Source: Balamuthia mandrillaris (lineage: Eukaryota). From it: 64,000 nucleotides of DNA. Both the position numbers and the translations under genes were made by a program. Under the pieces are notes generated by a model. The model saw only the letters and a list, made by a program, of their open reading frames with translations. It was not told where the DNA came from and made no database searches. The stretch is taken from positions 1-64,000 of the forward strand of contig JAVKOQ020000054.1 of assembly GCA_031835245.2 (NCBI GenBank). The letters are read 5' to 3'. Positions within the stretch are counted from its first letter, which is position 1, and each line of letters starts with the position of its first letter. Below are positions 1 through 64,000 of this stretch, in pieces.

Positions 1-234
1 TGTTGGTAAAATCACCAACACTTATCTCAAGACTCCTCATGTTGGATCCGTCCCGGACCCTCAGCTCTCCTTTCTTTTGTATCCCCCATCCTTCCTTTCT
101 CCCTTTTCCCCTTTCTCTCGTGTACTTTGAAGCAACGTCGGAGATTCACTCTCGTTGTCCTTCCTCTATTCTCTTGAATACACTCCTTGTCTCGTCACCG
201 ACTCTTTCCTTCCTAAGGTTGGATTCAACCAACA
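1..234 (+). repeat. 5' LTR
   Basis: Appears identical by eye to 4949-5177 over 229 nt. Starts TGTTGGT and ends TTCAACCAACA, followed by T8. Confidence 0.93.
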
Positions 235-286
235 TTTTTTTTGACTTACATAAGTGATTCAAATCCCCTCTTGCGCTACGCACATC

Positions 287-3200
287 ATGGAAGCCACAGC
301 CGCTCTCGACACCCTCCGTGAACAGCTTCGCAAGGCACAACAGGAGTACCTCCACATGCTCCAACAATCTTTTCAACTTGAGCTCGACATCCCCAGCTGT
401 CCCGAGACTGAACGCGTCGCCAAAGAAGAAGAACAGCGCAAGTTAGACGAAGTCGCAGAACACACTAGAAAGGCCATGGAACGGTTACAACAACGTATAG
501 ACAGCTTTGCTATTTTCCTCGCATCCACCTCGGCCACACTAGGCAATTCTTCCACATGCAACACTTCCGCTGCCGCTGTTTCTCCTCCCTCGCCCGTTCC
601 ACAGATCTCTCCCATACAGTCACCTCGTTCGAGTTCACCCTCTCCCGTTGACGTTTCCGTCAACAACACAACTGCTTCCAACAGCACACACGTTGCCTCT
701 GTCCCAGAAACACAGAACAACACAACTACTCCTTCCCCTCCTACTCAGAAGAAAATGCCTCGCCTTCCCCCCGGACTACCTAAGTTCGACGTCAGCAAGC
801 GCCAGGACCCCGCTCTTCACACCATGGAACTGGAGTATCACCTCAACGCCTACAACTACCCTGAGGATAGATGGACGCAAGCCCTCATCACCACCCTTGT
901 TGGAGACGGACGTCTTTGGGCCATTAGCGCTCTACGAGACCAACCATGGAACGTCGCCCGAGACCTCTTCCATCGGCACTACCACCTTCCAGACATCGAG
1001 GCCACAACGATTGAGGCCGTCACGTCGTTTCGACAGAAGCCTGGCGAAAGCGTTCATCAACTCATCGATCGGTATTCTGTACTCTGTAATCGTCTTCCTG
1101 ACACCTTCTACGACTACCTCAAAGCCTTCTTCTTTGGACGAGCCCTTCTTCCCCACATCAAGTCGAAGTACAAGCAACAGACTCTTCGCAACAAGCCACA
1201 AGACGTCATCGCTGCTTTCGAGCTCGCAGTCCTCATAGAAGCAGAGTTTCCACAACCTTCTTCGAAAGATAAAGGTCACAGCAAATCACCTCAAAGGCAA
1301 TCACAGTTACCCCACACTATCGGTGCTGTTTGCGCACACTGCAAAACACGCAACCACACGGAAGATCAGTGCCAAAAAAAGGCCCGCAAGCTACAACGGC
1401 AGTCTTCTCCAGCTACGTCTGCTACACCAGCCTTATCTTCTGCTCCCACAACACGCAACCCCACGTCAACACTGCCGCAACAAACACGCGCGCAACTACC
1501 AGCACGCCAGTCCTCTCCCAGCTCACGTTCCCTCAACTCCATGTCTTCTACGCAACAACAGAGCAACACACCCGCTCCTGCCGCTGAGCAGCAAGACTCT
1601 ATCGGAGATGAAGAGGAGTACGACGAGTTCTATGAGTCACAACGGGCTCTCAACTCTATCACCGTCACTGACGATATGCCTGGACCCAACGACCCTATCT
1701 GTGCCCCGATGACCATCAACGGCCGTCGAGTCACCGCTGTCATAGATTCTGGCGCCAGCCACTCCTTTATGGACCCTTCCATTGTTGACTTAGTTCGTGC
1801 CAAAACCAAGCAAGCCAACTACATGGTCAAACTCGGACACCGTGAAACCACCGCTACATGTGCCGCCGAAACGGAGCCACTCGCTATTGGCTTCGGCGAA
1901 TGCTGTTTCCATCACATGTTCTCCGTGTTGCCTCAACCAGATGGTCAATCGATCATCCTGGGCCGCGACTTCATGCGCAAGTCCGGCATGGGCATTACAG
2001 ACATCCCAATCGACTACCCTGAGGAACCACTACCTCGCTCCAAGGACCACGACATCACCCGACGCCAACATCAACGTTTGGTGAAAGCTGTCAAGGAACA
2101 CATCCGCAAGCGTATTCTCGAAGCCATCGAGAAATACCTCCAGGAGAATGAGGCTCTACCGACAGGACCTTCCTGTACCCTCCCCGAAGCGGTTCTCCAT
2201 CTGGACACTGGAGACCACCCTCCTGTCTTTCGCCACCAATACCCCATCCCACACCATTTAATGCTCGTTATCGATCTGCAAGTGGCGGAATGGCTGCGTA
2301 CCGGCGTCATCGTGCTCGCCCCACCCGACAGTCCCTGGAACTCTCCTCTCACCGTCGTACCCAAGAAGGACGCTGACGGCAACGTCACCCAGTGGCGTGT
2401 CTGCATCGATCCGCGCCTTCTGAACAAGCTCCTTTTGGACCTCACATACCCAATCCCTACTATCCGCAGCATCATCTCCAAAGTGCAAGGCTTTTTCATC
2501 GCCTCCGCCCTCGACCTTATCTGGTCTTACACACAATGCCCCATTGCTCCTGAAGACTGCGTCAAAACTACATTCACATGGAACGGTCGTCGTTACATGT
2601 TCGTCGCCGCCATTTTTGGCATCAAAATCGTTGCACAGCACTTCCAGCGCCTCATGGACGTTGTCACTGCCGCTATTGCCGAGTTCACTTCCCATTACAT
2701 CGATGATCTCGCTGTCGTTTCCCAAAGTGTGGAAGAACATATCGAGCACCTTATCCGCGTTATCCTCACTCTCACCGCCGCGGGACTCCGTATCCGTCGG
2801 GAGAAGTGTCAGTTCGGGTACAAACGCCTCTGCATCCTCGGTTTTATCATCGACTGCAGCAACATCCTTCCCGACCAACGCAAGCTCTCCACCTTCGCAC
2901 TTCTCGAAGTACCTTCCACCAGCAAACAAATGCAATCCTTCCTTGGCTTTGCAGGCTACCTTCGCGACTTCATTCCCATGTTCGCCCAACTCGTTCGGCC
3001 CCTTGACACCCTCCGGTACATCAAGGATGTCCGTCCCCATTGGAACCAAGACTGCCAGGACGCCTTTGACGCCCTCACACACATCTTATCCAACCCACCT
3101 GTGCTCTCACTCTATGACCCATCCTTACCTCTTTTGGTTGGCACCGATGCCTCCCAATTCGGTGTTGGCGCTGTCCTTTACCAGATCGGACCCAACAACA

Positions 3201-4937
3201 AGCACTGGTACATCGCGTTCGTGAGCAAGGCTCTCAACCCTGCCCAACGCAACTATCCTGCCACCAAACGAGAGATGCTCGTCATCCTCTTCGCCGTCCG
3301 CTCCTTCAGCGATTGGCTCTATGGCAACAAGTTCATGATCTTTTCTGATCACAAGGCTTTGTCCTACCTCTTCACTTCTAACAGTAAAAAACTACACCCT
3401 CAACTATTGGGCTCTCCTCATCTCCGAGTACAACTTCGAGATCGTCCACCGCCCTGGCGTTCACATGATCCTTGAGGACTGTCTCTCTCGGCTGTACCCG
3501 CGCTCCTTCTGGGACAACGGTGGTCTTACACCTCCCTCCATCCCTCTTGACGCCCCTCGCTTGGCTCAGCACAAACCCCGCGACCTCAAGGCTCTCGCCT
3601 TGGTTGACAACTCCCCATCCACAGCCAAATCCGCTCTTAACAGGCACATCAAGGGCAGACTCAGCAAACAACTCCCTTCCACCTCCAAACGGAAACACCT
3701 CCTGCAGCTGTTCCACACAGAAGGACATCACGGAGCAGAAACCTTGTTCGTCAAGATCTGGAATGAAGGCTATTACTGGCCTACTCTTCGTGCTGACTGT
3801 TCCCGCACTTGCCTACAATGCAATGACTGCCTTAAGCACAACGTCACCAAACACGGCTTTCATTCCCTCAAAACCATCCACGCCACTTACCCCTTCGATC
3901 ACGTCGCCATCGATCTGTTTGGCCCACTTCCCACTTCTTCCAAAGGCTTCAACTACGTTCTGGTCACCACAGACATCGCTACCGGTTCCACTTCCCTCCG
4001 CCCAATCCACGCCAAGACTGCTAAAGACGTGGCCCGCACCCTGTATCAAGTCGTCTCTGATTTCGGTCTCCCTAAGATCCTTCAGTCAGACAACGGCACT
4101 GAGTTCGTCAACGCGATCATCAAAGCTCTCAAGACACTCTCTGGCTTTGAGCACCGGTTCATCTTGGCCTATCATCCTCGAGCCAACGGAGCTGCAGAAA
4201 GCCATGTCAAGCTGGCCCGCAACACCCTTAACAAGCTCATTAACAGTGATTGGTCTCACTGGCACACCTTTCTTCCTGCTGCCCAATACGCAATCAACCA
4301 ACGCGTCACCCATCGTCACAAGTCTTCCCCTTTCCAACTGTTCTTTGGTCGCCCAGCTACCACTCCACAAGACTATTCTTCTTCCTCCTCCCAGCTTCCT
4401 ACCGAAACTCTCCTCTTGGAGAATGCCAAGCAAATGCATGATATTGTCTACCCGGCATCAGCATCTTCTACCCGGAAGCACAGCTCCAACATCAAGGCTC
4501 AACATGATTCCTCTAAGCCACTCCGCGAATTTTCCACTGGTTCCAAAGTCATGCTACGCAAGCCTCCCAGGTCTCCCAAGTCTCTTCCTGAGTACTCTGG
4601 CCCCTACACAGTTATCCGCCGCAATCGTGGTGGTGCATATCTCCTCCAGGACAGCACCAGTGTTACCCTCCCAGACAAATTCAGCCCCAACCAGCTGAAG
4701 CTCGTTGCCCCCCCAGAGGACTCGACTACTAATGAACTCCTGCCAGATGAGTACGAAATAGATGAAATCCTTGATCACAAAGGCCCAGCCAATAAGCGTG
4801 AATACTTTGTTCACTGGAAAGGCTACCCACATTCTGACAACCAATGGATCCCTGCTAAAGATGTTCATGCTCCCAAACTCGTCAAACGTTATTGGGATCT
4901 CCTCAAACAATCTTCTTCACCTTCCACTTCTTCTTAA
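287..4937 (+). CDS. Gag-Pol polyprotein, single ORF broken by a +1 frameshift at ~3375-3392
   Basis: Gag zinc knuckle CAHCKTRNHTEDQC; protease AVIDSGASHSF; RT YIDD; RNase H TDAS...SDHKAL continuing in another frame as YWALLISEYNFEIVHRPG; integrase HHCC, D-D-E (IDLFG, SDNGTEF, NGAAES) and GPY; chromodomain EYEIDEILDHK...YFVHWKGY. Confidence 0.95.
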
Positions 4938-4948
4938 GAGGGGGAGTA

Positions 4949-5178
4949 TGTTGGTAAAATCACCAACACTTATCTCAAGACTCCTCATGTTGGATCCGTC
5001 CCGGACCCTCAGCTCTCCTTTCTTTTGTATCCCCCATCCTTCCTTTCTCCCTTTTCCCCTTTCTCTCGTGTACTTTGAAGCAACGTCGGAGATTCACTCT
5101 CGTTGTCCTTCCTCTATTCTCTTGAATACACTCCTTGTCTCGTCACCGACTCTTTCCTTCCTAAGGTTGGATTCAACA
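4949..5178 (+). repeat. 3' LTR
   Basis: Follows the polypurine tract plus TA; ends GGATTCAACA. Confidence 0.93.
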
Positions 5179-5591
5179 TCTTCATCCTCTGTTGACAACT
5201 ACCACTGCTGATTATCATCCTCCTCGACATTGCGGTTTGTTACTGCTCATCTGATTTTTGTTTTTTCTTTTGTTTTTTCTTTGGCTGGGCTGGCTGCCTG
5301 ACCAGCATCAATAAACCACTACCACCATCACCACCACCATCACCACTACCACTTGATGGACTGACTTGCTCTCTTTTTGGTTCTTTTCATCCTCACTCCC
5401 TTGCATGCATACAGTTATTGCTCCAGAGCTAGTTACCAAAGAAGCATTTCACAATCTATCCCCAGATGCTTTGCAACAATCCAACTGGTCTTCAGATACC
5501 AACTATCAGAGTTTTATTCATGCTGTTCGCCAACAGTTTGTTTGTGTGTTGTTTGTTTGTTTTGTTTGCATAGTATCCACCACCATCACCA

Positions 5592-5593
<2 letters not shown>

Positions 5594-5623
<30 letters not shown>

Positions 5624-5632
5624 TTATCTATC
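5594..5632. repeat. (TCTA)n microsatellite
   Basis: Tandem TATC units seen directly. Confidence 0.9.
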
Positions 5633-5713
5633 CAGTCAGTCATGGCTTGTTTGTTTGCTTGCTTGCTTGCTTGTATTCAAAAATGCACCCTTAGACCTAG
5701 CGCTCAGCTAGAA

Positions 5714-7132
5714 CGCACAGGTTTATTGTGGCAGCAGCAACATTCATAGTCTAAACAATAATTGTTATAATTGGTCTTGGTTCATTTGTTCTTCTTTTGA
5801 CATTCACTCACACTTTGTTTTTTGTCTCTTTCTTTCTCTCTCTTTCCCTCTTTTTTTCTTTATTTTTTTCTCTTTTTCTTCTTTTACACTGCTTCTTTAG
5901 GTGGTTCATGAAATTAACAGATTAACCTACCAAAGATCAACAACAACAATTTTATTGCTCCTTATGACTTGAATGTTGTACAACTTGGGTAGAAAATCAT
6001 CCAAATGAGTTTGATAAGAATGTGTTAGCTGAAGTTGCAGCAACTTTTCAGGCCAAAAACAAATCTTCTCTTCATTGATTGAATATTCATCATCAGCTTT
6101 GCCGTCAACACATCTCTGGCATTCTGCAAAGCTTTTTCAGTGGCTTGAATGAGCTGGTGGATGAGTTTGTAGCTCCTGTACTTCCCAAGTTGGTCAACGG
6201 ATCACCCATTCACAAAGCATTCCTCACCCCTCGTCAAGAGCAATCATCCTCTTCCCTTTGTTGACGGGGGATAAACCCTGCGGATCAAGAAAGGGATGGC
6301 ACGTAAGCGACTCTGGGTTTATTCACAAGAAAAGAGGTGTGGACCAAAGTGTGTGCTTTGAGTGTGTCGTGAGGAAAAAGGGAAAATAAAAAGGGGTGAG
6401 AGAATTCGGGGTATCCAGGGAAAGTGTCGACAGGAAGTCATAATGACGCGAATTGTTGGTTTTCCAACACCTTGCTTCTCTCGATGATGACAATGACAAG
6501 AGTCGTGACTCAAAAAAACAAACACCACAACGACAACGACTTCGCAGAGCGCTTCAGCGACAACAATTGTTATCCAGTCGACTCAAATATCGAAAGAATG
6601 GCCATTGGCAACGGATCGCTTGGCAGGCACCAGAAATCCGTAGACTTGTCACTTGGTGCTTGCGTGATGAATGGTCTTGGTTGTAGATTGCCAAACACTT
6701 GCCTACCCAACATCAAACCAACAATGATTGCTATGATAAATGGCGCAATCTCCTCACAGAATTCTCCAACAATCTGGGCGCTTTGAAGGCCAAATACTTG
6801 GTGGCCCACGATGAGGACTTTGACAAATCGGATGATGATGATGATAATGACAACACTTGCTTCCCATCATCATCTCCTACTTCTACTACCACTACAGTTA
6901 TATCCATCTTGGATGAAGAGGAAGAGACAAAGGAGAATGATGATGATGATGATGATGATGATATTATGATTATATCTTGTTAAATTATATAGGTATTCCT
7001 ATACAAAAATTGAAAAAATTGCTACTTTGACCCACTTTATCCGTTAGACTTATAGACTTAGAGTTTTATAGAATGGACCATGGGGAGTTGAATGCCGTAG
7101 GTTCTGAGTACCCGCCCCTAACCCTAACCAAG
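5714..7132 (+). mobile_element. Repeat unit copy A: intron-containing Myb/telobox-like pseudogene ending in (CCCTAA)2CC
   Basis: Aligns to 7779-8979. In-frame stops plus a solo-LTR insertion; encodes ...NDCYDKWRNL and an acidic tail. Confidence 0.7.
6259..6469 (-). mobile_element. Solo LTR (211 bp) of a related family
   Basis: Absent from copy B; TG...CA ends; 4-bp CCTT target duplication at 6255-6258 and 6470-6473. The minus strand starts TGTTGGAAAACCAACA, contains AATAAA and ends TCAACA. Confidence 0.9.
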
Positions 7133-7778
7133 TACATATAAAATACTTTACCTTTGCACTTGGTTGTAAGCCCACTATCACCTGACTTTTGCTTTTTTGT
7201 TTTTTTCCCTTGGGAGTGGCTTTTCCCTTTATCCCCTTTCACACACACTTGCAGCAGTTTCTTTCTTCTTTCTTTTACTTTTTTTTCTGCTTGCTTATTG
7301 GTATTTAAGCCAACAATGCCAAAAAATGCCAAATTTTGAATGGATTATTTGGGATAAATTCTGTCCGCTTGAGGTTCAAAAAATTAATTTCTCCGCACCA
7401 TAGCATTTACTGTTATTAAAAGTAAGTTCGTTGGAAAGAGCACATTTCATTCTACAAAAACCTTTTTTATTTTATTTTTTACTTGAAATACATCATAATA
7501 ATTGCTATCCTATCACATTTTTCCATAATGGCTGCTGTTTCTGCCAACAATTCGCAAAGTCCTAGATTTGATTGGCACCGCTGCGCCAAAACGGTGCAGT
7601 CGGCGCAGCTTTTTGCAGCTTCAAATGCTCCATCACATTGTATTCACATGCAAAATGGTTGACAATCCCATTATCTACAGCTTTTCCCCTTCAAAAGGAT
7701 ACTTTGTTCAAGATCGTAACTTTAAATGTGATCTAGAAAGGCTCTTACCAAAAATGGTAATGGTCCCCTAACCCTAAC

Positions 7779-8979
7779 CGCACAGGTTTATTGTGACAGT
7801 AGCAACATTCATAGTCTAAATAATAATTGTTATAATTGGTCTTAGTTCATTTGTTCTTCTTTTGACATTCACTCACACTTTGTTTTTTGTCTCTTTTCTC
7901 ATTTTCTTTCTTTTCCTCTTTCTTTCTCTCGCTTTCTCTTTCTCTCTTCTTCTTTTACACTGCTTCTTTAGGTGGTTCATGAAACGAACAGATTTGCCAA
8001 CCAAAGATCAACAAATACGATTTTATCGCTCCTTGTGGCTTGAATGTTGTACTGCTTGGGTAGAAAATCATCCAGATGAGTTTGATAAGGATGTGCTAGC
8101 TGAAGCTGCAGCCACCTATGAGGCCAAAAACAAATCTCCTCTTTGTTGGCCCAATATTCATCGCCAGCTGTGCTGTCAACACATCTCTGGCATTCTGCAA
8201 AGCTTTTTCAGTGGCTTGAATGAGCTGGTGGATGAGTTTGTAGCTCCTGTACTTCCCAAGTTGGTCAACGGATCACCCATTCACAAAGCATTCCTCACCC
8301 CTCGTCAAGAGCAATCATCCTCCTCCCTTGCTTCTCTCGATGATGATGATGACAAGAGTCCTGACTCAAAAAAACAAACACCACGACGACAACGAGTTCG
8401 CAGAGTGCTTCAGCGACAACAATTGTTATCCAGTCGACTCAAATATCGAAAGAATGGCCATCGGCAACGGATCGCTTGGCAGGCACCAGAAATCCGTAGA
8501 CTTGTCACTTGGCGCTTGCGTGATGGATGGTCTTGGTTGGAGATTGCCACACACTTACCTACCCAACATCGAACCAACAATGATTGCTAAGATAAATGAT
8601 GCAATCTCCTTACAGAATTCTTCAACAATCTGGATGCTTTGAAGGCTAAATACTTGGTGGCCCACGATAAGGATTTTGACAAATCAGATGATAATGATAA
8701 TGACAATACTTCCTCTCCATCATCATCTCCTATTTCTACTATCACTACCGTTATATCCATCTTGGATGAAGAGAAAGAGACAAAGGAGAATGATGATGAT
8801 GATGATGATATAATGATTATATTTTATTAGATTATATAAGTATTCCTATACAAAAATTGAAAAAATTGCTACTTAGACCCACTTTATCTATTAGACTTAT
8901 AGACTTAGAGTTTTATAGAATGAACCATGGGGAATTGAATGCTGTAGGTTCTGAGTACCCGCACCTAACCCTAACCAAG
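7779..8979 (+). mobile_element. Repeat unit copy B: Myb/telobox-like pseudogene flanked by CCCTAA motifs
   Basis: ORF reads RQRIAWQAPEIRRLVTWRLRDGWSWLEIATHLPTQHRTNNDC then stops. CCCTAACCCTAACC at 7766-7779 and CCTAACCCTAACC at 8964-8976. Confidence 0.7.
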
Positions 8980-9752
8980 GGCTGGCTGCCGTGGCGTTGG
9001 AGCTGCTGGGCTACAGCACGGACCAGAGCTTCTCCGTGATAAGCCTGGGCAACGCCATTCCAAGCCACAGTGCGGAGCCCAACAGCTTTGGCATTCGGTG
9101 GATCCAAGTTACCTACTTCTTGTTCGTTTTCGTGGTGCCGCTCCTTCACTTGGTCACTTAGTTGACGTTGTGGCTGCTGCCCCTCCGTCCTATCTTCCAA
9201 CGACTCTTGTTTCTCGTGTCGGAAGTGCTGAATGCCTGGTCCTCTCTGGAGGTCTTTATCGTCTCCATCGTCGCCGCGCTGCTCCAGATAGACCAGTTTG
9301 CTGAATTCATTGTTGGAGACAAGTGCGAAGCCATCGACGACATTGTGGAACAGTACCTCAAGAACTTCTTACACGGCGAGCCAGCGACTTGCTTCTCCGT
9401 CGTGGCAACGTTGCAGTGGGGATGCTGGCTCCTCTTCATAGCATGCTTGGTCTACCAGCTTGCCGCCTTCTTGGTGATGCGTCTCTGCCACAAGATCATG
9501 GAAGAACGAGAGCATCAGGCCTTTCGTGCTTCTCTCAACTCGCACACCGCAGCTTCCTCTTCCTCATCTTCTGGTTCTGCTTCTCCCTCCTCTTGGCCCC
9601 TTTCCTCACTGCAGGGCGGAAATGAAGAAGAGACGTTGCAACAGACGAAAGCTATTTTGGACGAGATGAAGGACAGCCGCTGCGGGCCTGCCATTCGTTA
9701 TGTTTGCTTGTTGCTGCGTTTGGTGAGGGAAGAAGAAAAAGAGGTAGACTGA
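8976..9752 (+). pseudogene. 5'-truncated PqiA-like (paraquat-inducible protein A domain) membrane protein
   Basis: Frame runs from the repeat junction (GLAAVALELL...) with an in-frame TAG at 9159-9161; motif AWSSLEVFIVSIVAALLQI; no start codon. Confidence 0.6.
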
Positions 9753-9785
9753 GTCGATTGATATTTCTATTGTTTTAAAACAGAG

Positions 9786-9945
9786 CTGTAGACATCAAAA
9801 TAACATCACCAACTAGCATACTTTTGCGGATGGATCAAAAACCATAGCACTAAACCATCGTCCGCCCACGGCACCCCGCAACATCCCTGTCGGCTCCATT
9901 GGGCAACGCTACACAACAAGACGCCGCAGGAGAATGTTGCGCGCT
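9786..9945 (-). ncRNA. Putative omegaRNA scaffold / right end of a Fanzor2-type element
   Basis: Directly downstream of and overlapping the TnpB-like stop. Stems CGCAACATTCTCCTG/CAGGGATGTTGCG and GCGGA...TCCGC; TGATGT direct repeats 11 bp apart before CTACAG. Confidence 0.55.
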
Positions 9946-10180
9946 CCATTTACATCTCGATCCAGTCGTGTCCCACAGTCCCTATGTTCACACTCAAAGA
10001 TCCGGTTTCGTTGGTTGGTTAGCTTTTGTTCGTGGGTCACACGAAGCCACCGAGCACAGGTTTGCTTGTCCAAGCCTCTGAGCGTACATAGACCTTTGCC
10101 CTTCCCTGGCCTTATGCATCAATCATTGGCGGAATCGAAAGTGAGCCCAGGAAAAACATCCTGGCTGGTTGCTTGCTGTT
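9909..10180 (-). pseudogene. Decayed Fanzor2/TnpB nuclease C-terminus (zinc finger and RuvC-III)
   Basis: Manual minus-strand translation across frameshifts: SWAHFRFRQ*LMHKARE / VYVRSEAWTS / TCARW...RIFECEHRDCGTRLDRDVNGARNILLRRLVV*. Confidence 0.88.
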
Positions 10181-10504
10181 CTAATAGAAGTCAGCAGCCA
10201 ACTTGTTCAAGCAAAAACACATTCCCTCTCTTTCTCGCACAAAAGGAAGACAGAACAAAAGGAGAAAGCGGAGCAAAAAAAAAAGATCTCAGCCAGGTGA
10301 TGGATAACAATTAGTTAGGAAAAAAGAGAGGAAGTATCGCAATTCACAACTTTTCCGTAATGGTACTGCCAATCAAAAAGCGACACGTGCGCAGCAAATA
10401 AATGATTTCGAGCACTAATTGTAACTGCTGCCTTTGTTTCGACCCTCTTTTTGGTCGTCTTTTATACTGGACAGAGTAAGAACAACAAGAATAATAACAC
10501 ACCA

Positions 10505-11221
10505 ATGTCTGCCACAAGGAACAACGTTTGTGGTAGCTGCCTTAGTTGGACCAGTCTGGTCTTGCTCTTCGTCTCCTTGGTCATTCCTTGGTACCTCATC
10601 ACCACACACATTGAGAACATCGACACTGGCTTGGTGTGCACAGCGACAAATGTTACCTTTTGGGCTCATTCTGTGTGCGCCTCTCAGGGAGATTGCGATC
10701 ATGAACAAGTCTGTGGAGAGGAGGATGTTCACGCCTTCTGGGGAGAGAAAGACAATCACTTGGGAACAGTCTTCGCTCCGACCTTCTTCCTAATGCTGCT
10801 CACCACCATCATCGCGTTGTTGGCTGCTCTGATATTCTCCGCTCGCTGTTGTTGCATGCAAGCATCTTCTCCCCGATCAGCAATGCTCACCAAGGCTGCC
10901 CTCCTCTTAGCCGTTTTGGGCGTGCTGGCGCTCACCATAGCAATCATCATCTTTGCTGCCCTCTTGCCCAACGCTTGGAAGGCCAGTGTGGATGACGAGA
11001 CGGAGGCCGTCAAAGGACCTTGGGACAGCTTCATTGGCCATGATGAACGGGAGTTCAACATACCGGAGGTAATCAGTATTAAAACCAAGTTTGTGTGGGC
11101 TCCAGTGGGGTGGTGGTTTGCCATCCTGGCATGGCCGTTCTTAGTGGGAACCACCATTGCTCTTTTCACTGCTGAACGCTCAGTCCGCACAGAACATGCC
11201 TATTCCATTATCAACCAATGA
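10505..11221 (+). CDS. Four-TM claudin/amastin-like membrane protein, intronless
   Basis: Four hydrophobic segments; Cys-rich first loop after PWY. Confidence 0.7.
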   Translation: MSATRNNVCGSCLSWTSLVLLFVSLVIPWYLITTHIENIDTGLVCTATNVTFWAHSVCASQGDCDHEQVCGEEDVHAFWGEKDNHLGTVFAPTFFLMLLTTIIALLAALIFSARCCCMQASSPRSAMLTKAALLLAVLGVLALTIAIIIFAALLPNAWKASVDDETEAVKGPWDSFIGHDEREFNIPEVISIKTKFVWAPVGWWFAILAWPFLVGTTIALFTAERSVRTEHAYSIINQ

Positions 11222-11516
11222 ATTACATAGCTTTTTGTTCTCCCTTCTGTTGTGCTGACTAGACAACCACAGAGGTTTGCTTTAATAAATGATGAAGATG
11301 AAGAGAAGAGAAGAGAACGACGAAGAGACCTTTCCCCTGGAGCTGGAAACCCCTGGGGGTTTCATCCCTTAGCACAAACGTTACAAGTTAGTTCGTTTTG
11401 CGCAAAAAATGGTTTGGCGAAAAGGCAAAGGAGGAGAAGACGAAGCTGGCGAGGTGTTTTCTTAGTTCAGCGAACAACTTTTTTGGGGGTTACAAGGTGA
11501 GTGTAAAAAGAACCAA

Positions 11517-12247
11517 ATGTTGAATACTCACAAGAACTCGGCTCAAGAGTGGCAGCTGCTTGAGGATGACGAGCGAGCAAGCATCAGCACAGAAGAGTTG
11601 GACGTTGGTCGCCCAGGCAAAGTGGCCTTCCTGCTGCACAACGTCCTCTCTCCTTCAGAGTGCGAACAGCTGATTAGCTGGACCGAAAAGAAGGGCTACC
11701 GCAACACCGGCTATCACCCAGGCTACCGCAGCAACACCCGCGTTATCATCGACGACGAGGATCTGATGCAACTGATCTGGCAAAGGGTCAAAAGCTTCGT
11801 GCCTTCCACTTGGGGCTATGAAGACTTCACTTGGGATGCCGTTGGCCTCAACGAACGTTGGCGGTTTTGCAGGTTTTGTTTTTTTTTTTTTTTTTCTTAG
11901 TGAACGACGTCTCTTCACCACCCTTTGTTTTTTCTTCTGTTTCTAACTTCCACCTCTCCGCACCCAAAAGGTATGTCAAAGGACAACATTTCGATGCTCA
12001 TAACGACGCCTGTTTCCGCAGAAGCGATAAAGAGAGAAGCTTCCTAACGTTCATGCTGTACCTGAACGACGTTTGCGAGGGAGGAACCACCAACTTCCTT
12101 ACCACTAAACCCAAGCTCAAGGTGGCGCCCAAGGCAGGCACCGCCCTCGTCTTTCAGCACAACATCTACCACGAAGGAGAGGAACTGCGTGATGGAAAGA
12201 AGTACATCATGCGCTCTGATGTCATGTATCTTCAAAGCGAAGAGTAG
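11517..12247 (+). CDS. 2OG-Fe(II) oxygenase (prolyl-4-hydroxylase-like), one intron at 11873-11970
   Basis: GLNERWRFCRY, HND, LYLND..GGTTNF, HEGE, KYIMRSDV; GT-AG intron. Confidence 0.9.
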
Positions 12248-12302
12248 CTGTATATCTTGTACAAACTGTTGTAGTTTTGTCGAAAGAGAAAGGAAAGGAG
12301 GC

Positions 12303-13545
12303 TTATACCCCCTCTTCTCTCAAGGAAGAGAGAGGGCGTGGAGGTATGATGGTTAGCGACTGTTCTACCGGATAGGTGCTCATTGCCAGGTGTACACCTG
12401 CTCTTCCGCCTTGCTTCGCCAATAACTTTGTGATGCCTGTAACGGAAGGTCTTGCGCGACCGCTCTCTACCCTCCTTCCGTTGATGTAAAAGTTGAGGGA
12501 ACCTTCCCACAGCTCGTCCTGCAAGTCAATGACCATGCTTATCTCGTCTCCATCCTTCCATTCAGGAAGATTCGAAACATACCGCGAGTCTCCTCTGTGA
12601 AAGAGAGGAAAGAGAGGAAAGAGAGGAATAAGAGAGAGAAAGTTAAGAGAGGAGAGAGGAGAGAGGAGAACGATGAAGAGAGAAGAGAGAGAGAAGAGAA
12701 GTGAGATACGTGATCTGATCCGTTTCGCAAGAAATCATGTCCTGGGGCCATCTTCTCATCTTTCCGTTGGACCAAAGACTCCATCCTTTGCAACTAATGT
12801 CGCTGTGGGTAGCTGATCTTTCGGTAGCGGTTCTCTCTGGGACAAAGCCCAACGCCGTTGATCCAACCGTTGGAGAGCCTCGTTGGTTGAAGCGAACGGT
12901 AATCACTCTCTTGCTAGCGTTTTGGGAGAGGCACTGCTCTGAAAAAACAGTAGCCCAGCCCGATCCTTCTTCCACCGCGGAGTACCGAGCACAAAAACGA
13001 AAATGAGAACAAGGCCGACAAACTAAAAACAAAAATAATATGACAAGAGTACCTTTTGTGGGGTCGAGGCTGACCTGCTTGTTATTGTGTTGCAGCAATA
13101 TCCGTGGGGATGCATACGTGGTGGACCAGGACCAGGCCACCCAATCCCGGTAGGCATCTTTCCAGTTGGACAACCCCGGAGGAAGAACCAAGCCGCCACC
13201 AGCCGTGGTTTCTGTCGTGGAGGTGGCCGAAGAACTGCCGAGGGACAGGCAAAGGTCTCGCCACACAAAGTCGGAGGAGCTGGCCACCAGCCACGCCTTG
13301 CACACGGTAGCGCTTTTGCAGAGGTCCGCGGCGGGGAGGTAGGACAGGATAAGCACCAGGAGCTCAAAGGGCAAGTCGAACAACCAGCAGGGAACCTGGT
13401 CGTAGTTGCTCAGGTCCACCGCTTGACCTTTTGCCTGCTCTGCTTCGTTCATGGTGGCGGTGGCGGTGACGGCGGTAGCAGCGACAGCGGGGCTGGTGGT
13501 GGCACTACCTTGGGCTTTCCTCTTTTTGCGTGTCAGACGTGTCAT
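12303..13545 (-). CDS. F-box protein with possible SPRY-like C-terminus (spliced)
   Basis: LPFELLVLILSYLPAADLCKSATVCKAW is an F-box; downstream beta-rich exons. Confidence 0.8.
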
Positions 13546-13907
13546 TTGGGTTTGCAGCTTTCTTTTTTTTTGTTTTGTGTGTATAGCTCTACCAATAGAA
13601 AAACAAATCCTGGTGCCTTAATCATTCCACTGTTTGATTTCCGGTTGGCCCATTATGCTTGTCGGCCAACAGCCGTTCTTCCTCAACTACAGCGGCTCAA
13701 TGCTTTGATCGGTTACTGAAAGTTTCAAACCACCAATCAAAAATCAAAACAGAGGCTTTATCTTACCATAAAAAGGCCATTTCTGTTGTCTTTTTCTTTG
13801 TCTCATCTCTAGCAGAGATCTTTCACGTCGACAAAAAATCATTGCTCCGCTTTACTTCCTCAACCCATAACGTCTCATATTGAAACGAAATCCAAAACGA
13901 AAAGGAG

Positions 13908-14954
13908 ATGCAAGAACGGACGAGGAAGACGCTCATGTGGAGCATGAGCTGCTGCTTGCTGGCATGTTCAGCCCTTTTGTTGTGGTATTTTTCTGATTCT
14001 GCTCGGAAGGACGCTGCTTTTTTCCCGTCTTCCCCTCCTCCTCCCCGCAAGGCAGCGGACGCTGCCGTTGATCTGCAGCGCCTCAACTTTCCTACTTCCG
14101 CTGTATCTACTTCTTCCGTTTCTTCATCACCTCTCCCATTACGGGGTTCGGCTCGGCCTTTATTCGACTTTGAGAGTGGTGCAGAGTTTTACGAGAAGCC
14201 CTACCCTCACTTCGTGAAATACAACGCGCTGGACCCCAGTTTATTTGAGTTGCTTGACCGGGAATATCCACCCATACCGCGTCGGATAGGCGATCGTTAC
14301 AACCCTACAGGCCATAAGTCTATTCCGGATGGGAGCAGCCTCTTCAGAAAGGTCACTAAGGAGTCGCTCGCCTGGGCAAAGTTGTTGAACTTTGCCCACT
14401 CCCAAGAGTTCGTGGACCTTGGGGTTAGGCTGTTTGGAAAGTATTTCAAAGAAGAGGCAAGATGCCTGGTTGAACCAGAGAAGCTGGTTTACAAATATCA
14501 CTCCGAAGATAACTCTTCGGTCAACCTTACCGACCTGGTAGCGATACGGAATAGGATAAAGACAGGACAGGAAAAGGTGGTGTCGCGGAACGAGGTCTTC
14601 TCTCGAATGGACTTCTTTCACGGACGACCAATTAAGTATGTATTCCCTCCTCATCGGGACTATCCTCACCGGTTGTTTGCCATTCTTCTTTACTTTGATG
14701 CGCTTAACGAGACCACCGGTGGAAGTCTCTCAATAATGGAGGAGCGTGGTCCTGGAGAATATAGCCTCGTTCGAAAGATCTACCCTGCTCCCAACCTGGC
14801 TGTGTTTATGGCATCGGGGCTGCCGCACTCTGTACATTCGGCGGACCAATACGTAGGCCCTGGGTTAAGGCGAATGGTCCATTTCCAAGTTTCTGCAGAC
14901 TACAGCGTCTGTAGGGATGATATTGACTCGTACCAGGTCAAAGAAGAAGATTAG
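13908..14954 (+). CDS. Membrane-anchored 2OG-Fe(II) oxygenase-like protein, intronless
   Basis: N-terminal TM segment; PHRD, ILLYF, PAPNLAVF, SVHS and RR motifs. Confidence 0.75.
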   Translation: MQERTRKTLMWSMSCCLLACSALLLWYFSDSARKDAAFFPSSPPPPRKAADAAVDLQRLNFPTSAVSTSSVSSSPLPLRGSARPLFDFESGAEFYEKPYPHFVKYNALDPSLFELLDREYPPIPRRIGDRYNPTGHKSIPDGSSLFRKVTKESLAWAKLLNFAHSQEFVDLGVRLFGKYFKEEARCLVEPEKLVYKYHSEDNSSVNLTDLVAIRNRIKTGQEKVVSRNEVFSRMDFFHGRPIKYVFPPHRDYPHRLFAILLYFDALNETTGGSLSIMEERGPGEYSLVRKIYPAPNLAVFMASGLPHSVHSADQYVGPGLRRMVHFQVSADYSVCRDDIDSYQVKEED

Positions 14955-15094
14955 GCAGACTACCACCTCATTCTTTCCTCTCTTCGTCATCTCTCACCTC
15001 TACTTATGAAAATAGTTCACCAAATGTCCACAGAAGTGTTCTTTTGACGTTACCCACTTCGAGCTTCCTGGAAGGGAAACAAAAGACACAATAT

Positions 15095-16261
15095 TTACAA
15101 GTGATATGATGGCGAGACAAGACGGCCACCCTGAATGATAATATCTTCAGGGCGGAGTGGCTTCCCTTGGAAGAAGTTGGTGAGGATGTCCTTTACGCCA
15201 GCCGCGTAGCGAGCCTGTGCGTCAAGCGTGGTCCCTGAGTAGTGAGGCGTGAGGGCATGGCGGGGCATCCTGCGCCAGGGATGATTTGGAGGAGCAGGTT
15301 GAGGATACCACACATCTCCTGCATAGCCTGCCAGGTGTCCGCTTTGTAACGCATTGGCCAGAGCTTCCGTGTCCACGATCTTGCCTCGAGCCGTGTTCAC
15401 AAGGTAACACCCTTTCTTCATGGATGAGAGGAGGCGATGATCAAACAGACGGTCCGTGCGCGAAGTGAGAGGGGTGTTGATGGTCACGATGTCGCACTGG
15501 CTGACCAACGACTCCAACTCCACATAGGTCACTCCAAGTGCTCTCTCTTGCTCAGGAGAGAGCCGCTGGTAGTCATGGTAGAGCATCTTGACCCCAAAAG
15601 GTTGCAGCCTCTGGCATATGCGCTGTCCTATCCTACCACAACCGACTGTGCCCACCACTTTACCTTCCAGATCGAAGGCCTCACGGGCGATATCGGCTAC
15701 CTTCCACTCCCCGTTTACCACTTGCTGGTAGGCTGGCACAAAGTTGCGCACCAGGATGAGGATCTGCATGACCACATGCTCGGCCACGCTGGAGACATTG
15801 CTGCCAGTGACCTCAGCAACCGTTATCCCCGCCTGCCGCGCCGCCTCCAGGTCTACATGGTCTGAGCCCACCCCTGCAGTGACCACCATCTTCAAGTTGG
15901 GTCCCTTGGCTATCCTCTCCTTGGTCACGTAGGCCGGATGGAAGGGCGTCGTGATAAGCACGTCGGTGGTGGGTAGCTCTTTGTCCAACGCTTGCTCCTT
16001 GTCAGTGAGAACCTTGTACTCATGCCCTTGGCTCTGAAGCATCTCTCTGAGGCCCAGTCCGTTCTCTGCGCAGCCAAGCAGGCGAGGCTCTCTTCTGGCG
16101 GCCTCACCACCTGGATAGAGCACGGCTACTATCTTGTCCCTTCTTGTTGGAGTACTGCTGAACAAACGGGAGGAGGAGGGAGCCGTTGCAGGTCTCCAAG
16201 CCTTGAAGCTGTTGCATCCAGCGGCCACGGTGGCCCCCAGTGTCGCCCTATTCCCAAACAT
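15095..16261 (-). CDS. fdh: NAD-dependent formate dehydrogenase with probable mitochondrial presequence
   Basis: ITTPFHPAY, AGVGSDHVDL, GCGRIG, NTARG, GDVWYPQPAP, TPHYSGTTLDAQARYA. Confidence 0.96.
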   Translation of the reverse strand: MFGNRATLGATVAAGCNSFKAWRPATAPSSSRLFSSTPTRRDKIVAVLYPGGEAARREPRLLGCAENGLGLREMLQSQGHEYKVLTDKEQALDKELPTTDVLITTPFHPAYVTKERIAKGPNLKMVVTAGVGSDHVDLEAARQAGITVAEVTGSNVSSVAEHVVMQILILVRNFVPAYQQVVNGEWKVADIAREAFDLEGKVVGTVGCGRIGQRICQRLQPFGVKMLYHDYQRLSPEQERALGVTYVELESLVSQCDIVTINTPLTSRTDRLFDHRLLSSMKKGCYLVNTARGKIVDTEALANALQSGHLAGYAGDVWYPQPAPPNHPWRRMPRHALTPHYSGTTLDAQARYAAGVKDILTNFFQGKPLRPEDIIIQGGRLVSPSYHL

Positions 16262-16685
16262 GATGAGGAGGGTAAGAGATGTGTTTGTTCCAGTTGACCA
16301 AAGAAAGAAGCAGTGGCGAGAGGCAAAGAATGAAGTATTCCTTTTGGTGCGACCAAGGGCGTGTAACGAAGACTAGATGGAAACTTGAGGATGGGTTTCT
16401 TTTATATGACACCAATGGGGTTGGGCTTTGGTTGGTGGAACTCGCAGAAAACCGGCCTTAAAAGGGGGTTTGGTGCTAAAAACAGAGGCCACCACCTGAA
16501 TTATTGTTGCTTTCGTGTAGATTTTCGACTCCACTGGAGGGTGAGACCCAGAGTGAAAGGAGAGAGGAATGGGGAAAGAGAAAGAGAAGCATTGTAGCAC
16601 AACCAGAGTTAACAAATAGCACAACGGGAAATGTGCAAAAAATAATATCTATAAAATAATAAGCAGCAGAAGTATGTACAAGCAT

Positions 16686-17215
16686 TTAACTCTTCTTCCT
16701 GGCTATCCACACAAGTGAAAGGTAGGCAATGATACGGAAGAAAAAGAAGAGCAAGAGCAAGAGCAAAAAGTTGGACCAGATGTTGATAAAGTCCGTGTCA
16801 AAGTTGAGGTTTTCGATGGCGGTCTCTCCGTCAGGAACAGGACAGTTGCCTCCGCTCCTGTCTCTCTCTGCCTGCGTGCACGTGAAGACCAGCCCATCAA
16901 ACTCGTTCAAGACCAAGATCTCAAAGCCGTACTTGAAAAGACTGAGGAACTGGATCCAACGCAACCAGTCCGGCACCGAGTCTTGGTTCAGGAAGAGACC
17001 TCCCGTCAACATGAGGGGGATGAAGACCAGAGGGGCTAGCGCCATGGAGGTGCCCATGTCGGGAGCACCCGCCGAGATGGCAAGACCGAGAGATTGGGCG
17101 ACTTGAGCCACGAGCACCACACAAGCCAAGAAGATGAAGAACTTTTCTACATCAGCATCCAAACCGACCTTTAAGGAAACAACGACTCAGTTGGTTTTTG
17201 AGCATTAAAAAGTTG

Positions 17216-17261
<46 letters not shown>

Positions 17262-19079
17262 AGAAATAGGTACCATCCAGTAGGTGATGAGACAAAAGAT
17301 GATGGGAAAGACGGTCATGAAGGGCAGGTCAGCAATGCTTTTGCTGAGGAAGTAGGCCAGTGTTCCGTAGGCTCCACTCGAGTGTTCTCGTATAAACACG
17401 CCTCGTTCCTCTGGAAACATCACCAATGTTGTCATCATCGATCCCATAGCCTGATTCACCACGATAAAGAACAAAGCACCTTTTAAGAGAGAGAGAGAAG
17501 TGTGTTAGCTAAATTAAGGGAGGGGAGAGAGAGAGAGAGAGAGAGAGAACAGAACAGAACAGAACAGAACAGAACAGAACAGAACAGAACAGAACAGAAC
17601 AGAACAGAACAGAACAGAACAGAACAGAACAGAACAGAACAGAACAGAACAGAACAGAACAGAACAGAACAGAACAGAACAGAACAGAACAGAACAGAAC
17701 AGAACAGAGAGGAAATTACCTTGTCTGTCTTGAACAGACTCTTGGTCCTTTGAGAGATCAAAGTAGAGAACGCCGACTAACAAGCCCAAGACAAGCGTTT
17801 GGATGAAACGAACGGTGGTCAACATAGGATTACGGATGGAGGTCAGCAACGACCGCCATGTGAGCACCATCAGCTGGAAGAGCCAATTTGGCGATTTAGG
17901 TGTTTCCAGTCTGCTGATGGAGGAACCGAGCTCGCTACCGTGACCCTCGTCGTCGCTGTCCAGGTTTACTGGTTCGATCGGCTTCTTTTTCTTCTTCTCC
18001 TTTTGGCTGTTTCTTAGCCGCAGGAAACTTCCTCTCAGCCCTTTTTCTCCCTTGGACTTCTCTCCGACGGGTTCGAGGGCGGTTGCTCCTTCCTTCTCTT
18101 TGGGTTCATCTCCTTCGTCTTCGGTAAGGTCCCCCTCTACCAAAGAACCCAAGCCAAGCTCTTCGTCAGAAAGCGGTGGAAGCTTCTTCGTCTCTCTGTA
18201 ATGACGAACCAATGCTCTGACTCTGACTTTGCCTTCGGATTTGCTGGATATGTGGCTGTCGCTTTTAGCAAGATCCACTGCAAAGTGTCACCAAAATTTG
18301 TGGTTAGAAGAAAGAACGAAAAGATGGAAAGAATGGAGAAGAACGAAACTGATATACTCAGCTGGGTTTGTGTATTTAGGGCACTTGTAACCAATAGAAG
18401 CAAAGTATGGAACAATCTTGGACGGCGGACCTAATGATGAGAATGTTAGAATAGCTAGAAGAGGAGGCAGGAGGATGGGAGAGAACAAAAACCATTGTAA
18501 ATTATGTTGCCATGGGTCATGAGAATAAGACGATCAAAGAGAGCGAGGATGTCGCTGCTCGGTTGATGGATCGTTGTGATGATGGTTCTTCGCGCCATCG
18601 CAAGCTTCTTTAGCGTCTCCACCAGCGTGAACGCAGTAGAACTGTCCAAGCCGCTCGTCGGTTCATCCAAGAACAACACACTAGGGTCGGTAATGAGCTC
18701 CATGCCGATGGAAGTTCGTTTGCGCTGACCGCCAGAAATGCCTCTCCTCTCCACGCTACCGATGTGCGTAGCAGAGCACTCCTCTAAACCCAACTCCTCG
18801 ATCAAGCTCTGCACTTTTTCCTGTCGTTTGTTGCCACGAACACCACCAGGAAGCCTCAAACGAGCGGAGAAGGTGAAGGCCTCTTGTGGGGTGAGGAAGC
18901 CGAGCAGCACGTCGTCCTGCATGATGTAGGCGCTGAGCTTGCGCCATTTGCGAAGACTGATCTGCTTTCTGGGTCGGCCGTTGATCAGGAAGTTGCCGTC
19001 GATCTTGCCCGACTGAACTCGTCCGGCCAAAATGTTCAACAAAGTAGTCTTTCCCGCTCCTTTTTGTTGTTTAGTGAGT

Positions 19080-19130
<51 letters not shown>

Positions 19131-19656
19131 AAGGTTTGGCCCCAACAAAAAAACTAAGAATAAAGAACAAGAGGAGAAACAAAAGCGAAAAAGACGAACC
19201 GGAGGGACCAATGATGGCAGTGACTTCTCCAGGACGGAAGCAGCCGTGTAGGTTGTGGAGGATGGTCTTGTCAACCGTCTTGCGAAAGGGGTTCTTGCCG
19301 GGAGGCTTCACCTTCACCGTGAAGTAGAGTTGAGAGAAGGAAATGGTGACCGGCAGCACATCGGTGATCTTCACTTTGCCCTCGCCAAAGGTGCTGGTTC
19401 TGAGCTTGGCTCGGGAGTCGAATATGCTGACGTCGTCCGGCAGTTCGCCCAATGAAGGAGGCACCTCTCTTTTCTTCTCTTTTGGTGGTTGTTCCTCGTC
19501 CGAGTCAGATTCATCTTCAGAGGAGGAGGAAGAAGGGACAGCGGCGATACGGCTGGGTTCTTCCTTGTTGGTGCCTGCCTGTGTTGGCTCGACAGAAAGC
19601 TCCGTCTCGGTCTCCGGCTCCGAAGCACTGGATGAAGAAGAAGAAGCTGACGACAT
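16686..19656 (-). CDS. ABCG (White-like) half transporter, multi-exon
   Basis: Walker A split by an intron (GPSG|AGKTTLL), ISGGQRKR, FLDEPTSGLD, TIHQP; C-terminal TMD with ERGVFIRE and YGFE. Confidence 0.95.
17546..17705. repeat. (AGAAC)32 intronic microsatellite
   Basis: Perfect pentamer array inside an ABCG intron. Confidence 0.95.
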
Positions 19657-20158
19657 CGTTTATTATTTTTTTTTGTTTCGTCACACTCTTCAATGGAAGG
19701 GACAGAGAAGAAAAATGCAGAGGCAGTTCTTGTCCCTTGAAGGTGGTCTTGTGGTAGGTGTTGGCGAAAGATAAAAAATGGGTGGAAGAAGGGGTAATGG
19801 AGGAACAACAGTTGTCTCTTTTAGCCAAAGGAGAGAAGCGATAACATTACCAGGAAAAGGCAGGGGCAATAACGCCGATAATATCCTTTATTGAACCATC
19901 GGGGGCTTGCAAATTTCCGAATCCTGCCAATTGGGTATGAAATTTCGTCATCCAAACAAATTTTTCCCCGGTTGTCCATTGATGCGATCCGCCAATAACC
20001 TGCAGAGAATCGCTCCGAGTGGTTTTCTCCTCGTCATTTTCTCCAAGCCGTGACGTCGATTTTCATCGCCTTGGTTTTTTTTTGGGGTTCGTGTTATATT
20101 TCGTTGGCTTGCAGGGGCACATGTGCCTTGCATTTTTAAAAAAAAAAAAAAAAACAGG

Positions 20159-21870
20159 TTATACACGAGACATGCCAAGAGCAGTAGGGATAATGGCAGT
20201 AGCAAAGCCAATGCAGCTGTAGGTCACAAACTTGGTCGGAATGTCGATGTCGTAACGTTGATAGGCGGTTTTGGGGATCTGCTTTTTGCTCCTATTCGTC
20301 GTCTTTGATGACGATGATAAAGACGACCGTCGAGAAGCCACTCCACCATCAAAAGCTATTGTTTCCTGTTCCCTCTTCTCCTTTTCTTTCATTTCCTCCT
20401 GTTCTCTCTTCTCCTCTGCTGATTTCCTTCTTTCTTCCTCTTCCCGTTGTCTTGTTTCTCTTTGTTTTGCGTTGTCCACTTCCCGTTCTTCTTCTTCGTC
20501 TACTTCCGCAAGCAACCGCTCCAAGTCCGCTTTGCTCAGCACGAGGCTACGCATGAGCCAGAGCATGATGTGCTTCACCCCCATGCGCACTGCAGAGAGG
20601 ATGAGATAGCCCACCAGGCATCGCACCACCAACAAGAGTGAGGGCGGGAGAGCCTCCAACCCTGCTCCACTTCCATTTACATCATCCATTTCCATGATTT
20701 GTTGCTGCATCTGTTCGTTTTGAGTCTCAGTCAACCACCCGCCAAAGAGGCTGCCATAGCTAACGCCGACGATGATGGTAGTGTCTCCAAAACTGCCTGA
20801 CCAGACTTTGGTTCGCGGGTAGAGGATCAGCAACACAAAAGCCACGATGGGTAGCACGATGGGTACGTTGGAGCTTTGGGCCAGCCACTCCTCCAGCTGG
20901 TCGTCAAAGGAGAGGAAGGCGGAAGTTAGTACGCCAGAGAGAATGAGCCCCGCGATGATATCCTCCACGAAATGCGCGCCCATGTAAAGTCTGCTGAGAC
21001 TAACCATCGCCGTCCATAGAGTGGCAAGAGTGAGGCCTGAAAATATTGATAAAGAATCAGAAAGTGCTTTTTTTTTTCATTTTTGCCAATGTGTCATTTT
21101 CGCACACTTCGTACTTCCTTTCTTTTTCTTGTTTTTCTTTCAAGGAGGGATAAGGAGATAGGGAGAAGAGAGAGAGTGTGTGTTGTGTGAAGAGACAAAA
21201 GGGACTAACCAATGGGAAGAGCGTAGTCAAAGCCCCAGTCTTGGTACGTAATGGCCACCAAGTAAAAAGATAAGGAAGCGGAACCCATGGTATGGGTCGA
21301 CGGAAGTCCATACTCGTTTTCATATTTGTTGACTTGATAAGAAAATTTTAGAACAGGCGGAGACGGAGGCCTTGGAAGCTTCAGTAGGTCCTGCGTAATG
21401 TATTGTCGTTTAGATGATGAGCAAGTTGAGTTGACAACGTATTTGGAAGAGAATACCTTCAGAGCTTGGCCCACATAGTAAACGAAAATCCAAAGCAGCA
21501 TCAACCTGATAAAGAGAGCGTGTTCATACAAAGCTTCATTCAACAAAAGCAAGTGAAGAATATATAACGCACTTTCGCCAATGTCCGCTTGTCCAGAGGA
21601 AAAAAGGGAGAAACAAGATGTAAAACAACTCCTCGCCCATCGTCGTTCCAAACACAAACAAAATGTGAAACCACATATTTGTCGGTTGTGCTAAGAGAGT
21701 CTCACTATCGCTTTGGTCTGGTGTCGGTTTTATGGTTTGTGTTTTGTTGTTATCTTGTTGTTTTGTTTGTCGAGGGATCAACCCACACCATCTTTGGAAC
21801 GTTGCTACTCTGCTTGCTCCTGTCATCACCTGCCAAGTTGAAAAAATGAGGATAAAGAGAAGGGAGTTGC

Positions 21871-21916
<46 letters not shown>

Positions 21917-22386
21917 AGGAAGAACGGAAGAACATAAACGAGAAGCAACAAAAAGCGAGCAAGCGAGAATAGAACAGAGAAAGGAGAGAACCTTGTGGAG
22001 CAAATATGGCCGGACATAGGTATCCAGAACCCGAGCAAATAGCGAGGTTGGATAGGCAGCCACCAACAGAAGCAAATGGATGGCTCCTTTTTTGACGGTT
22101 GGTGTTCATGTGGAGGTTATTTTATTTAATGTCAGCTTTTAGTTGACCCAAAAAAAAAAGGTAACGAAAATAAAACAAACAAACAAAAGGAGGTTGAGAA
22201 GGAGGCATCCTAAAGGATCGAAACGGAATGGAACAAAAAAAGAAAGCGGAAACTTGGGAGAACATTTTTTCGTACTAAGAAAAGGGGTGATGGTGGTTGG
22301 AGGAAGATGTGCATACCTTTCAACGAGAGGACGTCATGTTTCTGCAGAGTAACAGGGTCCACGAACTGCGTCTTCTGTTGCGCCAT
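20159..22386 (-). CDS. Sphingosine-1-phosphate phosphatase-like PAP2 protein, multi-exon
   Basis: K|DLLKLPRP, YGLPSTH, SRLYMGAH, GEELFY; first exon ATG at 22386 inferred from splice phase. Confidence 0.9.
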
Positions 22387-22682
22387 TTGTTTGTGTTGTC
22401 TGTGTTTCGTTGCGAGGAAAAAAAAACGAAAAAGAAATAATAACGGTGAGTTTTTGCGTGCGACGGGATGATCGTTAGTTAAACACGAGCAACGGAACTA
22501 GAACCTTTTGGTGTGTGTGGTGCCTGAGAGAACTTCCAATGGGACCGAAGCAACAACGGAGGAAGAAGCGACAGAGAGAAGGAAGAAAACCCCTATGAAC
22601 TCCTGTAGCAACAAAGGAAATTTTTACCCACCGTACCAAAACAAACAAGTTCGTACTCAAGCAAAGCGGAGAGAGAGAGAGA

Positions 22683-22722
<40 letters not shown>

Positions 22723-23497
22723 CGTTCCACCAACACCAACAAGCTAAAGAAAGAGCAGAAGAGATGATTTGTTCTTTTGGGAGGTGTTTTTTTTTTATCC
22801 ACGCTACGTTTTTTTTTGTTGCTGTTGCTGTTGTTTGCCTGTCAACTTACCACCCAAAAACAAAAAATAAAAGGCGCGAGCAAAAAAAGAGAGAAAAAAG
22901 CCGCCATAAAGCATAATGGGGTTTTCTGAAGGGGCGGGTGACAGCGGCAGGCATTTGCGCATTTTTTTTTGTTTTTTGAAGGGCGTAATTACGGGCCTTG
23001 TTTGAGGGGGCTTTCTGTCGGGCATTTGCGATTTAAATTGCTGAAATTTGGCCCGGGCCAATCGAAAATCGGCTAGGATGACTTTAAAAGGAGATAATAA
23101 TTCATAAAGTAAAACACCAAACACGTGCGTTTCGTTTTTTGTTTCTCCCATTAAGCTTCGCTCGAGCGAGAAAGCCACCTTCTTGGTACTGCATATCTTC
23201 GAAGGGCATTCCATTGGCGTCGTTTCGTTCTAGAAAATTAAAAAGAAAAAATAGAAGATAGAATAAATCAGTTGATACAAAACAAAGAAAAGAAACGAAA
23301 AAAACGAATAAATCAGTACATTACCCTCTTCGTTTCATTCTCCTTCCCATCACATTTTTCTTTCGAGCTCGATAGCAACCTCTCGTTGGAGAGAGAACAA
23401 TAAAGTTTTTGTTTGTTTTTGCCAAGAAAAAAAAGGAAAAAATGGGAACAGGAACGAGTGCAAGTTTCGTTTCGCTTTCTTTTTCTGTTGCACTCTC

Positions 23498-37484: not shown

Positions 37485-38085
37485 ACTCTCCTTCTCGTCT
37501 CTTCTCATCTCTTCATAGTTCTCTTCCTCGTTCTCTTCTCTTCTTCATTCTCCATCGATCTTTTTCTTTTTTTTCTCTTATTTATCGTTACTATCGACCA
37601 AAAAGCAATATTTATCGTATCCTAATTGATATATTTGACGTTGTTTGTTTTGTGATTGGCTGATGTCGATCTTGTCGACTTAATTAGGAATTACTATTTG
37701 TCGACTTTAATAAATTATGGCCGATCAACTCCGACAAAAAATAAAAAGAAAAGAAAGAAAAGCTCACGCGACGGGAGAGAAAGCTGAGTGGTCGATCTTT
37801 TAACGTTTCGGGAAAGATCGGCCCTACTGAACGCACAGTGCTCCAACCTAAAAGCTTTTTCCCCCCCCCGTGCTTCTTTCTTTCTTTCGTTCATTTTTAT
37901 TTTTGAGGTTTGTCATTTTTGTCAATAATCTAGGGGCTGCTTGTCATCTCCTGGCTCGAAAGCAAAACGGAGAAGAGCGAGAGAGAAGCTCTGCTTCGTT
38001 TTGATGCTTTAGGTTCTTTTTTTGTAACAAAAAAGAAAGAAACGAACGGAAGAAACAGCGGGACTAAAGAGAAGAGAACACCATA

Positions 38086-41000
38086 ATGGAAGACGAATTA
38101 GAAGACGAAGAGTTCTTTCAAGAGGAAGAGGACGAATATGAAGACGAGGAAGAAAACTCGGAAGAGGAGGACGGTGATGGCGAAGGAGGAGGCCTTACCA
38201 ACGGTGGCGAGGTGGACCATGACCACGAAGAGGACGAAGAAACGGACGAGTTTGACTATTTGCAAGTCTTTGCCAACACCATACACACTCTGCGTCCGTT
38301 CTTTCTCTTTCTCTCTTCTTGCGCTCCTCTTCTGCTGCTCTGCCTTTGCTAGCTTCTCTCCCTCACCCTGCTTAGCCAGTGCCTCTCTTACCTGCGTCTC
38401 TCTCGTTTTCATACAAATAAACAGGAAAAGAAAGCGAGAAGGTCGGAGGCAATGGACAGAGCTTGCCTTTTTTGGACGACCTGGAAGCCGTCTACAAATG
38501 TTTCCAGGACCGGGAGGCCAACTTCAAAGTGGCCGTCGAGATCGGCCAGATGCTCGTCGAGAAGAACAAACAGCTGATGGAGGGAGAGAAGCCATGGCAG
38601 GAGAAAGTGATGGCACAACAGGAGCAGCTCGACACGATCAGCAAGGCCAAGGAGGAGGCCAACAGGAAGTTGGAGGAGTTGGAGCTGAAAAGGCAGTTGC
38701 TCAAGGCCAAGAACAAGTCCTCAGAGGAAACGAGGGTGAAGCTGTTGGAGTACGTCAAGGAAATGGAGGAAGAGGTGCAGCGGTGCAAGAAAGAAGTGAC
38801 GGAGAGCTTAGAGTTCAAGAGAGAGACGCGCATTCTTAGTCAACAGTTGGAAAAGCTGAAAGAGGAGAGCGAAGCTCTGAAGGAACAAAAGGAGACGCTG
38901 CAAAAACAGAACAGTCATCTGAAGAACGAGCTGGAAGAATTGCGTGAGAGCGAGGAGCAGCTGAGCAAAGCCAAAGGACTGCTAGAGGCCCGAGTGAAGG
39001 AGTTGAACGAGGAGCTAGCCTCCATGCTACACCTCAAGGAAATCCACGCAAAGCTCAAGAAGAAGGCCGCTCGCCTTGCCAAAGAGAACGCAGAGCTTGT
39101 GAACTACCGCGAGGAGAACCGCGAGCTGAAGCAGCTCATCCTCTCTTTGGCCAAAGAGAAGGATATGATGGCCAAGCAACGTCTGCGTGACCAAACCATC
39201 TACGAGGAGGCCTTGGAGACCATTCGTAGCTTGAGAGAGATCATCACTGGCAGACAGATATTCCTGAAAAACCACGGGCTCGAGGGAGATATCTCCATTC
39301 AAGACTTTCACAAGCTCTCCATCTTTGAGCAGATGGAGAATGGCGTGCTTAAGATACTCAACAACAAAAACCTCAGCAAGGATGACATGGAAAGAGCTCT
39401 GGAACAAGAAATCAAAAGGACAGTGCGACAATACTTGCGCAATGGTGGACAGATGGACTTGCCTCCACGTGCGTTGAGCGAGGAGCTGACACAGAACGAC
39501 GAAGAGGAGAAAGCAGCAAAGAACAAAGATGAGGAAGACCAAGTTCAAGCGAAAGAACAGCGACAAGAACCAGAGTCAACTGAAAAGGCAAAAGAGAGCG
39601 AGGAAGAGGAAGAAAAAGAAAAAGAAGACAAAGAGTTTGTGGAGGAATTGGAGAGACAGATCAAGCTGGAGATGGAGGAGAGAGGCAAAGAGTTGGCCGC
39701 ACAAACAGGAGATGCTTTGCGGCACAGCGGTAACTTTGCCAATGTTGGAGATTGGGTGTCTCATGCGCAGGCAAACATCGCCAAGTGGAAAGCCGAGAAG
39801 GAGAAGCACAAGGAAGAAAGAGAAGAAGTGGAGTTGGAGATCACTAAAATTCGTATCCGAAGTACGTCTTCTCCTCAGCTGAACAAAGGGAAGAAACAGA
39901 AGAATAAGGGCAAGGAGAAGGATAATGAACAGGGAGATGAAGCGAAAGAAGTAGAAGAAGAAGAAGAAGCAGAAGAAGAAGAACTACTAGAACATCCACC
40001 AACGCCACGACCGACAAGATCCGCCTCGTCTGATTCGATGATGCTTTTGGAAGGAAGCGCAATAGATCTCACTAACTTGAGGGTGGAAGACAGTTTGACA
40101 ATAGACGAAGAAGACCCTCGGCGCTCGTTATCGGGTGATGAAGCTCGGAAAGCTAAAGGTAAAGAAAGAGAAGGAGAGAAACAGAAAAGGAGGGCAAAAC
40201 AAACAACGGAAGAGAACATGAGATTGATGGAACGTGATGACGACTACGACTATGACTTAGATGCAACCAACAACAAAGGCATCGAAGCTATCGTTCACGA
40301 CATTCATCGGAAGAAGGAGTTGGAGAAAGGTCGAAGAAGTCGATATCTCCTTCGGCGGCGGTACGGTACGGCACCTCCCGGCATGTTCTCTCAAGGCCAC
40401 AAACGCAGCGCTAGCACTCCCAACTTGTTAGCCTTCAACCCCAAAGGCCGTTCATCTTTTTCATCTTCTTCTGCTCGTCAACAGCAGCACCCATATGAAC
40501 AAACACACACTGCTATTCATCGACAGACTCATATGTACACTTCCACAGAAGAATCGGCACAACTTTGTGGCAACACTTCGTTCTTGCAACCGATTGAGCT
40601 TGGAGCGAGCTCTGAAGCGTTGTTACTCAGAGGGGAAGACATCATCATCGGCGTTCATGATGATGAGACGCAAGATCATGTACCGACGGATGCAGCAACA
40701 GCCGCTTCGTTGATGATGGAAGGAGAGATGAGCATCGGGGAGGAAGTTATGGACGCTATACAGAAGGAAGAGGAAGAAAAGGCCAAACAGCAGCGCAAAC
40801 TGAAACGAAAACAACGCAAGCAACGCATCGCAGAGTTGGAAGCAAAGGAAACAGAGTTGGAGGAACGAATAAAACAAGAGCAGACGGAAAAGGAAAGACT
40901 CAAACGAGAACTGGAAGAGGCTTTAGAAGAAGCGAGAGCGGAAGTGAATCGCTGCGAAACTCGGTTGGTGGAAGAAGAGAGAGCTCATGAGGATCGTCTT

Positions 41001-44000
41001 TCACGTCTGAGAGAGGTGATGGAGGATCGGGTGGCAAAGTTAGAAGCCAGCGATTATGCACGCAAGCTCAAAGTGACAAAGCTAAAGACCAAAGTTGGAG
41101 AGCTTGAAGAGGAGTTGAAAAAAGCGCGTCAAGACTTGGGCGCTCGCATGGAAGAAGCCAAGCAACGGTACCAAGAGTTGGAAAGAAATAAAACCGAGCA
41201 AGTGGAGCGTTTACAGCGTGACTTGGATGAGAAGGAGACGTTGTTGCAGGAAACGAGGCAACAATTGCAACGAACACAGCGCGAAGTTGAAGAAGTAAAC
41301 GCATCACTGAGCAAAGAGAAAGAACGAAGCAGAGAGTTGGCACAAACTTTGGCTGACAGAGAACGAGACTTTCGTAAGCAGCTTTCTCAAAGGGAGGAGC
41401 AGGAGAAGAAACGCTTGGAAGCGGGAGAAGCAGCTTTGGAGAGCTCTCGAGACGAGTTGGAAAGAGAAAGAACCCGCTCGAAGGAGCTGCACTCCAGTTT
41501 GGCACAAAGCGAGGAAGCACTTTCGCAACAACGAACTTTAGTGGAGGCTTTGCAGCAACAACTCTCAGAGCAGCAACAGCAAATCCAACAAAGGGAGGAG
41601 CAACTCAATTCCAACAAAGAGACAACAGAGGAAAGCTCTCGTTTGTTGGAAGCTCAACAAAAGGAAAAGCTCATGCTAGAAGAAGAGCTGAAGGAGGAGA
41701 GAGCTCGGTTGCAACATCTAGAACAACTGTTGGCGGAGGAGCGAGCGGCCAAAGATGGTTTGGTTGCTGCCCTTCAAAAACAGTTGGACGAAGAAAGAGA
41801 ACTTACTGCTGAGATGAGAAGCAGAAGAGAGGAAGAGCACCACAAAGAAATGGAGGAAGAGAGACTGAAATGGAAGAAAACGGCAGAAGAAGAGAAGCAA
41901 AAAATGACAGAAATACACCAGAAGGAGATGGAAGAAGAGAGACAAACGAAAGAAGAAGCAATAAAAGCAGAAGAAGTGGAGCACAACAAGCGAAAAGCGC
42001 TAGAATCGGCGCTCGAAGCAGAGACGACAATACTTCGAGACACGGAGAACACTCTTTGTGAGGAACGAGAACGCAGGAAGCAGTTAGAGCAAGAGCTGCT
42101 GCTGCTTCGTCAGCAACTCGTCTCTCAAAAGGAACAACACGAGGAGGCCATTCGCTCAGCGGCGCTTCGAAGCGGATCTGCAGAAGATGCCCTGAATGAG
42201 GAGCGACGAAAGAGGGAAGAAGAAGCGAACGGTTTTGTAGAAAGAATGGACGCGGTGAAGAAAGAGATGGAAGAACGGTTGAGAAAAGAGGATGAAGCAA
42301 GGAAAGCGGCGGAAGGAAGTGTTGTTGAAATGAAACAACGGCTTGAAGCGAAGGAGAAAGAGTGGAACGAGGAGAGAGAACGAGCGGAGAGAGAAGCGCA
42401 AGAGAAACTGGAGGAAGAAAGACGAACGAACCAAACTTTGAAGGAAGCATTACAAAGTGCACAACAAGAAAGCGAATTGCGGATCAAAGAAGAGAAAGAA
42501 AAGGAAGAACAGTTGCGGCTGGAAGTAGAGGAAGCGAAACGAAAGAACGAGCAACTGACAGAAGAACTGACTACAGAGAGACAGCGGAGAGAGAAAGCAG
42601 AAGAAAACGCTGAACGTGAGCGTACAGAGGCAGAAGCGCGAGCGAAAGAGGCGGAAGCTTTGCAGCAGAAGATGAAAAAATCAAGAGAACAATTGGAAAA
42701 GAACCGCAGCGCTTTGCAGAGCGAAAAAGACCAGCATGAAGCAGAGAGAAAGAAGCTGGAAGCGGAGAAAGCCGCTTTCGCGGGAGAGAAACAAAAGATT
42801 CTGGAGAAAGAGAAAACATTGAAGCACTCCGAAAAACGGAGGAAGAAGGAGGAAAGAAAGTTAAAAGCGAGAATCGCGAAACACGAAGCAACGGAGAAAG
42901 AGTTCTACGAGCGGCAAAAGGACTCGGAGCTGAAGATGAGCGAAGCATGGGAAAAGTTTTGGGAGGAGCAAGAGAAGTACCAGGAGAAAGCGCTGAAAGA
43001 GAACAGAGAGGTCGCGCAACTGCAGGAACAGCTCTCTCGCAGTGCCGAACAAGTGCTTCAACTGCAGCAGTTGAAGCAGAGCAATGAGGAGGAGATCCAA
43101 CGGTTGCAAAAGGAAGTGGCCCGACTGCAGCAGGAGCTCAAAGAACAAGGCCGTGCCTCTCGCTTGGAGAGAGAGACGAGCATGAGGGCTTTGAAGCAGA
43201 CCAAAGAGGAGCTGGAGAGATTGGAGCAGGAAAGACAAGAGCTGGAAGCGGCCAAGCAGAGAATTGCTAAGATGGAACAGGAGCAACAGAAGGAAAGAGA
43301 GGAGTGGGAGAAGAAAGCGGAGAAAGAAAGAGAGCAACAAAAAAGAGAACAAGAGAAAGCGGAGCAAGAGAGAGCGAAACGAGAACGAGAAGAACGCGAA
43401 CGAGCGGAACGCGAAAAAGCTGCGCGCGAACGAGCTGAAGCTGAAGCTGCCGCAAACAAAAAGAAAGAAGAAAACGAAAAGAAGAAGAAGAAGAAAAAGA
43501 AGAAGAGCCTCAACAACGCTGTGCAGAACAAGTCCTCGCAGCTGCTGAAAGAGTTTGTCAAAGCCGCCAACGAAGAGCTCGAAATAGCAATGGAGCTTGC
43601 ACGAGAGGCAGGTCCCGTTGTGGAACTCATGCCAGAGGATACCACCGACCGACAACAAAGAAAAGGAGCCGCTCGCAAAGCCGTTTCGAACCTTCACTCG
43701 CTCTCCACAAAAGTAAAAGAATGCATCGAAGCCGCGTTGGAGGATCCTTCGGATATCCACCTGCAGCACAAGCTCCTCACCACCCAGAAGAATTTGGGAT
43801 TGGCCATTCAAAAGGTGGTCTTCCTGACGACGAACAGCGCGGATGCTTCCTCGAGCAAAGAGCTGGAAGAGGCTATGAAACAGATGGCCAGTGCCACTGG
43901 CTCCGACTTTGATGGAGAAGAGGAGGAGCAAGAACAAGGCGAAGGAGGAGGAAGCGCGGGCGGTGGTGCAGCTCCCCGGAAGAAACGTTTGGAACGGACG

Positions 44001-44748
44001 CTATCGACGTTGATCATGGGTCCGGCTTCTTTAACATCTAGCGGCACTTTCTCCACCCCTGCCATGGCCTCTGGTCGACATGGTGGCGGGGCCAGCGGCA
44101 ATGCTGCGGAACAAGGAGAAGGAGCACCGAATCTGGAGGGTATGACAGTGCTGATGGCAGCTCAGGAAACTATTGAACAACTGGAAGAACACTTTTTGTT
44201 GGACGAGGACGATGCTGTTGTTACCGGGCAAGGCGGCAGTGGTCGTGCTAGAAGCGCCTCTTTGAAACGAAGCCCAGGGCGTGACTCGGACTTACTACGA
44301 GTGGCGAAGCTCATCCTTGAAATGGTCAAAAAGTTTGCCCATCTGCTTCGTCAAGTGGCCTCCCAAACCGATGACACTCAGTTCCGGAAAGAACTCTTTG
44401 AATACGCAAGTACGTTTCTCTTCATCGTTCTCTTCGTCATTCTCTTCTCCTCGTCGTTCTCTTCTCTCTCCCTCTCCCTCCTTTTGTTTCTTTGCCATAA
44501 CTTGAAATACAATAACAGGGATATTGCCAGATCGTGCACTGCAACTGAAGATTATAGCAGCTGTAAAGACATCAAACGAGGACAGCAGCACGAACCAGAT
44601 AAGCCGGGCGGCACAAGGCCTTCGCAACTCTATTCAGGAGGTGGTGGACGTGCTGTGCGCAGCTTCCCTCAAGAAGAGGTTGGCAGCCACCATCAACCAA
44701 GTCTCCGCCTTGAAGAATGTGATGAGCGCATGGAAAAAAGCTCTTTGA
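38086..44748 (+). CDS. Giant coiled-coil protein with CC1-box-like N-terminus and vinculin/alpha-catenin-like tail; introns ~38294-38424 and 44410-44518
   Basis: 2143-aa ORF with AVEIGQMLVEKNKQL; spliced tail VASQTDDTQFRKEL...LPDRALQLKIIAAVK...AQGLRNSIQEVV...AASLK. Confidence 0.8.
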
Positions 44749-44832
44749 AACTGTTCCCATCGTTTTCGCTTCCTCCCTTTCTCTTCTTTCTCCTCTTTAT
44801 TCTCTTGTCGTTATTCATTCGCTTTTCGTTTA

Positions 44833-45637
44833 TCACAAGCTTGACACAAAATGTGAAGAAGATCGGAACGATGAGCAACTGGAAAAAGGGGTGAGAGAAG
44901 GAGGAACAAGCGGCAAAGCGTTGGACCAAGCGAAGCAAGCACCTAAAGTGTTGCTCGTGCTTCCCTCCATTCCCCCATCCAACAGAGCATAGGCAACGTC
45001 GCATGAGGATTCGTTCTCTTCGTACAATGGAGCAATCTCGATGAACAAAGGTCCTTCTGGGACCGCTTCATCCTCCTTCAACCACACGACCACCCGAATG
45101 GGAGAGTCGGGCCACCGATACGCAACACAATTGTTGTTGTGTTTGGCGTTGGTAGAGGTGAGATGTTCTTCTTGACCTCCAAGAAGTGTGCTCCAAAGCT
45201 TTCGTGCGTCGGGCAACATCCAAGCCACTGTGTGCAACGCCTTGACTGCTATTCCGTGTTTTGGTCTCTCTGCTGAATAGTCTATCTGCAGACACGATAA
45301 AAAAACTCAGTATCAGTGCACAGAGAAAGAGAAAAGAGAGAATCATTGAAAGAGAGGAGCAGAGAAGAAGATGAAAGAAGAGAGATGAGAGAGAACACCT
45401 TATGCTTCTTAAAGTATGCCAAAGGAACGTAACCATAGTCAAGTTCAGGGTGAGACTCTGCGAGTTGAATGACAACGCCAAGACCTCTCTGTTGAGGATA
45501 CAGGAATGCTTCTTTCCAACTTGGAATGTCGGTTCTTACCCCTACCACCTTTCGGGTTAAATGAACGACAACGTGAGCAAACAGAAATGTGAAGCAGAAG
45601 ACACAGAAGAACAAGAACGAAATAGATCGAAACGACA

Positions 45638-45668
<31 letters not shown>

Positions 45669-46559
45669 AAGAACAAGAAGAAGAAGAACAAGAAGAAGAA
45701 CAAGAACAAGAACAAGAACAAGAACAAGAACAAGAACAAGAACAAGAACAAGAACAAGAACAAGAACAAGAACAAGAACAAGAACAAGAACAAGAACAAG
45801 AACAAGAACAAGAACAAGAACAAGAACAAGAACAAGAACAAGAACAAGAACAAGAACAAGAACAAGAACAAGAACAAGAACAAGAACAAGAACAAGAACA
45901 AGAACAAGAACAAGAACAAGAACAAGAACAAGAACAAGAACAAGAACAAGAACAAGAACATAAGACAACATAAGACAACAACATGAACAAGAACAAGAAC
46001 GAAGAAAAAGAATATCTAGCAAAAGAAGAAGCAGGTGGGGAAGAACGAAAGAAGTTACTTTATAACCGAGTGCTTCGGCTCGTGCGACAGCTTTCTCCAA
46101 ACAAGGTACTTTGAAAGTTACGTGATGGACCCGCGGTCCGCCTTTGCTCCGCAAGTACCTCACCACAAAGTTTCGTTCATACTCCCTGGCAAACAATACA
46201 AAACAGTTAACAAATGGAAGACAGAAAAAAAAAGAGTTCACACATACTCGGCACTCAGCTCGGAATGGGGAGTGATGACTTCGAGTTTTGCGCCGTTGCC
46301 AAACTTCCACTGAGCAAAGTCAAAGGTCGGAGCACGATCGGCGTCATGTGGGATGCCGCCCCATCGCCCTTCCAGCAACTCTCCTAAAGAGGTTATAGAG
46401 GGAGGGAGAGAGAGAGAGAGAGAGAGGCGTTACATAAGCAAATGTCTTTTTTTTTTCGGAAGGATGATGAAAGCAACCCGCTTTGCTCAGGTCGTTCACT
46501 GCGCAAGAGATGTGATCCAACAAGATTCGCGGAGGAGGAGGAGAGCCTTCTTCTTCCAT
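44833..46559 (-). CDS. VOC/glyoxalase-family (methylmalonyl-CoA epimerase-like) protein, multi-exon
   Basis: LDHISCAV, KLEVITP, GPRVHHVTFKV, WKEAFLYP, VVIQLAE. Confidence 0.78.
45639..45960. repeat. (AAG)n-(AAGAAC)n intronic microsatellite
   Basis: Tandem hexamer array in a VOC gene intron. Confidence 0.95.
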
Positions 46560-46664
46560 TCTTTTTTTCGTTGGTGTTGAATTGTCGACCAGAAAAAACA
46601 ATAGCACTAGAATGAAGGGAGAGGAGGGCGAGAACAATCCTCCAACCCTTTGCTCATGCAACCA

Positions 46665-46786
46665 ACCTGCGACCTATCTACTTCAACCAACTTGACAGTC
46701 AAGCCTTGCCGAGGAAGTTTGCTCGGCTCGGCCAGAGCAAGCGAAGGAAAGACGGGAGAGGTTGCAGCGACGATGCGATGTGTGAA
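46665..46786 (+). pseudogene. Collapsed remnant of an LRR family gene
   Basis: Fragments TCDLS, ALPRKFARL and ERLQRRCDV match the neighbouring LRR genes. Confidence 0.6.
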
Positions 46787-47020
46787 CGGAATGCCCCTGT
46801 TTTTTTGGTGGTGCGAACAGCTGAACTAGAGACACGTCAAGGAGTCTTGAGGAAATGAAAGGAGAAACCAAAGAGCACGACCCAAGATGAGCACTTTCAA
46901 TGAAGGTTATTCGAGAAGAGAGAAAAGCGAGCCAGAGAAGAGAGCACGAAGCAAGAAGGGGAGCAGGGCTAATAAGTAACTTAATAACCGACAAAGAAGA
47001 AGAAGAAGAAGAAAGGGCAG

Positions 47021-48719
47021 ATGGCATCAGGGTCAGGCGGTGAGGAAGAAGAGTTTTCAGCAGAGGAGGCAGAGGACAGCAAAACCCTTTCTCCCTTCCT
47101 TCAAGCCGTTACCACCTCCTGCGACCTCTCCAGCAACAGCTTGCCTAAGTTGCCGAGCACATTTGGGCTGCTGACCGCCCTCACCCACTGCGACCTCTCC
47201 TGCAACAAGTTAACGGCCTTGCCCGCCGAGTTTGGCCAGCTCACCGCTCTCACCCATTGCTGCCTCTGGGGTAACCGGTTGAAAGTCTTGCCGGGAGAGT
47301 TTGGGCAGCTGACGGCCCTCACCCGCTGCGACCTCCACGAGAACAAACTGAAGAGCTTGCCCACCGAGTTTGGTCGGCTGACCGCCCTCACCCACCTCAA
47401 CCTCAGCAAAAACTTCGGCCTGAAAGCTTTGCCCTCTGAGTTTGGCCAGCTGACGGCCCTCACCCGTTGCAACCTCTCCAGCAACAAGTTGAGGCGTTTG
47501 CCAAGGGAGTTTGGCCGGCTGACCGCCCTCACCCGTTGCGACCTCTCCCACAACGGCTTGAGGGCCTTGCCACGGGAGTTTGGCCAGCTCTCTTCCTTGC
47601 ACACCCTCGCCCTGGCCTCCAACAATTTGACGGCCTTGCCAGGAGAGCTTGGCCGGCTGACCGCCCTCACCCGTTGCGACCTCAACGAAAACTACAAGTT
47701 TGAGGGCTTTGCCAAAGGAGTTTGGCCAGCTCTCTTCCTTGCACACTCTCGTCCTGGCCTCCAACAAGCTGACGGCCTTGCCGAGAGAATTCGGTCAGCT
47801 CACCTCCCTCACGGATTGCTATCTCTGCTGCACAGATGCTTCCCTCTACCACCGGGAGCTCAATCGCTTGGCTGCACTGCCATCCTCCGCCTTTCAGCTT
47901 CTCCCTTTGTTTAACTCTGACATCTGTTCTCAGCCCTGTGCGAAGAAGGAGACCAAGCAGACCAAGCAGAGAAGAGCAACAAAGGGCAACAGAGGAAATG
48001 GGAGTGTGAAAAGTTTGTGGGATTTGGCTGGAGAGGCGGTGCTGAGAAACCAGCTTTTGCCGACAGGCATGTTGGCCCCTGTTCCTCAATTGCCTTTCAC
48101 TTGGCCTGCTTCTTCTCTGCGCCTAGAACCCGAAAATAAAGTTGAAGACGAAGAAGAAGATTATGAAGACGAAGAAGAAGAAGAAGAAGAAGAAGAAGAA
48201 GAACAAGAAGAAGAAGAAGAAGAAGAAGAAGAACAAGAACAAGAACAAGAACAAGAACAAGAAGAACAAGAAGAACAAGAAGAGGATGAAGAACAAGAAC
48301 AAGAAGTGTACGAAGCAAGCGCTGAAGACGAATTTGAAGAAATAGAAGTAATAGAAGTCGAAGAGGAAAAAGAAGAAGAAGAAGAAGAAGAAGAAGAAGA
48401 AGAAGAACGAGAAGAACAAGAAGGAGAAGGAGAAGAACAGCAACAACAGCAGCAGCAAGTGAAAGCAAAAGACGAAGCAAGTGTGGAGTGGATGGTACTG
48501 CCAGAGGAAGTGACGGAAAGACTGGAAAGGTTGCAGCAACGATGCGATGTGTGTGAATGTCTGTTTTTGGAGACAACGAGAGAAGAGGAGGAAGAAGGAA
48601 GAAGAGGGAGGCTTGTGCGAAGATATTGGGACAAGGAAAGAGAAGTGTGGTGGGAGTTGTTGTGCTGCAGCCAAAGGTGCTTGACTTCGCCTCTTCCTGG
48701 CTCTTTGCTTGAACTTTGA
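47021..48719 (+). CDS. LRR protein copy 1 (~11 LRRs, BC-box-like motif, Cys-rich tail); 1-nt frameshift at ~47700
   Basis: 23-aa LRRs; SLWDLAGEAVL; poly-Glu; RCDVCEC...LLCCSQRCL. AAGTTTGAGG here versus AAGTTGAGG in a sister repeat. Confidence 0.85.
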
Positions 48720-48976
48720 AAGGAATAATTTTCAACATTACGCCCTTTCTTTGAATGGAGAAGAGACCACTCGAAACAAAAGTCTTTTAAAGAAGAAAAC
48801 AAAGAGTACAACCCAAGATTGGTGCTTTGCAAGCCCAACGCCAAGCGTTCTGCTTTTCCTCTCGGCAGACACCAGAAGCAAATGATCCTGGAAGCGAGCA
48901 CGAAGCAAGAAGGGGAACAGGGCTAATTAATAACTTATTGACATAGAAGAAGAACAAGAAGAAGAAGAAAGGGCAG

Positions 48977-50305
48977 ATGGCATCAGGGTCAGGCGGTGAG
49001 GAAGAAGAGTTTTCAGCAGAGGAGGCGGAGGACAGCAAAACCCTTCGCTCCTTCCTCCGAGCCGTTGCCACCTCCTGCGACCTCTCCGCCAGCGAAGAAG
49101 AATTGACCAAGTTGCCGAGCACATTTGGGCAGCTGACCGCCCTCACCGACCTCGACCTCAACGAATGGGACCTGGAAGCCTTGCCCCCAGAAGTTGGGCA
49201 GCTGACGGCCCTCACCCGCTGCGACCTCGGCGGGAACCTATTGAAGAGGTTGCCTGCCGAGTTTGGCCGGCTGACCGCCCTCACCCACCTCGCCCTTAGC
49301 AGCAACCAGCTGAGGAGCTTGCCCCCCGAGTTTGGCCTTCTGTCCGCTCTTTCCTTCTGTGACCTCTCCTACAACAAGCTGACCAGCTTGCCTCCTTCCT
49401 TCGGCCAGCTGACCGCTCTCACGGAGTGCAACCTCTACTACAACAGCTTGAGGGCCTTGCCACGGGAGTTTGGCCAGCTCTCTTCCTTGCACACCCTCGT
49501 CCTGGCCTCCAACAAGCTGAGGGCCTTGCCGAGAGAATTCGGTCAGCTCACCTCCCTCACGGATTGCTATCTCTGCCGCACGGACGTTTCCCTCTACCAC
49601 CGGGAGCCCAATCGCTTGGCTGCGCTGCCCTCCTCCGCCTTTCAGCTTCTCCCTTTGTTTCGCTCCAACCTCCGCTATCAGCCCTGTGCGAAGAAGCAGG
49701 CCAAGCAGAGAGGAGCAACAAAGGGCAACAGGGGAAATGGGAGCGTGAAACGTTTGTGGCATTTGGCTGGAGAGGCGGTGCTGAGAAACCAGCTTTTGCC
49801 GACAGGCATGTTGGCCCCTGTTCCCGACTTGCCCTTCACTTGGCCTGCTTCTTCTCTGCAGGAGAAGGACCAAATAGAACAAGATGAAGATGGAGACGAA
49901 GAAGAAGAAGAAGAAGAAGAAGAAGAAGAAGAAGAAGAAGAAGAAGAAGAAGAAGAAGAAGAAGAAGAAGAAGAAGAAGGAGAAGAACAACAGCAGCAAC
50001 AGCAGCAAGTGGAAGCAAAAGACGAAGCAAATGTGGAGGGGATGGTGCTGCCGGAGGAAGTGAAGGAAAGACTGGAAAGGTTGCAACAACGATGCGACGT
50101 GTGTGAACACCTGTTTTTGGAAGCGGCCCCTGCGCAAGAAGAAATGGAAGAGGAAGCGGTGGAGGAAGAAGGAAGAGGGAGGCTTGTGCGAAGGTATTGG
50201 GACAAGGGAAGAAAAGTGTGGTGGGAGTTGTTGTGTTGCAGCCAAAGGTGCTTGACCAAGCCCCTTCCTGGCTCTTTGCTTGAACGTGGGCAGGAACAGA
50301 AGTAG
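48977..50305 (+). CDS. LRR protein copy 2 (~8 LRRs), intronless
   Basis: Tandem paralogue of copy 1, sharing upstream sequence, N-terminus and C-terminus. Confidence 0.9.
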   Translation: MASGSGGEEEEFSAEEAEDSKTLRSFLRAVATSCDLSASEEELTKLPSTFGQLTALTDLDLNEWDLEALPPEVGQLTALTRCDLGGNLLKRLPAEFGRLTALTHLALSSNQLRSLPPEFGLLSALSFCDLSYNKLTSLPPSFGQLTALTECNLYYNSLRALPREFGQLSSLHTLVLASNKLRALPREFGQLTSLTDCYLCRTDVSLYHREPNRLAALPSSAFQLLPLFRSNLRYQPCAKKQAKQRGATKGNRGNGSVKRLWHLAGEAVLRNQLLPTGMLAPVPDLPFTWPASSLQEKDQIEQDEDGDEEEEEEEEEEEEEEEEEEEEEEEEEEEGEEQQQQQQQVEAKDEANVEGMVLPEEVKERLERLQQRCDVCEHLFLEAAPAQEEMEEEAVEEEGRGRLVRRYWDKGRKVWWELLCCSQRCLTKPLPGSLLERGQEQK

Positions 50306-50469
50306 ATACGGAGTGCCAGTCTTCAAAGTTTTTATTTGTTTCTCAAGTGTTGCCACTAGTTGTTGTCGTAAAAGCATTCAACAACAAACACCGATAGATA
50401 AATAGATGGATAGAAAAGTGAGAGAGGAGGGAGAAGAGAGGGAGAGAAAGAAAGTAAAAAGAGAGGAGA

Positions 50470-53059
50470 TCAACAAGGCACACCCTGAGCAGAACCCTGT
50501 TGATGATGAGGTTCAACAACAGCATCGGCGTTGCCATTGTTGTCACCTCCAAAAGAAAACGAAAGCGCCGATTGTTGTTGTGGTGAAGAGGAAGATGGGG
50601 CAGAAGAAGGAAGAAAAGGAATGCTTTCGCCAGAGGAAGAAAGAGACGAAGAAGAGGACGCCAATGACGGTGGCGGTGATGGCGAAGAGGAAGAGGAAGC
50701 AGCAGTAGATGAAGCGGAGGTCGGTGCTGAAGCTTTCGTCCGCGGCCGTAGTTGCGACATCAAACTCCAAATCTGAGCAAACGTGATGCGAACATCAAAG
50801 GAAGCATCCTCGGACTCGGCATACTCCTTCAGGATCATGAACAACTCCAACCTTCCCACCCTCTCCTTCAGGAAGGTGTTGTAGTCAGGCAGCTTCTTGA
50901 TCTGCTCATCCGCCGTGTCCGCCAACTTTGCGTACAGTCCCTCTGCCGCTCTGCTAACATCTGGTGGAGGCATCATCAAAGCCGAGTTTTGTGAAGAAGA
51001 GAAACTAGGGGTTGACGAAGCAGAACCAGAAGAACCTGAAGGAGAGCATCCCCTTTCCAACAACGACTTGAGCTTGCGAATGCCTTTCTTGATGGAGCGC
51101 TGGGGATAGGCCTGACAGCTACATTGTCCTTTTGCTTCGCACACAGCCTTACTGCGGCACCACTCCGAGCCGTTGCGCAGCAAGCCCTTCTTGTGGCGCT
51201 TGGAGATGGTGGCCTTGGACTTGCAGTTCTTGAGGTGGGCCGTAACCACTTTTTGGGGAAAGAAGCATACATCAAGGGTAATTTGTGGAGGAGAGTCCTT
51301 GAGACCATCGTGGAGGAGGGTCACTGGAGGGGAGTAGATGCTGTCCGCAAGAACAAGGCCCGTGTTTGTTACCACTTTGGTTTTTTTTTTTTTTTGATTG
51401 TAGACAGGATTAGCGCACGAGAGAGAGAGAAGAAAGAAAAGCGAACAACAGGCAAGCGTTGAGAGCGAGGGAGAGAGAGAGAGCTAAGAATGAACAATAA
51501 CAAAAATATAACTACCGTGTATTTTCATCACAAAGACCTTATCAGCGGGCAAAAGGTCATAAAAGGTTGGTCCAAACCTAATTTCGTCGTGATAACTCAA
51601 CTTTCTCGGTTGCAACTCAGGGGCGCGTGGTGGTTGTTGTGGATCGATTGGATCTTGTTGCTGTTGATAGTCGGTGGATATCACAAAGCCAATCACAAAA
51701 TGGACAAAGGAGGCAATAGTCTGGATGTCGGTAGAGCTAGTGGAGGGTTGGTGGATCAATTTGTGAACTGGAAACGTGGCTGTGTCGAAGAAGTACTCTG
51801 GTAGGTGTTCGAACGTTATCCTATAGAGAGAGAGAGAGAGAGAGGAGATGAGTTTACAAACACGAACAAGAGAGCGAACACACAAGTATATATACAAACC
51901 CGATAGTGACGGTGTGAGAAGGAGGTTGCGCTGGGGAGGACGAGGCGGTAGTGACAGCTGCTTCAGCAGAGGTGGTGCCGTTATTGATCGCTTGAAGCTC
52001 GTTGCCAACAAAAGAAGATGGAGAAGGAGAAATGGTGTCTGTGGTAGTATGTTGTTGCGAATAATGATCCTGTGTCGATGCGGGCAGCTTCTCAGCACTT
52101 GATGCAGCTTCCAAGGATGACACAACAACCGACGAGTCTTGTTGCTTCGGTGGTACGCTCTGACTACCACAACTGGCCAAAGGAGAACGAGAAGAAGAAG
52201 AAAGCGTTTGATCGTTTGGTGAAGGGGTGGATGAATCAGCATCCATCCGTCCATTCAACGGCGAAAGAAAGGGGAGAGGCGATGGACGAACAGGAAGAGA
52301 AGAAGCTGTTGTTGTTACGGAAGAGCATGCTCCTGCTTTGCTACTTCCTCGGGTTTTGGCAGCAGCGGCAGCCAACGCAATTTCTTTGCTTTGCGAGTCA
52401 AGCTCTCCAGTCAGAACTTTCTCTCTCAGAGAAAGGAGATAGGAGGCCAACGCCGCAGTGTCTTGTAGCTGAGCATTGCTGTTGTTTTGTTGTTGATCGA
52501 TGGAAGAAGCAGGAGGCGCAGAAGCAGACGGAACTTCTTCCGCCATTGAAGTGGGAGCGCCAGCAGCATAAACATCTCCTGCGGCCATGCTCTCCAAAGA
52601 AGAGGAACGGGACATGTCGCTATCGGCACCCGCCAAGTCTCCATCCTCTTCCTCCTCTTCTTCCTCCTCTCCCTTTCTTCGCCTTCTCGAGGACGGTGAT
52701 CGTCGCTCTCCTTGTAGTTGCTGCTGCTCGCCTCCTGCTTCTTCGGCTTCATCCTCTTCGGAGCTGTCGCCGCCTGCTCCACCGTTGCTCAAAGGTGACT
52801 TTTGCCGCGAAGCAGAAGAGGCGAGCGGAAGCGGATCGGTCTTGGGTTTTTTGGAAGGAGAGGGCTGCGACGAACGGACCGCCGTCTCGCAAGAAGAAGA
52901 GAGAGAAGAAGGAACAGCAGCGGCAGCTGTTCCGTTGTCCTTCGCCTTTGTTATTCCTTCCTCCGGCTCGTACTTTCTCTTCAAAGAGGAGGAGGGAGAG
53001 GAAGAGGAGGCGTCCAGAGGGCTGAGGAGGGTCGGCTCAAGAGTTGCTGTTGTGTTCAT
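50470..53059 (-). CDS. Hypothetical protein, multi-exon; low-complexity N-terminus and Cys-containing globular region
   Basis: Three long minus-strand coding segments separated by CT-rich GT-AG introns; no family recognised. Confidence 0.6.
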
Positions 53060-53922
53060 CTCTTTGTTTTTTTAAAAAAATCCTTTTATTTTTTCACATT
53101 TTGTGAAAAAAAAAATAATGAGAAAAAAGGTTAGAAAAAAAAAAAGAGGAAATAAAATCCAACATAAACAACAAAGAAGAAAGCTTTGTAGGAAGAGAGA
53201 GAGAAAAAAAAAAACAAAGAGTGTATTCTTGATTGTCACATTTTTCAAAAAAAAAAAACAAAAACAAAAATCATCCGCCTCTTGCAATCAAAATGCGAAA
53301 AATACACACACTCGATACCTAAGTACCTTGACGGAGCAAAGTTAAAAATAAAAAATAAAAAGGCTTTCCCTTTTTCACTTGAGCTTTCTCCTCTCTTCTC
53401 TCTTCCAAGGCTGGCGACGGCGGCGGCGTGGCGGAGAGGGTGACCGAAACAACAAAACAAAGACCAAAAAGAAAATTTCGCACACAACAAGAAATATTTG
53501 TTCTTCTCAGCAAAACGGAAAATTGAATAAAAAAAAATATCAACAAAACAGCAAAAAAAAAAACACACACAATGCTTTTATTTATTTGTTTTTGCCATCA
53601 TCGACCATGCGTGCAGTGACGATAGTTCTCTGTGTGACACAGCAATAAGAACCAAGAGAGTAACAAACACCCGCACGCGCACACACAAAAAGGGGAGAGA
53701 GGGAAAACCAGCAAAAAAAAACTTCGGGAGTCACCCCTGTCACCTCCCCGTAAAACGCTTGCTACCAAGTTTCCCTTCCCCTTACAGCCAGCCGCACTAT
53801 TATTACCACCGGAAAAAAAATTCAAACAGATCGTCCGTACCCGGATGGTCGTGCGTTCGAACTCCAACTACCGCAAGAAAAAATGCAAAGAAAAAGAAAA
53901 GAAAGAATAAACAGTTTGAGAC

Positions 53923-53972
<50 letters not shown>

Positions 53973-54178
53973 TGGTGATAAGAAATCATAGAGAAAAACA
54001 ATTTATACGGCAAAAAATAACGTGTTGGCAAAAGATAAAAGAATAAGAGTAAGAGAGGGAGGAAAAGGTGAGAGGTTGGACCGAACAATAGCCTGAAACT
54101 CAGGCTATTGGGGTTTTTTTAAGTTGTTGTTGTTGAAGGTCCATTCCGGTGCACTTGTTCTTTTATTGCAAGAGGCGC

Positions 54179-56991
54179 CTAAGACGCACTTTGTACCATC
54201 TTTTGGCAGGCCAACAAAAGGTCAATGGCAATGTCGAGGGCGCCGTCCATGTCCCTGATCCTCTCCAACTTGATGCTGGCCAGGTTCTCCATGGCAAACT
54301 GGATGCATTGCTGCCTGAGGGACATCATGTCTGCTCTCTCCCTCATGATGGCGAGGTACGTGACGGCCATGATGTTTATTACAAAGCCGGGGGTGATGCC
54401 TGTTTGTTTATAGGTATATTAGCGAGAGAAGACAGAGAGAGAGAGAGAGAGAGGAAAGCAATGTACCATTCTGAATGTGCTGTTCGCAGAGCTTCTTCAA
54501 TGCGGACATGTCATAGTGGTGAGCCCAGTTGACAAGCTCGCAGGCAGGAAGAGGGTCAATCTCGGTCTCGCCATAATACACATACTTGAGCATGGACCTA
54601 AAGGCGGCCTCGCTCATCCTGAAAGCCTTCTTCTTGCCTGGGGGAAGGGTCTGAACGGTGAGGTCGACCAGCTTGAGCACGTCGGTCATGTCCTCATCGC
54701 TGGCCTTGGCGTTCTCCTTCTTCTTCTCGGAGAAGGCCTTGGCGAGCTTCTTGCTGTGTGCGGCGAGGATGGCCTTGTGGAAGGGAATGTTCTTGGCTTC
54801 GAGCTTGACAAAGCTGTCAGAGTACTCCATGGTCTCGTAGAGCTTCTTAAAGTCCTTTCGGAGGGTGGAGGGAGGGCAGGAGCCACGGTCCTCGGTCTGA
54901 GGGCCGGTGGTGGCCTTGGTGGCGTTGATGGCAACAACCTCCTGGAAAAGCTCAAGGCCGAGAGTGTTGATGGACTCCTTGAGCTGCACGAACTGAGCAA
55001 AGTGCTCAGGTTCAAGCAGGAAGTCGAGGCAGATACACTTGACGGTCTTCTCGCCGAGCGTGGAGCTCTGCTTGAGCAGCTCTACCACGTTCTTCATGTT
55101 GATGATCTGAAGAAGGTAGTCCTCAGCGATCCATCGGAGCCTGTTGAGGCCGTAGGCCCTCGCCACAATGATGAGGTGAAGCACGTCGATGGGGCTCATC
55201 TTGGGGAACTCCACCTTGTCGCAGTACAAAAAGTCGAGGAGGTAGTTCACAGAGGCCACATCGTGAGCCCTGACGTCCAGCTGGATGGGAGCCTTGCCCT
55301 TCTTCTTCCTCTTCTCCTGCTGTTCCTTGATGGTCTTGTGGAACTGAGGGCAGCGAGCGGTCACAATGGAGGTGTGAGCACCAAGGGCGGTGGTTCCTCC
55401 TCCAGAGATGTTCACAGCGAGGTTGAGATCGTGGAAGGCAGTCTTCAGGCCAGCGCCCTTGCGAAGGTTGATGTGGGAGAGCTCACAGTCAGGTTCAAGA
55501 ACAGCCTTGTCAGAGGTAGGTCGAGGGAGCCTGCGGCCACCGACAGCAGCGGGGGCAGCAGAAGAGGCGGAAGCGGCAGCAGAGGTATCATCGGTGGAAG
55601 CGACAGTGGGGGTGGCTCCTTCAGAGGCCTTGATGGTGCTTCCAGGAGTACTGGCGCTGTCCTCGGGGCTGCTGAGGTCTCCAGCGGTGGTACTCTCCTC
55701 GGTGACGGTAGAGTCTTTCTCCTTGCCCTTGTCCTTCTTCTTTTTCTTCTTCTTGCCATCAGCGGCAGCGGCAGCTCCGGTGGGCCTTGGAGAGCCAGCG
55801 CTTTCGGCGACGTGTCCAGCCCTGGAGGCCTTCCTCATCGGGCTGTTGCCAACAATGACCGCGCTTTGGGCCTGAGGCTCGTCCTTCTGTTGTTGGGCAA
55901 GGCTGGTGAAGGAGGGGGTTCCAACGACAGTGGGTTTGACGGTCTCCACCTGAGCGGCGCCCTCGGCGGATGTGCCTGCTCCCTCTCCCTTGGCGGCCAG
56001 TTGCTTCTTGAGGTCCTCGATGGTTTGGTCTTTGGCTTTGATGGTTTCATGGGCCTCGGCCAGCTTGGACTCCAACTCGGAGATCTTCTTGTCCTTCTCC
56101 TTTATTTGCTCGAGCAACTCTTCCTCACGCCCTGAAGATTTGGCCTCCTTTGAATACGAGCGTCGATGAGTTACCAACCGAAACAATTGAGGAAAAGAAG
56201 GGGAGCAAAGAGAGGAGAGCATACCGAGGAAGCAGCTGCAGAAGTGGAGGCAGTGGAAGAAGAGGAAGCGGCCGCCTCGCCCTTTGACTCCGTAGAGGTG
56301 GCTGTGGCGGTGGCCGTTCCCTCAGCCTTGGCCTTGTCGTTTGTGGCGGTGGCAGCAGCAGAACCTCCCTTGGCGACATCTGTGACAGATCCCTTCTTCT
56401 TTCTTTCTTTGCTCTGATGATGATTTTAAATCAAACCACACCCACAAAATCATCCACTGGACAAAAAAAAGGGGGTGGGGAGGGAGGCGGGGGGAAACCA
56501 ACCTTGATGGAAAGCGATCGTTCCTTCTTTCCTACCGCGGCCTTCTCCTTCTCGTTCTTGTCGGCCGTCTTCGCGTCCGCCTTGCCATCTCCTGCCTTGG
56601 CCTCTCCCTTCGCCTCGCTCGCTTCTCCCTTCTTTTCCTCCTTGTGGTGCTCTGCCGCCGAAGCTTTGTCTCCTCCCTTGTCGTGCTTTTCCGATGAAGC
56701 CGAGGCGTCCTTCTTTTCGGCTGCCGCAGCCGTTCCCTTTTCTGTCTTGCTCTCCGAGGCGCCCTTCTTTGTGTCCTTTGGGGTATCCTTCACCTCTTTG
56801 TCGGCATCTTTCTTGTCTGGCTCATCTGCTTATAATATAGATTAGTTTTTTTTGTTATAAAAAAGTTTTAAAAAAAGGATAAACAAATAAAGAAGAGAGA
56901 AGGAACGGAAAGAAAGAAAGGGAGAAAAAAAAGAAGGGTCGTTTGCGGTACCTTTGCTTTTCTTCCTAGCAGACTTGCTTCGAAGGGACAT
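54179..56991 (-). CDS. Tandem BTB/POZ-domain protein with charged N-terminus, multi-exon
   Basis: AHTSIVTARCPQF...LLDFLYCD and FHKAILAAHS...MLKYVYYG; ATG at 56991 inferred from splicing. Confidence 0.85.
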
Positions 56992-58096
56992 TTTGTTGTC
57001 CGACGAAGTGGACTTTGCTGGTTCTTTGGACGCCAGTTTGAACGGTTTTGTTTGGTTTTACACCTCCCCTTCTTCTTTATGATGTAGTGTACAGATGAGG
57101 GCGACTGTGGTGGGAAGAAACAGAAAGCAAGAAAGAGAGGAAGAAAGCCAAACAAGACTCTGCATCAGTTCGCTTTCTTGCAAACATACAATCCCTTCGA
57201 AACAAAAAACCAAGCAAAGACCTCTTACCCTGGAGTACGGAAAAACACTCTGGCAGCAAACCTCTTGGGAAAACAAAAAAAAAAAGAGAGAGTAGAACAG
57301 GGAAAAAAATATTAACTAGGGGAAGCCTTCCGCAAAGCCCTTAGTATTGCTCTCCTCTGGTTTGAAAATAAAGAAAAAAAAGCTTAAAAAATAACTATTT
57401 TTTTTTCCCTTTTCGGACTTCAGTGGGACCAACGGTCAAGTTTTTTTTTCTTTGTATGCGACCCGCGCTCCCCAACCTATTTTTTTTTTTTGTCTGTGTG
57501 TTGTCTTTTGGGTTTTTTTTTTGAAGAAGAGGCGCCAGTGCACGCCATTGGCGGGAATAAAGAAATAGCATGATTTCTATTGGTCGCCGGAGTTACGATG
57601 TCGACAAAATCTTCTCGCAGCAAAAGAAAGAAATACTCGCCGTTGTAGGGCAGGCCATGTCTGTAGCAGCTGCGAGGGGGACTTCTCCTGCCTGCAACAC
57701 ATGGCAACACATTTCAACGTTAAAGTAGCCCTCTTTTTTCTTGTCGTACTACAAGTGGAGTTAATGATAATAATGAATTTAAACTAAAGAGTTCTAACAA
57801 TATCTGCGAAGCCTCTCTTCCGAATGCTTTGTGTCGTTTCTCAGCCCTGGAGTCAGACATCATAGCATACCAACCTCTCTTGTCGTCGCTCAACCCCCAA
57901 CCTTAGCACACAACCTGTGCCAGTTGCTTTGGCAAATGGTAACTGATTCGTGTAAAGACTCCGTGACGACACGGTAAACATTTCGAGACGACACGAAAGG
58001 AGGTATTTCTATTCTGACCAGCAATGCCGCTCAAGCTGTTCACCTTTTGACTTCCTGGAAAAAGCGTAAAAGAGAAGAGAGAAGCAGACTCGAAGC

Positions 58097-59341
58097 ATGC
58101 TCCTGTGTGCCAGCGGCCGGAGGGGGGCTTGTCCCTCCTCCTTCTCTTCCTCGCCCTTTTCTGGCTGTTTTTCATCCTCCTCCAAACCTGCATTGCCTTT
58201 GGTGCATCGGCTCAGCTTCCGGCCGGCCCATCTCGTTCCTTTCTCCTCCCGGCCTTTTGCAGCTGCTACTTCTTCTTCCTCTTCTCTCTTTCGTGCTCCT
58301 CGTTCTTCTCTCCTTTCTTCGTCTTCGCCCTCCCCTTCTCTTCTTCTTCTTCGAGCGGCGAGCAAGAGTCGCCCCTTCTTCTTCACCGCAGCTCCCAAAA
58401 GACGAGAGATCTCTTCCTCCCCCGCTTCCTACGGCAGTGGCAGCTCGGCGCTGAGCATGAGGCAGGGCTTCCTGGCGGGTCTGGCGTGTGCCTCCCTCCT
58501 GGCCTACTGGACGCTGGAGGAGGTGTACGGACCCATCGACCACGCTCTCGATCGAGCCCGTCGTTTCTCGGTGGCCGCCAAAACGGTACTACCGGATTTC
58601 ATCGTTCTCTCGCCTCTCGCTCTCCTCTTCTCACCTTGGTTTTGTTTTCAACAACAACAGGCTGTGCTGGTTGCGTATGACTACAAGTCGAGTTTAAGGG
58701 GTGTCACCGGCGAAGAGAGAAAACGGGTCATCAAAGAAGTTCATCAGCGGTGCGTTCTTGTTTCACTCCGTTCCTCCTCTTCTCTCTCATTTCACATCGT
58801 TTTGTCGTTCTCACTCTCGTTCTTGCTGCTCTCATTCTCCGTTCTCCTCGTCTTCTCCTCTGTTCTCTGTTTTACGTTCTCTCTCCCTCACGCTCTCTCT
58901 TTGCTCCGCTTTCTCTCGCGCGCTCAACGACAAACAAAAAAACAGATCTGCAGAGCGACTATTAGCCAGCTTCCGCAAATTGGGCGGCATCTATATCAAA
59001 GCCGGGCAACACATCTCATGCCTGGAGTACATTCTCCCTACGGAGTACACCTCCACTATGTCCCCTCTGCACGACCAGGCCCCGACCGAGTCCTTTGACA
59101 ACGTGGTGCGGGTCTTCAAGGAAGAGTTTGTTGGCAGCCATCCCGACGAGCTCTTCGCCTTGTTCGAGAGAGAGCCAATCGCGGCGGCTTCGTTGGCTCA
59201 GGTCCATCGGGCGGTGAGGTATGATGGGGAGGAAGTGGCTGTCAAGGTGCAGTTTCACGGCCTTCACCAGCGAGCGTGGGGCGATGTGAGGACTATCGCC
59301 TTGCTTATCGATGGTGTTGCTTGGGTTTGTTGTTTTGCTTT

Positions 59342-59377
<36 letters not shown>

Positions 59378-59404
59378 ATTATTTTGATTCTCCGTTCTTT
59401 GTTC

Positions 59405-59445
<41 letters not shown>

Positions 59446-59586
59446 ATTCCGAGAATTGAATGTTAAAACAAGCCACGAGCAAAGGATGAAAGCACAAAAC
59501 ATAGAATGAGTGTATGCGATGCACCAACACAAAAACATGCATGCATACCACTGATTCCATTCTTATTCTGCTTCTCTGAAGCTCAT

Positions 59587-59622
<36 letters not shown>

Positions 59623-60377
59623 GTTCTTGACAATCTCTCCCTCCTTCTCCCTCCTCTTTCTCTCTCTCTCTCTCTCTCATGTGCTCTCTGTTTTATAATG
59701 CTTTGTTCATCGCTAACATAAGGACATTTGGCTGTTAATAGCTATTCCCCGAGTTTGAATTTAAGTGGTTGGTAACAGAGTTCAATAACAATCTACCAAA
59801 AGAACTTGGTTTGCTCTCTCTCTCTCTCTCTCTCTCTCCATTATTTATTTTCTGAATGTTGTACCGAGTAGATTTTGTGAACGAAGGCAGGAATGGAGAG
59901 CGGTTGGCTCACAACTTCAAGGATTATCCTCATGTTGGTGTACCCAAAGTCCATTGGGTACGTTTCTCGTTATCTAGCTTCGAATGTATCCACGTTTTTA
60001 TGATTTTGTCGTTGCTTATTCTTTTTTTCTCTTTCTTTCACTTTATTTCTTTCAACAGGACCTAACAACAAAACGTGTGCTTACGATGGAATACATACAC
60101 GGAAAGAAACTGGACGATATGAAAGGCCTGGAAGAACTAGGAGTGAGCGTGAAGAAGGCAGCGACCTTGTTGGCCACCGTCTTTAGCAAACAAATTTTTG
60201 TGGATGGGCTAGTTCACTGCGACCCTCACCCTGGAAACCTGTTAGTACGACGAGCTGATCGAAAGTTATGCAAAAGTGGTGCCTGGGATGTTAATGCTGG
60301 TAAAGCTCTCTCTTTCTCTCCTTTTCTCTTTATCTCTCTCCCTCTCTCTCTCTCCCTCCCTCCCTCCCTCCCCCCCC

Positions 60378-60413
<36 letters not shown>

Positions 60414-61180
60414 CGGTGATAACCTTTTTCTTGCTAAAGAACCAGAGCTTGTGGTTCTAGATCACGGCCTCTATAGAGAGTTAAACGATGAGTTTAGGTA
60501 AAACAGGAATGCTTTCTTCTTTCTTCATCCTTTTCACACGTCTTCTCCTTCAAAACAATCAATCCAAATATCGCAGATTAAACTATTGTCACTTGTGGTT
60601 ATCGCTGATAGAAATGGATGAAGCCAAGATCAAACATTATTCACAAGTGCTTTGCGGCCCCAAAGCCGACTATCAGCTCTTCTCCGCGATGCTGACCGCC
60701 AGGGCTTGGGATGCCGTCAAAGCCGGCCTCAAAAATAACAAGCACATGGATAGCAACGAAAAACAAGCTATCCTGATAGGCGCTCAGCAACGATTGGTTG
60801 AGATTGCTGACATTCTTCGTACTGTTCCTTCTGGTACCATCCCCCCCCCTCTTTCTCTCTCTCTCTCTCTCTCTCTTTAACTTTCTCTTTGGTTGTCTCT
60901 TTATCTCGCTCCATTCTCTCTTTACTTCTTACTCTGTTTTCTAACATACCTCATCTCTCTCCAAAACAAATAGATTTGTTGCTGTTATTTAAAACAAAGT
61001 AAGTGCATTTTTTGCTTTGTTTGTTTCCTCTTCTAAACTGACTGTTTTGTTTCTCAGTGATCTGTTGCGTCTATTAAACCGGCAGTTGGGCTCTCCTATA
61101 AATACCTTCACCATTACTGCTGACTACTGCATGAGAGGCATTCAGGAAGATAGCCTCCGAAAAGGTTTAAACTCGTCCCC

Positions 61181-61218
<38 letters not shown>

Positions 61219-61420
61219 CCCCCGCTTTCTCCCTCCCTCTCTCTCTTTCGCTCTCCCTCTTCCTCTCTCCTGTTTTCTTGTCTCACAATTATGATGAACC
61301 ACAGACCCAAGCTTGAAGAATCTGCTTCGGGTTAAGGCAGAACGCTTCGCGTGGACTTGCAAAGTTCGATTGATGGATTATGCTCTTTGGTTCTCTTCTT
61401 TCTTTTCTTCACAAAAGTAA
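58097..61420 (+). CDS. ABC1/UbiB (ADCK1-like) atypical kinase, multi-exon
   Basis: GGIYIKAGQH, AAASLAQVH, VAVKVQ, LTMEYI, HCDPHPGN, LDHGLY. Confidence 0.92.
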
Positions 61421-61450
61421 AAAAAATAGTGTTGGAAACGCGAAGAACTT

Positions 61451-62695
61451 CTATTCCGTTCTAAGCTCAATCCAAGAGCCAGGAAGGGGCCGGGCCAAGC
61501 ACCTGTGGCTGCAGCACAACAGCTCCCACCGCACTTGCCTTTTCCTATCCCAAAACCTTCGCACAAGACTCCCTCCTCCTCCCTCCCCCTCTCCTTCTTG
61601 TGCAGGGGCAGCCTCCAAAAACACGCATTCACACACGTCGCATCGTCGCTGCAACCTTTCCAGTCTTTCCTTCACTTCCTCCGGCAGCACCACCACACGT
61701 TGTTGTTCTTCACTTTCTTCTGCCCCTTTGGTTGCTTCTTCCTCCTCCTTCGCTGGTGGCTCGGTTGTGCGCTGCTTCTGGTGGTTCTGCTCCTGCCATG
61801 GATGAGGAGGCAGCCAAGCGAAGGGCAAGGGTGGAACAGGGGCCAACATGCCCACAGGTAAAAGCCGGTCCCTCAGCACCGCCTCTCCGCTCAACTGCCA
61901 CAGACTTTTGGGCATGTGGCTGGCCATGGCTGTCGCCCTCGCTTTCTCCTTCTCTTCTTCCATCCTTTCTTGCCCACAGGGCAGAGAGGAAAGGTCGAGC
62001 CAAGGAAGCAGCTGATAGGAGGAGGTTGGGATGGCCTTCAACTGGTTGTTGGAGAGGTCACAGTCGGTGAGGGCGGTCAGCTTCCCAAACTCTGCGGGCA
62101 AGGCCCTCAACTGATTGTAGGCGAGGTCGCAGTAGGTCAGAGCGGTCAGCCGACCAAACTCGCGGGGCAGGGCTGCCAGTTGGTTGTGCCAGAGCTCGCA
62201 GCGGGTGAGAGCGGTCAGCCGGCCAAACTCAGGGGGCAAGGCCTTCAACTGGTTGCCGGAAAGGTCGAGGTGGGTGAGGGCGCTCAGCTGACAAAGCTCA
62301 GGCGGCACGGCACTCAACATGTTGCAGGAGAGGTTGCAGCGGGTGAGGGCGGTCAGCCGACCGAACTCGCGGGGCAGGGCTTCCAGATTGTTGAAGGAGA
62401 GGTTGCAGTGGGTGAGGGCGGTCAGCCGACCGAACTCGGAGGGCAAGGCCGTCAACTCGTTCTTCGAGAGCTTGCAGTGGGTGAGGGCGGTCAGCCGACC
62501 AAACTCAGCGGGCAAAGCTGCGAGCTGGTTCTTGGAGAGGTTGCAGTGGGTGAGGGCGGTCAGCCGTCCGATCTCACCGGGCAAGAGGGTCAAATCAGCG
62601 CCCGAAAGGCAGCAGGTGGCAGAACGTGCAAAGGGTTGGAGGAGGGCGGGAAGTTCCCCGCCACGCACCATCGCGTCCGCTCCCTCGTGTTCCAT
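61451..62695 (-). CDS. LRR protein copy 3 (~9 LRRs), intronless
   Basis: Same 23-aa LRR, PKSLWQLSGEAVL and RCDVCECVFL...LLCCSHRCL. Confidence 0.9.
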   Translation of the reverse strand: MEHEGADAMVRGGELPALLQPFARSATCCLSGADLTLLPGEIGRLTALTHCNLSKNQLAALPAEFGRLTALTHCKLSKNELTALPSEFGRLTALTHCNLSFNNLEALPREFGRLTALTRCNLSCNMLSAVPPELCQLSALTHLDLSGNQLKALPPEFGRLTALTRCELWHNQLAALPREFGRLTALTYCDLAYNQLRALPAEFGKLTALTDCDLSNNQLKAIPTSSYQLLPWLDLSSLPCGQERMEEEKEKARATAMASHMPKSLWQLSGEAVLRDRLLPVGMLAPVPPLPFAWLPPHPWQEQNHQKQRTTEPPAKEEEEATKGAEESEEQQRVVVLPEEVKERLERLQRRCDVCECVFLEAAPAQEGEGEGGGGSLVRRFWDRKRQVRWELLCCSHRCLARPLPGSWIELRTE

Positions 62696-62915
62696 CTTCC
62701 TTCCTTTAACCTGGGTTAATAATAATATTTGAAGCGCACCTAGTAAAAGCAAAGCACGGCTGATGAACGGCTACATAGCCCGTTCTTTCTTTCTTTTTTT
62801 TTTTGTTTAAGGGGTTGGCATCAAGGAAGGGGGAAGCCAAACCTTCTCTCTCTTTGGTTGGTTTTTGCCGGGGTTAGCGCAGAGGGCAGGGGCGTTACAC
62901 GCAGCGGAGAGGGAT

Positions 62916-62985
62916 TGTCGACGGTGGGGGTCGAACCCGTAATCACCTTATTAGGATAGTTTCTTAAACCATTCCCCGCTTTGGA
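62916..62985 (-). pseudogene. Possible decayed tRNA-like sequence (Ile AAT-like loop)
   Basis: Minus strand reads TGGTTTAAG ... CTAATAA ... GGGTTCGACCCCC; stems are imperfect and there is no acceptor stem. Confidence 0.25.
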
Positions 62986-63149
62986 AATTTCACCTCCTCA
63001 TAGTGTCCTAGGATAAGCGCTACAGTGGTAATATAACAGCGATGCAATAAACAGGGCGGCACCTTCTTTTTGTTTTATTTTGTTGGTGCACGGAAGAAGC
63101 AGGGTTAGACTCAAAGGGAACAGAACACAACAGCACAACAACACAGGCA

Positions 63150-64000
63150 ATGAGCACACCGTTGGTATGTCCCACAGACCGCAAGAAATACGCGGTGAGG
63201 AGACTGCTGACCGACCTCAAGGAGTTGCAGCAACAGAGCCACGGCTCATGGAACCAAACGCACCTCATCAGCGCTTTGCCTCTGGACAACAACATTTTCT
63301 GCTGGCACGTCAACATTCGCTCCTCACCTCCGCTCCGCAGCCACAAGGAGGAGGAGGAGGTTGTCTATCATCTTCGTATTTGCTTTCCTGAAACCTATCC
63401 GTTGGACCCTCCCAACATTTTCACCTTCACGCCCATCCCTCACCCGCAAGTGTTCGGCTCTCGCGTTTGTTTGGGCCTTTTGGAGAAGGGAGGAGACCCT
63501 TTTGCCCCTCCGGAACAGAGAGAGTACAGCGGATGGTCGTCCGGCTACTCTGTTCTCTCCATCTTGATCCAGCTGAGCTGCTTCCTGACCGACTCGGAAG
63601 GAGCCTGCCCCTCCAAGAGCGTTCGAGAGGAGGCGATGAGCTTTCGGTGCAAGACGTGTCCTCATCATCCTTCCTTCGGACGTATATGGCCGCCTTTCAA
63701 CCACAACACTGTCGTCAACGACGAGACAAGTTTGAGGAATGGAGCAGCGGGTTCGGGGTTGACGAAAAAGAAGATGACGACGATAGCGGAGAGTCTTAAA
63801 ATACAAATGTTGAAAGCCGGTTTTGTGAAGCAAGGTGCAGAGAGCCAAGCAAAGGAGACAACCAGACACTTTCACCCGAATGGTGAAATGAGGAAGAACA
63901 GAAGAAGGCGGCGAAGAGGAAAACAGCCACCCAAAGGAACGAACGAAACGGAAGAAAGTCGTACCAAAACCGAACAACCAGAAGACGGACACAGAGGAGA
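63150..64000 (+). CDS. Ubiquitin-conjugating (E2) domain protein, runs off the window end
   Basis: Manual translation: RRLLTDLKEL, WHVNI, FPETYPLDPP, HPQVFGSRVCLGLL, GWSSGYSVLSILIQL; no stop before 64000. Confidence 0.88.
   Translation, partial: MSTPLVCPTDRKKYAVRRLLTDLKELQQQSHGSWNQTHLISALPLDNNIFCWHVNIRSSPPLRSHKEEEEVVYHLRICFPETYPLDPPNIFTFTPIPHPQVFGSRVCLGLLEKGGDPFAPPEQREYSGWSSGYSVLSILIQLSCFLTDSEGACPSKSVREEAMSFRCKTCPHHPSFGRIWPPFNHNTVVNDETSLRNGAAGSGLTKKKMTTIAESLKIQMLKAGFVKQGAESQAKETTRHFHPNGEMRKNRRRRRRGKQPPKGTNETEESRTKTEQPEDGHRG

What the first reader, a model, noticed from the sequence alone, without database searches (positions are those of the whole stretch)
5714..8979. Chain of units joined by (CCCTAA)2 motifs and encoding a telobox-like Myb protein
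Seen: three telomere-type motifs (7116-7129, 7766-7779, 8964-8976), each at a segment junction, all on the sense strand. The reconstructed protein RQRIAW..E...L...GWSW..I......RTNNDCYDKWRNL resembles TRF/TRB Myb domains (DKWRN telobox). Known: endonuclease-less Penelope-like elements (Athena/Coprina) end in reverse-complement telomeric repeats, chain head-to-tail and retain introns. Inference: an undescribed telomere-associated mobile element carrying its own telomere-repeat-binding protein. No RT or transposase for it is visible here.
Basis: partly seen in the sequence, partly recalled or inferred. Interest (0 to 1): 0.8.

Follow-up and report, generated by a model that had tools for sequence, protein, structure and literature searches.

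The report
Telomere-tipped recombinase transposon with Myb domain
These are broken, likely nested, pieces of a multi-copy amoeba jumping gene whose sister copies encode a predicted Cre-like DNA-recombining enzyme fused to a Myb domain and whose right end is two telomere repeats, which the Myb domain likely grips to steer insertion; our literature searches found no description of this design.

Summary
The three (CCCTAA)2 motifs and the Myb domain are real, but this is not a Penelope-like retroelement. Units A (at least 5179-7129) and B (7780-8976) are decayed 3' parts of a dispersed Balamuthia mandrillaris family whose other copies carry a tyrosine recombinase (YR) in the same ORF. Two sister families share the design, one also the terminal sequence. 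563 protein clusters match; in an 81-row alignment the R-K-H-R-W-Y residues are conserved in every row with a residue there, and the model matches Cre. Another isolate has the empty site: an intact PqiA-domain exon with no telomeric repeat, sharing only CCAAG with the junction. So the doublet is the element's right end and insertion is internal. Best reading: a Crypton-like DNA transposon that inserts through a short CCWAG-like core; its telobox-like Myb likely binds its own telomeric end, and nesting gives the chain. Untested: left end, DNA binding, subtelomeric bias. The window's family has Tyr at the TRF1 Lys421 position; one outside relative lacks the doublet. No prior description found; Repbase was not searchable.

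The parts
1..5178 (+). Ty3/gypsy chromovirus-type LTR retrotransposon nested in element A; it hides A's recombinase exons, which would lie left of the window
   Evidence: LTRs 1-229 and 4949-5177 100% identical; protease, RT, RNase H, integrase, chromo Pfam hits
5179..7129 (+). Element A: 3' part of a family-1 YR-Myb transposon, pseudogene
   Evidence: tblastn to YR-bearing records P0008/P0010; 92% identical to B
5179..5234 (+). Exon piece of A just downstream of the YR catalytic region (TTTADYHPP), with a 1-bp frameshift near 5195; GT donor at 5235
   Evidence: the extra base is absent from most laid contigs (table 4)
5415..5535 (+). Exon of A (IAPELVTKEAF...HAVRQ), between GT-AG introns 5235-5414 and 5536-5900 (some gene models use a mini-exon at about 5695-5720 instead of the 5900 acceptor)
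5901..6983 (+). Last exon of A: helical middle domain, Myb domain, acidic tail; stops at 5923, 5965, 6076, 6684
6259..6469 (-). 211-bp solo-LTR-like insertion (TGTTG...CAACA) with a 4-bp CCTT duplication, interrupting A
   Evidence: many different flanks and very high depth in 4 of 4 runs
6603..6755 (+). Myb domain of A (recognition helix QTNNDCYDKWRN)
   Evidence: PF00249 E=0.014; alignment
7116..7129 (+). Right terminus of A: (CCCTAA)2CC, preceded by GAGTACCCGC; joined to the middle segment through CAAG
   Evidence: same end read as LRVPAPNPNP in family-2 gene models P0042/P0043
7130..7765 (+). Middle segment: multi-copy, non-coding here; likely the left-end region of the family or of a short non-autonomous derivative
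   Evidence: depth 409-716 vs 26-73 on the neighbouring gene in X4; an X4 contig joins 7767 to the right-end region at 7051 with 30 letters between; P0014 joins it to a B-type exon in another record
7766..7779 (+). Second (CCCTAA)2CC; likely the minimal right end of the middle derivative (CCC microhomology), joined to B with only 1 bp of overlap
   Evidence: absent at this place in the X4 joint contig
7780..8976 (+). Element B: 3' part of a family-1 copy starting inside intron 2; last exon 7972-8830, Myb about 8459-8611, stops at 8588 and 8597
   Evidence: identical to record P0025 over 198 residues
8963..8979 (+). Right terminus of B and insertion junction; CCAAG (8975-8979) is shared with the empty host site
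   Evidence: X4 high-depth contig ends at 8976; X4 contig 20 covers 8975-9096 and runs left into in-frame host sequence
8975..9752 (+). 3' part of the interrupted host PqiA-domain gene; stop at 9159 present here, absent in X3 and X4
   Evidence: PF04403 E=3.5e-8; (table 3, position 9160)

Best explanation
The region holds the decayed right-hand parts of likely nested copies of a dispersed amoeba element whose sister copies encode a predicted tyrosine recombinase fused to a Myb domain, whose right end is (CCCTAA)2, and which likely moves as a Crypton-like DNA transposon, with the Myb domain predicted to bind that telomeric end. Shown: one ORF with core-binding, catalytic (R-K-HxxR-W-Y), helical and Myb parts in other copies; many different flanks at the right end; retained introns; an internal insertion into a coding exon whose empty site has no telomeric repeat and shares CCAAG with the junction. 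Inferred: the recombinase excises a circle and integrates it by strand exchange in a 2-5 bp core resembling a degenerate telomere unit (CCWAG); the Myb holds the terminal TTAGGG doublet much as an arm-binding domain positions a phage integrase, and also draws new insertions to telomere-like sites in other copies; repeated insertion into earlier copies (host gene <- B <- middle derivative <- A <- gypsy and solo LTR) leaves a row of right ends, which is the 'chain'. My odds by step: YR-encoding transposon 0.9; moves without its own RT 0.8; Myb reads TTAGGG 0.6 for families 2/3, 0.4 for the window's family; this exact nesting order 0.5.
For: YR in the same ORF: P0008/P0010 extend the window's ORF with FSFHSLRAG..W..Y; family-1 fragments P0164/P0137 supply the TGAR and VTKG motifs; full proteins in families 2 and 3. 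Breadth: 563 clusters at E<=1e-3, 165 at 1e-30; named ones outside Balamuthia are Monocercomonoides exilis and Blattamonas nauphoetae; M. exilis also has TTAGGG telomeres (PMC6759080 passage). Catalytic residues in 81 aligned rows: R 74 (7 gaps), K 76 (5 gaps), H 81, R 81, W 80, Y 79. AlphaFold model of relative P0052 pLDDT 90.8, best Foldseek hits Cre, then lambda Int and Xer; Atlas model of P0033 matches PF00589. Myb in 99 of 166 non-Balamuthia homologues, 93 with both HxxR and Myb; TRF1-equivalent positions: R380 R in 93 of 100, K421 K in 47 of 95 (R 18, Y 13), D422 D in 79 of 95, R425 R in 70 of 95 (numbering from the contact table in PMC2377444). A non-YR metagenomic protein with the same RTNVDCKDK helix hits only telomere proteins, 17 of 17 PDB hits. 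Right end: X4 contig at depth 824 stops at 8976; other flanks at 8958, 8967, 8972, 8973, 8976; 4 of these 5 junction types read CCTAG, one CCTCAG. Empty site in frame. Nesting: 3 of 15 tagged family-2/3 records lie within 3 locus tags of a family-1 record, 0.07-0.10 expected, p about 1e-4; P0032 and P0050 fuse family 2 to family 3. Telomere-frame peptides of >=6 residues in 4 of 168 homologues, all at protein ends, shuffled mean 0.06 (2 of the 168 later proved Balamuthia-like and had no run). The donor/target-core model fits active Chlamydomonas Cryptons (PMC9977147 passage).
Against: The left terminus and left host junction were never seen, so a direct repeat at both ends is untested; no catalytic exon lies in the window. 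The middle/B junction shares only 1 bp with the target. Profile scores do not favour teloboxes: GT-1 trihelix (19 bits) and c-Myb outrank TRF2 (12 bits) for the Balamuthia profile, c-Myb R3 (42 bits) outranks TRF1 (32 bits) for the broad one. The window's family has Tyr at K421 and Asn at V418 (V418's role is recalled, not from a call). The only outside locus with DNA, L002 (6097 bp, introns, YR+Myb), has no CCCTAA and one TTAGGG. The telomere-frame peptides come in both orientations, and other alternating pairs reach similar counts (AS 4, DN, EK, ES 2 each). The number of terminal repeats varies and every junction has G-strand microhomology, which priming models also predict. The CCWAG core rests on about 7 junctions, one with a known empty site; the 8976 row is a 5-contig consensus at 0.47 agreement. 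One RNA run gave 6 reads on 356 bp, 4 on the element end: activity is not shown.
Confidence: 0.7

Rival explanations
1. Same YR transposon, but the Myb is a generic Myb/trihelix-type domain that does not read TTAGGG; the terminal doublet is a recombination core or a site for a host telomere protein, and in the window's family the Myb has changed or lost specificity.
For: HMM ranking puts GT-1 and c-Myb above TRF; Atlas features only say Myb; K421 position is K in only 47 of 95, Y in family 1; 3 of 81 relatives carry a chromodomain; L002 lacks the doublet.
Against: R380, D422, R425 equivalents are kept in most homologues; the identical helix occurs in a TRF-like protein; two families only about 40-50% alike in protein keep the same telomeric end.
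Confidence: 0.15
2. A DIRS/Ngaro-like YR retrotransposon whose gag-RT part lies upstream of the YR gene, outside the window.
For: Atlas neighbours include ALOG/integrase and RT-bearing YR clusters; the 5' part of A is not visible.
Against: No RT domain in 81+27 scanned homologues; L002 has no ORF >=100 aa in the 1.5 kb upstream and no hit to the window's RT; introns kept in A, B and L002; no inverted or split terminal repeats seen. DIRS RT is a separate ORF (recalled), so the protein scans do not exclude it.
Confidence: 0.06
3. One reading: an Athena/Coprina-like chain, RNA with 3' CCCUAA repeats primed on G-rich DNA ends by an RT in trans, giving 5'-truncated head-to-tail units at or near telomeres.
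For: Repeats are on the sense strand at the 3' end, vary in number, and show G-strand microhomology to the flank; B looks 5'-truncated; the orientation would fit a left chromosome end; EN- PLEs use such repeats and can keep introns (PMC8557442 passages).
Against: The element encodes an intact-looking YR, not an RT; no hammerhead; the target is a coding exon; gene models show host-like sequence upstream of copies (P0019, P0022) and copies on contigs of up to 665 kb.
Confidence: 0.05
4. The doublets are telomerase-added repair scars or host branch points/promoter boxes in an ordinary segmental duplication.
For: Each motif is followed by AG within 3-7 bases; the middle motif has a different upstream context and could be a repair scar.
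Against: The same end with the same upstream 10-mer recurs at many flanks and in a second family; the empty host allele lacks it.
Confidence: 0.04

Closest known systems
Crypton DNA transposons (CryptonF, S, A, I; Kojima and Jurka 2011, PMC3212892; active CryptonF-1_cRei, PMC9977147)
   Same: Single YR transposase without RT, no TIRs, short terminal core shared with the target, a C-terminal DNA-binding domain in some groups, non-autonomous derivatives.
   Different: C-terminal domain is a Myb, not GCR1_C; no GCR1_C, NDC10_II or DUF3504 hit in 81 members; terminus is a telomeric doublet; hosts are an amoebozoan and oxymonads, absent from the 2011 host table.
CryptonV (microsatellite-targeting Cryptons; cited in PMC8869645)
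   Same: YR DNA transposon linked to simple repeats.
   Different: Here the repeat is carried by the element and the one known target lacks it; CryptonV sequences could not be compared.
Athena/Coprina EN- Penelope-like elements (PMC8557442 passages)
   Same: Reverse-complement telomeric repeats at the sense 3' end, chains, introns.
   Different: No RT, no hammerhead, internal insertion, YR enzyme.
Starship captains (DUF3435)
   Same: Eukaryotic YR with a C-terminal extension; a structural neighbour in the Atlas (TM 0.54).
   Different: No DUF3435 Pfam hit in 81 members; no cargo seen.
TRF1/TRF2/TRB telobox proteins
   Same: Single Myb with N-arm Arg and K-D-x-x-R recognition helix in families 2/3.
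   Different: Cys replaces the hydrophobic residue before K-D; fused to a recombinase; family 1 has Y for K.
Ciliate TBE/Tec elements (recalled, no call)
   Same: DNA transposons with telomeric repeats at their ends (TBE) or a YR gene (Tec).
   Different: They have long TIRs and DDE transposases; none seen here.

Membership tests
Crypton | Encodes a tyrosine recombinase with the catalytic residues | tested here: met
   In sister copies and homologues; not visible in the window's own copies
Crypton | No reverse transcriptase | tested here: inconclusive
   None in 81+27 proteins or L002; no full-length Balamuthia copy was seen as DNA
Crypton | No TIRs or long terminal repeats | tested here: inconclusive
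   None in 5170-9100, but A's left end is outside the window
Crypton | 4-6 bp direct repeat at both termini matching the target | tested here: inconclusive
   Right junction shares CCAAG with the empty site and with the A/middle junction; left host junction unseen; middle/B junction shares 1 bp
Crypton | Dispersed multicopy, polymorphic insertions | tested here: met
   25 family-1 records; many flanks and an empty allele
Crypton | Circular excision intermediate | not testable with these tools
   The A/middle junction has the form right end + putative left end, but could equally be a nested insertion
CryptonF / CryptonA subgroups | GCR1_C or NDC10_II (F); DUF3504-type YR (A) | tested here: not met
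   0 of 81 members at E<=1e-3
Named Repbase Crypton groups (S, I, V and later) | YR phylogeny groups with them | not testable with these tools
   No reference sequences held; my tree has no outgroup
EN- Penelope-like (Athena/Coprina) | TERT-related RT | tested here: not met
EN- Penelope-like (Athena/Coprina) | Hammerhead ribozyme beside the 3' telomeric repeats | tested here: not met
   No hammerhead among 6 weak Rfam matches; no core motif on the sense strand
EN- Penelope-like (Athena/Coprina) | Reverse-complement telomeric repeats at the 3' end | tested here: met
EN- Penelope-like (Athena/Coprina) | Restricted to chromosome termini | tested here: inconclusive
   One insertion is in a coding exon; genome-wide position untested
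DIRS/Ngaro | RT/RNase H ORF plus YR, inverted or split direct repeats | tested here: inconclusive
   Not seen in L002 or the window; 5' part of Balamuthia copies unseen
Telobox Myb (TRF/TRB) | Base-reading R380, K421, D422, R425 equivalents | tested here: inconclusive
   All four in families 2 and 3; three of four in the window's family (K to Y); 43 of 95 homologues have K-D-x-x-R/K
Telobox Myb (TRF/TRB) | Closer to TRF than to other Myb classes by profile | tested here: not met
Telobox Myb (TRF/TRB) | Binds duplex TTAGGG repeats | not testable with these tools
   needs a binding assay

The most novel reading that the evidence does not exclude
An undescribed, widespread superfamily of eukaryotic YR transposons that captured a telomere-protein DNA-binding domain and uses telomeric repeats as its attachment site. 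Such an enzyme would also recombine element ends with real telomere arrays, making terminal translocations or new chromosome ends, which could help explain the 100-plus small chromosomes of Balamuthia, and it would be a natural Cre-like recombinase addressed to TTAGGG.
Probability: 0.3. Interest if true: 0.9.

Novelty: new variant of a known kind. Interest (0 to 1): 0.72.

Why it matters
Target choice by eukaryotic YR transposons is poorly understood and few are known to be active. A family that pairs a telobox-like reader with telomeric ends gives a directly testable rule for end recognition and targeting, links transposons to telomere-protein evolution (capture or donation of the Myb), and explains a class of short interstitial telomeric repeats as transposon ends. 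It also matters for annotation: copies break host genes and produce fused gene models named after host enzymes (P0018, P0019, P0042, P0049).

Tried and rejected
No own genome held, so copies could not be mapped. First two translations were one base out of frame and were redone. Shallow AlphaFold model of P0033 was poor (pLDDT 37) and its fold search uninformative. The wide VIA structure search never ran, so the middle helical domain has no structural match. Viral contigs: no relatives by protein or by the 23-base right end. Metagenome contigs gave only a Myb-only, non-YR locus (L001). No RNA holder was listed for the stretch; this is no evidence on expression. The second allele at 8988 is not matched in the window and stays unexplained. 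Introner reading rejected: using the AG after the motif and the GT in the putative left end would lose one base of the host frame (reasoned). Helitron reading rejected: no Rep/helicase and no stable hairpin at the right ends. Target-site-duplication reading of the 14-mer around B rejected: the empty site lacks it. The tree (75 of 81 rows, quick method; dropped P0008, P0087, P0130, P0166, P0176, P0186) has no outgroup and only shows that four M. exilis proteins fall in three places. Three 50-residue members of the P0031 cluster are unrelated and were not counted. The earlier-findings index returned nothing. The original Athena paper was not held.
Full report
Observation. The three motifs are at the stated places, all on the + strand; 3 matches of the 13-mer against 0.04 expected. 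Two units, 5714-7132 and 7779-8979, match at 1100 of 1190 aligned columns; A also holds a 211-bp TGTTG...CAACA insert with a CCTT duplication. The 7130-7765 segment is unrelated to either. Left of A lies a gypsy element with identical LTRs; right of B, the 3' part of a PqiA-domain gene.

What the ORF is. Unit B read with X at its stops finds 17 clusters, all named Balamuthia mandrillaris, and 8 further members; P0025 is identical to B over 198 residues and may be this locus, so I do not count it as independent. P0008 and P0010 continue the same ORF upstream with FSFHSLRAG, W and Y motifs; P0164 and P0137 give the TGAR and VTKG motifs of this family. Exons at 5179-5234 and 5415-5535 match these records, so A runs to the gypsy LTR and its recombinase exons would lie left of the window. 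Searching with the recombinase part found two sister families, 2 (17 members, 15 listed) and 3 (2 members), with full YR + helical + Myb proteins.

Breadth and fold. A profile of 7 Balamuthia proteins matches 563 clusters at E<=1e-3 (150 listed). Of 10 looked up, 1 had an organism name, Monocercomonoides exilis; a further search added more M. exilis records and Blattamonas nauphoetae, plus one record labelled as a bacterial MAG. In an 81-row alignment the catalytic columns read R 74, K 76, H 81, R 81, W 80, Y 79, the rest gaps. The model of P0052 has pLDDT 90.8 and matches Cre best, then lambda Int and Xer. Pfam on the 81 rows gave Myb (50), phage integrase (4), chromo (3) and no RT, GCR1_C, NDC10_II, DUF3504 or DUF3435; 27 long or named homologues, partly overlapping, gave no RT either. 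L002, an intron-bearing YR-Myb gene on a 6097-bp MAG contig, has no ORF of 100 aa upstream and no RT-like hit.

The telomeric motif is the element's right end. In run X4 a contig of depth 824 stops at 8976, and X1, X3 and X4 show other flanks at 8958, 8967, 8972, 8973 and 8976. X4 contig 20, at single-copy depth, covers 8975-9096 and runs left into sequence that reads SFEFQFQ in frame with GLAAVAL: the empty, uninterrupted allele, without CCCTAA; X3 and X4 also lack the stop at 9159. The target shares CCAAG with the B junction, and the A/middle junction has the same five bases. Four of five other junction types read CCTAG and one CCTCAG; this is a small sample without empty sites. Family-2 gene models end in LRVPAPNPNP, the same terminus in another frame. 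The host telomere is TTAGGG (bioRxiv 10.1101/2025.02.25.640156, passages, which also say its TEs are not yet fully annotated). Among 168 homologues, 4 carry telomere-frame peptides of 6 or more residues, all at protein ends, against 0.06 in shuffles, but in both orientations and with other alternating pairs as common. L002 has no doublet. So the telomeric end is firm for two Balamuthia families and only suggested elsewhere.

The chain. The middle segment is multi-copy (depth 409-716 against 26-73 on the host gene in X4; the tool warns depth is no copy number), one X4 contig joins it to the right-end region with 30 letters between, and P0014 joins it to a B-type exon in another record. I read it as a left-end region or short non-autonomous derivative. 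The simplest history is nested insertion, of which the window shows only right halves. Families cluster: 3 of 15 tagged family-2/3 records lie within 3 tags of a family-1 record, 0.07-0.10 expected (assembly breaks at repeats may inflate this), and P0032/P0050 fuse families 2 and 3. Tandem integration at the A/middle junction fits as well; the order is inferred. The copies look silenced: CpG observed/expected 0.46-0.55 against 0.71-0.89 elsewhere in the window, 20 of 66 transitions in CpG-type context (p=0.02); one RNA run gave 6 reads on 356 bp.

Is the Myb a telobox? TRF1 reads bases with R380, K421, D422, R425 (table in PMC2377444). Families 2 and 3 keep all four (RTNVDCKDKWRN); the window's family has RTNNDCYDKWRN, three of four. 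Across homologues: R 93 of 100, K 47 of 95, D 79 of 95, R 70 of 95. L001, a non-YR protein with RTNVDCKDKYRT, hits 17 telomere proteins of 17 PDB hits. Against: whole-domain scores rank GT-1 and c-Myb above TRF. Verdict: telobox-like helix, binding untested, weakest in the window's family.

Mechanism. By the Crypton model (PMC3212892 passages and section 5; PMC9977147 passages) a YR recombines a short terminal donor with a near-identical target. I infer the same here with a CCWAG-like core at the edge of the telomeric doublet, the Myb holding the doublet and biasing insertion towards telomere-like sites in other copies. Excision, binding and activity are not shown. An Athena-like priming model explains the variable repeat number but not the recombinase, the lack of hammerheads (features from PMC8557442 passages) or the exonic target.

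Novelty. It works like a Crypton; membership is partly tested and the F and A subgroup domains are absent. Full-text searches (listings and abstract starts only) showed no paper describing a YR-Myb transposon with telomeric ends; passages of PMC8869645, PMC6759080 and PMC12130899 do not describe one. Repbase, subscription journals and all supplements (including the element list of PMC3212892) were not seen, so a catalogue entry may exist. I rate it a new variant of a known kind, possibly a new group, interest 0.72.

Noticed in passing
L001 3-1890: Non-YR, TRF-like gene (C-terminal Myb hitting only telomere proteins) whose stop codon runs straight into three TTAGGG repeats; possible autoregulation or a link to these elements.
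   Followed up: partly
window 8988: Runs X1 and X3 hold another allele in which the PqiA 3' part is joined at 8988 to sequence not found in the window, 11 bp from B's junction; may be an imprecise excision or a separate deletion.
   Followed up: partly
window 1-5178: Young chromodomain gypsy element with identical LTRs and a pol/integrase frame break near 3340-3475; the same LTR sequence is read inside another family-1 record, P0021, suggesting it targets these silenced copies.
   Followed up: partly
window 6259-6469: Solo-LTR-like repeat of a second, very abundant family with a 4-bp duplication.
   Followed up: partly
P0138, P0139, P0149 (alignment A3): Three of 81 relatives hit a chromodomain; P0139 and P0149 are listed with chromo and no Myb: the targeting module may be exchangeable.
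   Followed up: no
P0033 residues 10-31: CxxC...FCSxxC zinc-finger-like motif at the N-terminus of family 3; resemblance to FCS/MYM fingers is recalled, Pfam gave only a weak NinG hit.
   Followed up: no
P0030: Family-1 gene model with the right-end peptide twice in a row, hinting at another chain of right ends.
   Followed up: no
window 46900-50300 and 61450-62600: Dispersed, partly inverted copies of a gene with 69-bp repeats that look like leucine-rich repeats.
   Followed up: no
window 34602-35389, 17546-17708, 45642-46012: Long simple repeats: (TCTCTG)134, (AGAAC)33 inside an ABC-transporter-like gene, (AAGAAC)62.
   Followed up: no
window 15095-16372 (-): Intronless ORF that looks like NAD-dependent formate dehydrogenase (recognised from memory, not searched).
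   Followed up: no

Follow-up and report, generated by a model that had tools for sequence, protein, structure and literature searches.

A broken IS607 Fanzor2 gene in Balamuthia mandrillaris probably retains a decaying vestige of its right end and omegaRNA scaffold

Among the described systems, ApmFz2 (ApmFNuc) of Acanthamoeba polyphaga mimivirus is an intact IS607 element from a family with a TnpA resolvase; it has a non-coding region after its ORF, and its scaffold of ~206 nt is conserved in three copies (sections of PMC11832414 and PMC10530073), the available text of PMC10530073 putting the conserved stretch downstream of the ORF at ~200 bases in each of three copies. Loci without a protein are also on record: in Spizellomyces punctatus, 134 “ghost” omegaRNA loci of the Fanzor1 SpuFz1 are strongly conserved, are bounded by both inverted repeats and share a eukaryotic genome with intact nucleases, and their scaffolds work in human cells (passages of PMC10432273). 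In the reRNA of the IS607 TnpB of ISXfa1, a pseudoknot determined experimentally joins an apical loop near the 5′ end to the bases before the guide, and the direct repeats for TnpA lie within a stem-loop (excerpts of 10.1101/2023.08.09.552727). IS607-like elements have moreover been described, as intact and fragmentary copies, in an amoebozoan nuclear genome, that of Acanthamoeba castellanii, a different host from ours (part of PMC3673617).

The locus reported here lies in a 64,000-nt stretch of the B. mandrillaris genome (contig JAVKOQ020000054.1, hereafter the window), on the minus strand, flanked by two host genes of the plus strand, one ending at 9752 and the other starting at 10505. We regard it as very probably the 3′ remnant of a broken IS607 Fanzor2 gene, likely with a vestige of its right end and scaffold, decaying without function. 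It shares with ApmFz2 the late RuvC-II glutamate and the DRDxN motif but is a 5′-truncated pseudogene with neither a conserved terminal region nor a terminal GG. Like the SpuFz1 ghosts, it is a locus without its protein in a genome that encodes intact nucleases; unlike them, it is a single diverged Fanzor2 fragment with a single-copy terminal region, and no left end was found. Its candidate TnpA repeats sit within a stem-loop, as in ISXfa1, whereas its pseudoknot partner is a 4-nt complement, compatible with chance and read from sequence alone. Guide loci without a protein are already described for Fanzor1; the remnant is a decayed copy of a known kind.

The window is eukaryotic in character, with introns, an LTR retrotransposon and low-complexity runs. 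The host gene ending at 9752 encodes a membrane protein whose last coding stretch occupies 9162–9752 on the plus strand (weak PqiA match, PF04403, E 4e-5), and its 3′ UTR would extend into the region of interest; the other host gene (10505–11221, plus strand) encodes a membrane protein with a weak claudin-like match and is divergent from the remnant. Elsewhere in the window, we observed a young LTR retrotransposon of the Ty3/Gypsy type at 1–5177 (protease, RT, RNase H, integrase and chromodomain), with LTRs of 229 bases each that are 100% identical (1–229 and 4949–5177); a tandem duplication of 90–92% identity (5714–7132 and 7779–8979) directly 5′ of the first of these host genes; and, at 46900–50300 and 61450–62770, three related genes with 69-base internal repeats resembling leucine-rich repeats. 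A T-run with CTACAG on the minus strand (9791–9786) resembles a spliceosomal acceptor, and no minus-strand gene was found to use it.

The coding part of the remnant consists of three pieces in three frames. An open fragment of 54 aa (9909–10073, minus strand, homologous from 10064) corresponds to a Fanzor2/TnpB C-terminus with a zinc ribbon and the RuvC-III motif DRDxNGARNI (PF07282, E 5e-8); searched against eight longer candidates, it matched only P0001 and P0002, both at 76% identity and both annotated as B. mandrillaris. Upstream lie, on the same strand, a RuvC-II piece, SEAWTSK, in a second frame (10061–10096; tblastn, 11/12 identical to residues 402–413 of P0001) and, in the third frame, a piece with an internal stop (10078–10155; tblastn and translations), beyond which homology seen by eye is faint, to about 10190. 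The tblastn matches (10155–10078, 10096–10061 and 10064–9912) together span residues ~381–461 of P0001, or ~80 codons; the RuvC-I aspartate and a complete ORF, both present in the family members P0001 and P0003, are absent from the remnant. Nor did we find TnpA, RuvC-I or a left end 5′ of ~10190 on the minus strand, or, by tblastn, a second family copy within the window. What remains carries the marks of Fanzor2, namely the RuvC-II glutamate (in SEAWTSK) just before the zinc finger, the RuvC-III motif DRDVNGARNI and the PF07282 match, and we classify it on these grounds as a 5′-truncated pseudogene of an IS607-Fanzor2 family. An earlier note on this DNA had called the protein ruined and the region the downstream side (omegaRNA and right end) of a dead Fanzor2/TnpB gene; both descriptions stand. 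An assembly error behind the frameshifts was considered for 9991–10345 and set aside, a contig of DNA run X1 having 0 differences there, with the reservation that X1 may be the source sample of the window.

The full-length relatives P0003, P0123 and P0124 combine a resolvase domain with three TnpB domains in which the D-E-D motifs are visible and, judged by these domains and motifs, form an IS607-Fanzor2 family with intact TnpA and Fanzor2, so that the earlier assumption of intact family nucleases in the same species is borne out. The family is multi-copy, with TnpA resolvase, Fanzor2 and intact D-E-D also on other contigs of the species (P0001, P0003, P0122 and P0124); other copies stack on 9870–10054 of the window, where depth in X1 reaches 1370 against about 35 for single-copy sequence (~40 times). 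In P0123, the whole TnpA-Fanzor2 element lies between the RICTOR_M/RasGEF_N_2 and RICTOR_V domains of a single gene model; it probably inserted into a Rictor intron, and gene prediction fused the two. We found no paper treating both Fanzor and Balamuthia, none on Balamuthia IS607 elements among the matches listed, and no mention of the Balamuthia family in the searchable supplementary text of three surveys of Fanzor; the B. mandrillaris IS607-Fanzor2 family thus seems unreported in print.

Turning to RNA structure, the elements named in the earlier note are all where it placed them: a long inverted repeat (9877–9889 with 9927–9941) of 8 perfect bp, an internal loop and 4 bp; GCGGA at 9826–9830 with TCCGC at 9861–9865; and, on the minus strand, TGATGT at 9808–9803 and 9797–9792, 11 apart, followed by CTACAG at 9791–9786. 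Their significance is uneven. A perfect inverted repeat of at least 8 bp occurs in 263/2000 shuffles of 9760–9945 and in 91/344 tiles of the window, and a hexamer repeat at a spacing of 11 in 68/2000 shuffles and 47/344 real tiles, while a GC-rich 5-bp stem within 45 nt turns up in 1013/2000 shuffles. Both the long stem and the paired TGATGT are therefore genuine features of modest significance, and the GCGGA/TCCGC stem (9826–9865, minus strand), with an ensemble probability of at most 0.06 in all six folds, is at chance level. The long stem folds as a 65-nt rod overlapping the end of the ORF (9877–9941, minus strand; outer 8 bp at probability 0.95), the one strong structure of the region. Its z of −4.6 was obtained with hand-picked ends; with free choice of ends, it is equalled in 2/150 whole-region shuffles and in 36/300 shuffles of the GC-rich 100 bases alone. 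The two TGATGT form a GU-rich hairpin (9791–9808, minus strand; predicted probability 0.75–0.95) and may be sites bound by TnpA at the right end of an IS607 element, or else host 3′ UTR.

To place these structures, we used distant Fanzor2 loci, 80 from metagenomes and 4 from viruses, of which 83/84 have a RuvC-III motif; the viral contig searches returned distant Fanzor2 loci only (3, 0 and 1), a search with the family motif gave 6 matches with a RuvC-III motif nearby in 0/6, and BLASTN of 9740–9915 against the 84 loci (L001–L084) gave a best E of 0.13. Pairs that differ in their flanks establish termini such as TAGCGG, GTAGGCG and TCGTCTG. Among the 73 distinct loci with at least 150 bases downstream, 56 have a 5-nt complement of a hairpin loop followed by CG, GG or TG, against a mean of 20.5 and a maximum of 26 in 20 shuffled sets. 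The pseudoknots of ApmFz2 and ISXfa1 agree with this rule, and in both the pseudoknot loop lies ~13–14 bases from the 5′ end of the scaffold (sections of PMC11832414 and of 10.1101/2023.08.09.552727). Applied by analogy to the window, that distance would put the start of the scaffold near 9910 and exclude the 5′ arm of the long stem; the rod is probably specific to the window copy and mostly upstream of the start of the mature scaffold. The conserved core of Fanzor2 scaffolds is instead a small hairpin whose loop pairs with the bases immediately preceding a terminal NG, and the stems highlighted earlier are not that core. Its candidate counterpart in the window is a CCC...GGG hairpin at 9885–9903 (minus strand) with GGAGCC in its loop, proposed as the pseudoknot hairpin by analogy with the relatives; the read-through tails of P0001 and P0003 also imply this motif, and the hairpin is absent from the predicted ensemble of the window copy (probability 0.0).

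The description of the scaffold as “apparently intact” is not supported by this comparison. The stretch 9786–9945 folds with a z of −0.18, 79/200 shuffles being as good, and scaffold-length folds give z values of +0.24 (9910–9781) and −0.84 (9945–9781), while the median of 34 relatives (the 36 of the end profile described below minus 2 without a 5-nt complement) is −2.6, with only 2/34 above −0.5; in addition, the named stems are broken in strain alleles. An alignment of 16 relatives' scaffolds reached 28% with the 3′ ends out of register. No Rfam family reached its gathering score anywhere in the window; the single match in 9600–10300, at E 9.9, was dismissed as chance.

The candidate zone for the right end is 9779–9786 on the minus strand, where two 4-nt loop complements, among others, suggest an end: GAGC/GCTC (GCTC at 9786–9783) then TG, giving 9781, and GTAG/CTAC then AG, giving 9786. 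Two multi-copy paralog contigs that are different sequence variants from separate runs, X5 record 20 (depth 333, 146 loose bases) and X22 record 6 (depth 252, 148 loose bases), both stop 125 bases beyond the small hairpin's first C, the equivalent of 9779; multi-copy contigs tend to stop where copies diverge, and internal variants may also stop them, as in the case of the 77-base multi-copy contigs of X1 and X9. X5 record 19, likewise multi-copy, continues 238 bases past 9889 and fits neither 9780 nor 9845, and the length of the family is not uniform. The TGATGT pair lies 12–28 bases from 9781, and the right end of IS1535 has two motifs at 10–28 (part of PMC6188088). Family length, the 11-bp repeats and the 4-nt pseudoknot partner all point to about 9779–9781, and we give even chances that the window copy reaches its end at ~9780; that the end falls within about 7 nt of 9786 is plausible to the same degree.

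Somewhat below even, we place the possibility that decay went further and the end itself is lost, homology being gone beyond ~9845; 9844–9753 would then be host 3′ UTR or intergenic DNA, and TGATGT and CTACAG would not belong to the transposon. The furthest stretch common to another copy is 9845–9907 (minus strand), in a single-copy paralog (record 18, 7 differences in 63), the only one matching past 9870, and its match stops at 9845, where GC content steps from 0.62 to 0.39; the frequency of spaced hexamer repeats in the window tiles also agrees with this possibility, as does the end profile. That profile was built from 36 of the relatives' ends (41 kept, 5 near-duplicates dropped) and ranked the true end first in 31/36 left-out tests, an optimistic figure for a set picked by the same rule; on the window, it places 9786 15th and 9781 18th of 278, both with negative scores. 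However, the two contigs stopping at the 9779 equivalent speak against such a loss, the relatives' ends are AT-rich as well, and other subfamilies are too diverged for alignment at 80% likeness. Under the reading that the end lies at ~9780, the earlier note, which put it near 9786, had the correct zone, while the exact base is not favoured. Other positions fared no better: 9863 has the best profile score (4.8) but is ~30 bases from the candidate loop, against a minimum of 58 in the relatives, and a paralog match runs on to 9845; 9843, with a 4-nt complement, is near the paralog boundary but has poor profile scores nearby (−13.3 at 9842 and −18.6 at 9845). The sole 5-nt complement obeying the rule in the window ends at 9642, inside the host ORF.

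Copies and alleles were compared by aligning contigs of four DNA runs (X1, X3, X5 and X9, of 22 runs listed) at 80% likeness, a threshold that would miss more distant homology; the allele and paralog variants given here are those among the rows and loose ends listed, and their counts are small. The locus is occupied in X1, X3 and X9, each with different small breaks, and no empty allele was seen in the contigs of these runs (X5 has no cover on 9759–9832 and mixed depths). The X9 allele has a substitution at 9828, in the middle of the GCGGA stem, with no change in the partner among the rows listed, a 1-base loss at 9837, one base inserted at 9775 and an 11-base loss at 9938 that leaves the long stem with only 4 of its original 8 outer pairs; the X3 allele has substitutions at 9776, 9777 and 9885 and an extra base at 10061, the site of the window's frame break. 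In contigs of X1 and X9, 10062–10297 (236 bases) is replaced by 6 bases. X3 also has an insertion of ~83 bases of low complexity at 10193, and a matching loose end exists in the RNA run X19. The window copy is ~10–20% diverged at the DNA level from all other aligned copies (for example, 35 differences in 185 and 7 in 65). Nine paralog letters placed on the fold comprise four that break a pair (at three inner positions), two that keep pairing and three at unpaired positions; pairing is kept by a T-to-C change at 9888 and by a paralog change at 9930, and the ATGTTGCG arm is missing entirely from the loose end of X5 record 19. At this likeness, sharing among copies ends at 9845–9870 with no sharp scaffold boundary, and no paralog aligns over 9759–9844 in X1, X3 or X9, where the locus alone covers it; the conservation boundary at ~9786, a check set beforehand, was consequently not seen.

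The position of the remnant, which starts ~30 bases past a host stop codon, invites the idea that its end has been retained as the 3′ UTR or terminator of the gene ending at 9752. An AAATAA at 9798 on the plus strand is consistent with this, and the neighbouring gene has an AATAAA ~60 bases past its stop, but the canonical AATAAA is absent here and the region tolerates indels and substitutions; we hold such retention to be unlikely.

The earlier note also proposed an orphan guide RNA with a host-derived guide, loaded in trans. If the end is at 9781, the flank serving as guide would be 9761–9780 (minus strand), which is antisense to the bases immediately past the host stop codon. Even with an end at ~9780, the guide first proposed probably carries 5 surplus bases at its 5′ end; it presupposes the end at 9786, and it is polymorphic, being altered in two of the three occupied DNA runs (X3 at 9776 and 9777, X9 by the insertion at 9775). 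It has 0 exact matches in viral contigs and one match within the window, itself; the predicted matches at empty alleles or in viruses were therefore not found among the occupied runs and exact viral searches. On transcription, 0 raw RNA reads fall on 9759–9860 in X18, X19 and X20 (3–5% of each, from standard RNA-seq, which loses short RNAs), a result made uninformative by totals over the whole 1.5 kb of only 16, 36 and 6 reads, respectively, mostly from other copies. In X19, a few reads with X3-type letters cover 10014–10268 (depth up to 8, mostly first-mate plus) and weakly hint at minus-strand RNA near the promoter of the next gene, if the library is stranded, or at DNA carry-over.

We consider it very unlikely that the remnant is a working ghost omegaRNA, transcribed and loaded in trans on an intact family Fanzor2, with its guide in the flank near 9780. 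The details this would entail, a right end complete to 9781 and a divergent transcript started at the promoter of the 10505 gene, are just as doubtful, and equally so a guide antisense to the 3′ flank of the host membrane-protein gene. The idea draws on the intact nucleases of B. mandrillaris, which make loading in trans possible in principle, although nothing in the analysis shows it; on the X19 reads upstream, if they are minus-strand; on the perfect GAGC/GCTC complement with TG after it, a dinucleotide with which some relatives also end; and on the precedent of SpuFz1 in human cells (text available from PMC10432273). Against it, this is a single old copy, as opposed to the many conserved S. 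punctatus loci of the same source; the fold is weak, the candidate loop being mostly paired elsewhere (unpaired 0.09–0.35; relatives' median 0.51, with a wide range); a 4-nt complement ending at 9775–9790 arises in 85/300 shuffles; the would-be seed differs in X3 and X9; and target matches are wanting, as described above.

Neutral decay is the simplest reading: TnpA and most of the nuclease are lost, no left end was found, and breaks accumulate in the stems and would-be seed. An element would have inserted between the two host genes and later lost its 5′ three quarters (TnpA, RuvC-I and the left end), and the remnant would now be drifting, present in all strains where the locus was seen. While the element lived, TnpA would have shifted it from one short matching core to another, and Fanzor2, carrying an RNA made of scaffold plus flank, would have cut the empty site, keeping or spreading the element. 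The scaffold would have started near the stop codon (~9910), with a pseudoknot between the loop of the 9885–9903 hairpin and the last bases before the terminal NG, repeats for TnpA binding at 10–28 bp from its terminus, and a guide directed at the empty site and formed by the adjoining ~20 bases of flank. Several observations count against decay: all three occupied runs still have the 3′ part, even as the 5′ part wears away; of 150 whole-region shuffles, 148 fall short of the 65-nt rod; where family length predicts the end lie repeats, a hairpin at the terminus and a pseudoknot partner of 4 nt; and there are the changes preserving pairing at 9888 and 9930, beyond which further compensating changes may exist outside the small set of variants listed, as well as the X19 reads, possibly from the minus strand.

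Were the remnant after all loaded as a guide, a nuclear Fanzor2 would join Fanzor1 in having ghost omegaRNAs, and the host flank would offer a testable target. The rule of a loop complement before a terminal CG, GG or TG, drawn from loci L002–L083, is useful for annotating omegaRNAs. As a decayed copy, the remnant itself is of little weight, and its main use is as a pointer to the multi-copy IS607-Fanzor2 family of B. mandrillaris. The intact family is a better target than the remnant, as a candidate source of compact RNA-guided nucleases and as a eukaryotic setting in which IS607 transposition could be tested.

What the first reader, a model, noticed from the sequence alone, without database searches (positions are those of the whole stretch)
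9786..10180. Hidden Fanzor2/TnpB remnant missed by the ORF track
Seen: the minus strand encodes, across about three frameshifts and one stop, W-x-H-F-R-F-R-Q, EAWTS-x-TC, the C-x4-C half of a zinc finger and DRDVNGARNIL. Known: these are hallmark C-terminal motifs of IS607-derived TnpB/Fanzor2 RNA-guided nucleases found in amoebae and their giant viruses. Only ~90 codons remain, implying past or present activity of a Fanzor family in this lineage.
Basis: partly seen in the sequence, partly recalled or inferred. Interest (0 to 1): 0.85.

Follow-up and report, generated by a model that had tools for sequence, protein, structure and literature searches.

The report
Amoeba Fanzor2 relic flags young family
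This is a broken 370-base tail of a bacterial-type jumping gene for an RNA-guided DNA cutter (Fanzor2) in what is very likely the amoeba Balamuthia; the piece itself is likely dead, but the same species holds near-identical, intact-looking copies with their transposase that likely jumped recently inside its nucleus.

Summary
The minus strand at 10178-9912 carries the last ~90 codons of a Fanzor2: three frameshifts, one stop, one zinc-finger cysteine lost; Pfam PF07282 E 9e-8. It runs on into the element's non-coding right end (guide-RNA scaffold region), to about 9804. No N-terminal part, RuvC-I or transposase is left in the window, and the flanks are nuclear amoeba genes, not virus. Its closest full-length proteins are all labelled Balamuthia mandrillaris (77-81% identity over 74 positions). 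The relic sits at the same site in three samples and is still decaying: one allele lacks two of the breaks, another deletes 236 bases. It is likely dead. The useful part is the family. Balamuthia gene models hold complete IS607 serine recombinase plus Fanzor2 with all catalytic motifs, 98.8-100% identical to each other. One copy splits a Rictor gene and one appears nested in an older copy, which points to recent nuclear transposition (inferred from protein records only). The fused TnpA-Fanzor2 models are likely annotation artefacts. I found no paper on this family. Verdict: a new member of a known kind.

The parts
10155..10178 (-). Leftmost recognisable coding piece (SKQPARMF, matching GKKTARML of full-length relatives); left truncation of the element at about 10180
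   Evidence: Translation against alignment, matched by eye; GC falls from 0.52 to 0.40 beyond 10170
10102..10152 (-). Second piece (SWAHFRFRQ*LMHKARE) with an in-frame stop at 10125-10123
   Evidence: 14 of 17 identical to P0002; the stop is absent in the X3 contigs
10064..10096 (-). Third piece (KVYVRSEAWTS) with the C-terminally shifted RuvC-II glutamate at 10078-10076
   Evidence: aligns with the invariant E591 of alignment A2
9912..10061 (-). Fourth piece: zinc finger with the second cysteine replaced by Trp (10049-10047), C-x4-C at 9992-9975, RuvC-III Asp at 9956-9954, stop at 9914-9912 (likely the native stop of an older subfamily)
   Evidence: 36 of 46 identical to P0002; P0001 ends in the same frame
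9804..9935 (-). Decayed right end and omega-RNA scaffold region: hairpin loop 9909-9901, predicted pseudoknot partner 9809-9804; element end inferred at about 9804
   Evidence: Homology to the start of gene model P0046 over 9949-9842, score 54.8 against a maximum of 32.4 in 30 shuffles; loop-to-end pattern of relatives; GC 0.54 inside against 0.28 at 9753-9803; folds no better than shuffles
9784..9803 (-). Flank that would serve as guide if the right end is at 9804
   Evidence: Inference from the known architecture; no other match with fewer than 5 mismatches in the window
10062..10297 (.). Stretch deleted in a second allele; removes the RuvC-II glutamate and the left junction
   Evidence: Joint in contigs of X1 (depth 17.2) and X9 (depth 3.7), table 5c
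8985..9752 (+). Left neighbour: PqiA-like membrane gene, 5'-truncated by a repeat and with an in-frame stop at 9159-9161; likely a pseudogene copy
   Evidence: Pfam PF04403 E 4e-5; translation; repeat
10505..11221 (+). Right neighbour: multi-copy membrane protein gene with a weak claudin-like match, divergent from the remnant
   Evidence: PF00822 E 7e-5, below cut-off; many paralog contigs

Best explanation
The stretch 10180-9804 is the truncated, broken 3' end of an IS607-type transposon that encoded a Fanzor2 nuclease, and it is likely dead and likely decaying neutrally in the nuclear genome of what is very likely Balamuthia mandrillaris. Shown: motifs, breaks, absence of the rest of the element from the window, allelic decay, and full-length relatives with intact catalytic motifs. 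Inferred from characterised relatives: the intact element would move as DNA by its TnpA serine recombinase. Its Fanzor2 would bind an RNA read from the right end into the flank and would cut the empty site left after excision, so that repair restores the element. This copy inserted before the sampled strains diverged, lost everything 5' of the last ~90 codons and then gathered point lesions. Younger subfamilies of the same family likely kept transposing until recently.
For: Profile hits. Closest proteins are Balamuthia-labelled: 60/74 identical to P0002, 57/74 to P0003, 55/74 to P0001, and 50/74 to the metagenomic P0004 (pieces 2-4; piece 1 was cut in the wrong frame there and is left out). 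The remnant groups with these four at FastTree support 1.0 among 165 sequences. Runs that hold the window also hold contigs whose loose ends translate, by hand, into the C-termini of P0002 and P0003, which ties the window to that species. Same site in contigs of samples S1, S2 and S4; allelic difference about 2% (9 letters in 544 for X3; 11 in 550 plus 14 gap positions for X9) against 16-19% to the paralog contigs listed. Two of four breaks are absent in X3 and a deletion allele exists in X1 and X9. The right end folds no better than shuffles, z -0.36 and -0.97. Family: four cluster members (five records) are 98.8-100% identical over 427 Fanzor residues, with DPG, shifted Glu, four Cys and RD and an IS607 TnpA above the NCBIfam cut-off. 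One sits between Rictor domains. Three consecutive accessions on one 16.6-kb contig read as older N-half, complete young copy, older C-end. The model's best structural match is ApmFz2, 9b0l, E 4e-18.
Against: No genome was held, so I saw no DNA of any full-length copy. Nesting, the Rictor insertion and intactness rest on automatic gene models and accession order. The species is described as diploid-like (10.1101/2025.02.25.640156, passages), so some near-identical records may be alleles or segmental duplicates. No empty site was seen in 4 runs, so both ends are inferred. Ten reads of this very locus (10056-10230) occur in 1 of 3 raw RNA runs, 8 of 10 in the orientation expected for Fanzor-sense RNA, so it is not wholly silent. 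Neutral decay was not tested by dN/dS.
Confidence: 0.85

Rival explanations
1. The locus is a guide-only ('ghost') element: the protein is dead but the right end would still yield an omega-RNA that loads Fanzor2 made by intact copies.
For: The right end is retained, and its hairpin-loop sequence is the same as in both young subfamilies (loose ends). A few sense-strand reads come from the locus. Gene-less guide elements were reported by an earlier agent in a giant virus (e1-5489118, marked as in print; not tested here).
Against: The fold is no better than shuffles. The only candidate pseudoknot partner, 9809-9804, pairs with three wobbles in six (pairing by hand). An X9 allele changes a stem base at 9828. 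The reads seen lie on the coding piece; none of the three raw runs covers 9769-9891, though coverage is very low and short RNAs are lost in such libraries. No left end was found.
Confidence: 0.07
2. The family expresses TnpA and Fanzor2 as one spliced fusion protein, an adaptation to nuclear translation.
For: Five Balamuthia gene models join the two, three of them at the same acceptor. A 771-residue Acanthamoeba model, XP_004344636.1, also starts with TnpA and runs into Fanzor. Six more of the 222 proteins held hit both halves, one fungal model and five metagenomic ORFs, and P0076 joins TnpA to the Fanzor HTH.
Against: The junction differs among the models: four different joins in five models, which is typical of ab initio introns bridging two frames. 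P0002 has its own start with an N-terminal segment resembling that of other Fanzor2s (by eye). In 159 related loci, 92 have a TnpA ORF and none is fused; 84 of the 92 overlap the Fanzor frame. The metagenomic joins look, by eye, like frameshifted or deleted copies.
Confidence: 0.12
3. The piece is a remnant of an integrated giant virus rather than of a nuclear transposon family.
For: Fanzor2/IS607 is common in giant viruses, and 79 viral loci with relatives were fetched. The best solved relative is viral.
Against: Viral relatives are 25-43% identical, against 77-81% for the full-length Balamuthia proteins. The 17 window ORFs scanned gave eukaryote-type families (F-box, BTB, LRR, ABC, gypsy) and no core viral gene; two weak poxvirus-named hits are below cut-off. 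A viral route for the family's first arrival is not excluded.
Confidence: 0.03
4. The multi-copy state comes from alleles and segmental duplication, and the family has not transposed in the nucleus.
For: Gilbert and Cordaux found many eukaryotic IS607 copies to be segmental duplicates (PMC3673617, parts 2-4). The genome is diploid-like, and this window itself holds local duplications.
Against: Near-identical copies lie in unrelated contexts: inside Rictor and apparently inside an older copy. At least three divergence classes exist (69%, 87%, 99-100%). Paralog contigs carry the remnant's core but not its flanks.
Confidence: 0.15

Closest known systems
ACa-1/ACa-2 (Ac3, Ac4), IS607-like Fanzor2 elements of Acanthamoeba castellanii (PMC3627910, PMC3673617)
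   Same: Amoebozoan nuclear IS607 elements with serine recombinase and Fanzor2; many eukaryotic copies are fragments that keep the zinc-ribbon end; a fused gene model also exists there.
   Different: Different host and family. The Balamuthia records show near-identical copies in unrelated contexts, which the 2013 study could not show for Acanthamoeba. I did not align the Acanthamoeba sequences.
ApmFz2 (mimivirus L79, PDB 9B0L; PMC11832414)
   Same: Best sequence and fold match among solved structures; same D / shifted E / D triad; right-end RNA with pseudoknot.
   Different: Only 24% identical in the structural alignment; viral. Balamuthia proteins have C-x4-C as the second zinc pair and an insertion in the WED region. 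The window copy is a broken fragment.
Naegleria lovaniensis Fanzor2 (several near-identical records in the supplement of PMC10711439; activity of NlovFz2 recalled, paper not read)
   Same: Multi-copy nuclear Fanzor2 in a free-living amoeba with the same motifs.
   Different: Unrelated amoeba lineage; whether its copies carry TnpA was not checked here.
Cyanobacterial pro-Fanzor IS607 TnpB (10.1101/2023.08.09.552727)
   Same: DPG motif, Glu six residues before the zinc finger, TnpA serine recombinase.
   Different: Prokaryotic; here the host is a eukaryote, with acidic low-complexity linkers in both proteins.

Membership tests
TnpB/Fanzor superfamily | C-terminal zinc ribbon plus RuvC-III (PF07282) | tested here: met
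   Remnant E 8.9e-8, above cut-off; NF040570 partial, E 1.5e-4
Fanzor2 / pro-Fanzor | RuvC-II Glu six residues before the first zinc-finger Cys | tested here: met
   Glu at 10078 then AWTSKT-C across one frameshift; met without a break in P0002-P0004 and P0045-P0047
Fanzor2 / pro-Fanzor | DPG motif in RuvC-I | tested here: inconclusive
   That region is deleted in the remnant; present in all six relatives long enough to hold it
Fanzor2 / pro-Fanzor | Published pattern with CxxC-x(12,18)-CxxC | tested here: inconclusive
   The strict pattern fails in all six close relatives only because the second pair is C-x4-C; a relaxed pattern passes in all six. The remnant has lost the second Cys. The spacing is a variant, not a different site.
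Fanzor2 | Encoded in a eukaryote or its virus | tested here: met
   Window genes are eukaryote-type; closest proteins are labelled Balamuthia mandrillaris
Fanzor2 | Falls in the Fanzor2/pro-Fanzor clade | tested here: inconclusive
   Groups with the Balamuthia proteins (support 1.0) among rearranged-site TnpBs, but the set held no canonical TnpB outgroup and no reference named by a call; best PDB match is Fanzor2
Fanzor2 | RNA-guided, TAM-dependent DNA cleavage | not testable with these tools
   Needs a TAM screen with a full-length copy
Fanzor2 | Right-end omega-RNA with loop-to-end pseudoknot | tested here: inconclusive
   Element-derived right end present; fold not above shuffles; partner degenerate; no Rfam match
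IS607 (eukaryotic, 'IS607EU' in PMC13565253) | TnpA serine recombinase (MerR-type HTH plus resolvase) upstream of TnpB | tested here: met
   Met for the family: NF033518 128 bits against cut-off 110 in P0003, solved IS607 TnpA domains hit. Absent from the window itself.
IS607 | No terminal inverted repeats and no target-site duplication; dinucleotide crossover | tested here: inconclusive
   No convincing terminal repeats around the remnant, but the left end is lost and no empty site was seen
Fanzor2* (captured by TIR transposons) | TIRs and TSDs, no IS607 TnpA | tested here: not met
   The family carries an IS607 TnpA

The most novel reading that the evidence does not exclude
Balamuthia carries an IS607 transposon that is still jumping in its nucleus and that has solved eukaryotic expression by splicing its serine recombinase and its RNA-guided nuclease into one protein. 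The weaker form, an element still mobile today with two separate overlapping genes, I put at about 0.5, with interest about 0.55.
Probability: 0.1. Interest if true: 0.75.

Novelty: new member of a known kind. Interest (0 to 1): 0.4.

Why it matters
The fragment is ordinary. It points, however, to a Fanzor2 family for which I found no paper (Fanzor+Balamuthia 0 papers; Balamuthia+TnpB 0; Balamuthia+IS607 1, an unrelated mention; no Balamuthia row in the supplements searched). Gilbert and Cordaux (PMC3673617) could not show that IS607 transposes in any eukaryotic genome and named an intact amoeba copy as the test case. A cultured amoeba with near-identical complete copies, one inside Rictor and one apparently inside an older copy, makes that question testable by comparing strains. 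It also supplies a compact nuclear Fanzor2 of about 450-490 residues for a TAM screen. Caveat: eukaryotic IS607 families are already catalogued as 'IS607EU' (PMC13565253, passages), and Repbase and subscription journals were not searchable, so recent activity in a eukaryote may already be on record.

Tried and rejected
Own-genome search: no genome held. Other copies, N-terminal pieces or TnpA in the window: none. Close viral relatives with P0047 alone: none of 441 pattern matches confirmed. Empty-site allele: none in 4 DNA runs; contigs show presence, not absence. Left end or terminal repeats: only short chance-level repeats. Rfam: no match up to E 1. No RNA holder was listed by the run index, which is no evidence either way. 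Summed contig depth at 9970 is 20.7, 3.7, 44.8 and 26.4 times the depth of one neighbouring paralog contig in X1, X3, X5 and X9; the tool says that this is no copy number, so I do not count it as strain variation. High depth of family contigs in X21 (633 and about 250) is not counted as expression because RNA is only a guess for that run. Loop-to-end complement length in relatives with mapped ends was not significant on its own: 44-71 of 100 shuffles reached it in 7 of 9 loci, 5 and 8 in the other two. Only its position in a hairpin loop supports it, and the feature is known. The first tree dropped 77 of 159 loci by its filter and is not used beyond the Balamuthia grouping; the 'canon' label was wrong, since those are rearranged-site proteins without a zinc finger. 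The TnpA half of the structure model is unreliable (pLDDT mostly below 50; the alignment had no TnpA relatives). No earlier notes exist on this genome or sequence. No complex was folded.

Full report
Observation. Relatives align in three linked pieces in three frames (tblastn E 1e-25 with P0002; 3e-20 with P0001). The breaks are three frameshifts (near 10154, read by eye, and near 10100 and 10062) and a stop at 10125-10123. The last open piece passes Pfam PF07282 (E 8.9e-8, 32.6 bits, cut-off 26.3; the two shorter pieces hit nothing) and hits NF040570 in part. A profile from rearranged-site relatives, run on all 2254 six-frame segments, finds only this place; a TnpA profile built from 92 locus ORFs plus one Balamuthia TnpA finds nothing. 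Self-comparison shows no second copy in the window.

Setting. The window is eukaryotic and nuclear: a chromodomain Ty3/gypsy element, F-box, BTB, LRR, ABC-transporter and dehydrogenase genes (13 of 17 ORFs scanned had a Pfam match). The remnant lies between a PqiA-like gene copy that is 5'-truncated and holds an in-frame stop and a multi-copy membrane-protein gene. No whole genome was held.

Host and family. The only hit of the last piece was a 102-residue protein labelled Balamuthia mandrillaris. It led to 43 longer relatives, of which the best two carry the same label. The same label is on P0045-P0047 and on P0078. Over the 74 positions of pieces 2-4 the remnant is identical to P0002 at 60, P0003 at 57, P0001 at 55 and the metagenomic P0004 at 50 (piece 1 was cut in the wrong frame there and is left out). 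In a tree of 165 sequences it groups with these four at support 1.0; the set had no canonical TnpB outgroup. Runs that hold the window also hold contigs whose loose ends, translated by hand, give the C-termini of P0002 and P0003. The host is therefore very likely B. mandrillaris. Viral relatives are 25-43% identical.

Anatomy against the definition. Yoon et al. (10.1101/2023.08.09.552727, parts 1-5 of 7 read) define Fanzors and pro-Fanzors by a DPG motif and a RuvC-II Glu six residues before the zinc finger. All six close relatives long enough have DPG-x140-E-x6-CxxC-x18-C-x4-C; they fail the strict published pattern only through the C-x4-C spacing. The remnant keeps the Glu and the RuvC-III Asp, has lost one Cys and lacks everything upstream. 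The best solved relative by sequence and by fold is mimivirus Fanzor2, 9b0l (E 4e-22; Foldseek E 4e-18 on a model of mean pLDDT 66 whose TnpA half is unreliable). P0003 and P0046 carry an IS607 TnpA above the NCBIfam cut-off.

Right end. Element DNA continues past the stop. The start of gene model P0046 is itself a decayed Fanzor tail; its degenerate back-translation aligns to 9949-9842 with score 54.8, against a maximum of 32.4 in 30 shuffles. In relatives whose ends could be mapped from pairs of copies (9 loci, 3 families), the last bases pair with a hairpin loop 57-101 bases upstream. This is the pseudoknot described for ApmFz2 (PMC11832414, parts 1-2 of 5 read), although the pairing length alone was mostly not above shuffles. 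The window has such a loop at 9909-9901 and one candidate partner at 9809-9804, pairing with three wobbles in six. GC drops from 0.54 to 0.28 just beyond 9804. I place the end at about 9804; this is inferred. The region folds no better than shuffles (z -0.36; z -0.97 for a longer cut) and matches no Rfam family.

Age and decay. Four DNA runs were laid, of 21 listed. Contigs of samples S1, S2 and S4 carry the remnant at this site; S3 is covered only in part and at low depth. No joint removes the whole element. An X1 contig is identical to the window over 9991-10345. The X3 allele differs at 9 letters in 544 and lacks the stop and the frameshift near 10062. X1 and X9 hold a second allele that deletes 10062-10297. 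The paralog contigs listed differ by 16-19%. So the insertion predates the split of these samples and lesions are still accumulating.

Expression. In three raw RNA runs (3-5% of each read), 10 reads of this locus cover about 10056-10230 in X18 only, 8 with the first mate on the plus strand. Judged from five reads on the neighbouring gene, that would be Fanzor-sense RNA. A few paralog reads occur in X17 and X18, none in X19. None covers 9769-9891. The neighbours are barely covered too, so little follows.

The family looks young. Four cluster members, on five records including contigs of 438, 279, 208 and 17 kb, are 98.8-100% identical over 427 Fanzor residues. P0002 is 87% and P0078 69% identical to them. 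In P0046 the element lies between Rictor domains (RICTOR_M and RasGEF_N_2 before it, RICTOR_V after it). Accessions KAL6041057.1.58.1 and .59.1, each on a contig of 16,590 bases, read as the front half of an older copy, a complete young copy and the tail of an older copy, that is, a nested insertion. This is inferred from protein records; I saw no DNA, and alleles of a diploid-like genome (10.1101/2025.02.25.640156, passages) may account for some records.

Fusion or two genes. Five Balamuthia models join TnpA and Fanzor2, at four different junctions. Of 159 related loci, 92 have a TnpA ORF on the same strand, none fused, and 84 of the 92 overlap the Fanzor frame. P0002 has its own N-terminal start. 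I read the joins as predicted introns bridging two frames. Against this reading: an Acanthamoeba model is also fused, six further proteins of the 222 held hit both halves, and one more joins TnpA to the Fanzor HTH.

Mechanism. From established knowledge of IS607 and Fanzor2 (PMC13565253, passages; PMC10530073, passages), the intact element would excise and insert through TnpA, and Fanzor2 with its right-end RNA would cut the empty site and favour restoration. None of this was tested here. The window copy can make no nuclease, since RuvC-I and the recognition domains are gone, and probably no working guide RNA.

Known and new. Nuclear Fanzor2/IS607 elements of Acanthamoeba are in print (PMC3627910, passages; PMC3673617, parts 2-4 of 6), and Naegleria records are in the Yoon supplement (PMC10711439, supplement searches only). 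The 2013 study could not conclude that IS607 transposes in eukaryotes. Searches for a Balamuthia family gave 0 papers, one unrelated mention and 0 for a wider five-term search; some searches were read as listings only. No Balamuthia row was found in two supplements. The Jiang table has only three columns and may lack species names, one of its PDFs was too large to read, and bioRxiv supplements were closed, so these blanks are weak. The activity of NlovFz2 is recalled, not read.

Verdict. Observation confirmed, interpretation supported. The piece is a likely dead Fanzor2 tail (confidence 0.85), a new member of a known kind. Interest 0.4, resting on the apparently undescribed and likely recently mobile family behind it.

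Noticed in passing
window 1-5177: Chromodomain Ty3/gypsy retrotransposon with long open gag-pol frames (protease, RT, RNase H, integrase, chromo) and an identical 229-base stretch at both ends (1-229 = 4949-5177): likely very young.
   Followed up: partly
window 5714-7132 and 7779-8979: Two copies (90-92% identical) of a repeat of about 1.2 kb with a 242-codon ORF that has no Pfam match. Telomere-like CCTAACCCTAAC motifs lie at 7117, 7767 and 8964, at or near its ends; the second copy abuts the truncated PqiA-like gene. Possibly an unclassified mobile element.
   Followed up: no
window 8985-9752: PqiA-like (bacterial-type paraquat-inducible A domain) gene copy with an in-frame stop; a paralog about 85% identical lies on longer contigs.
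   Followed up: partly
window 46700-50400 and 61400-62800: Cluster of leucine-rich-repeat genes with 69-base internal repeats in both orientations.
   Followed up: no
protein P0046 (KAL6067239.1): A Rictor gene model appears hit twice: it begins with a decayed Fanzor right end, and a complete element lies between its domains.
   Followed up: partly
loci L010, L018-L020, L024, L030, L036, L039, L047, L049-L051, L055, L063, L070, L098, L140: Rearranged-site TnpBs (DPG or similar, shifted Glu) that have lost the zinc-finger cysteines.
   Followed up: no
window 15095-16261: Intronless 2-hydroxyacid dehydrogenase gene that looks like formate dehydrogenase (label recalled; Pfam PF02826).
   Followed up: no

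What the first reader, a model, noticed from the sequence alone, without database searches (positions are those of the whole stretch)
38463..44748. Candidate dynein activating adaptor fused to a vinculin-type actin-binding tail
Seen: AVEIGQMLVEKNKQL (~38532) resembles the CC1 box of HAP1/TRAK/BICDR (AAxIGQxLxxxN). It is followed by ~260 aa of mostly coiled coil, then LSIFEQM (~39315), similar to the Spindly motif at the expected spacing. The C-terminus matches the vinculin/alpha-catenin tail (QLKI..VK, AQ.L..S..E.V...AAS.K). Inference: one protein coupling dynein-dynactin to F-actin; I do not recognise this architecture.
Basis: partly seen in the sequence, partly recalled or inferred. Interest (0 to 1): 0.75.

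Follow-up and report, generated by a model that had tools for sequence, protein, structure and literature searches.

The report
Amoeba dynein adaptor with vinculin tail
An amoeba-type gene, spliced as RNA reads show, encodes a 2,140-residue protein that begins with the motor-docking segment of the animal TRAK/HAP1 transport adaptors and ends in a predicted vinculin-like tail, so it likely ties the microtubule motor dynein to actin-rich structures, although neither binding is tested and its dynein-docking motif departs from the consensus.

Summary
The gene is real: three exons (38086-44748), both introns seen in RNA, 2,140 aa, and 24 of 32 listed coding differences are silent. The N-terminus is homologous to TRAK/HAP1. 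The 50-70 aa around AVEIG is enough for the Pfam HAP1_N hit (E 3e-6, below cut-off), and a profile of relatives hits TRAK2 first. The relatives form an amoebozoan family (Gocevia, Cavostelium, a Balamuthia paralog, environmental contigs); 7 of 9 read canonical AAxxG. Most with upstream sequence also carry a helix resembling TRAK's dynein-regulatory helix. The C-terminus is a vinculin/talin-type bundle, a linker and a vinculin-tail-like domain; each exon half matches weakly and in order. None of four relative lineages with a readable C-terminus has this tail, and three share a different end domain, so the tail looks like a domain swap. Best reading (0.4): a self-clamped dynein adaptor anchored to actin. 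No binding was tested. New variant of a known kind.

The parts
38086..38293 (+). Exon 1: ATG, acidic leader (aa 1-55) and conserved helix
   Evidence: Splice model; X3 contig covers 38060-38293 joined to 38425
38251..38292 (+). Conserved amphipathic helix (aa 56-69, LxxF at 59/62), likely equivalent to TRAK's dynein-regulatory helix
   Evidence: Same pattern in P0001, P0002, P0009 and L006/L008/L009/L010, looser in L001-L004; TRAK helix described in PMC13545989; equivalence inferred
38294..38424 (+). Intron 1, 131 nt, GT..AG
   Evidence: 4 reads in X17 and 1 contig in X3
38425..44409 (+). Exon 2, 5,985 nt, one open frame from the CC1 box to tail helix 3
   Evidence: RNA contigs tile it at depth 26-35
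38472..38576 (+). HAP1_N-like CC1-box segment (aa 86-120); core A106-V107-E-I-G110 at 38532-38546
   Evidence: Pfam HAP1_N E 2.8e-6; ungapped alignment to TRAK2; family profile to TRAK2 E 9.1e-5; Atlas hits CDR2, BICDR, TRAK
38532..39248 (+). CC1 coiled coil (about aa 106-344), Pro126 early; its end motif is shared with relatives
   Evidence: Heptad scan; end-of-coil alignment
39276..39293 (+). GLEGDI (aa 354-359): alternative Spindly-position candidate, Asp for Glu
   Evidence: Aligned by MAFFT to SLDAEL of P0010, 19 versus 20 aa after the coil-end Ile; not recovered by pairwise BLAST
39315..39335 (+).
   Evidence: fails the JxxE-phi consensus
39477..40808 (+). Acidic and Ser/Pro-rich linker, predicted mostly disordered; holds a 58-nt GAA repeat (39939-39996) that no listed contig bridges
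   Evidence: Composition and heptad scan
40809..43496 (+). About 900-aa coiled-coil stalk ending in an E/R/K-rich stretch
   Evidence: only generic coil families in Pfam
43506..43895 (+). Three- to four-helix bundle of vinculin/talin type (aa 1764-1893)
   Evidence: AlphaFold2 single-sequence model, pLDDT 72-87 over residues 11-110; best structural matches are vinculin, Z 12.1, tied with designed bundles
44142..44745 (+). Vinculin/alpha-catenin-tail-like domain split by intron 2, plus a final helix
   Evidence: Pfam Vinculin E 0.0019; alpha-catenin ABD; vinculin tail helix 5; Atlas talin/vinculin clusters 0.83
44410..44518 (+). Intron 2, 109 nt, GT..AG
   Evidence: 5 reads in X16, 1 in X17, X3 contig; X10 contig
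44519..44748 (+). Exon 3 with TGA stop

Best explanation
The gene encodes one 2,140-aa rod protein with a TRAK/HAP1-homologous N-terminus and a predicted vinculin-type tail, and it likely works as a self-clamped dimeric dynein adaptor whose tail would anchor the motor to F-actin at the cortex, adhesions or actin-coated vesicles. Shown: gene structure, expression, homology of the box segment, the amoebozoan family, and a different C-terminus in the relatives. Inferred steps: (1) the exon-1 helix folds onto the CC1 box and blocks it, as in TRAK; (2) on release, the dynein light intermediate chain helix binds the A106/G110 groove, probably more weakly because of V107; (3) the coil of about 240 aa lies along dynactin, ending in a degenerate pointed-end motif; (4) a stalk of about 900 aa holds the tail far from the motor; (5) the tail binds F-actin, so dynein pulls on microtubules from an actin anchor or hauls actin-coated cargo inward.
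For: One ORF and two RNA-confirmed introns. 24 of 32 listed coding differences are silent against 21% expected. The HAP1_N hit comes from the box alone. The alignment to TRAK2 is ungapped and keeps the cavity-forming Ala and Gly, which PMC7655957 names as the key d and a positions. Atlas neighbours include the CC1-box adaptors CDR2, BICDR and TRAK at 0.90-0.93. 7 of 9 relatives covering the box read AAxxG, and 5 of 11 hits pass Pfam's HAP1_N cut-off. SLDAEL in P0010 sits 254 aa after the Gly, and SLSDEL follows the coil in L001/L003/L005. The upstream helix is conserved. The two tail halves match vinculin-family sequence in order, and the Atlas lists talin/vinculin-type families for all ten of its best hits that carry a family.
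Against: V107 replaces the second Ala. The double AA-to-VV change abolishes LIC1 binding in Spindly and BICD2, and A40V is a hypomorph in fly BicD. Fly Milton, which lacks these alanines, moved cargo only outward. Neither Spindly candidate meets JxxE-phi, and there is no QxxH/Y near the box, although that site is reported as variable and not conserved in unicellular dynein. This protein scores below the HAP1_N cut-off. Every tail hit is below cut-off or not significant, and the Atlas score of 0.83 is a lead only. The tail half of the model had pLDDT mostly under 50. No second organism with the fusion was found. No listed contig spans the whole gene.
Confidence: 0.4

Rival explanations
1. It is a working dynein adaptor, but the vinculin-type bundles bind a protein or lipid cargo (amphipathic-helix partners, paxillin-type motifs, acidic membranes) rather than F-actin.
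For: The same fold occurs in talin rod, p130Cas and catenin M domains. Pfam Talin_IBS2B scores as well as Vinculin on some pieces. Vinculin tail structures are also solved with paxillin, raver1 and PIP2. The tail sits where relatives carry their own end domain.
Against: The end of exon 2 matches the alpha-catenin actin-binding domain and exon 3 matches vinculin-tail helix 5, not the head bundles. An Ile/Val pair lies in the register of vinculin I997/V1001 (register recalled; their role in actin binding).
Confidence: 0.27
2. This paralog has lost dynein activation, like fly Milton, and serves as a kinesin adaptor or a long actin-anchored scaffold; the box is a leftover from the family.
For: V107, Pro126, a 4-residue gap against relatives and non-consensus Spindly candidates. 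The Milton precedent. TRAK's coil binds kinesin-1 directly.
Against: The box segment is the part that still aligns best with relatives (56-62% identity over about 45 aa). Cavostelium P0010 also has AVxxG together with a consensus Spindly motif, so Val is a natural variant. The regulatory-type helix is kept.
Confidence: 0.25
3. Two genes were joined by an assembly error at the GAA repeat (39939-39996), so the fusion does not exist.
For: No listed contig in the contig runs laid bridges 39939-39996, which the tool skips as a repeat. No other organism shows the fusion.
Against: The frame is continuous across the repeat. RNA contig depth is similar on both sides (31.5, 26.2, 34.7, 34.6). Contigs in X1 and X6 run into the repeat from both sides, and no loose end or joint is listed there, though those tables are cut. 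The repeat is only 58 nt.
Confidence: 0.04

Closest known systems
TRAK1/TRAK2 and HAP1 (Pfam HAP1_N, PF04849)
   Same: Homologous CC1-box segment; an upstream LxxF helix at similar distance (TRAK 92/95 per PMC13545989; -43/-40 from the Gly in Gocevia, -51/-48 here); a coil of about 240 aa followed by a Spindly-like position in relatives.
   Different: Second Ala is Val; no QxxH; consensus Spindly motif not met in this copy; 2,140 aa with a 900-aa stalk and a vinculin-type tail. No TRAK C-terminal (Milton) family was hit.
CDR2/CDR2L, BICDR1/2, BICD2, Spindly (other CC1-box dynein adaptors)
   Same: Nearest Atlas clusters are CDR2 and BICDR; same N-terminal motor module and C-terminal cargo module logic.
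   Different: Their cargo ends (for CDR2 a kinectin-binding helix) are unrelated; none is known to me to end in a vinculin-type domain.
Vinculin and alpha-catenin C-terminal half (last head or M bundle, linker, actin-binding tail; PF01044), including Dictyostelium VinB
   Same: Bundle, flexible linker, tail in the same order.
   Different: No further head bundles; matches are weak; the tail's first helices are unresolved and separated by long low-complexity loops.
Amoebozoan CC1-box family found here (P0001, P0002, P0010, L001-L010)
   Same: Box segment, upstream helix, coil-end motif.
   Different: P0010, L001 and L010 share a C-terminal domain of no Pfam family that this protein lacks; none has the vinculin-type tail.
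Huntingtin-HAP1-HIP1 assembly and NuMA/Num1 cortical dynein anchors (recalled, no call)
   Same: They link dynein to actin-binding or cortical anchors.
   Different: They do it with several proteins or unrelated domains; here it would be one chain. Pfam I_LWEQ was not hit by either tail half.

Membership tests
CC1-box dynein activating adaptors (TRAK/HAP1/BICD/Spindly/CDR2) | Homology of the box segment to HAP1_N | tested here: met
   E 2.8e-6 as sole family, though 27.2 bits is under the 33.9 cut-off; 5 of 11 search hits pass the cut-off; profile to TRAK2 E 9.1e-5
CC1-box dynein activating adaptors (TRAK/HAP1/BICD/Spindly/CDR2) | Small Ala and Gly at the core d and a positions forming the LIC cavity | tested here: met
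   A106 and G110 align without gaps to TRAK2 A129 and G133; role from PMC7655957
CC1-box dynein activating adaptors (TRAK/HAP1/BICD/Spindly/CDR2) | Literal AAxxG consensus | tested here: not met
   AVEIG here, with no difference at the box listed for X1, X3 or X6; met in 7 of 9 relatives that cover the box
CC1-box dynein activating adaptors (TRAK/HAP1/BICD/Spindly/CDR2) | Coiled coil of about 250 aa after the box | tested here: met
   Heptad signal over about aa 106-344 by a simple script; no dimer model could be run
CC1-box dynein activating adaptors (TRAK/HAP1/BICD/Spindly/CDR2) | HBS1 (QxxH/Y plus acidic patch about 30 aa after the box) | tested here: inconclusive
   First QxxH/Y is at G+121, but most adaptors lack the literal motif and the dynein site is not conserved in unicellular species
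CC1-box dynein activating adaptors (TRAK/HAP1/BICD/Spindly/CDR2) | Spindly motif JxxE-phi just after the coil break | tested here: inconclusive
   LEGDI has Asp and IFEQM has Gln at the Glu position; literal matches lie at G+285 and G+310 but the motif is common here; literal in P0010 and L001-type relatives
CC1-box dynein activating adaptors (TRAK/HAP1/BICD/Spindly/CDR2) | Binds dynein LIC and activates dynein-dynactin motility | not testable with these tools
   No LIC sequence of this organism was available; needs biochemistry
Vinculin/alpha-catenin family (PF01044) | Tail-domain sequence homology | tested here: inconclusive
   Only the two exon halves were scored against libraries, each alone: E 0.0019 (17.1 bits, cut-off 38.1), E 1.2, E 5.2, collinear
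Vinculin/alpha-catenin family (PF01044) | Five-helix tail fold | tested here: inconclusive
   Model lacked exon 3 and was low-confidence there; the upstream bundle matches vinculin at Z 12.1, tied with generic bundles
Vinculin/alpha-catenin family (PF01044) | Multi-bundle head (D1-D4) | tested here: not met
   Only one bundle precedes the tail; the rest is coiled coil or linker
Vinculin/alpha-catenin family (PF01044) | F-actin binding | not testable with these tools
   Needs co-sedimentation

The most novel reading that the evidence does not exclude
A single polypeptide that activates dynein-dynactin at one end and grips F-actin through a vinculin-type tail at the other, arisen by domain swap inside an undescribed amoebozoan TRAK-like family that already had the CC1 box, the Spindly motif and the fold-back regulatory helix, which would date the TRAK-type dynein switch to the common ancestor of animals and amoebae.
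Probability: 0.35. Interest if true: 0.85.

Novelty: new variant of a known kind. Interest (0 to 1): 0.68.

Why it matters
Two things. First, in the papers I searched, CC1-box adaptors are treated with animal examples only, and Hook is the family followed into fungi. A TRAK-like family in Discosea and Variosea, with the regulatory helix described for TRAK in 2026, would make that switch much older than animals. It also gives natural variants (AA, AV, AI) for testing what the box tolerates. This part stands on firm sequence evidence. Second, if the tail binds actin, this is a one-chain link between dynein and the actin cortex, a job that animals give to multi-protein anchors (recalled). That offers a direct way to test how amoebae pull on microtubules from the cortex or pass actin-coated vesicles to microtubules. 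This part is untested and so far rests on one gene.

Tried and rejected
No whole genome is held for this window, so paralogs and the organism's dynein LIC, dynactin and kinesin could not be checked.

Word-seeded protein searches found nothing at their thresholds for the N-terminus or the tail (about 8,000 candidates scored each, lengths limited). A metagenome scan with the window's own N-terminus gave 285 pattern matches and 0 relatives.

P0011 (Paenibacillus) was dropped as coiled-coil noise. P0008 starts after the box Gly and was left out of the box counts. PDB search with the whole 317-aa N-terminus gave only generic coils. P0002 alone gave no adaptor hit. Its monomer model shows helix-turn-helix-long helix but no fold match, so it does not test fold-back. 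Foldseek on the C-terminal model had no match at E 0.001 or below. Exon 3 alone hit no Pfam family. Pairwise BLAST did not recover the LEGDI-LDAEL alignment.

No RNA holder was listed by the index; RNA evidence comes from laid runs. X18 gave 15 reads, all only partly on the stretch. Earlier scan notes held nothing on this sequence or genome.

Rejected: LSIFEQM as a clear Spindly motif; HIP1/Sla2 identity (the HIP1 coil hit, E 6e-4, is one of several generic coil hits, and I_LWEQ is not hit); reading the unspliced frame to 44894 as the main product.
Full report
GENE. The region holds a three-exon gene on the + strand: 38086-38293, 38425-44409 and 44519-44748, giving 2,140 aa. Both introns are GT..AG and are seen spliced. 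Intron 1 appears in 4 reads of X17 and a contig of X3; intron 2 in 5 reads of X16, 1 read of X17 and contigs of X3 and X10 (8 of the 18 listed runs were laid). X3 contigs tile 38060-39595, 39997-40666, 40668-42606 and 42672-44676 at depth 26-35. Exon 2 is one open frame from the CC1 box to helix 3 of the tail. Of 32 coding differences that I took from the listed rows are silent, against 21% expected at random (one search hid 171 more rows, and repeat-like sites were left out). The listed indels inside coding sequence are of 3 nt. One gap remains: no listed contig bridges the 58-nt GAA repeat at 39939-39996, which the tool skips. The closest full-length relative is a Balamuthia mandrillaris protein at 32% identity, so an amoebozoan is inferred.

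N-TERMINUS. The 50-aa and 70-aa pieces around AVEIG each hit one Pfam family, HAP1_N (E 2.9e-5 and 2.8e-6). The following 274 aa do not hit it. The score is under the curated cut-off. The piece aligns without gaps to TRAK2 109-161 (E 2.2), placing A106 and G110 on A129 and G133. PMC7655957 (passages) and PMC9481740 (passages) state that this Ala and Gly sit in the coil core and form the cavity for the dynein LIC helix. The Atlas neighbours of the first 317 aa are CDR2, BICDR and TRAK clusters at 0.90-0.93. CDR2 is a CC1-box dynein adaptor (10.1101/2024.11.06.622207, passages).

A FAMILY IN AMOEBOZOA. The full-library search gave 11 proteins at E 0.001 or below. One is coiled-coil noise (P0011). 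The named others are a B. mandrillaris protein (P0001), Gocevia fonbrunei (P0002) and Cavostelium apophysatum (P0010); seven are unnamed fragments. Nine cover the box: 7 read AAxxG, P0010 reads AVxxG as here, and P0001 reads AIxxG. Five of the 11 pass Pfam's HAP1_N cut-off, two fall just short, and P0001, P0008 and P0010 do not hit it at E 0.05. P0004 and P0007 are near-identical, so these are not five independent cases. A profile of ten family rows hits TRAK2 first in the PDB (E 9.1e-5) and BICDR1 weakly (E 4.5). The profile also fetched 10 loci out of 269 pattern matches, which by their translations fall into two gene types.

Three features are shared. (a) An upstream amphipathic helix: aa 57-69 here, in P0001, P0002, P0009 and L006/L008/L009/L010, and in looser form in L001-L004, but not by this pattern in P0010 (the pattern was written after seeing these sequences). 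Its LxxF lies 43/40 aa before the Gly in Gocevia and 51/48 here. PMC13545989 (passages) describes a TRAK helix, aa 85-106, whose residues 92 and 95 mimic the LIC helix and block the box; equivalence is my inference. (b) A coil-end motif about 226-234 aa after the Gly (286 in P0001). (c) A Spindly-type motif after it in some members: SLDAEL at G+254 in P0010, the only match to the pattern in G+200 to 330, and SLSDEL in L001/L003/L005. I saw no clear motif in P0001 or the L010 type.

WHAT IS WORN IN THIS COPY. The second Ala is Val. The double AA-to-VV change abolishes LIC1 binding in Spindly and BICD2 (PMC5379953, passages). Fly BicD A40V is a hypomorph (PMC2639643, passages); from memory it is the second position. 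Fly Milton lacks the two alanines and moved cargo only outward. The updated Spindly consensus is JxxE-phi (10.64898/2026.04.25.720804, passages). GLEGDI, which MAFFT aligns to P0010's SLDAEL and which lies at the same distance from the coil end, has Asp; BLAST did not recover that alignment. A pattern fitted to SIFEQM is rare in shuffles (0.1% of the segment), but it was fitted after the fact. There is no QxxH/Y near the box, but the same preprint reports that most adaptors lack it and that the dynein site is not conserved in unicellular species. There is also a Pro at 126 and a 4-residue gap against relatives.

C-TERMINUS. After a linker of about 440 aa and a coiled-coil stalk of about 900 aa, aa 1764-1893 model as a three- to four-helix bundle. 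Its best matches are a sponge vinculin and the vinculin tail at Z 12.1 (rmsd 3.0 and 2.4, 102 aligned), tied with designed bundles, so this shows fold type only. The last domain is split by intron 2 and was scored against libraries only in halves. The exon-2 half hits Pfam Vinculin positions 726-768 of 852 (E 0.0019) and Talin_IBS2B (E 0.021), and aligns to the alpha-catenin actin-binding domain (E 1.2, 1 of 8 hits). Exon 3 aligns to the last helix of the vinculin tail (E 5.2, 1 of 2 hits). Each hit is weak; their value is that they fall in order. Atlas neighbours are talin/vinculin clusters at 0.81-0.83, one of them mostly Discosea among members with a record; this is a lead only. The Ile and Val of QLKIIAAVK lie, by my recollection of the vinculin sequence, in the register of I997 and V1001, whose mutation lowers actin binding (PMC5384775, passages).

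THE FUSION IS SPECIFIC. Neither bundle nor tail matches any of the 10 loci (tblastn, E 1 or below), nor P0001 or P0010 beyond chance. P0010, L001 and L010 share another C-terminal domain (E 2e-14 and 2e-4 in a 7-sequence database) with no convincing Pfam family, and this protein lacks it. So 0 of 4 lineages with a readable C-terminus carry the tail; the other relatives are fragments and say nothing. A swap of the cargo end in this lineage is the simplest reading. Vinculin-like proteins are known in Dictyostelium (PMC10983970, passages), so a donor pool exists.

MECHANISM. I commit to a self-clamped dimeric dynein adaptor anchored to actin by its tail (0.4). The rivals are a dynein adaptor with non-actin cargo (0.27), a Milton-like copy that no longer activates dynein (0.25), and misassembly (0.04). 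By standard helix rise the first coil is about 35 nm and the stalk about 130 nm (inference). It works like a CC1-box adaptor by homology. It should not be filed as a proven activating adaptor, since the literal AAxxG is not met. It is not a vinculin, since the head is missing.

NOVELTY. 'CC1 box' + 'Spindly motif' + 'Dictyostelium' found 0 papers. The 20 listed of 43 papers for Spindly/BICD/TRAK/dynein had no occurrence of 'Amoebozoa'. 'Dynein adaptor', 'vinculin', 'actin-binding domain' and 'CC1 box' (3 of 4 terms) found one unrelated review (listing only). (listings; PMC4100572 passages) showed no such protein. The library lacks most subscription journals. I read no supplements: the 100-sequence CC1-box alignment of PMC7655957 and fig. 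S12 of PMC13545989 could hold non-animal members, and I did not check Pfam's own species list for HAP1_N. Verdict: new variant of a known kind, interest 0.68. The family finding is firm; the dynein-to-actin link is a testable inference from one gene.

Noticed in passing
L001:9130-9609, L010:8150-8231, P0010 aa 585-705: The amoebozoan CC1-box relatives share a C-terminal helical domain of about 125 aa with no convincing Pfam family; it is likely the family's ancestral cargo-binding end.
   Followed up: partly
window 44410-44894 (+): The exon-2 frame runs through intron 2 without a stop and would give a hydrophobic, membrane-anchor-like stretch in place of tail helices 4-5. Probably a by-product of the CT-rich intron; reads there appear to come from repeats elsewhere.
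   Followed up: partly
window 254-4937 (+): LTR-type retrotransposon with protease, reverse transcriptase, RNase H, integrase and chromodomain (likely Ty3/gypsy), in two overlapping frames.
   Followed up: partly
window 35436-37484 (+) and 20159-22105 (-): A sphingosine/ceramide-kinase-like gene (DAGK_cat, CERK_C) lies directly upstream of the adaptor gene, and a PAP2 lipid phosphatase lies about 15 kb away; possibly opposing sphingolipid enzymes.
   Followed up: partly
window 46947-50305 (+): Tandem near-duplicate leucine-rich-repeat genes with acidic tracts and a shared Cys-rich end; the first copy appears to change frame near 47661-47914.
   Followed up: no
window 15095-16372 (-): Intronless D-2-hydroxyacid dehydrogenase that looks like NAD-dependent formate dehydrogenase with a mitochondrial-type leader (recalled resemblance).
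   Followed up: partly
window 44748-45210: A spliced X10 contig runs on 460 nt past the stop codon, into frames of the opposite strand: a long 3' UTR or overlap with a convergent gene.
   Followed up: no
L006:2449-2479, L007-L010 equivalent: In this gene type a very short intron appears to interrupt the CC1 box at its Gly codon, which hides the motif from gene callers and profile searches.
   Followed up: no

What the first reader, a model, noticed from the sequence alone, without database searches (positions are those of the whole stretch)
47021..62695. Variable-cassette LRR receptors with a BC-box-like tail: possible amoebal immune repertoire
Seen: three intronless paralogues with ~11, 8 and 9 LRRs. 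Most 69-bp units share a near-invariant DNA stretch (GAGTTTGGCCRGCTGACCGCCCTCACC), while the concave-face positions vary widely (CDLSCN, CCLWGN, CDLHEN, CDLGGN, CNLYYN, CELWHN, CDLAYN). Copies 1 and 2 have near-identical ends but different middles. The tail SLWxLAGEAV...LP..V..RL + CxxC...CCSxxC resembles LRRC58-type Elongin BC/cullin substrate receptors. Inference: repeat shuffling diversifies ubiquitin-ligase receptors, perhaps against intracellular bacteria or giant viruses.
Basis: partly seen in the sequence, partly recalled or inferred. Interest (0 to 1): 0.8.

Follow-up and report, generated by a model that had tools for sequence, protein, structure and literature searches.

The report
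Amoeba's reshuffled LRR ubiquitin-ligase adaptor family
These are three copies (one broken) plus a remnant of a multi-copy gene family, most likely of the amoeba Balamuthia; the copies carry reshuffled binding repeats and a tail predicted to plug into the cell's protein-destruction machinery, so they likely pick varied proteins for disposal, and a defence role is possible but untested.

Summary
There are three paralogues with 10, 7 and 8 full 69-bp LRR units plus an N-terminal partial repeat, and variable concave faces. Two corrections: copy 1 is frameshifted near 47,700 (also in a read-derived contig), and a collapsed fourth copy lies upstream. All 12 named relatives are Balamuthia mandrillaris proteins; contig depth suggests roughly 20-150 copies. 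The tail reads BC-box, acidic insert, Cul2-box motif, CxxC, beta-hairpin, CCxxxC. That is the order described for LRRC58, and the nearest language-model clusters are LRRC28/69/58 (leads only). No alignment or fold match to LRRC58 was obtained, and Elongin C binding is untested. Copies 1 and 2 differ less at silent sites in their ends (pS 0.14) than in their middles (0.30; p=0.004), and copy 1 holds a two-repeat duplication, so repeats were exchanged. Positive selection is not established: tree-based omega at concave sites is 1.1-1.4 (p=0.64/0.08), and convex sites vary similarly. Nothing here tests immunity. Verdict: likely a lineage-expanded, birth-and-death family of LRRC58-type cullin-ligase adaptors, analogous to nematode and plant F-box expansions.

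The parts
47021..48719 (+). Copy 1: LRR + tail gene, broken by a +1 frameshift in unit 8 (probable pseudogene, or an LRR-only 297-aa product ending at 47914)
   Evidence: break present in a contig of run X2
47159..47855 (+). Copy 1 LRR units 1-10 (69 bp; unit 4 is 72 bp, unit 8 is 73 bp); units 6-7 and 8-9 are a two-repeat duplication (88% identical)
47698..47700 (+). T run holding the +1 frameshift of copy 1
   Evidence: record 3
48012..48041 (+). Copy 1 BC-box-like helix SLWDLAGEAV (out of frame with the LRRs)
48498..48680 (+). Copy 1 Cul2-box-like LPEEVTERL, CDVC, hairpin and CCSQRC zinc module
48977..50305 (+). Copy 2: intact 442-aa ORF; partial repeat + 7 LRR units (49121-49603), BC-box-like 49751-49780 (R at position 1), first LP motif 49796-49822, acidic insert, Cul2-box-like 50048-50074, CDVC 50093-50104, CCSQRC 50234-50251
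61451..62695 (-). Copy 3: intact 414-aa ORF; partial repeat + 8 LRR units, BC-box-like 61906-61877, first LP motif 61861-61835, Cul2-box-like 61687-61661, CDVC 61642-61631, CCSHRC 61516-61499
46660..46815 (+). Collapsed fourth copy: a decayed LRR unit fused directly to a KERRERLQRRCDV tail fragment
   Evidence: (tblastn E 0.006; 80% DNA identity to copy 3 tail)
46941..47020 (+). Upstream segment shared with copy 2's upstream segment 48897-48976 (88.5% identical): the tandem duplication includes the 5' flank

Best explanation
These genes belong to a multi-copy family, most likely of Balamuthia mandrillaris, whose proteins are predicted to be LRRC58-type substrate adaptors of an Elongin BC/cullin ubiquitin ligase, and whose middle repeats were likely reshuffled by unequal crossing-over and patchwise gene conversion.

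SHOWN: the LRR array; the tail motifs and their order; tandem duplication; a broken copy and a remnant; and middles more diverged than the ends.

INFERRED: the LRR concave face, capped by the hairpin loop (invariant WD), binds a cytosolic target. The SLWxL[SAC][GA]ExV helix docks in Elongin C. LPEEVKERL contacts a Cul2/5-like cullin, with the acidic insert looped out. CxxC and CCxxxC bind zinc. The target is then ubiquitylated and degraded. The conserved 27-nt framework would give the homology at which exchanges start and end, producing new binding faces over evolutionary time under birth-and-death turnover.

The targets are unknown. Foreign proteins of endosymbionts or viruses are the most attractive guess (about 30%), by analogy with nematode F-box families.
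For: MOTIFS. The BC-box consensus [TSP]Lxxx[CAS]xxxΦ (PMC13342108) is met strictly in 12 of 16 family sequences that have the segment; the other 4 miss only position 1. Divergent members carry the canonical Cys (P0010, P0014, P0016). The Cul2-box ΦPxxΦxxxΦ appears as LPE[EDN]Vxxx[LMIV] in 12 of 13 sequences with CxxC, always 7 residues before the first Cys. The ordered pattern arose in 1 of 20,000 shuffles of the copy 3 tail (pattern written after seeing the sequence).

SPACING AGAINST LRRC58. Its Cul-box residues L282 and L290 are 8 apart, as in LPEEVKERL. L290 to L330 is 40 residues, and the shortest relative P0016 has 40 from the last L to the first C of CCxxxC (the L330-to-first-C pairing is my inference).

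STRUCTURE. The AlphaFold tail shows helix, helix, short strand, two-stranded hairpin, helix, with pLDDT 76-90 in most of the zinc module. That matches the described LRRC58 layout. Weak treble-clef matches appear (L24e/HIT/FYVE, Z 2.4-2.8, rmsd 2.4-5.5; TRASH/YHS clusters). Atlas neighbours of the tail are LRRC28/69/58 (leads).

EXCHANGE. Ends pS 0.142 and pN 0.044 against middles pS about 0.30 (Fisher p=0.004). Units c1_7, c1_9 and c2_6 are 91-97% identical. There are sharp patches: c1_1/c2_1 agree at 26 of 27 in the framework but differ in the strand, and c1_6/c2_5 agree at 18 of 18 in the last third. Strand and convex blocks show no correlation of distances (Mantel r -0.15).

FAMILY. 12 named B. 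mandrillaris relatives. Five X2 contigs at the CCSQ motif sum to depth 3298 against 19-31 for copy-specific contigs. Paralogue-like RNA reads are present in 3 of 3 RNA runs.
Against: No HMM or fold match to LRRC58/28/69 or to any BC-box protein: the tail profile over 1.84 billion representatives gave 13 hits, 11 family-like and 2 repeat artefacts. Atlas scores are below 0.9, a level shuffled proteins often reach, and the P0016 tail gave no usable feature hit. Each motif alone arises in 6-17% of shuffles. The BC-to-Cul2 spacer is 38-152 residues, far longer than the 15 residues between LRRC58's A267 and L282. A second LP motif 5 residues after the BC-box also fits the Cul2 pattern, so the cullin-box assignment is ambiguous; no Cul5-box match was found. 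The BC helix is modelled at low confidence (pLDDT about 51-66). Marin 2009 holds Cul2/Cul5-elongin complexes to be animal-specific (passages), and Balamuthia Elongin C and cullins were not checked. The PHI-like recombination test is borderline (p=0.053). Tree-based omega at concave sites is not above 1 significantly.
Confidence: 0.65

Rival explanations
1. Same adaptor fold, but the expansion is largely neutral or relaxed birth-and-death: GC-rich 69-bp repeats recombine ectopically, exposed sites drift, many copies decay, and no repertoire is selected.
For: Concave omega is 1.1 (p=0.64, F3x4) or 1.4 (p=0.076, F1x4), and convex variable sites give 0.79-1.15. The iqtree fit on concave codons alone gives 2dlnL 0.86 against omega=1. 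2 of 4 copies in the window are broken. Only 4 of 12 named relatives show the full architecture (some may be mis-annotated). Reads at 99% identity or more are few: 10 of 60, 9 of 83 and 1 of 7.
Against: Pairwise counts give concave dN/dS 2.06 against 0.34 elsewhere. In copy 1 vs 2 middles, concave pN is 0.50 against pS 0.18-0.30 (nominal p=0.02-0.03). The ends and framework are under purifying selection (omega 0.13-0.17; pN/pS 0.044/0.142).
Confidence: 0.35
2. The tail is a TRASH-like treble-clef zinc finger plus helices with another job (scaffolding, metal or thiol sensing), and the BC-box likeness is coincidental.
For: The only fold matches are weak treble-clef domains. The single motifs are common by chance. 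There is no Pfam SOCS/VHL-box hit at E<=1 among the families shown for 14 tails (25 of 30 shown).
Against: Motif order and spacing match LRRC58. The nearly invariant columns fall on the motif positions. LRRC28/69/58 lead the feature search for the tail alone.
Confidence: 0.2
3. A selected anti-parasite repertoire: adaptors that recognise endosymbiont or giant-virus proteins and are diversified in an arms race.
For: Large family, repeat exchange and pseudogenes; nominal excess of amino-acid change on the concave face. Precedents: C. elegans SCF/F-box induction by microsporidia and virus (PMC4063957 passages) and Ectocarpus ROCO LRR shuffling (PMC3341825 abstract).
Against: The tree-based test is not significant. 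There are no infection, target or cross-strain data. Plant F-box expansions have also been read as drift (PMC3030570, title in listing only).
Confidence: 0.3

Closest known systems
LRRC58 (and the LRRC28/LRRC69 group): LRR + BC-box + Cul2-box + zinc loop/beta-hairpin CRL2/CRL5 substrate receptor
   Same: SHOC2-like 23-aa LRR array of 8-11 repeats; then BC-box, ΦPxxΦxxxΦ, CxxC, two-stranded hairpin, second Cys pair in the same order; similar spacing from Cul-box to the end
   Different: Multi-copy and reshuffled, where LRRC58 is described as a conserved gene with one substrate, CDO1; 38-152-residue acidic insert between BC-box and Cul-box; the D-to-Cys distance is 11, against D317-L330 = 13; no -VLLG end; Cys in the LRR strand core; no detectable HMM homology
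Expanded F-box and BTB-MATH adaptor families of nematodes and plants
   Same: Lineage-specific expansion of a ubiquitin-ligase adaptor with a conserved ligase-binding end, a variable substrate end and many broken copies; immune role proposed (PMC4063957 passages)
   Different: BC-box/cullin-2/5 type rather than Skp1 or Cul3; an amoeba; diversification by exchange of 69-bp units inside one exon; positive selection not established here
Ectocarpus LRR-ROCO and NB-ARC-TPR repeat shuffling
   Same: Repeat-level shuffling, high birth and death, variable exposed sites (PMC3341825 abstract)
   Different: There each repeat is an exon and the output is a GTPase or NB-ARC; here the repeats are uninterrupted and the output is a predicted ubiquitin-ligase link
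Lamprey/hagfish variable lymphocyte receptors (recalled; VLR chains also appear among LRR fold matches)
   Same: LRR cassettes with conserved framework DNA and a variable concave face
   Different: VLRs are secreted or surface proteins assembled somatically from an empty germline gene and donor cassettes; here the genes are complete, apparently cytosolic (no signal peptide by inspection), with no donor cassette array or somatic assembly seen

Membership tests
LRRC58-type CRL2/5 substrate receptor | N-terminal LRR solenoid of about 9 repeats | tested here: met
   Pfam LRR_8 E 1e-19 to 1e-29; model pLDDT 96-98; Z 31.9, rmsd 1.8, 224 aligned to 4u08
LRRC58-type CRL2/5 substrate receptor | [quoted passage not shown] | tested here: met
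   Strict in 12 of 16 sequences, including copies 1 and 3; copy 2 and three relatives miss position 1 only; predicted helix
LRRC58-type CRL2/5 substrate receptor | Cul2-box ΦPxxΦxxxΦ shortly after the BC-box | tested here: inconclusive
   Two candidate motifs: one 5 residues after the BC-box (not predicted helical) and one 38-152 residues after it (helical, 7 before CxxC)
LRRC58-type CRL2/5 substrate receptor | Zinc loop plus two-stranded beta-sheet with C-cap loop | tested here: met
   Conserved CxxC and CCxxxC with a predicted hairpin; weak treble-clef matches Z 2.4-2.8; zinc binding itself not tested
LRRC58-type CRL2/5 substrate receptor | Detectable sequence or fold homology of the tail to LRRC58/28/69 | tested here: inconclusive
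   No HMM hit outside the family; feature search 0.81-0.84, leads only; no LRRC58 chain among listed fold matches
LRRC58-type CRL2/5 substrate receptor | Binds Elongin BC and a cullin; ubiquitylates a substrate | not testable with these tools
   No Elongin C or cullin sequence of this organism was available (no genome held)
LRRC58 orthologue proper | C-terminal -VLLG motif and D-F-C cap residues needed for cysteine-dependent control | tested here: not met
   LRRC58 residues; family ends differ and only WD is invariant in the loop
SOCS-box (Cul5-box) protein | ΦxxLPΦPxxΦxx(Y/F)L | tested here: not met
   0 of 17 sequences match, even with W allowed; LRRC58 binds Cul5 through a Cul2-box, so this does not exclude Cul5
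Diversifying immune-receptor repertoire (nematode F-box / Ectocarpus ROCO type) | Large family with birth and death | tested here: met
   12 named relatives, depth-based 20-150 copies (rough), broken copies
Diversifying immune-receptor repertoire (nematode F-box / Ectocarpus ROCO type) | Repeat shuffling | tested here: met
   Middle pS above end pS (p=0.004), two-repeat duplication, mosaic patches; PHI-like p=0.053
Diversifying immune-receptor repertoire (nematode F-box / Ectocarpus ROCO type) | omega above 1 at ligand-facing sites | tested here: inconclusive
   Pairwise 1.5-2.1; tree-based 1.1-1.4, p=0.64/0.076
Diversifying immune-receptor repertoire (nematode F-box / Ectocarpus ROCO type) | Induced by infection or recognises foreign proteins; variation across strains | not tested
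   No infection data; the cross-strain comparison was not obtained
VLR-type somatic cassette assembly | Incomplete germline gene, donor cassettes, clone-specific products | not testable with these tools
   The window holds complete genes and one deleted remnant; no genome or clone data

The most novel reading that the evidence does not exclude
Balamuthia keeps a selected cell-autonomous immune repertoire of 100 or more Elongin BC/cullin adaptors whose LRR binding strands are continually swapped by gene conversion anchored on a 27-nt framework, perhaps even between clones, to tag endosymbiont and giant-virus proteins for destruction.
Probability: 0.15. Interest if true: 0.82.

Novelty: new variant of a known kind. 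Interest (0 to 1): 0.5.

Why it matters
If the adaptor reading holds, this is a BC-box/cullin counterpart of the nematode and plant F-box expansions, in a free-living amoeba that lives among intracellular bacteria and giant viruses. It would make amoebal cell-autonomous immunity testable with defined receptors. It would also extend the recently solved LRRC58 architecture beyond animals and fungi, where one survey thought Cul2/5-elongin complexes animal-specific. The family is unrecognised in current annotation: its members are labelled hypothetical, TIR/Miro, TFIIS, integrase or receptor kinase. If the expansion is neutral, it remains a clear example of repeat turnover inside one exon.

Tried and rejected
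No whole genome is held, so the family could not be counted directly. The tail found nothing meaningful in PDB sequences (4 and 1 hits, best E 0.73 and 0.29), in Pfam, or among 500-2000-aa proteins (0 of 7983 candidates). Foldseek on the tail model had no match at E<=0.001. The full-length model returned only LRR matches. The LRRC58 structure 9T7V was not among the listed rows, so no direct superposition was possible.

No relatives were found in viral contigs (0 of 23 and 0 of 96 candidate stretches) or prokaryote genomes (0 of 126). The one metagenome hit, L001 (1 of 158; 24% identity), has stops and no LRR or BC-box and is rejected as chance. P0013 and P0015 are tandem-repeat artefacts and were left out of all counts. 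The word-based search is incomplete: it missed P0006 and P0008 although both were in the query, so protein counts are lower bounds.

An assembly slip as the cause of copy 1's break was rejected. A masking intron is not excluded: 12 GT-AG pairs could leave the frame open, but most lie in coding-like sequence shared with copy 2 and no RNA joint was seen at low depth. The pairwise dN/dS of 2.06 was not accepted as proof: pairs are non-independent, and codon bias depresses pS at concave sites. No RNA holder was listed in the run index. No complex prediction was sent, for want of an Elongin C sequence. Earlier scan findings: none. Mahrour 2008 is not held.

Full report
WHAT IS THERE. The window is eukaryotic (48.6% GC, intron-rich neighbours). 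No whole genome is held. It carries three LRR genes: copy 1 at 47021-48719 (+), copy 2 at 48977-50305 (+, 442 aa) and copy 3 at 62695-61451 (-, 414 aa). The block is exact in 2 of 25 units, within 2 mismatches in 12 and within 4 in 17. It has no match at 7 or fewer mismatches elsewhere in the window. All quoted concave motifs exist.

Copy 1 has a +1 frameshift in unit 8 (T run at 47,698-47,700). The LRR frame stops at 47,914 and the tail lies in another frame. A contig of run X2 covers 47654-47803 at depth 29.6 with no difference and no gap. X2 may be the sample the window came from, but its contigs are built from reads, so the break is in the DNA. A masking intron is not excluded (12 candidate GT-AG pairs, none with RNA support). 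Upstream of copy 1, at about 46,660-46,815, a decayed LRR unit is fused to a tail fragment: a collapsed fourth copy.

ORGANISM AND FAMILY SIZE. Every named relative of the tail is a Balamuthia mandrillaris protein: 5 of 5, and 12 distinct proteins in all. The window is therefore most likely B. mandrillaris (inference). A profile of 8 tails against 1.84 billion representatives gave 13 hits: 11 family-like and 2 repeat artefacts, which I dropped. Of the 11, P0010 is unnamed (ENA) and P0011 was not looked up. There were no relatives in viral contigs, prokaryote genomes or metagenome contigs, apart from one chance hit. Protein counts are lower bounds, since the word search missed two proteins that were in its own query.

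At the CCSQ motif five X2 contigs sum to depth 3298 (all contigs 3769), against 19-31 for copy-specific contigs. The tool warns that summed depth is no copy number. The mean per contig (about 660) implies roughly 20 or more copies sharing a word, and the sum puts a ceiling near 150 (inference). In three RNA runs 60, 83 and 7 reads were laid at 90% likeness, of which 10, 9 and 1 were 99% alike or more; most run on into other paralogues. The family is transcribed; these copies weakly at most. Only 4 of the 12 named relatives show the full architecture, though some may be mis-annotated.

THE TAIL. The order is: last LRR, linker, SLWxL[SAC][GA]ExV, LLPxGxLxPVP, acidic insert, LPEEVKERL, 6 residues, CDVC, F/Y-L, variable loop, RRxWD, VWWELLCCSxxC. 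[quoted passage not shown] The BC-box is strict in 12 of 16 sequences, and the other four, copy 2 among them, miss only position 1. The Cul2 pattern precedes CxxC by exactly 7 residues in 12 of 13. No Cul5-box matched in 17. Single motifs arise in 6-17% of shuffles; the ordered pattern arose in 1 of 20,000 for copy 3, but I wrote it after seeing the sequence, and copy 2 fails it at position 1.

LRRC58 is described as nine LRRs, BC-box, Cul2-type box, a zinc loop and a two-stranded sheet whose loop caps the LRRs (PMC13156300, section 11). Its key residues are A267, L282, L290, D317 and L330 (bioRxiv 2025.09.23.678073, section 11). L282-L290 fits the ends of LPEEVKERL, and the 40 residues from L290 to L330 equal the distance in the shortest relative, P0016. 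AlphaFold gives helix 53-63, helix 127-136, a hairpin at 165-182 and a closing helix, with a fairly confident zinc module and a low-confidence BC helix and insert (pTM 0.37). Fold searches give only weak treble-clef matches (Z up to 2.8). The feature search on the copy 3 tail lists LRRC28, LRRC69 and LRRC58 clusters at 0.81-0.84, which are leads only; on the P0016 tail it gave nothing usable.

So the protein works like an LRRC58-type adaptor with fair probability (about 0.65), but homology and binding are not shown, and it is not an LRRC58 orthologue (no -VLLG, no D-F-C cap). Against the reading: a 38-152-residue spacer, two candidate cullin boxes, and a survey that thought Cul2/5-elongin complexes animal-specific (PMC2785787 passages, with no mention of Amoebozoa). 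My recollection that Dictyostelium has Elongin C comes from no call.

REPEAT EXCHANGE. Copies 1 and 2 are a tandem duplicate including the 5' flank (88.5%). Over 199 end codons pS is 0.142 and pN 0.044 (one search had one segment out of register, corrected there). Over five matched middle units, which I paired by order and similarity, pS is about 0.30 (Fisher p=0.004 against the ends). The middles are therefore older than the duplication, as expected if they were replaced. Units 6-7 and 8-9 of copy 1 are an 88% identical duplication, c1_9 and c2_6 are 97% identical, and identity changes abruptly within units. Distances in the strand and convex blocks are uncorrelated, and the framework-strand correlation (r 0.37) vanishes without the three SSLHT-type units. 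A PHI-like test is borderline (p=0.053). Unequal crossing-over plus short conversion patches anchored on the framework is the simplest mechanism (inference).

SELECTION. I used 21 regular units, leaving out two irregular and two capped ones. Pairwise dN/dS is 2.06 at five concave positions (1.5 against whole-unit dS) and 0.34 elsewhere. Copy 1 vs 2 middles give concave pN 0.50, nominal p=0.02-0.03. On a tree with a shared silent rate, concave omega is 1.10 (p=0.64) or 1.40 (p=0.076), convex variable sites 0.79 or 1.15, and the rest 0.13-0.17. Recombination breaks the tree assumption, and the data are small. The framework is constrained and exposed sites are at least unconstrained; positive selection is unresolved.

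MECHANISM. The LRR face and the hairpin loop would bind a cytosolic target (no signal peptide by inspection). The BC helix would dock in Elongin C and the cullin box on a Cul2/5-like scaffold, and the target would be ubiquitylated. Exchange of repeats would create new specificities, and copies would die often. An immune role has precedents: SCF induction and F-box expansion in C. elegans (PMC4063957 passages) and LRR shuffling in Ectocarpus (PMC3341825 abstract). It has no evidence here (about 0.3). A comparison across strains or clones was not obtained, so ongoing or somatic shuffling remains open.

NOVELTY. Ten paper searches were run; those aimed at this family listed no description of it. 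The Balamuthia annotation paper mentions neither LRR families nor ubiquitin in the passages found (PMC10471605). The library lacks most subscription papers, and supplements were not read. PMC12589099 and PMC4053784 were seen as passages only; Thomas 2006 only as cited in PMC4063957; Mahrour 2008 is not held. Verdict: a real, apparently undescribed lineage-specific expansion of likely LRRC58-type adaptors with repeat turnover; a new variant of a known kind; interest 0.5.

Noticed in passing
window 254-4937 (+): Ty3/gypsy chromovirus-type LTR retrotransposon: protease, RT and RNase H in one ORF, integrase and chromodomain in an overlapping second ORF.
   Followed up: no
window 12643-13617 (-), 54408-56222 (-), 63150-63998 (+): Other ubiquitin-system genes nearby: an F-box protein, a BTB protein and a ubiquitin-conjugating-like domain just upstream of copy 3, on the opposite strand. 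Probably chance.
   Followed up: no
window 45557-45990: Long hexanucleotide microsatellite giving spurious ORFs in all frames.
   Followed up: no
window 48789-48856 and 61401-61334: The 3' flanks of copy 1 and copy 3 share about 69 bp at 78% identity, so the dispersed copy carried flanking DNA.
   Followed up: no
P0010: A divergent relative (31% identity) from an unnamed 621-base ENA contig has a canonical Cys BC-box and no LRR in the fragment; it may show the family in another amoeba.
   Followed up: partly
window 47159-62575, LRR position 11: The buried strand position that is usually Leu is Cys in 15 of 21 window units and 31 of 32 relatives' units; a Cys ladder of unknown meaning, notable given LRRC58's link to cysteine.
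   Followed up: no
window 15095-21076, 23498-24418, 36123-37484, 38463-44894, 58097-61300: Ordinary neighbours: 2-hydroxyacid dehydrogenase, ABC transporter, PAP2 phosphatase, bHLH factor, ceramide/sphingosine-type kinase, a 2143-aa coiled-coil ORF and an intron-rich ABC1 kinase.
   Followed up: no
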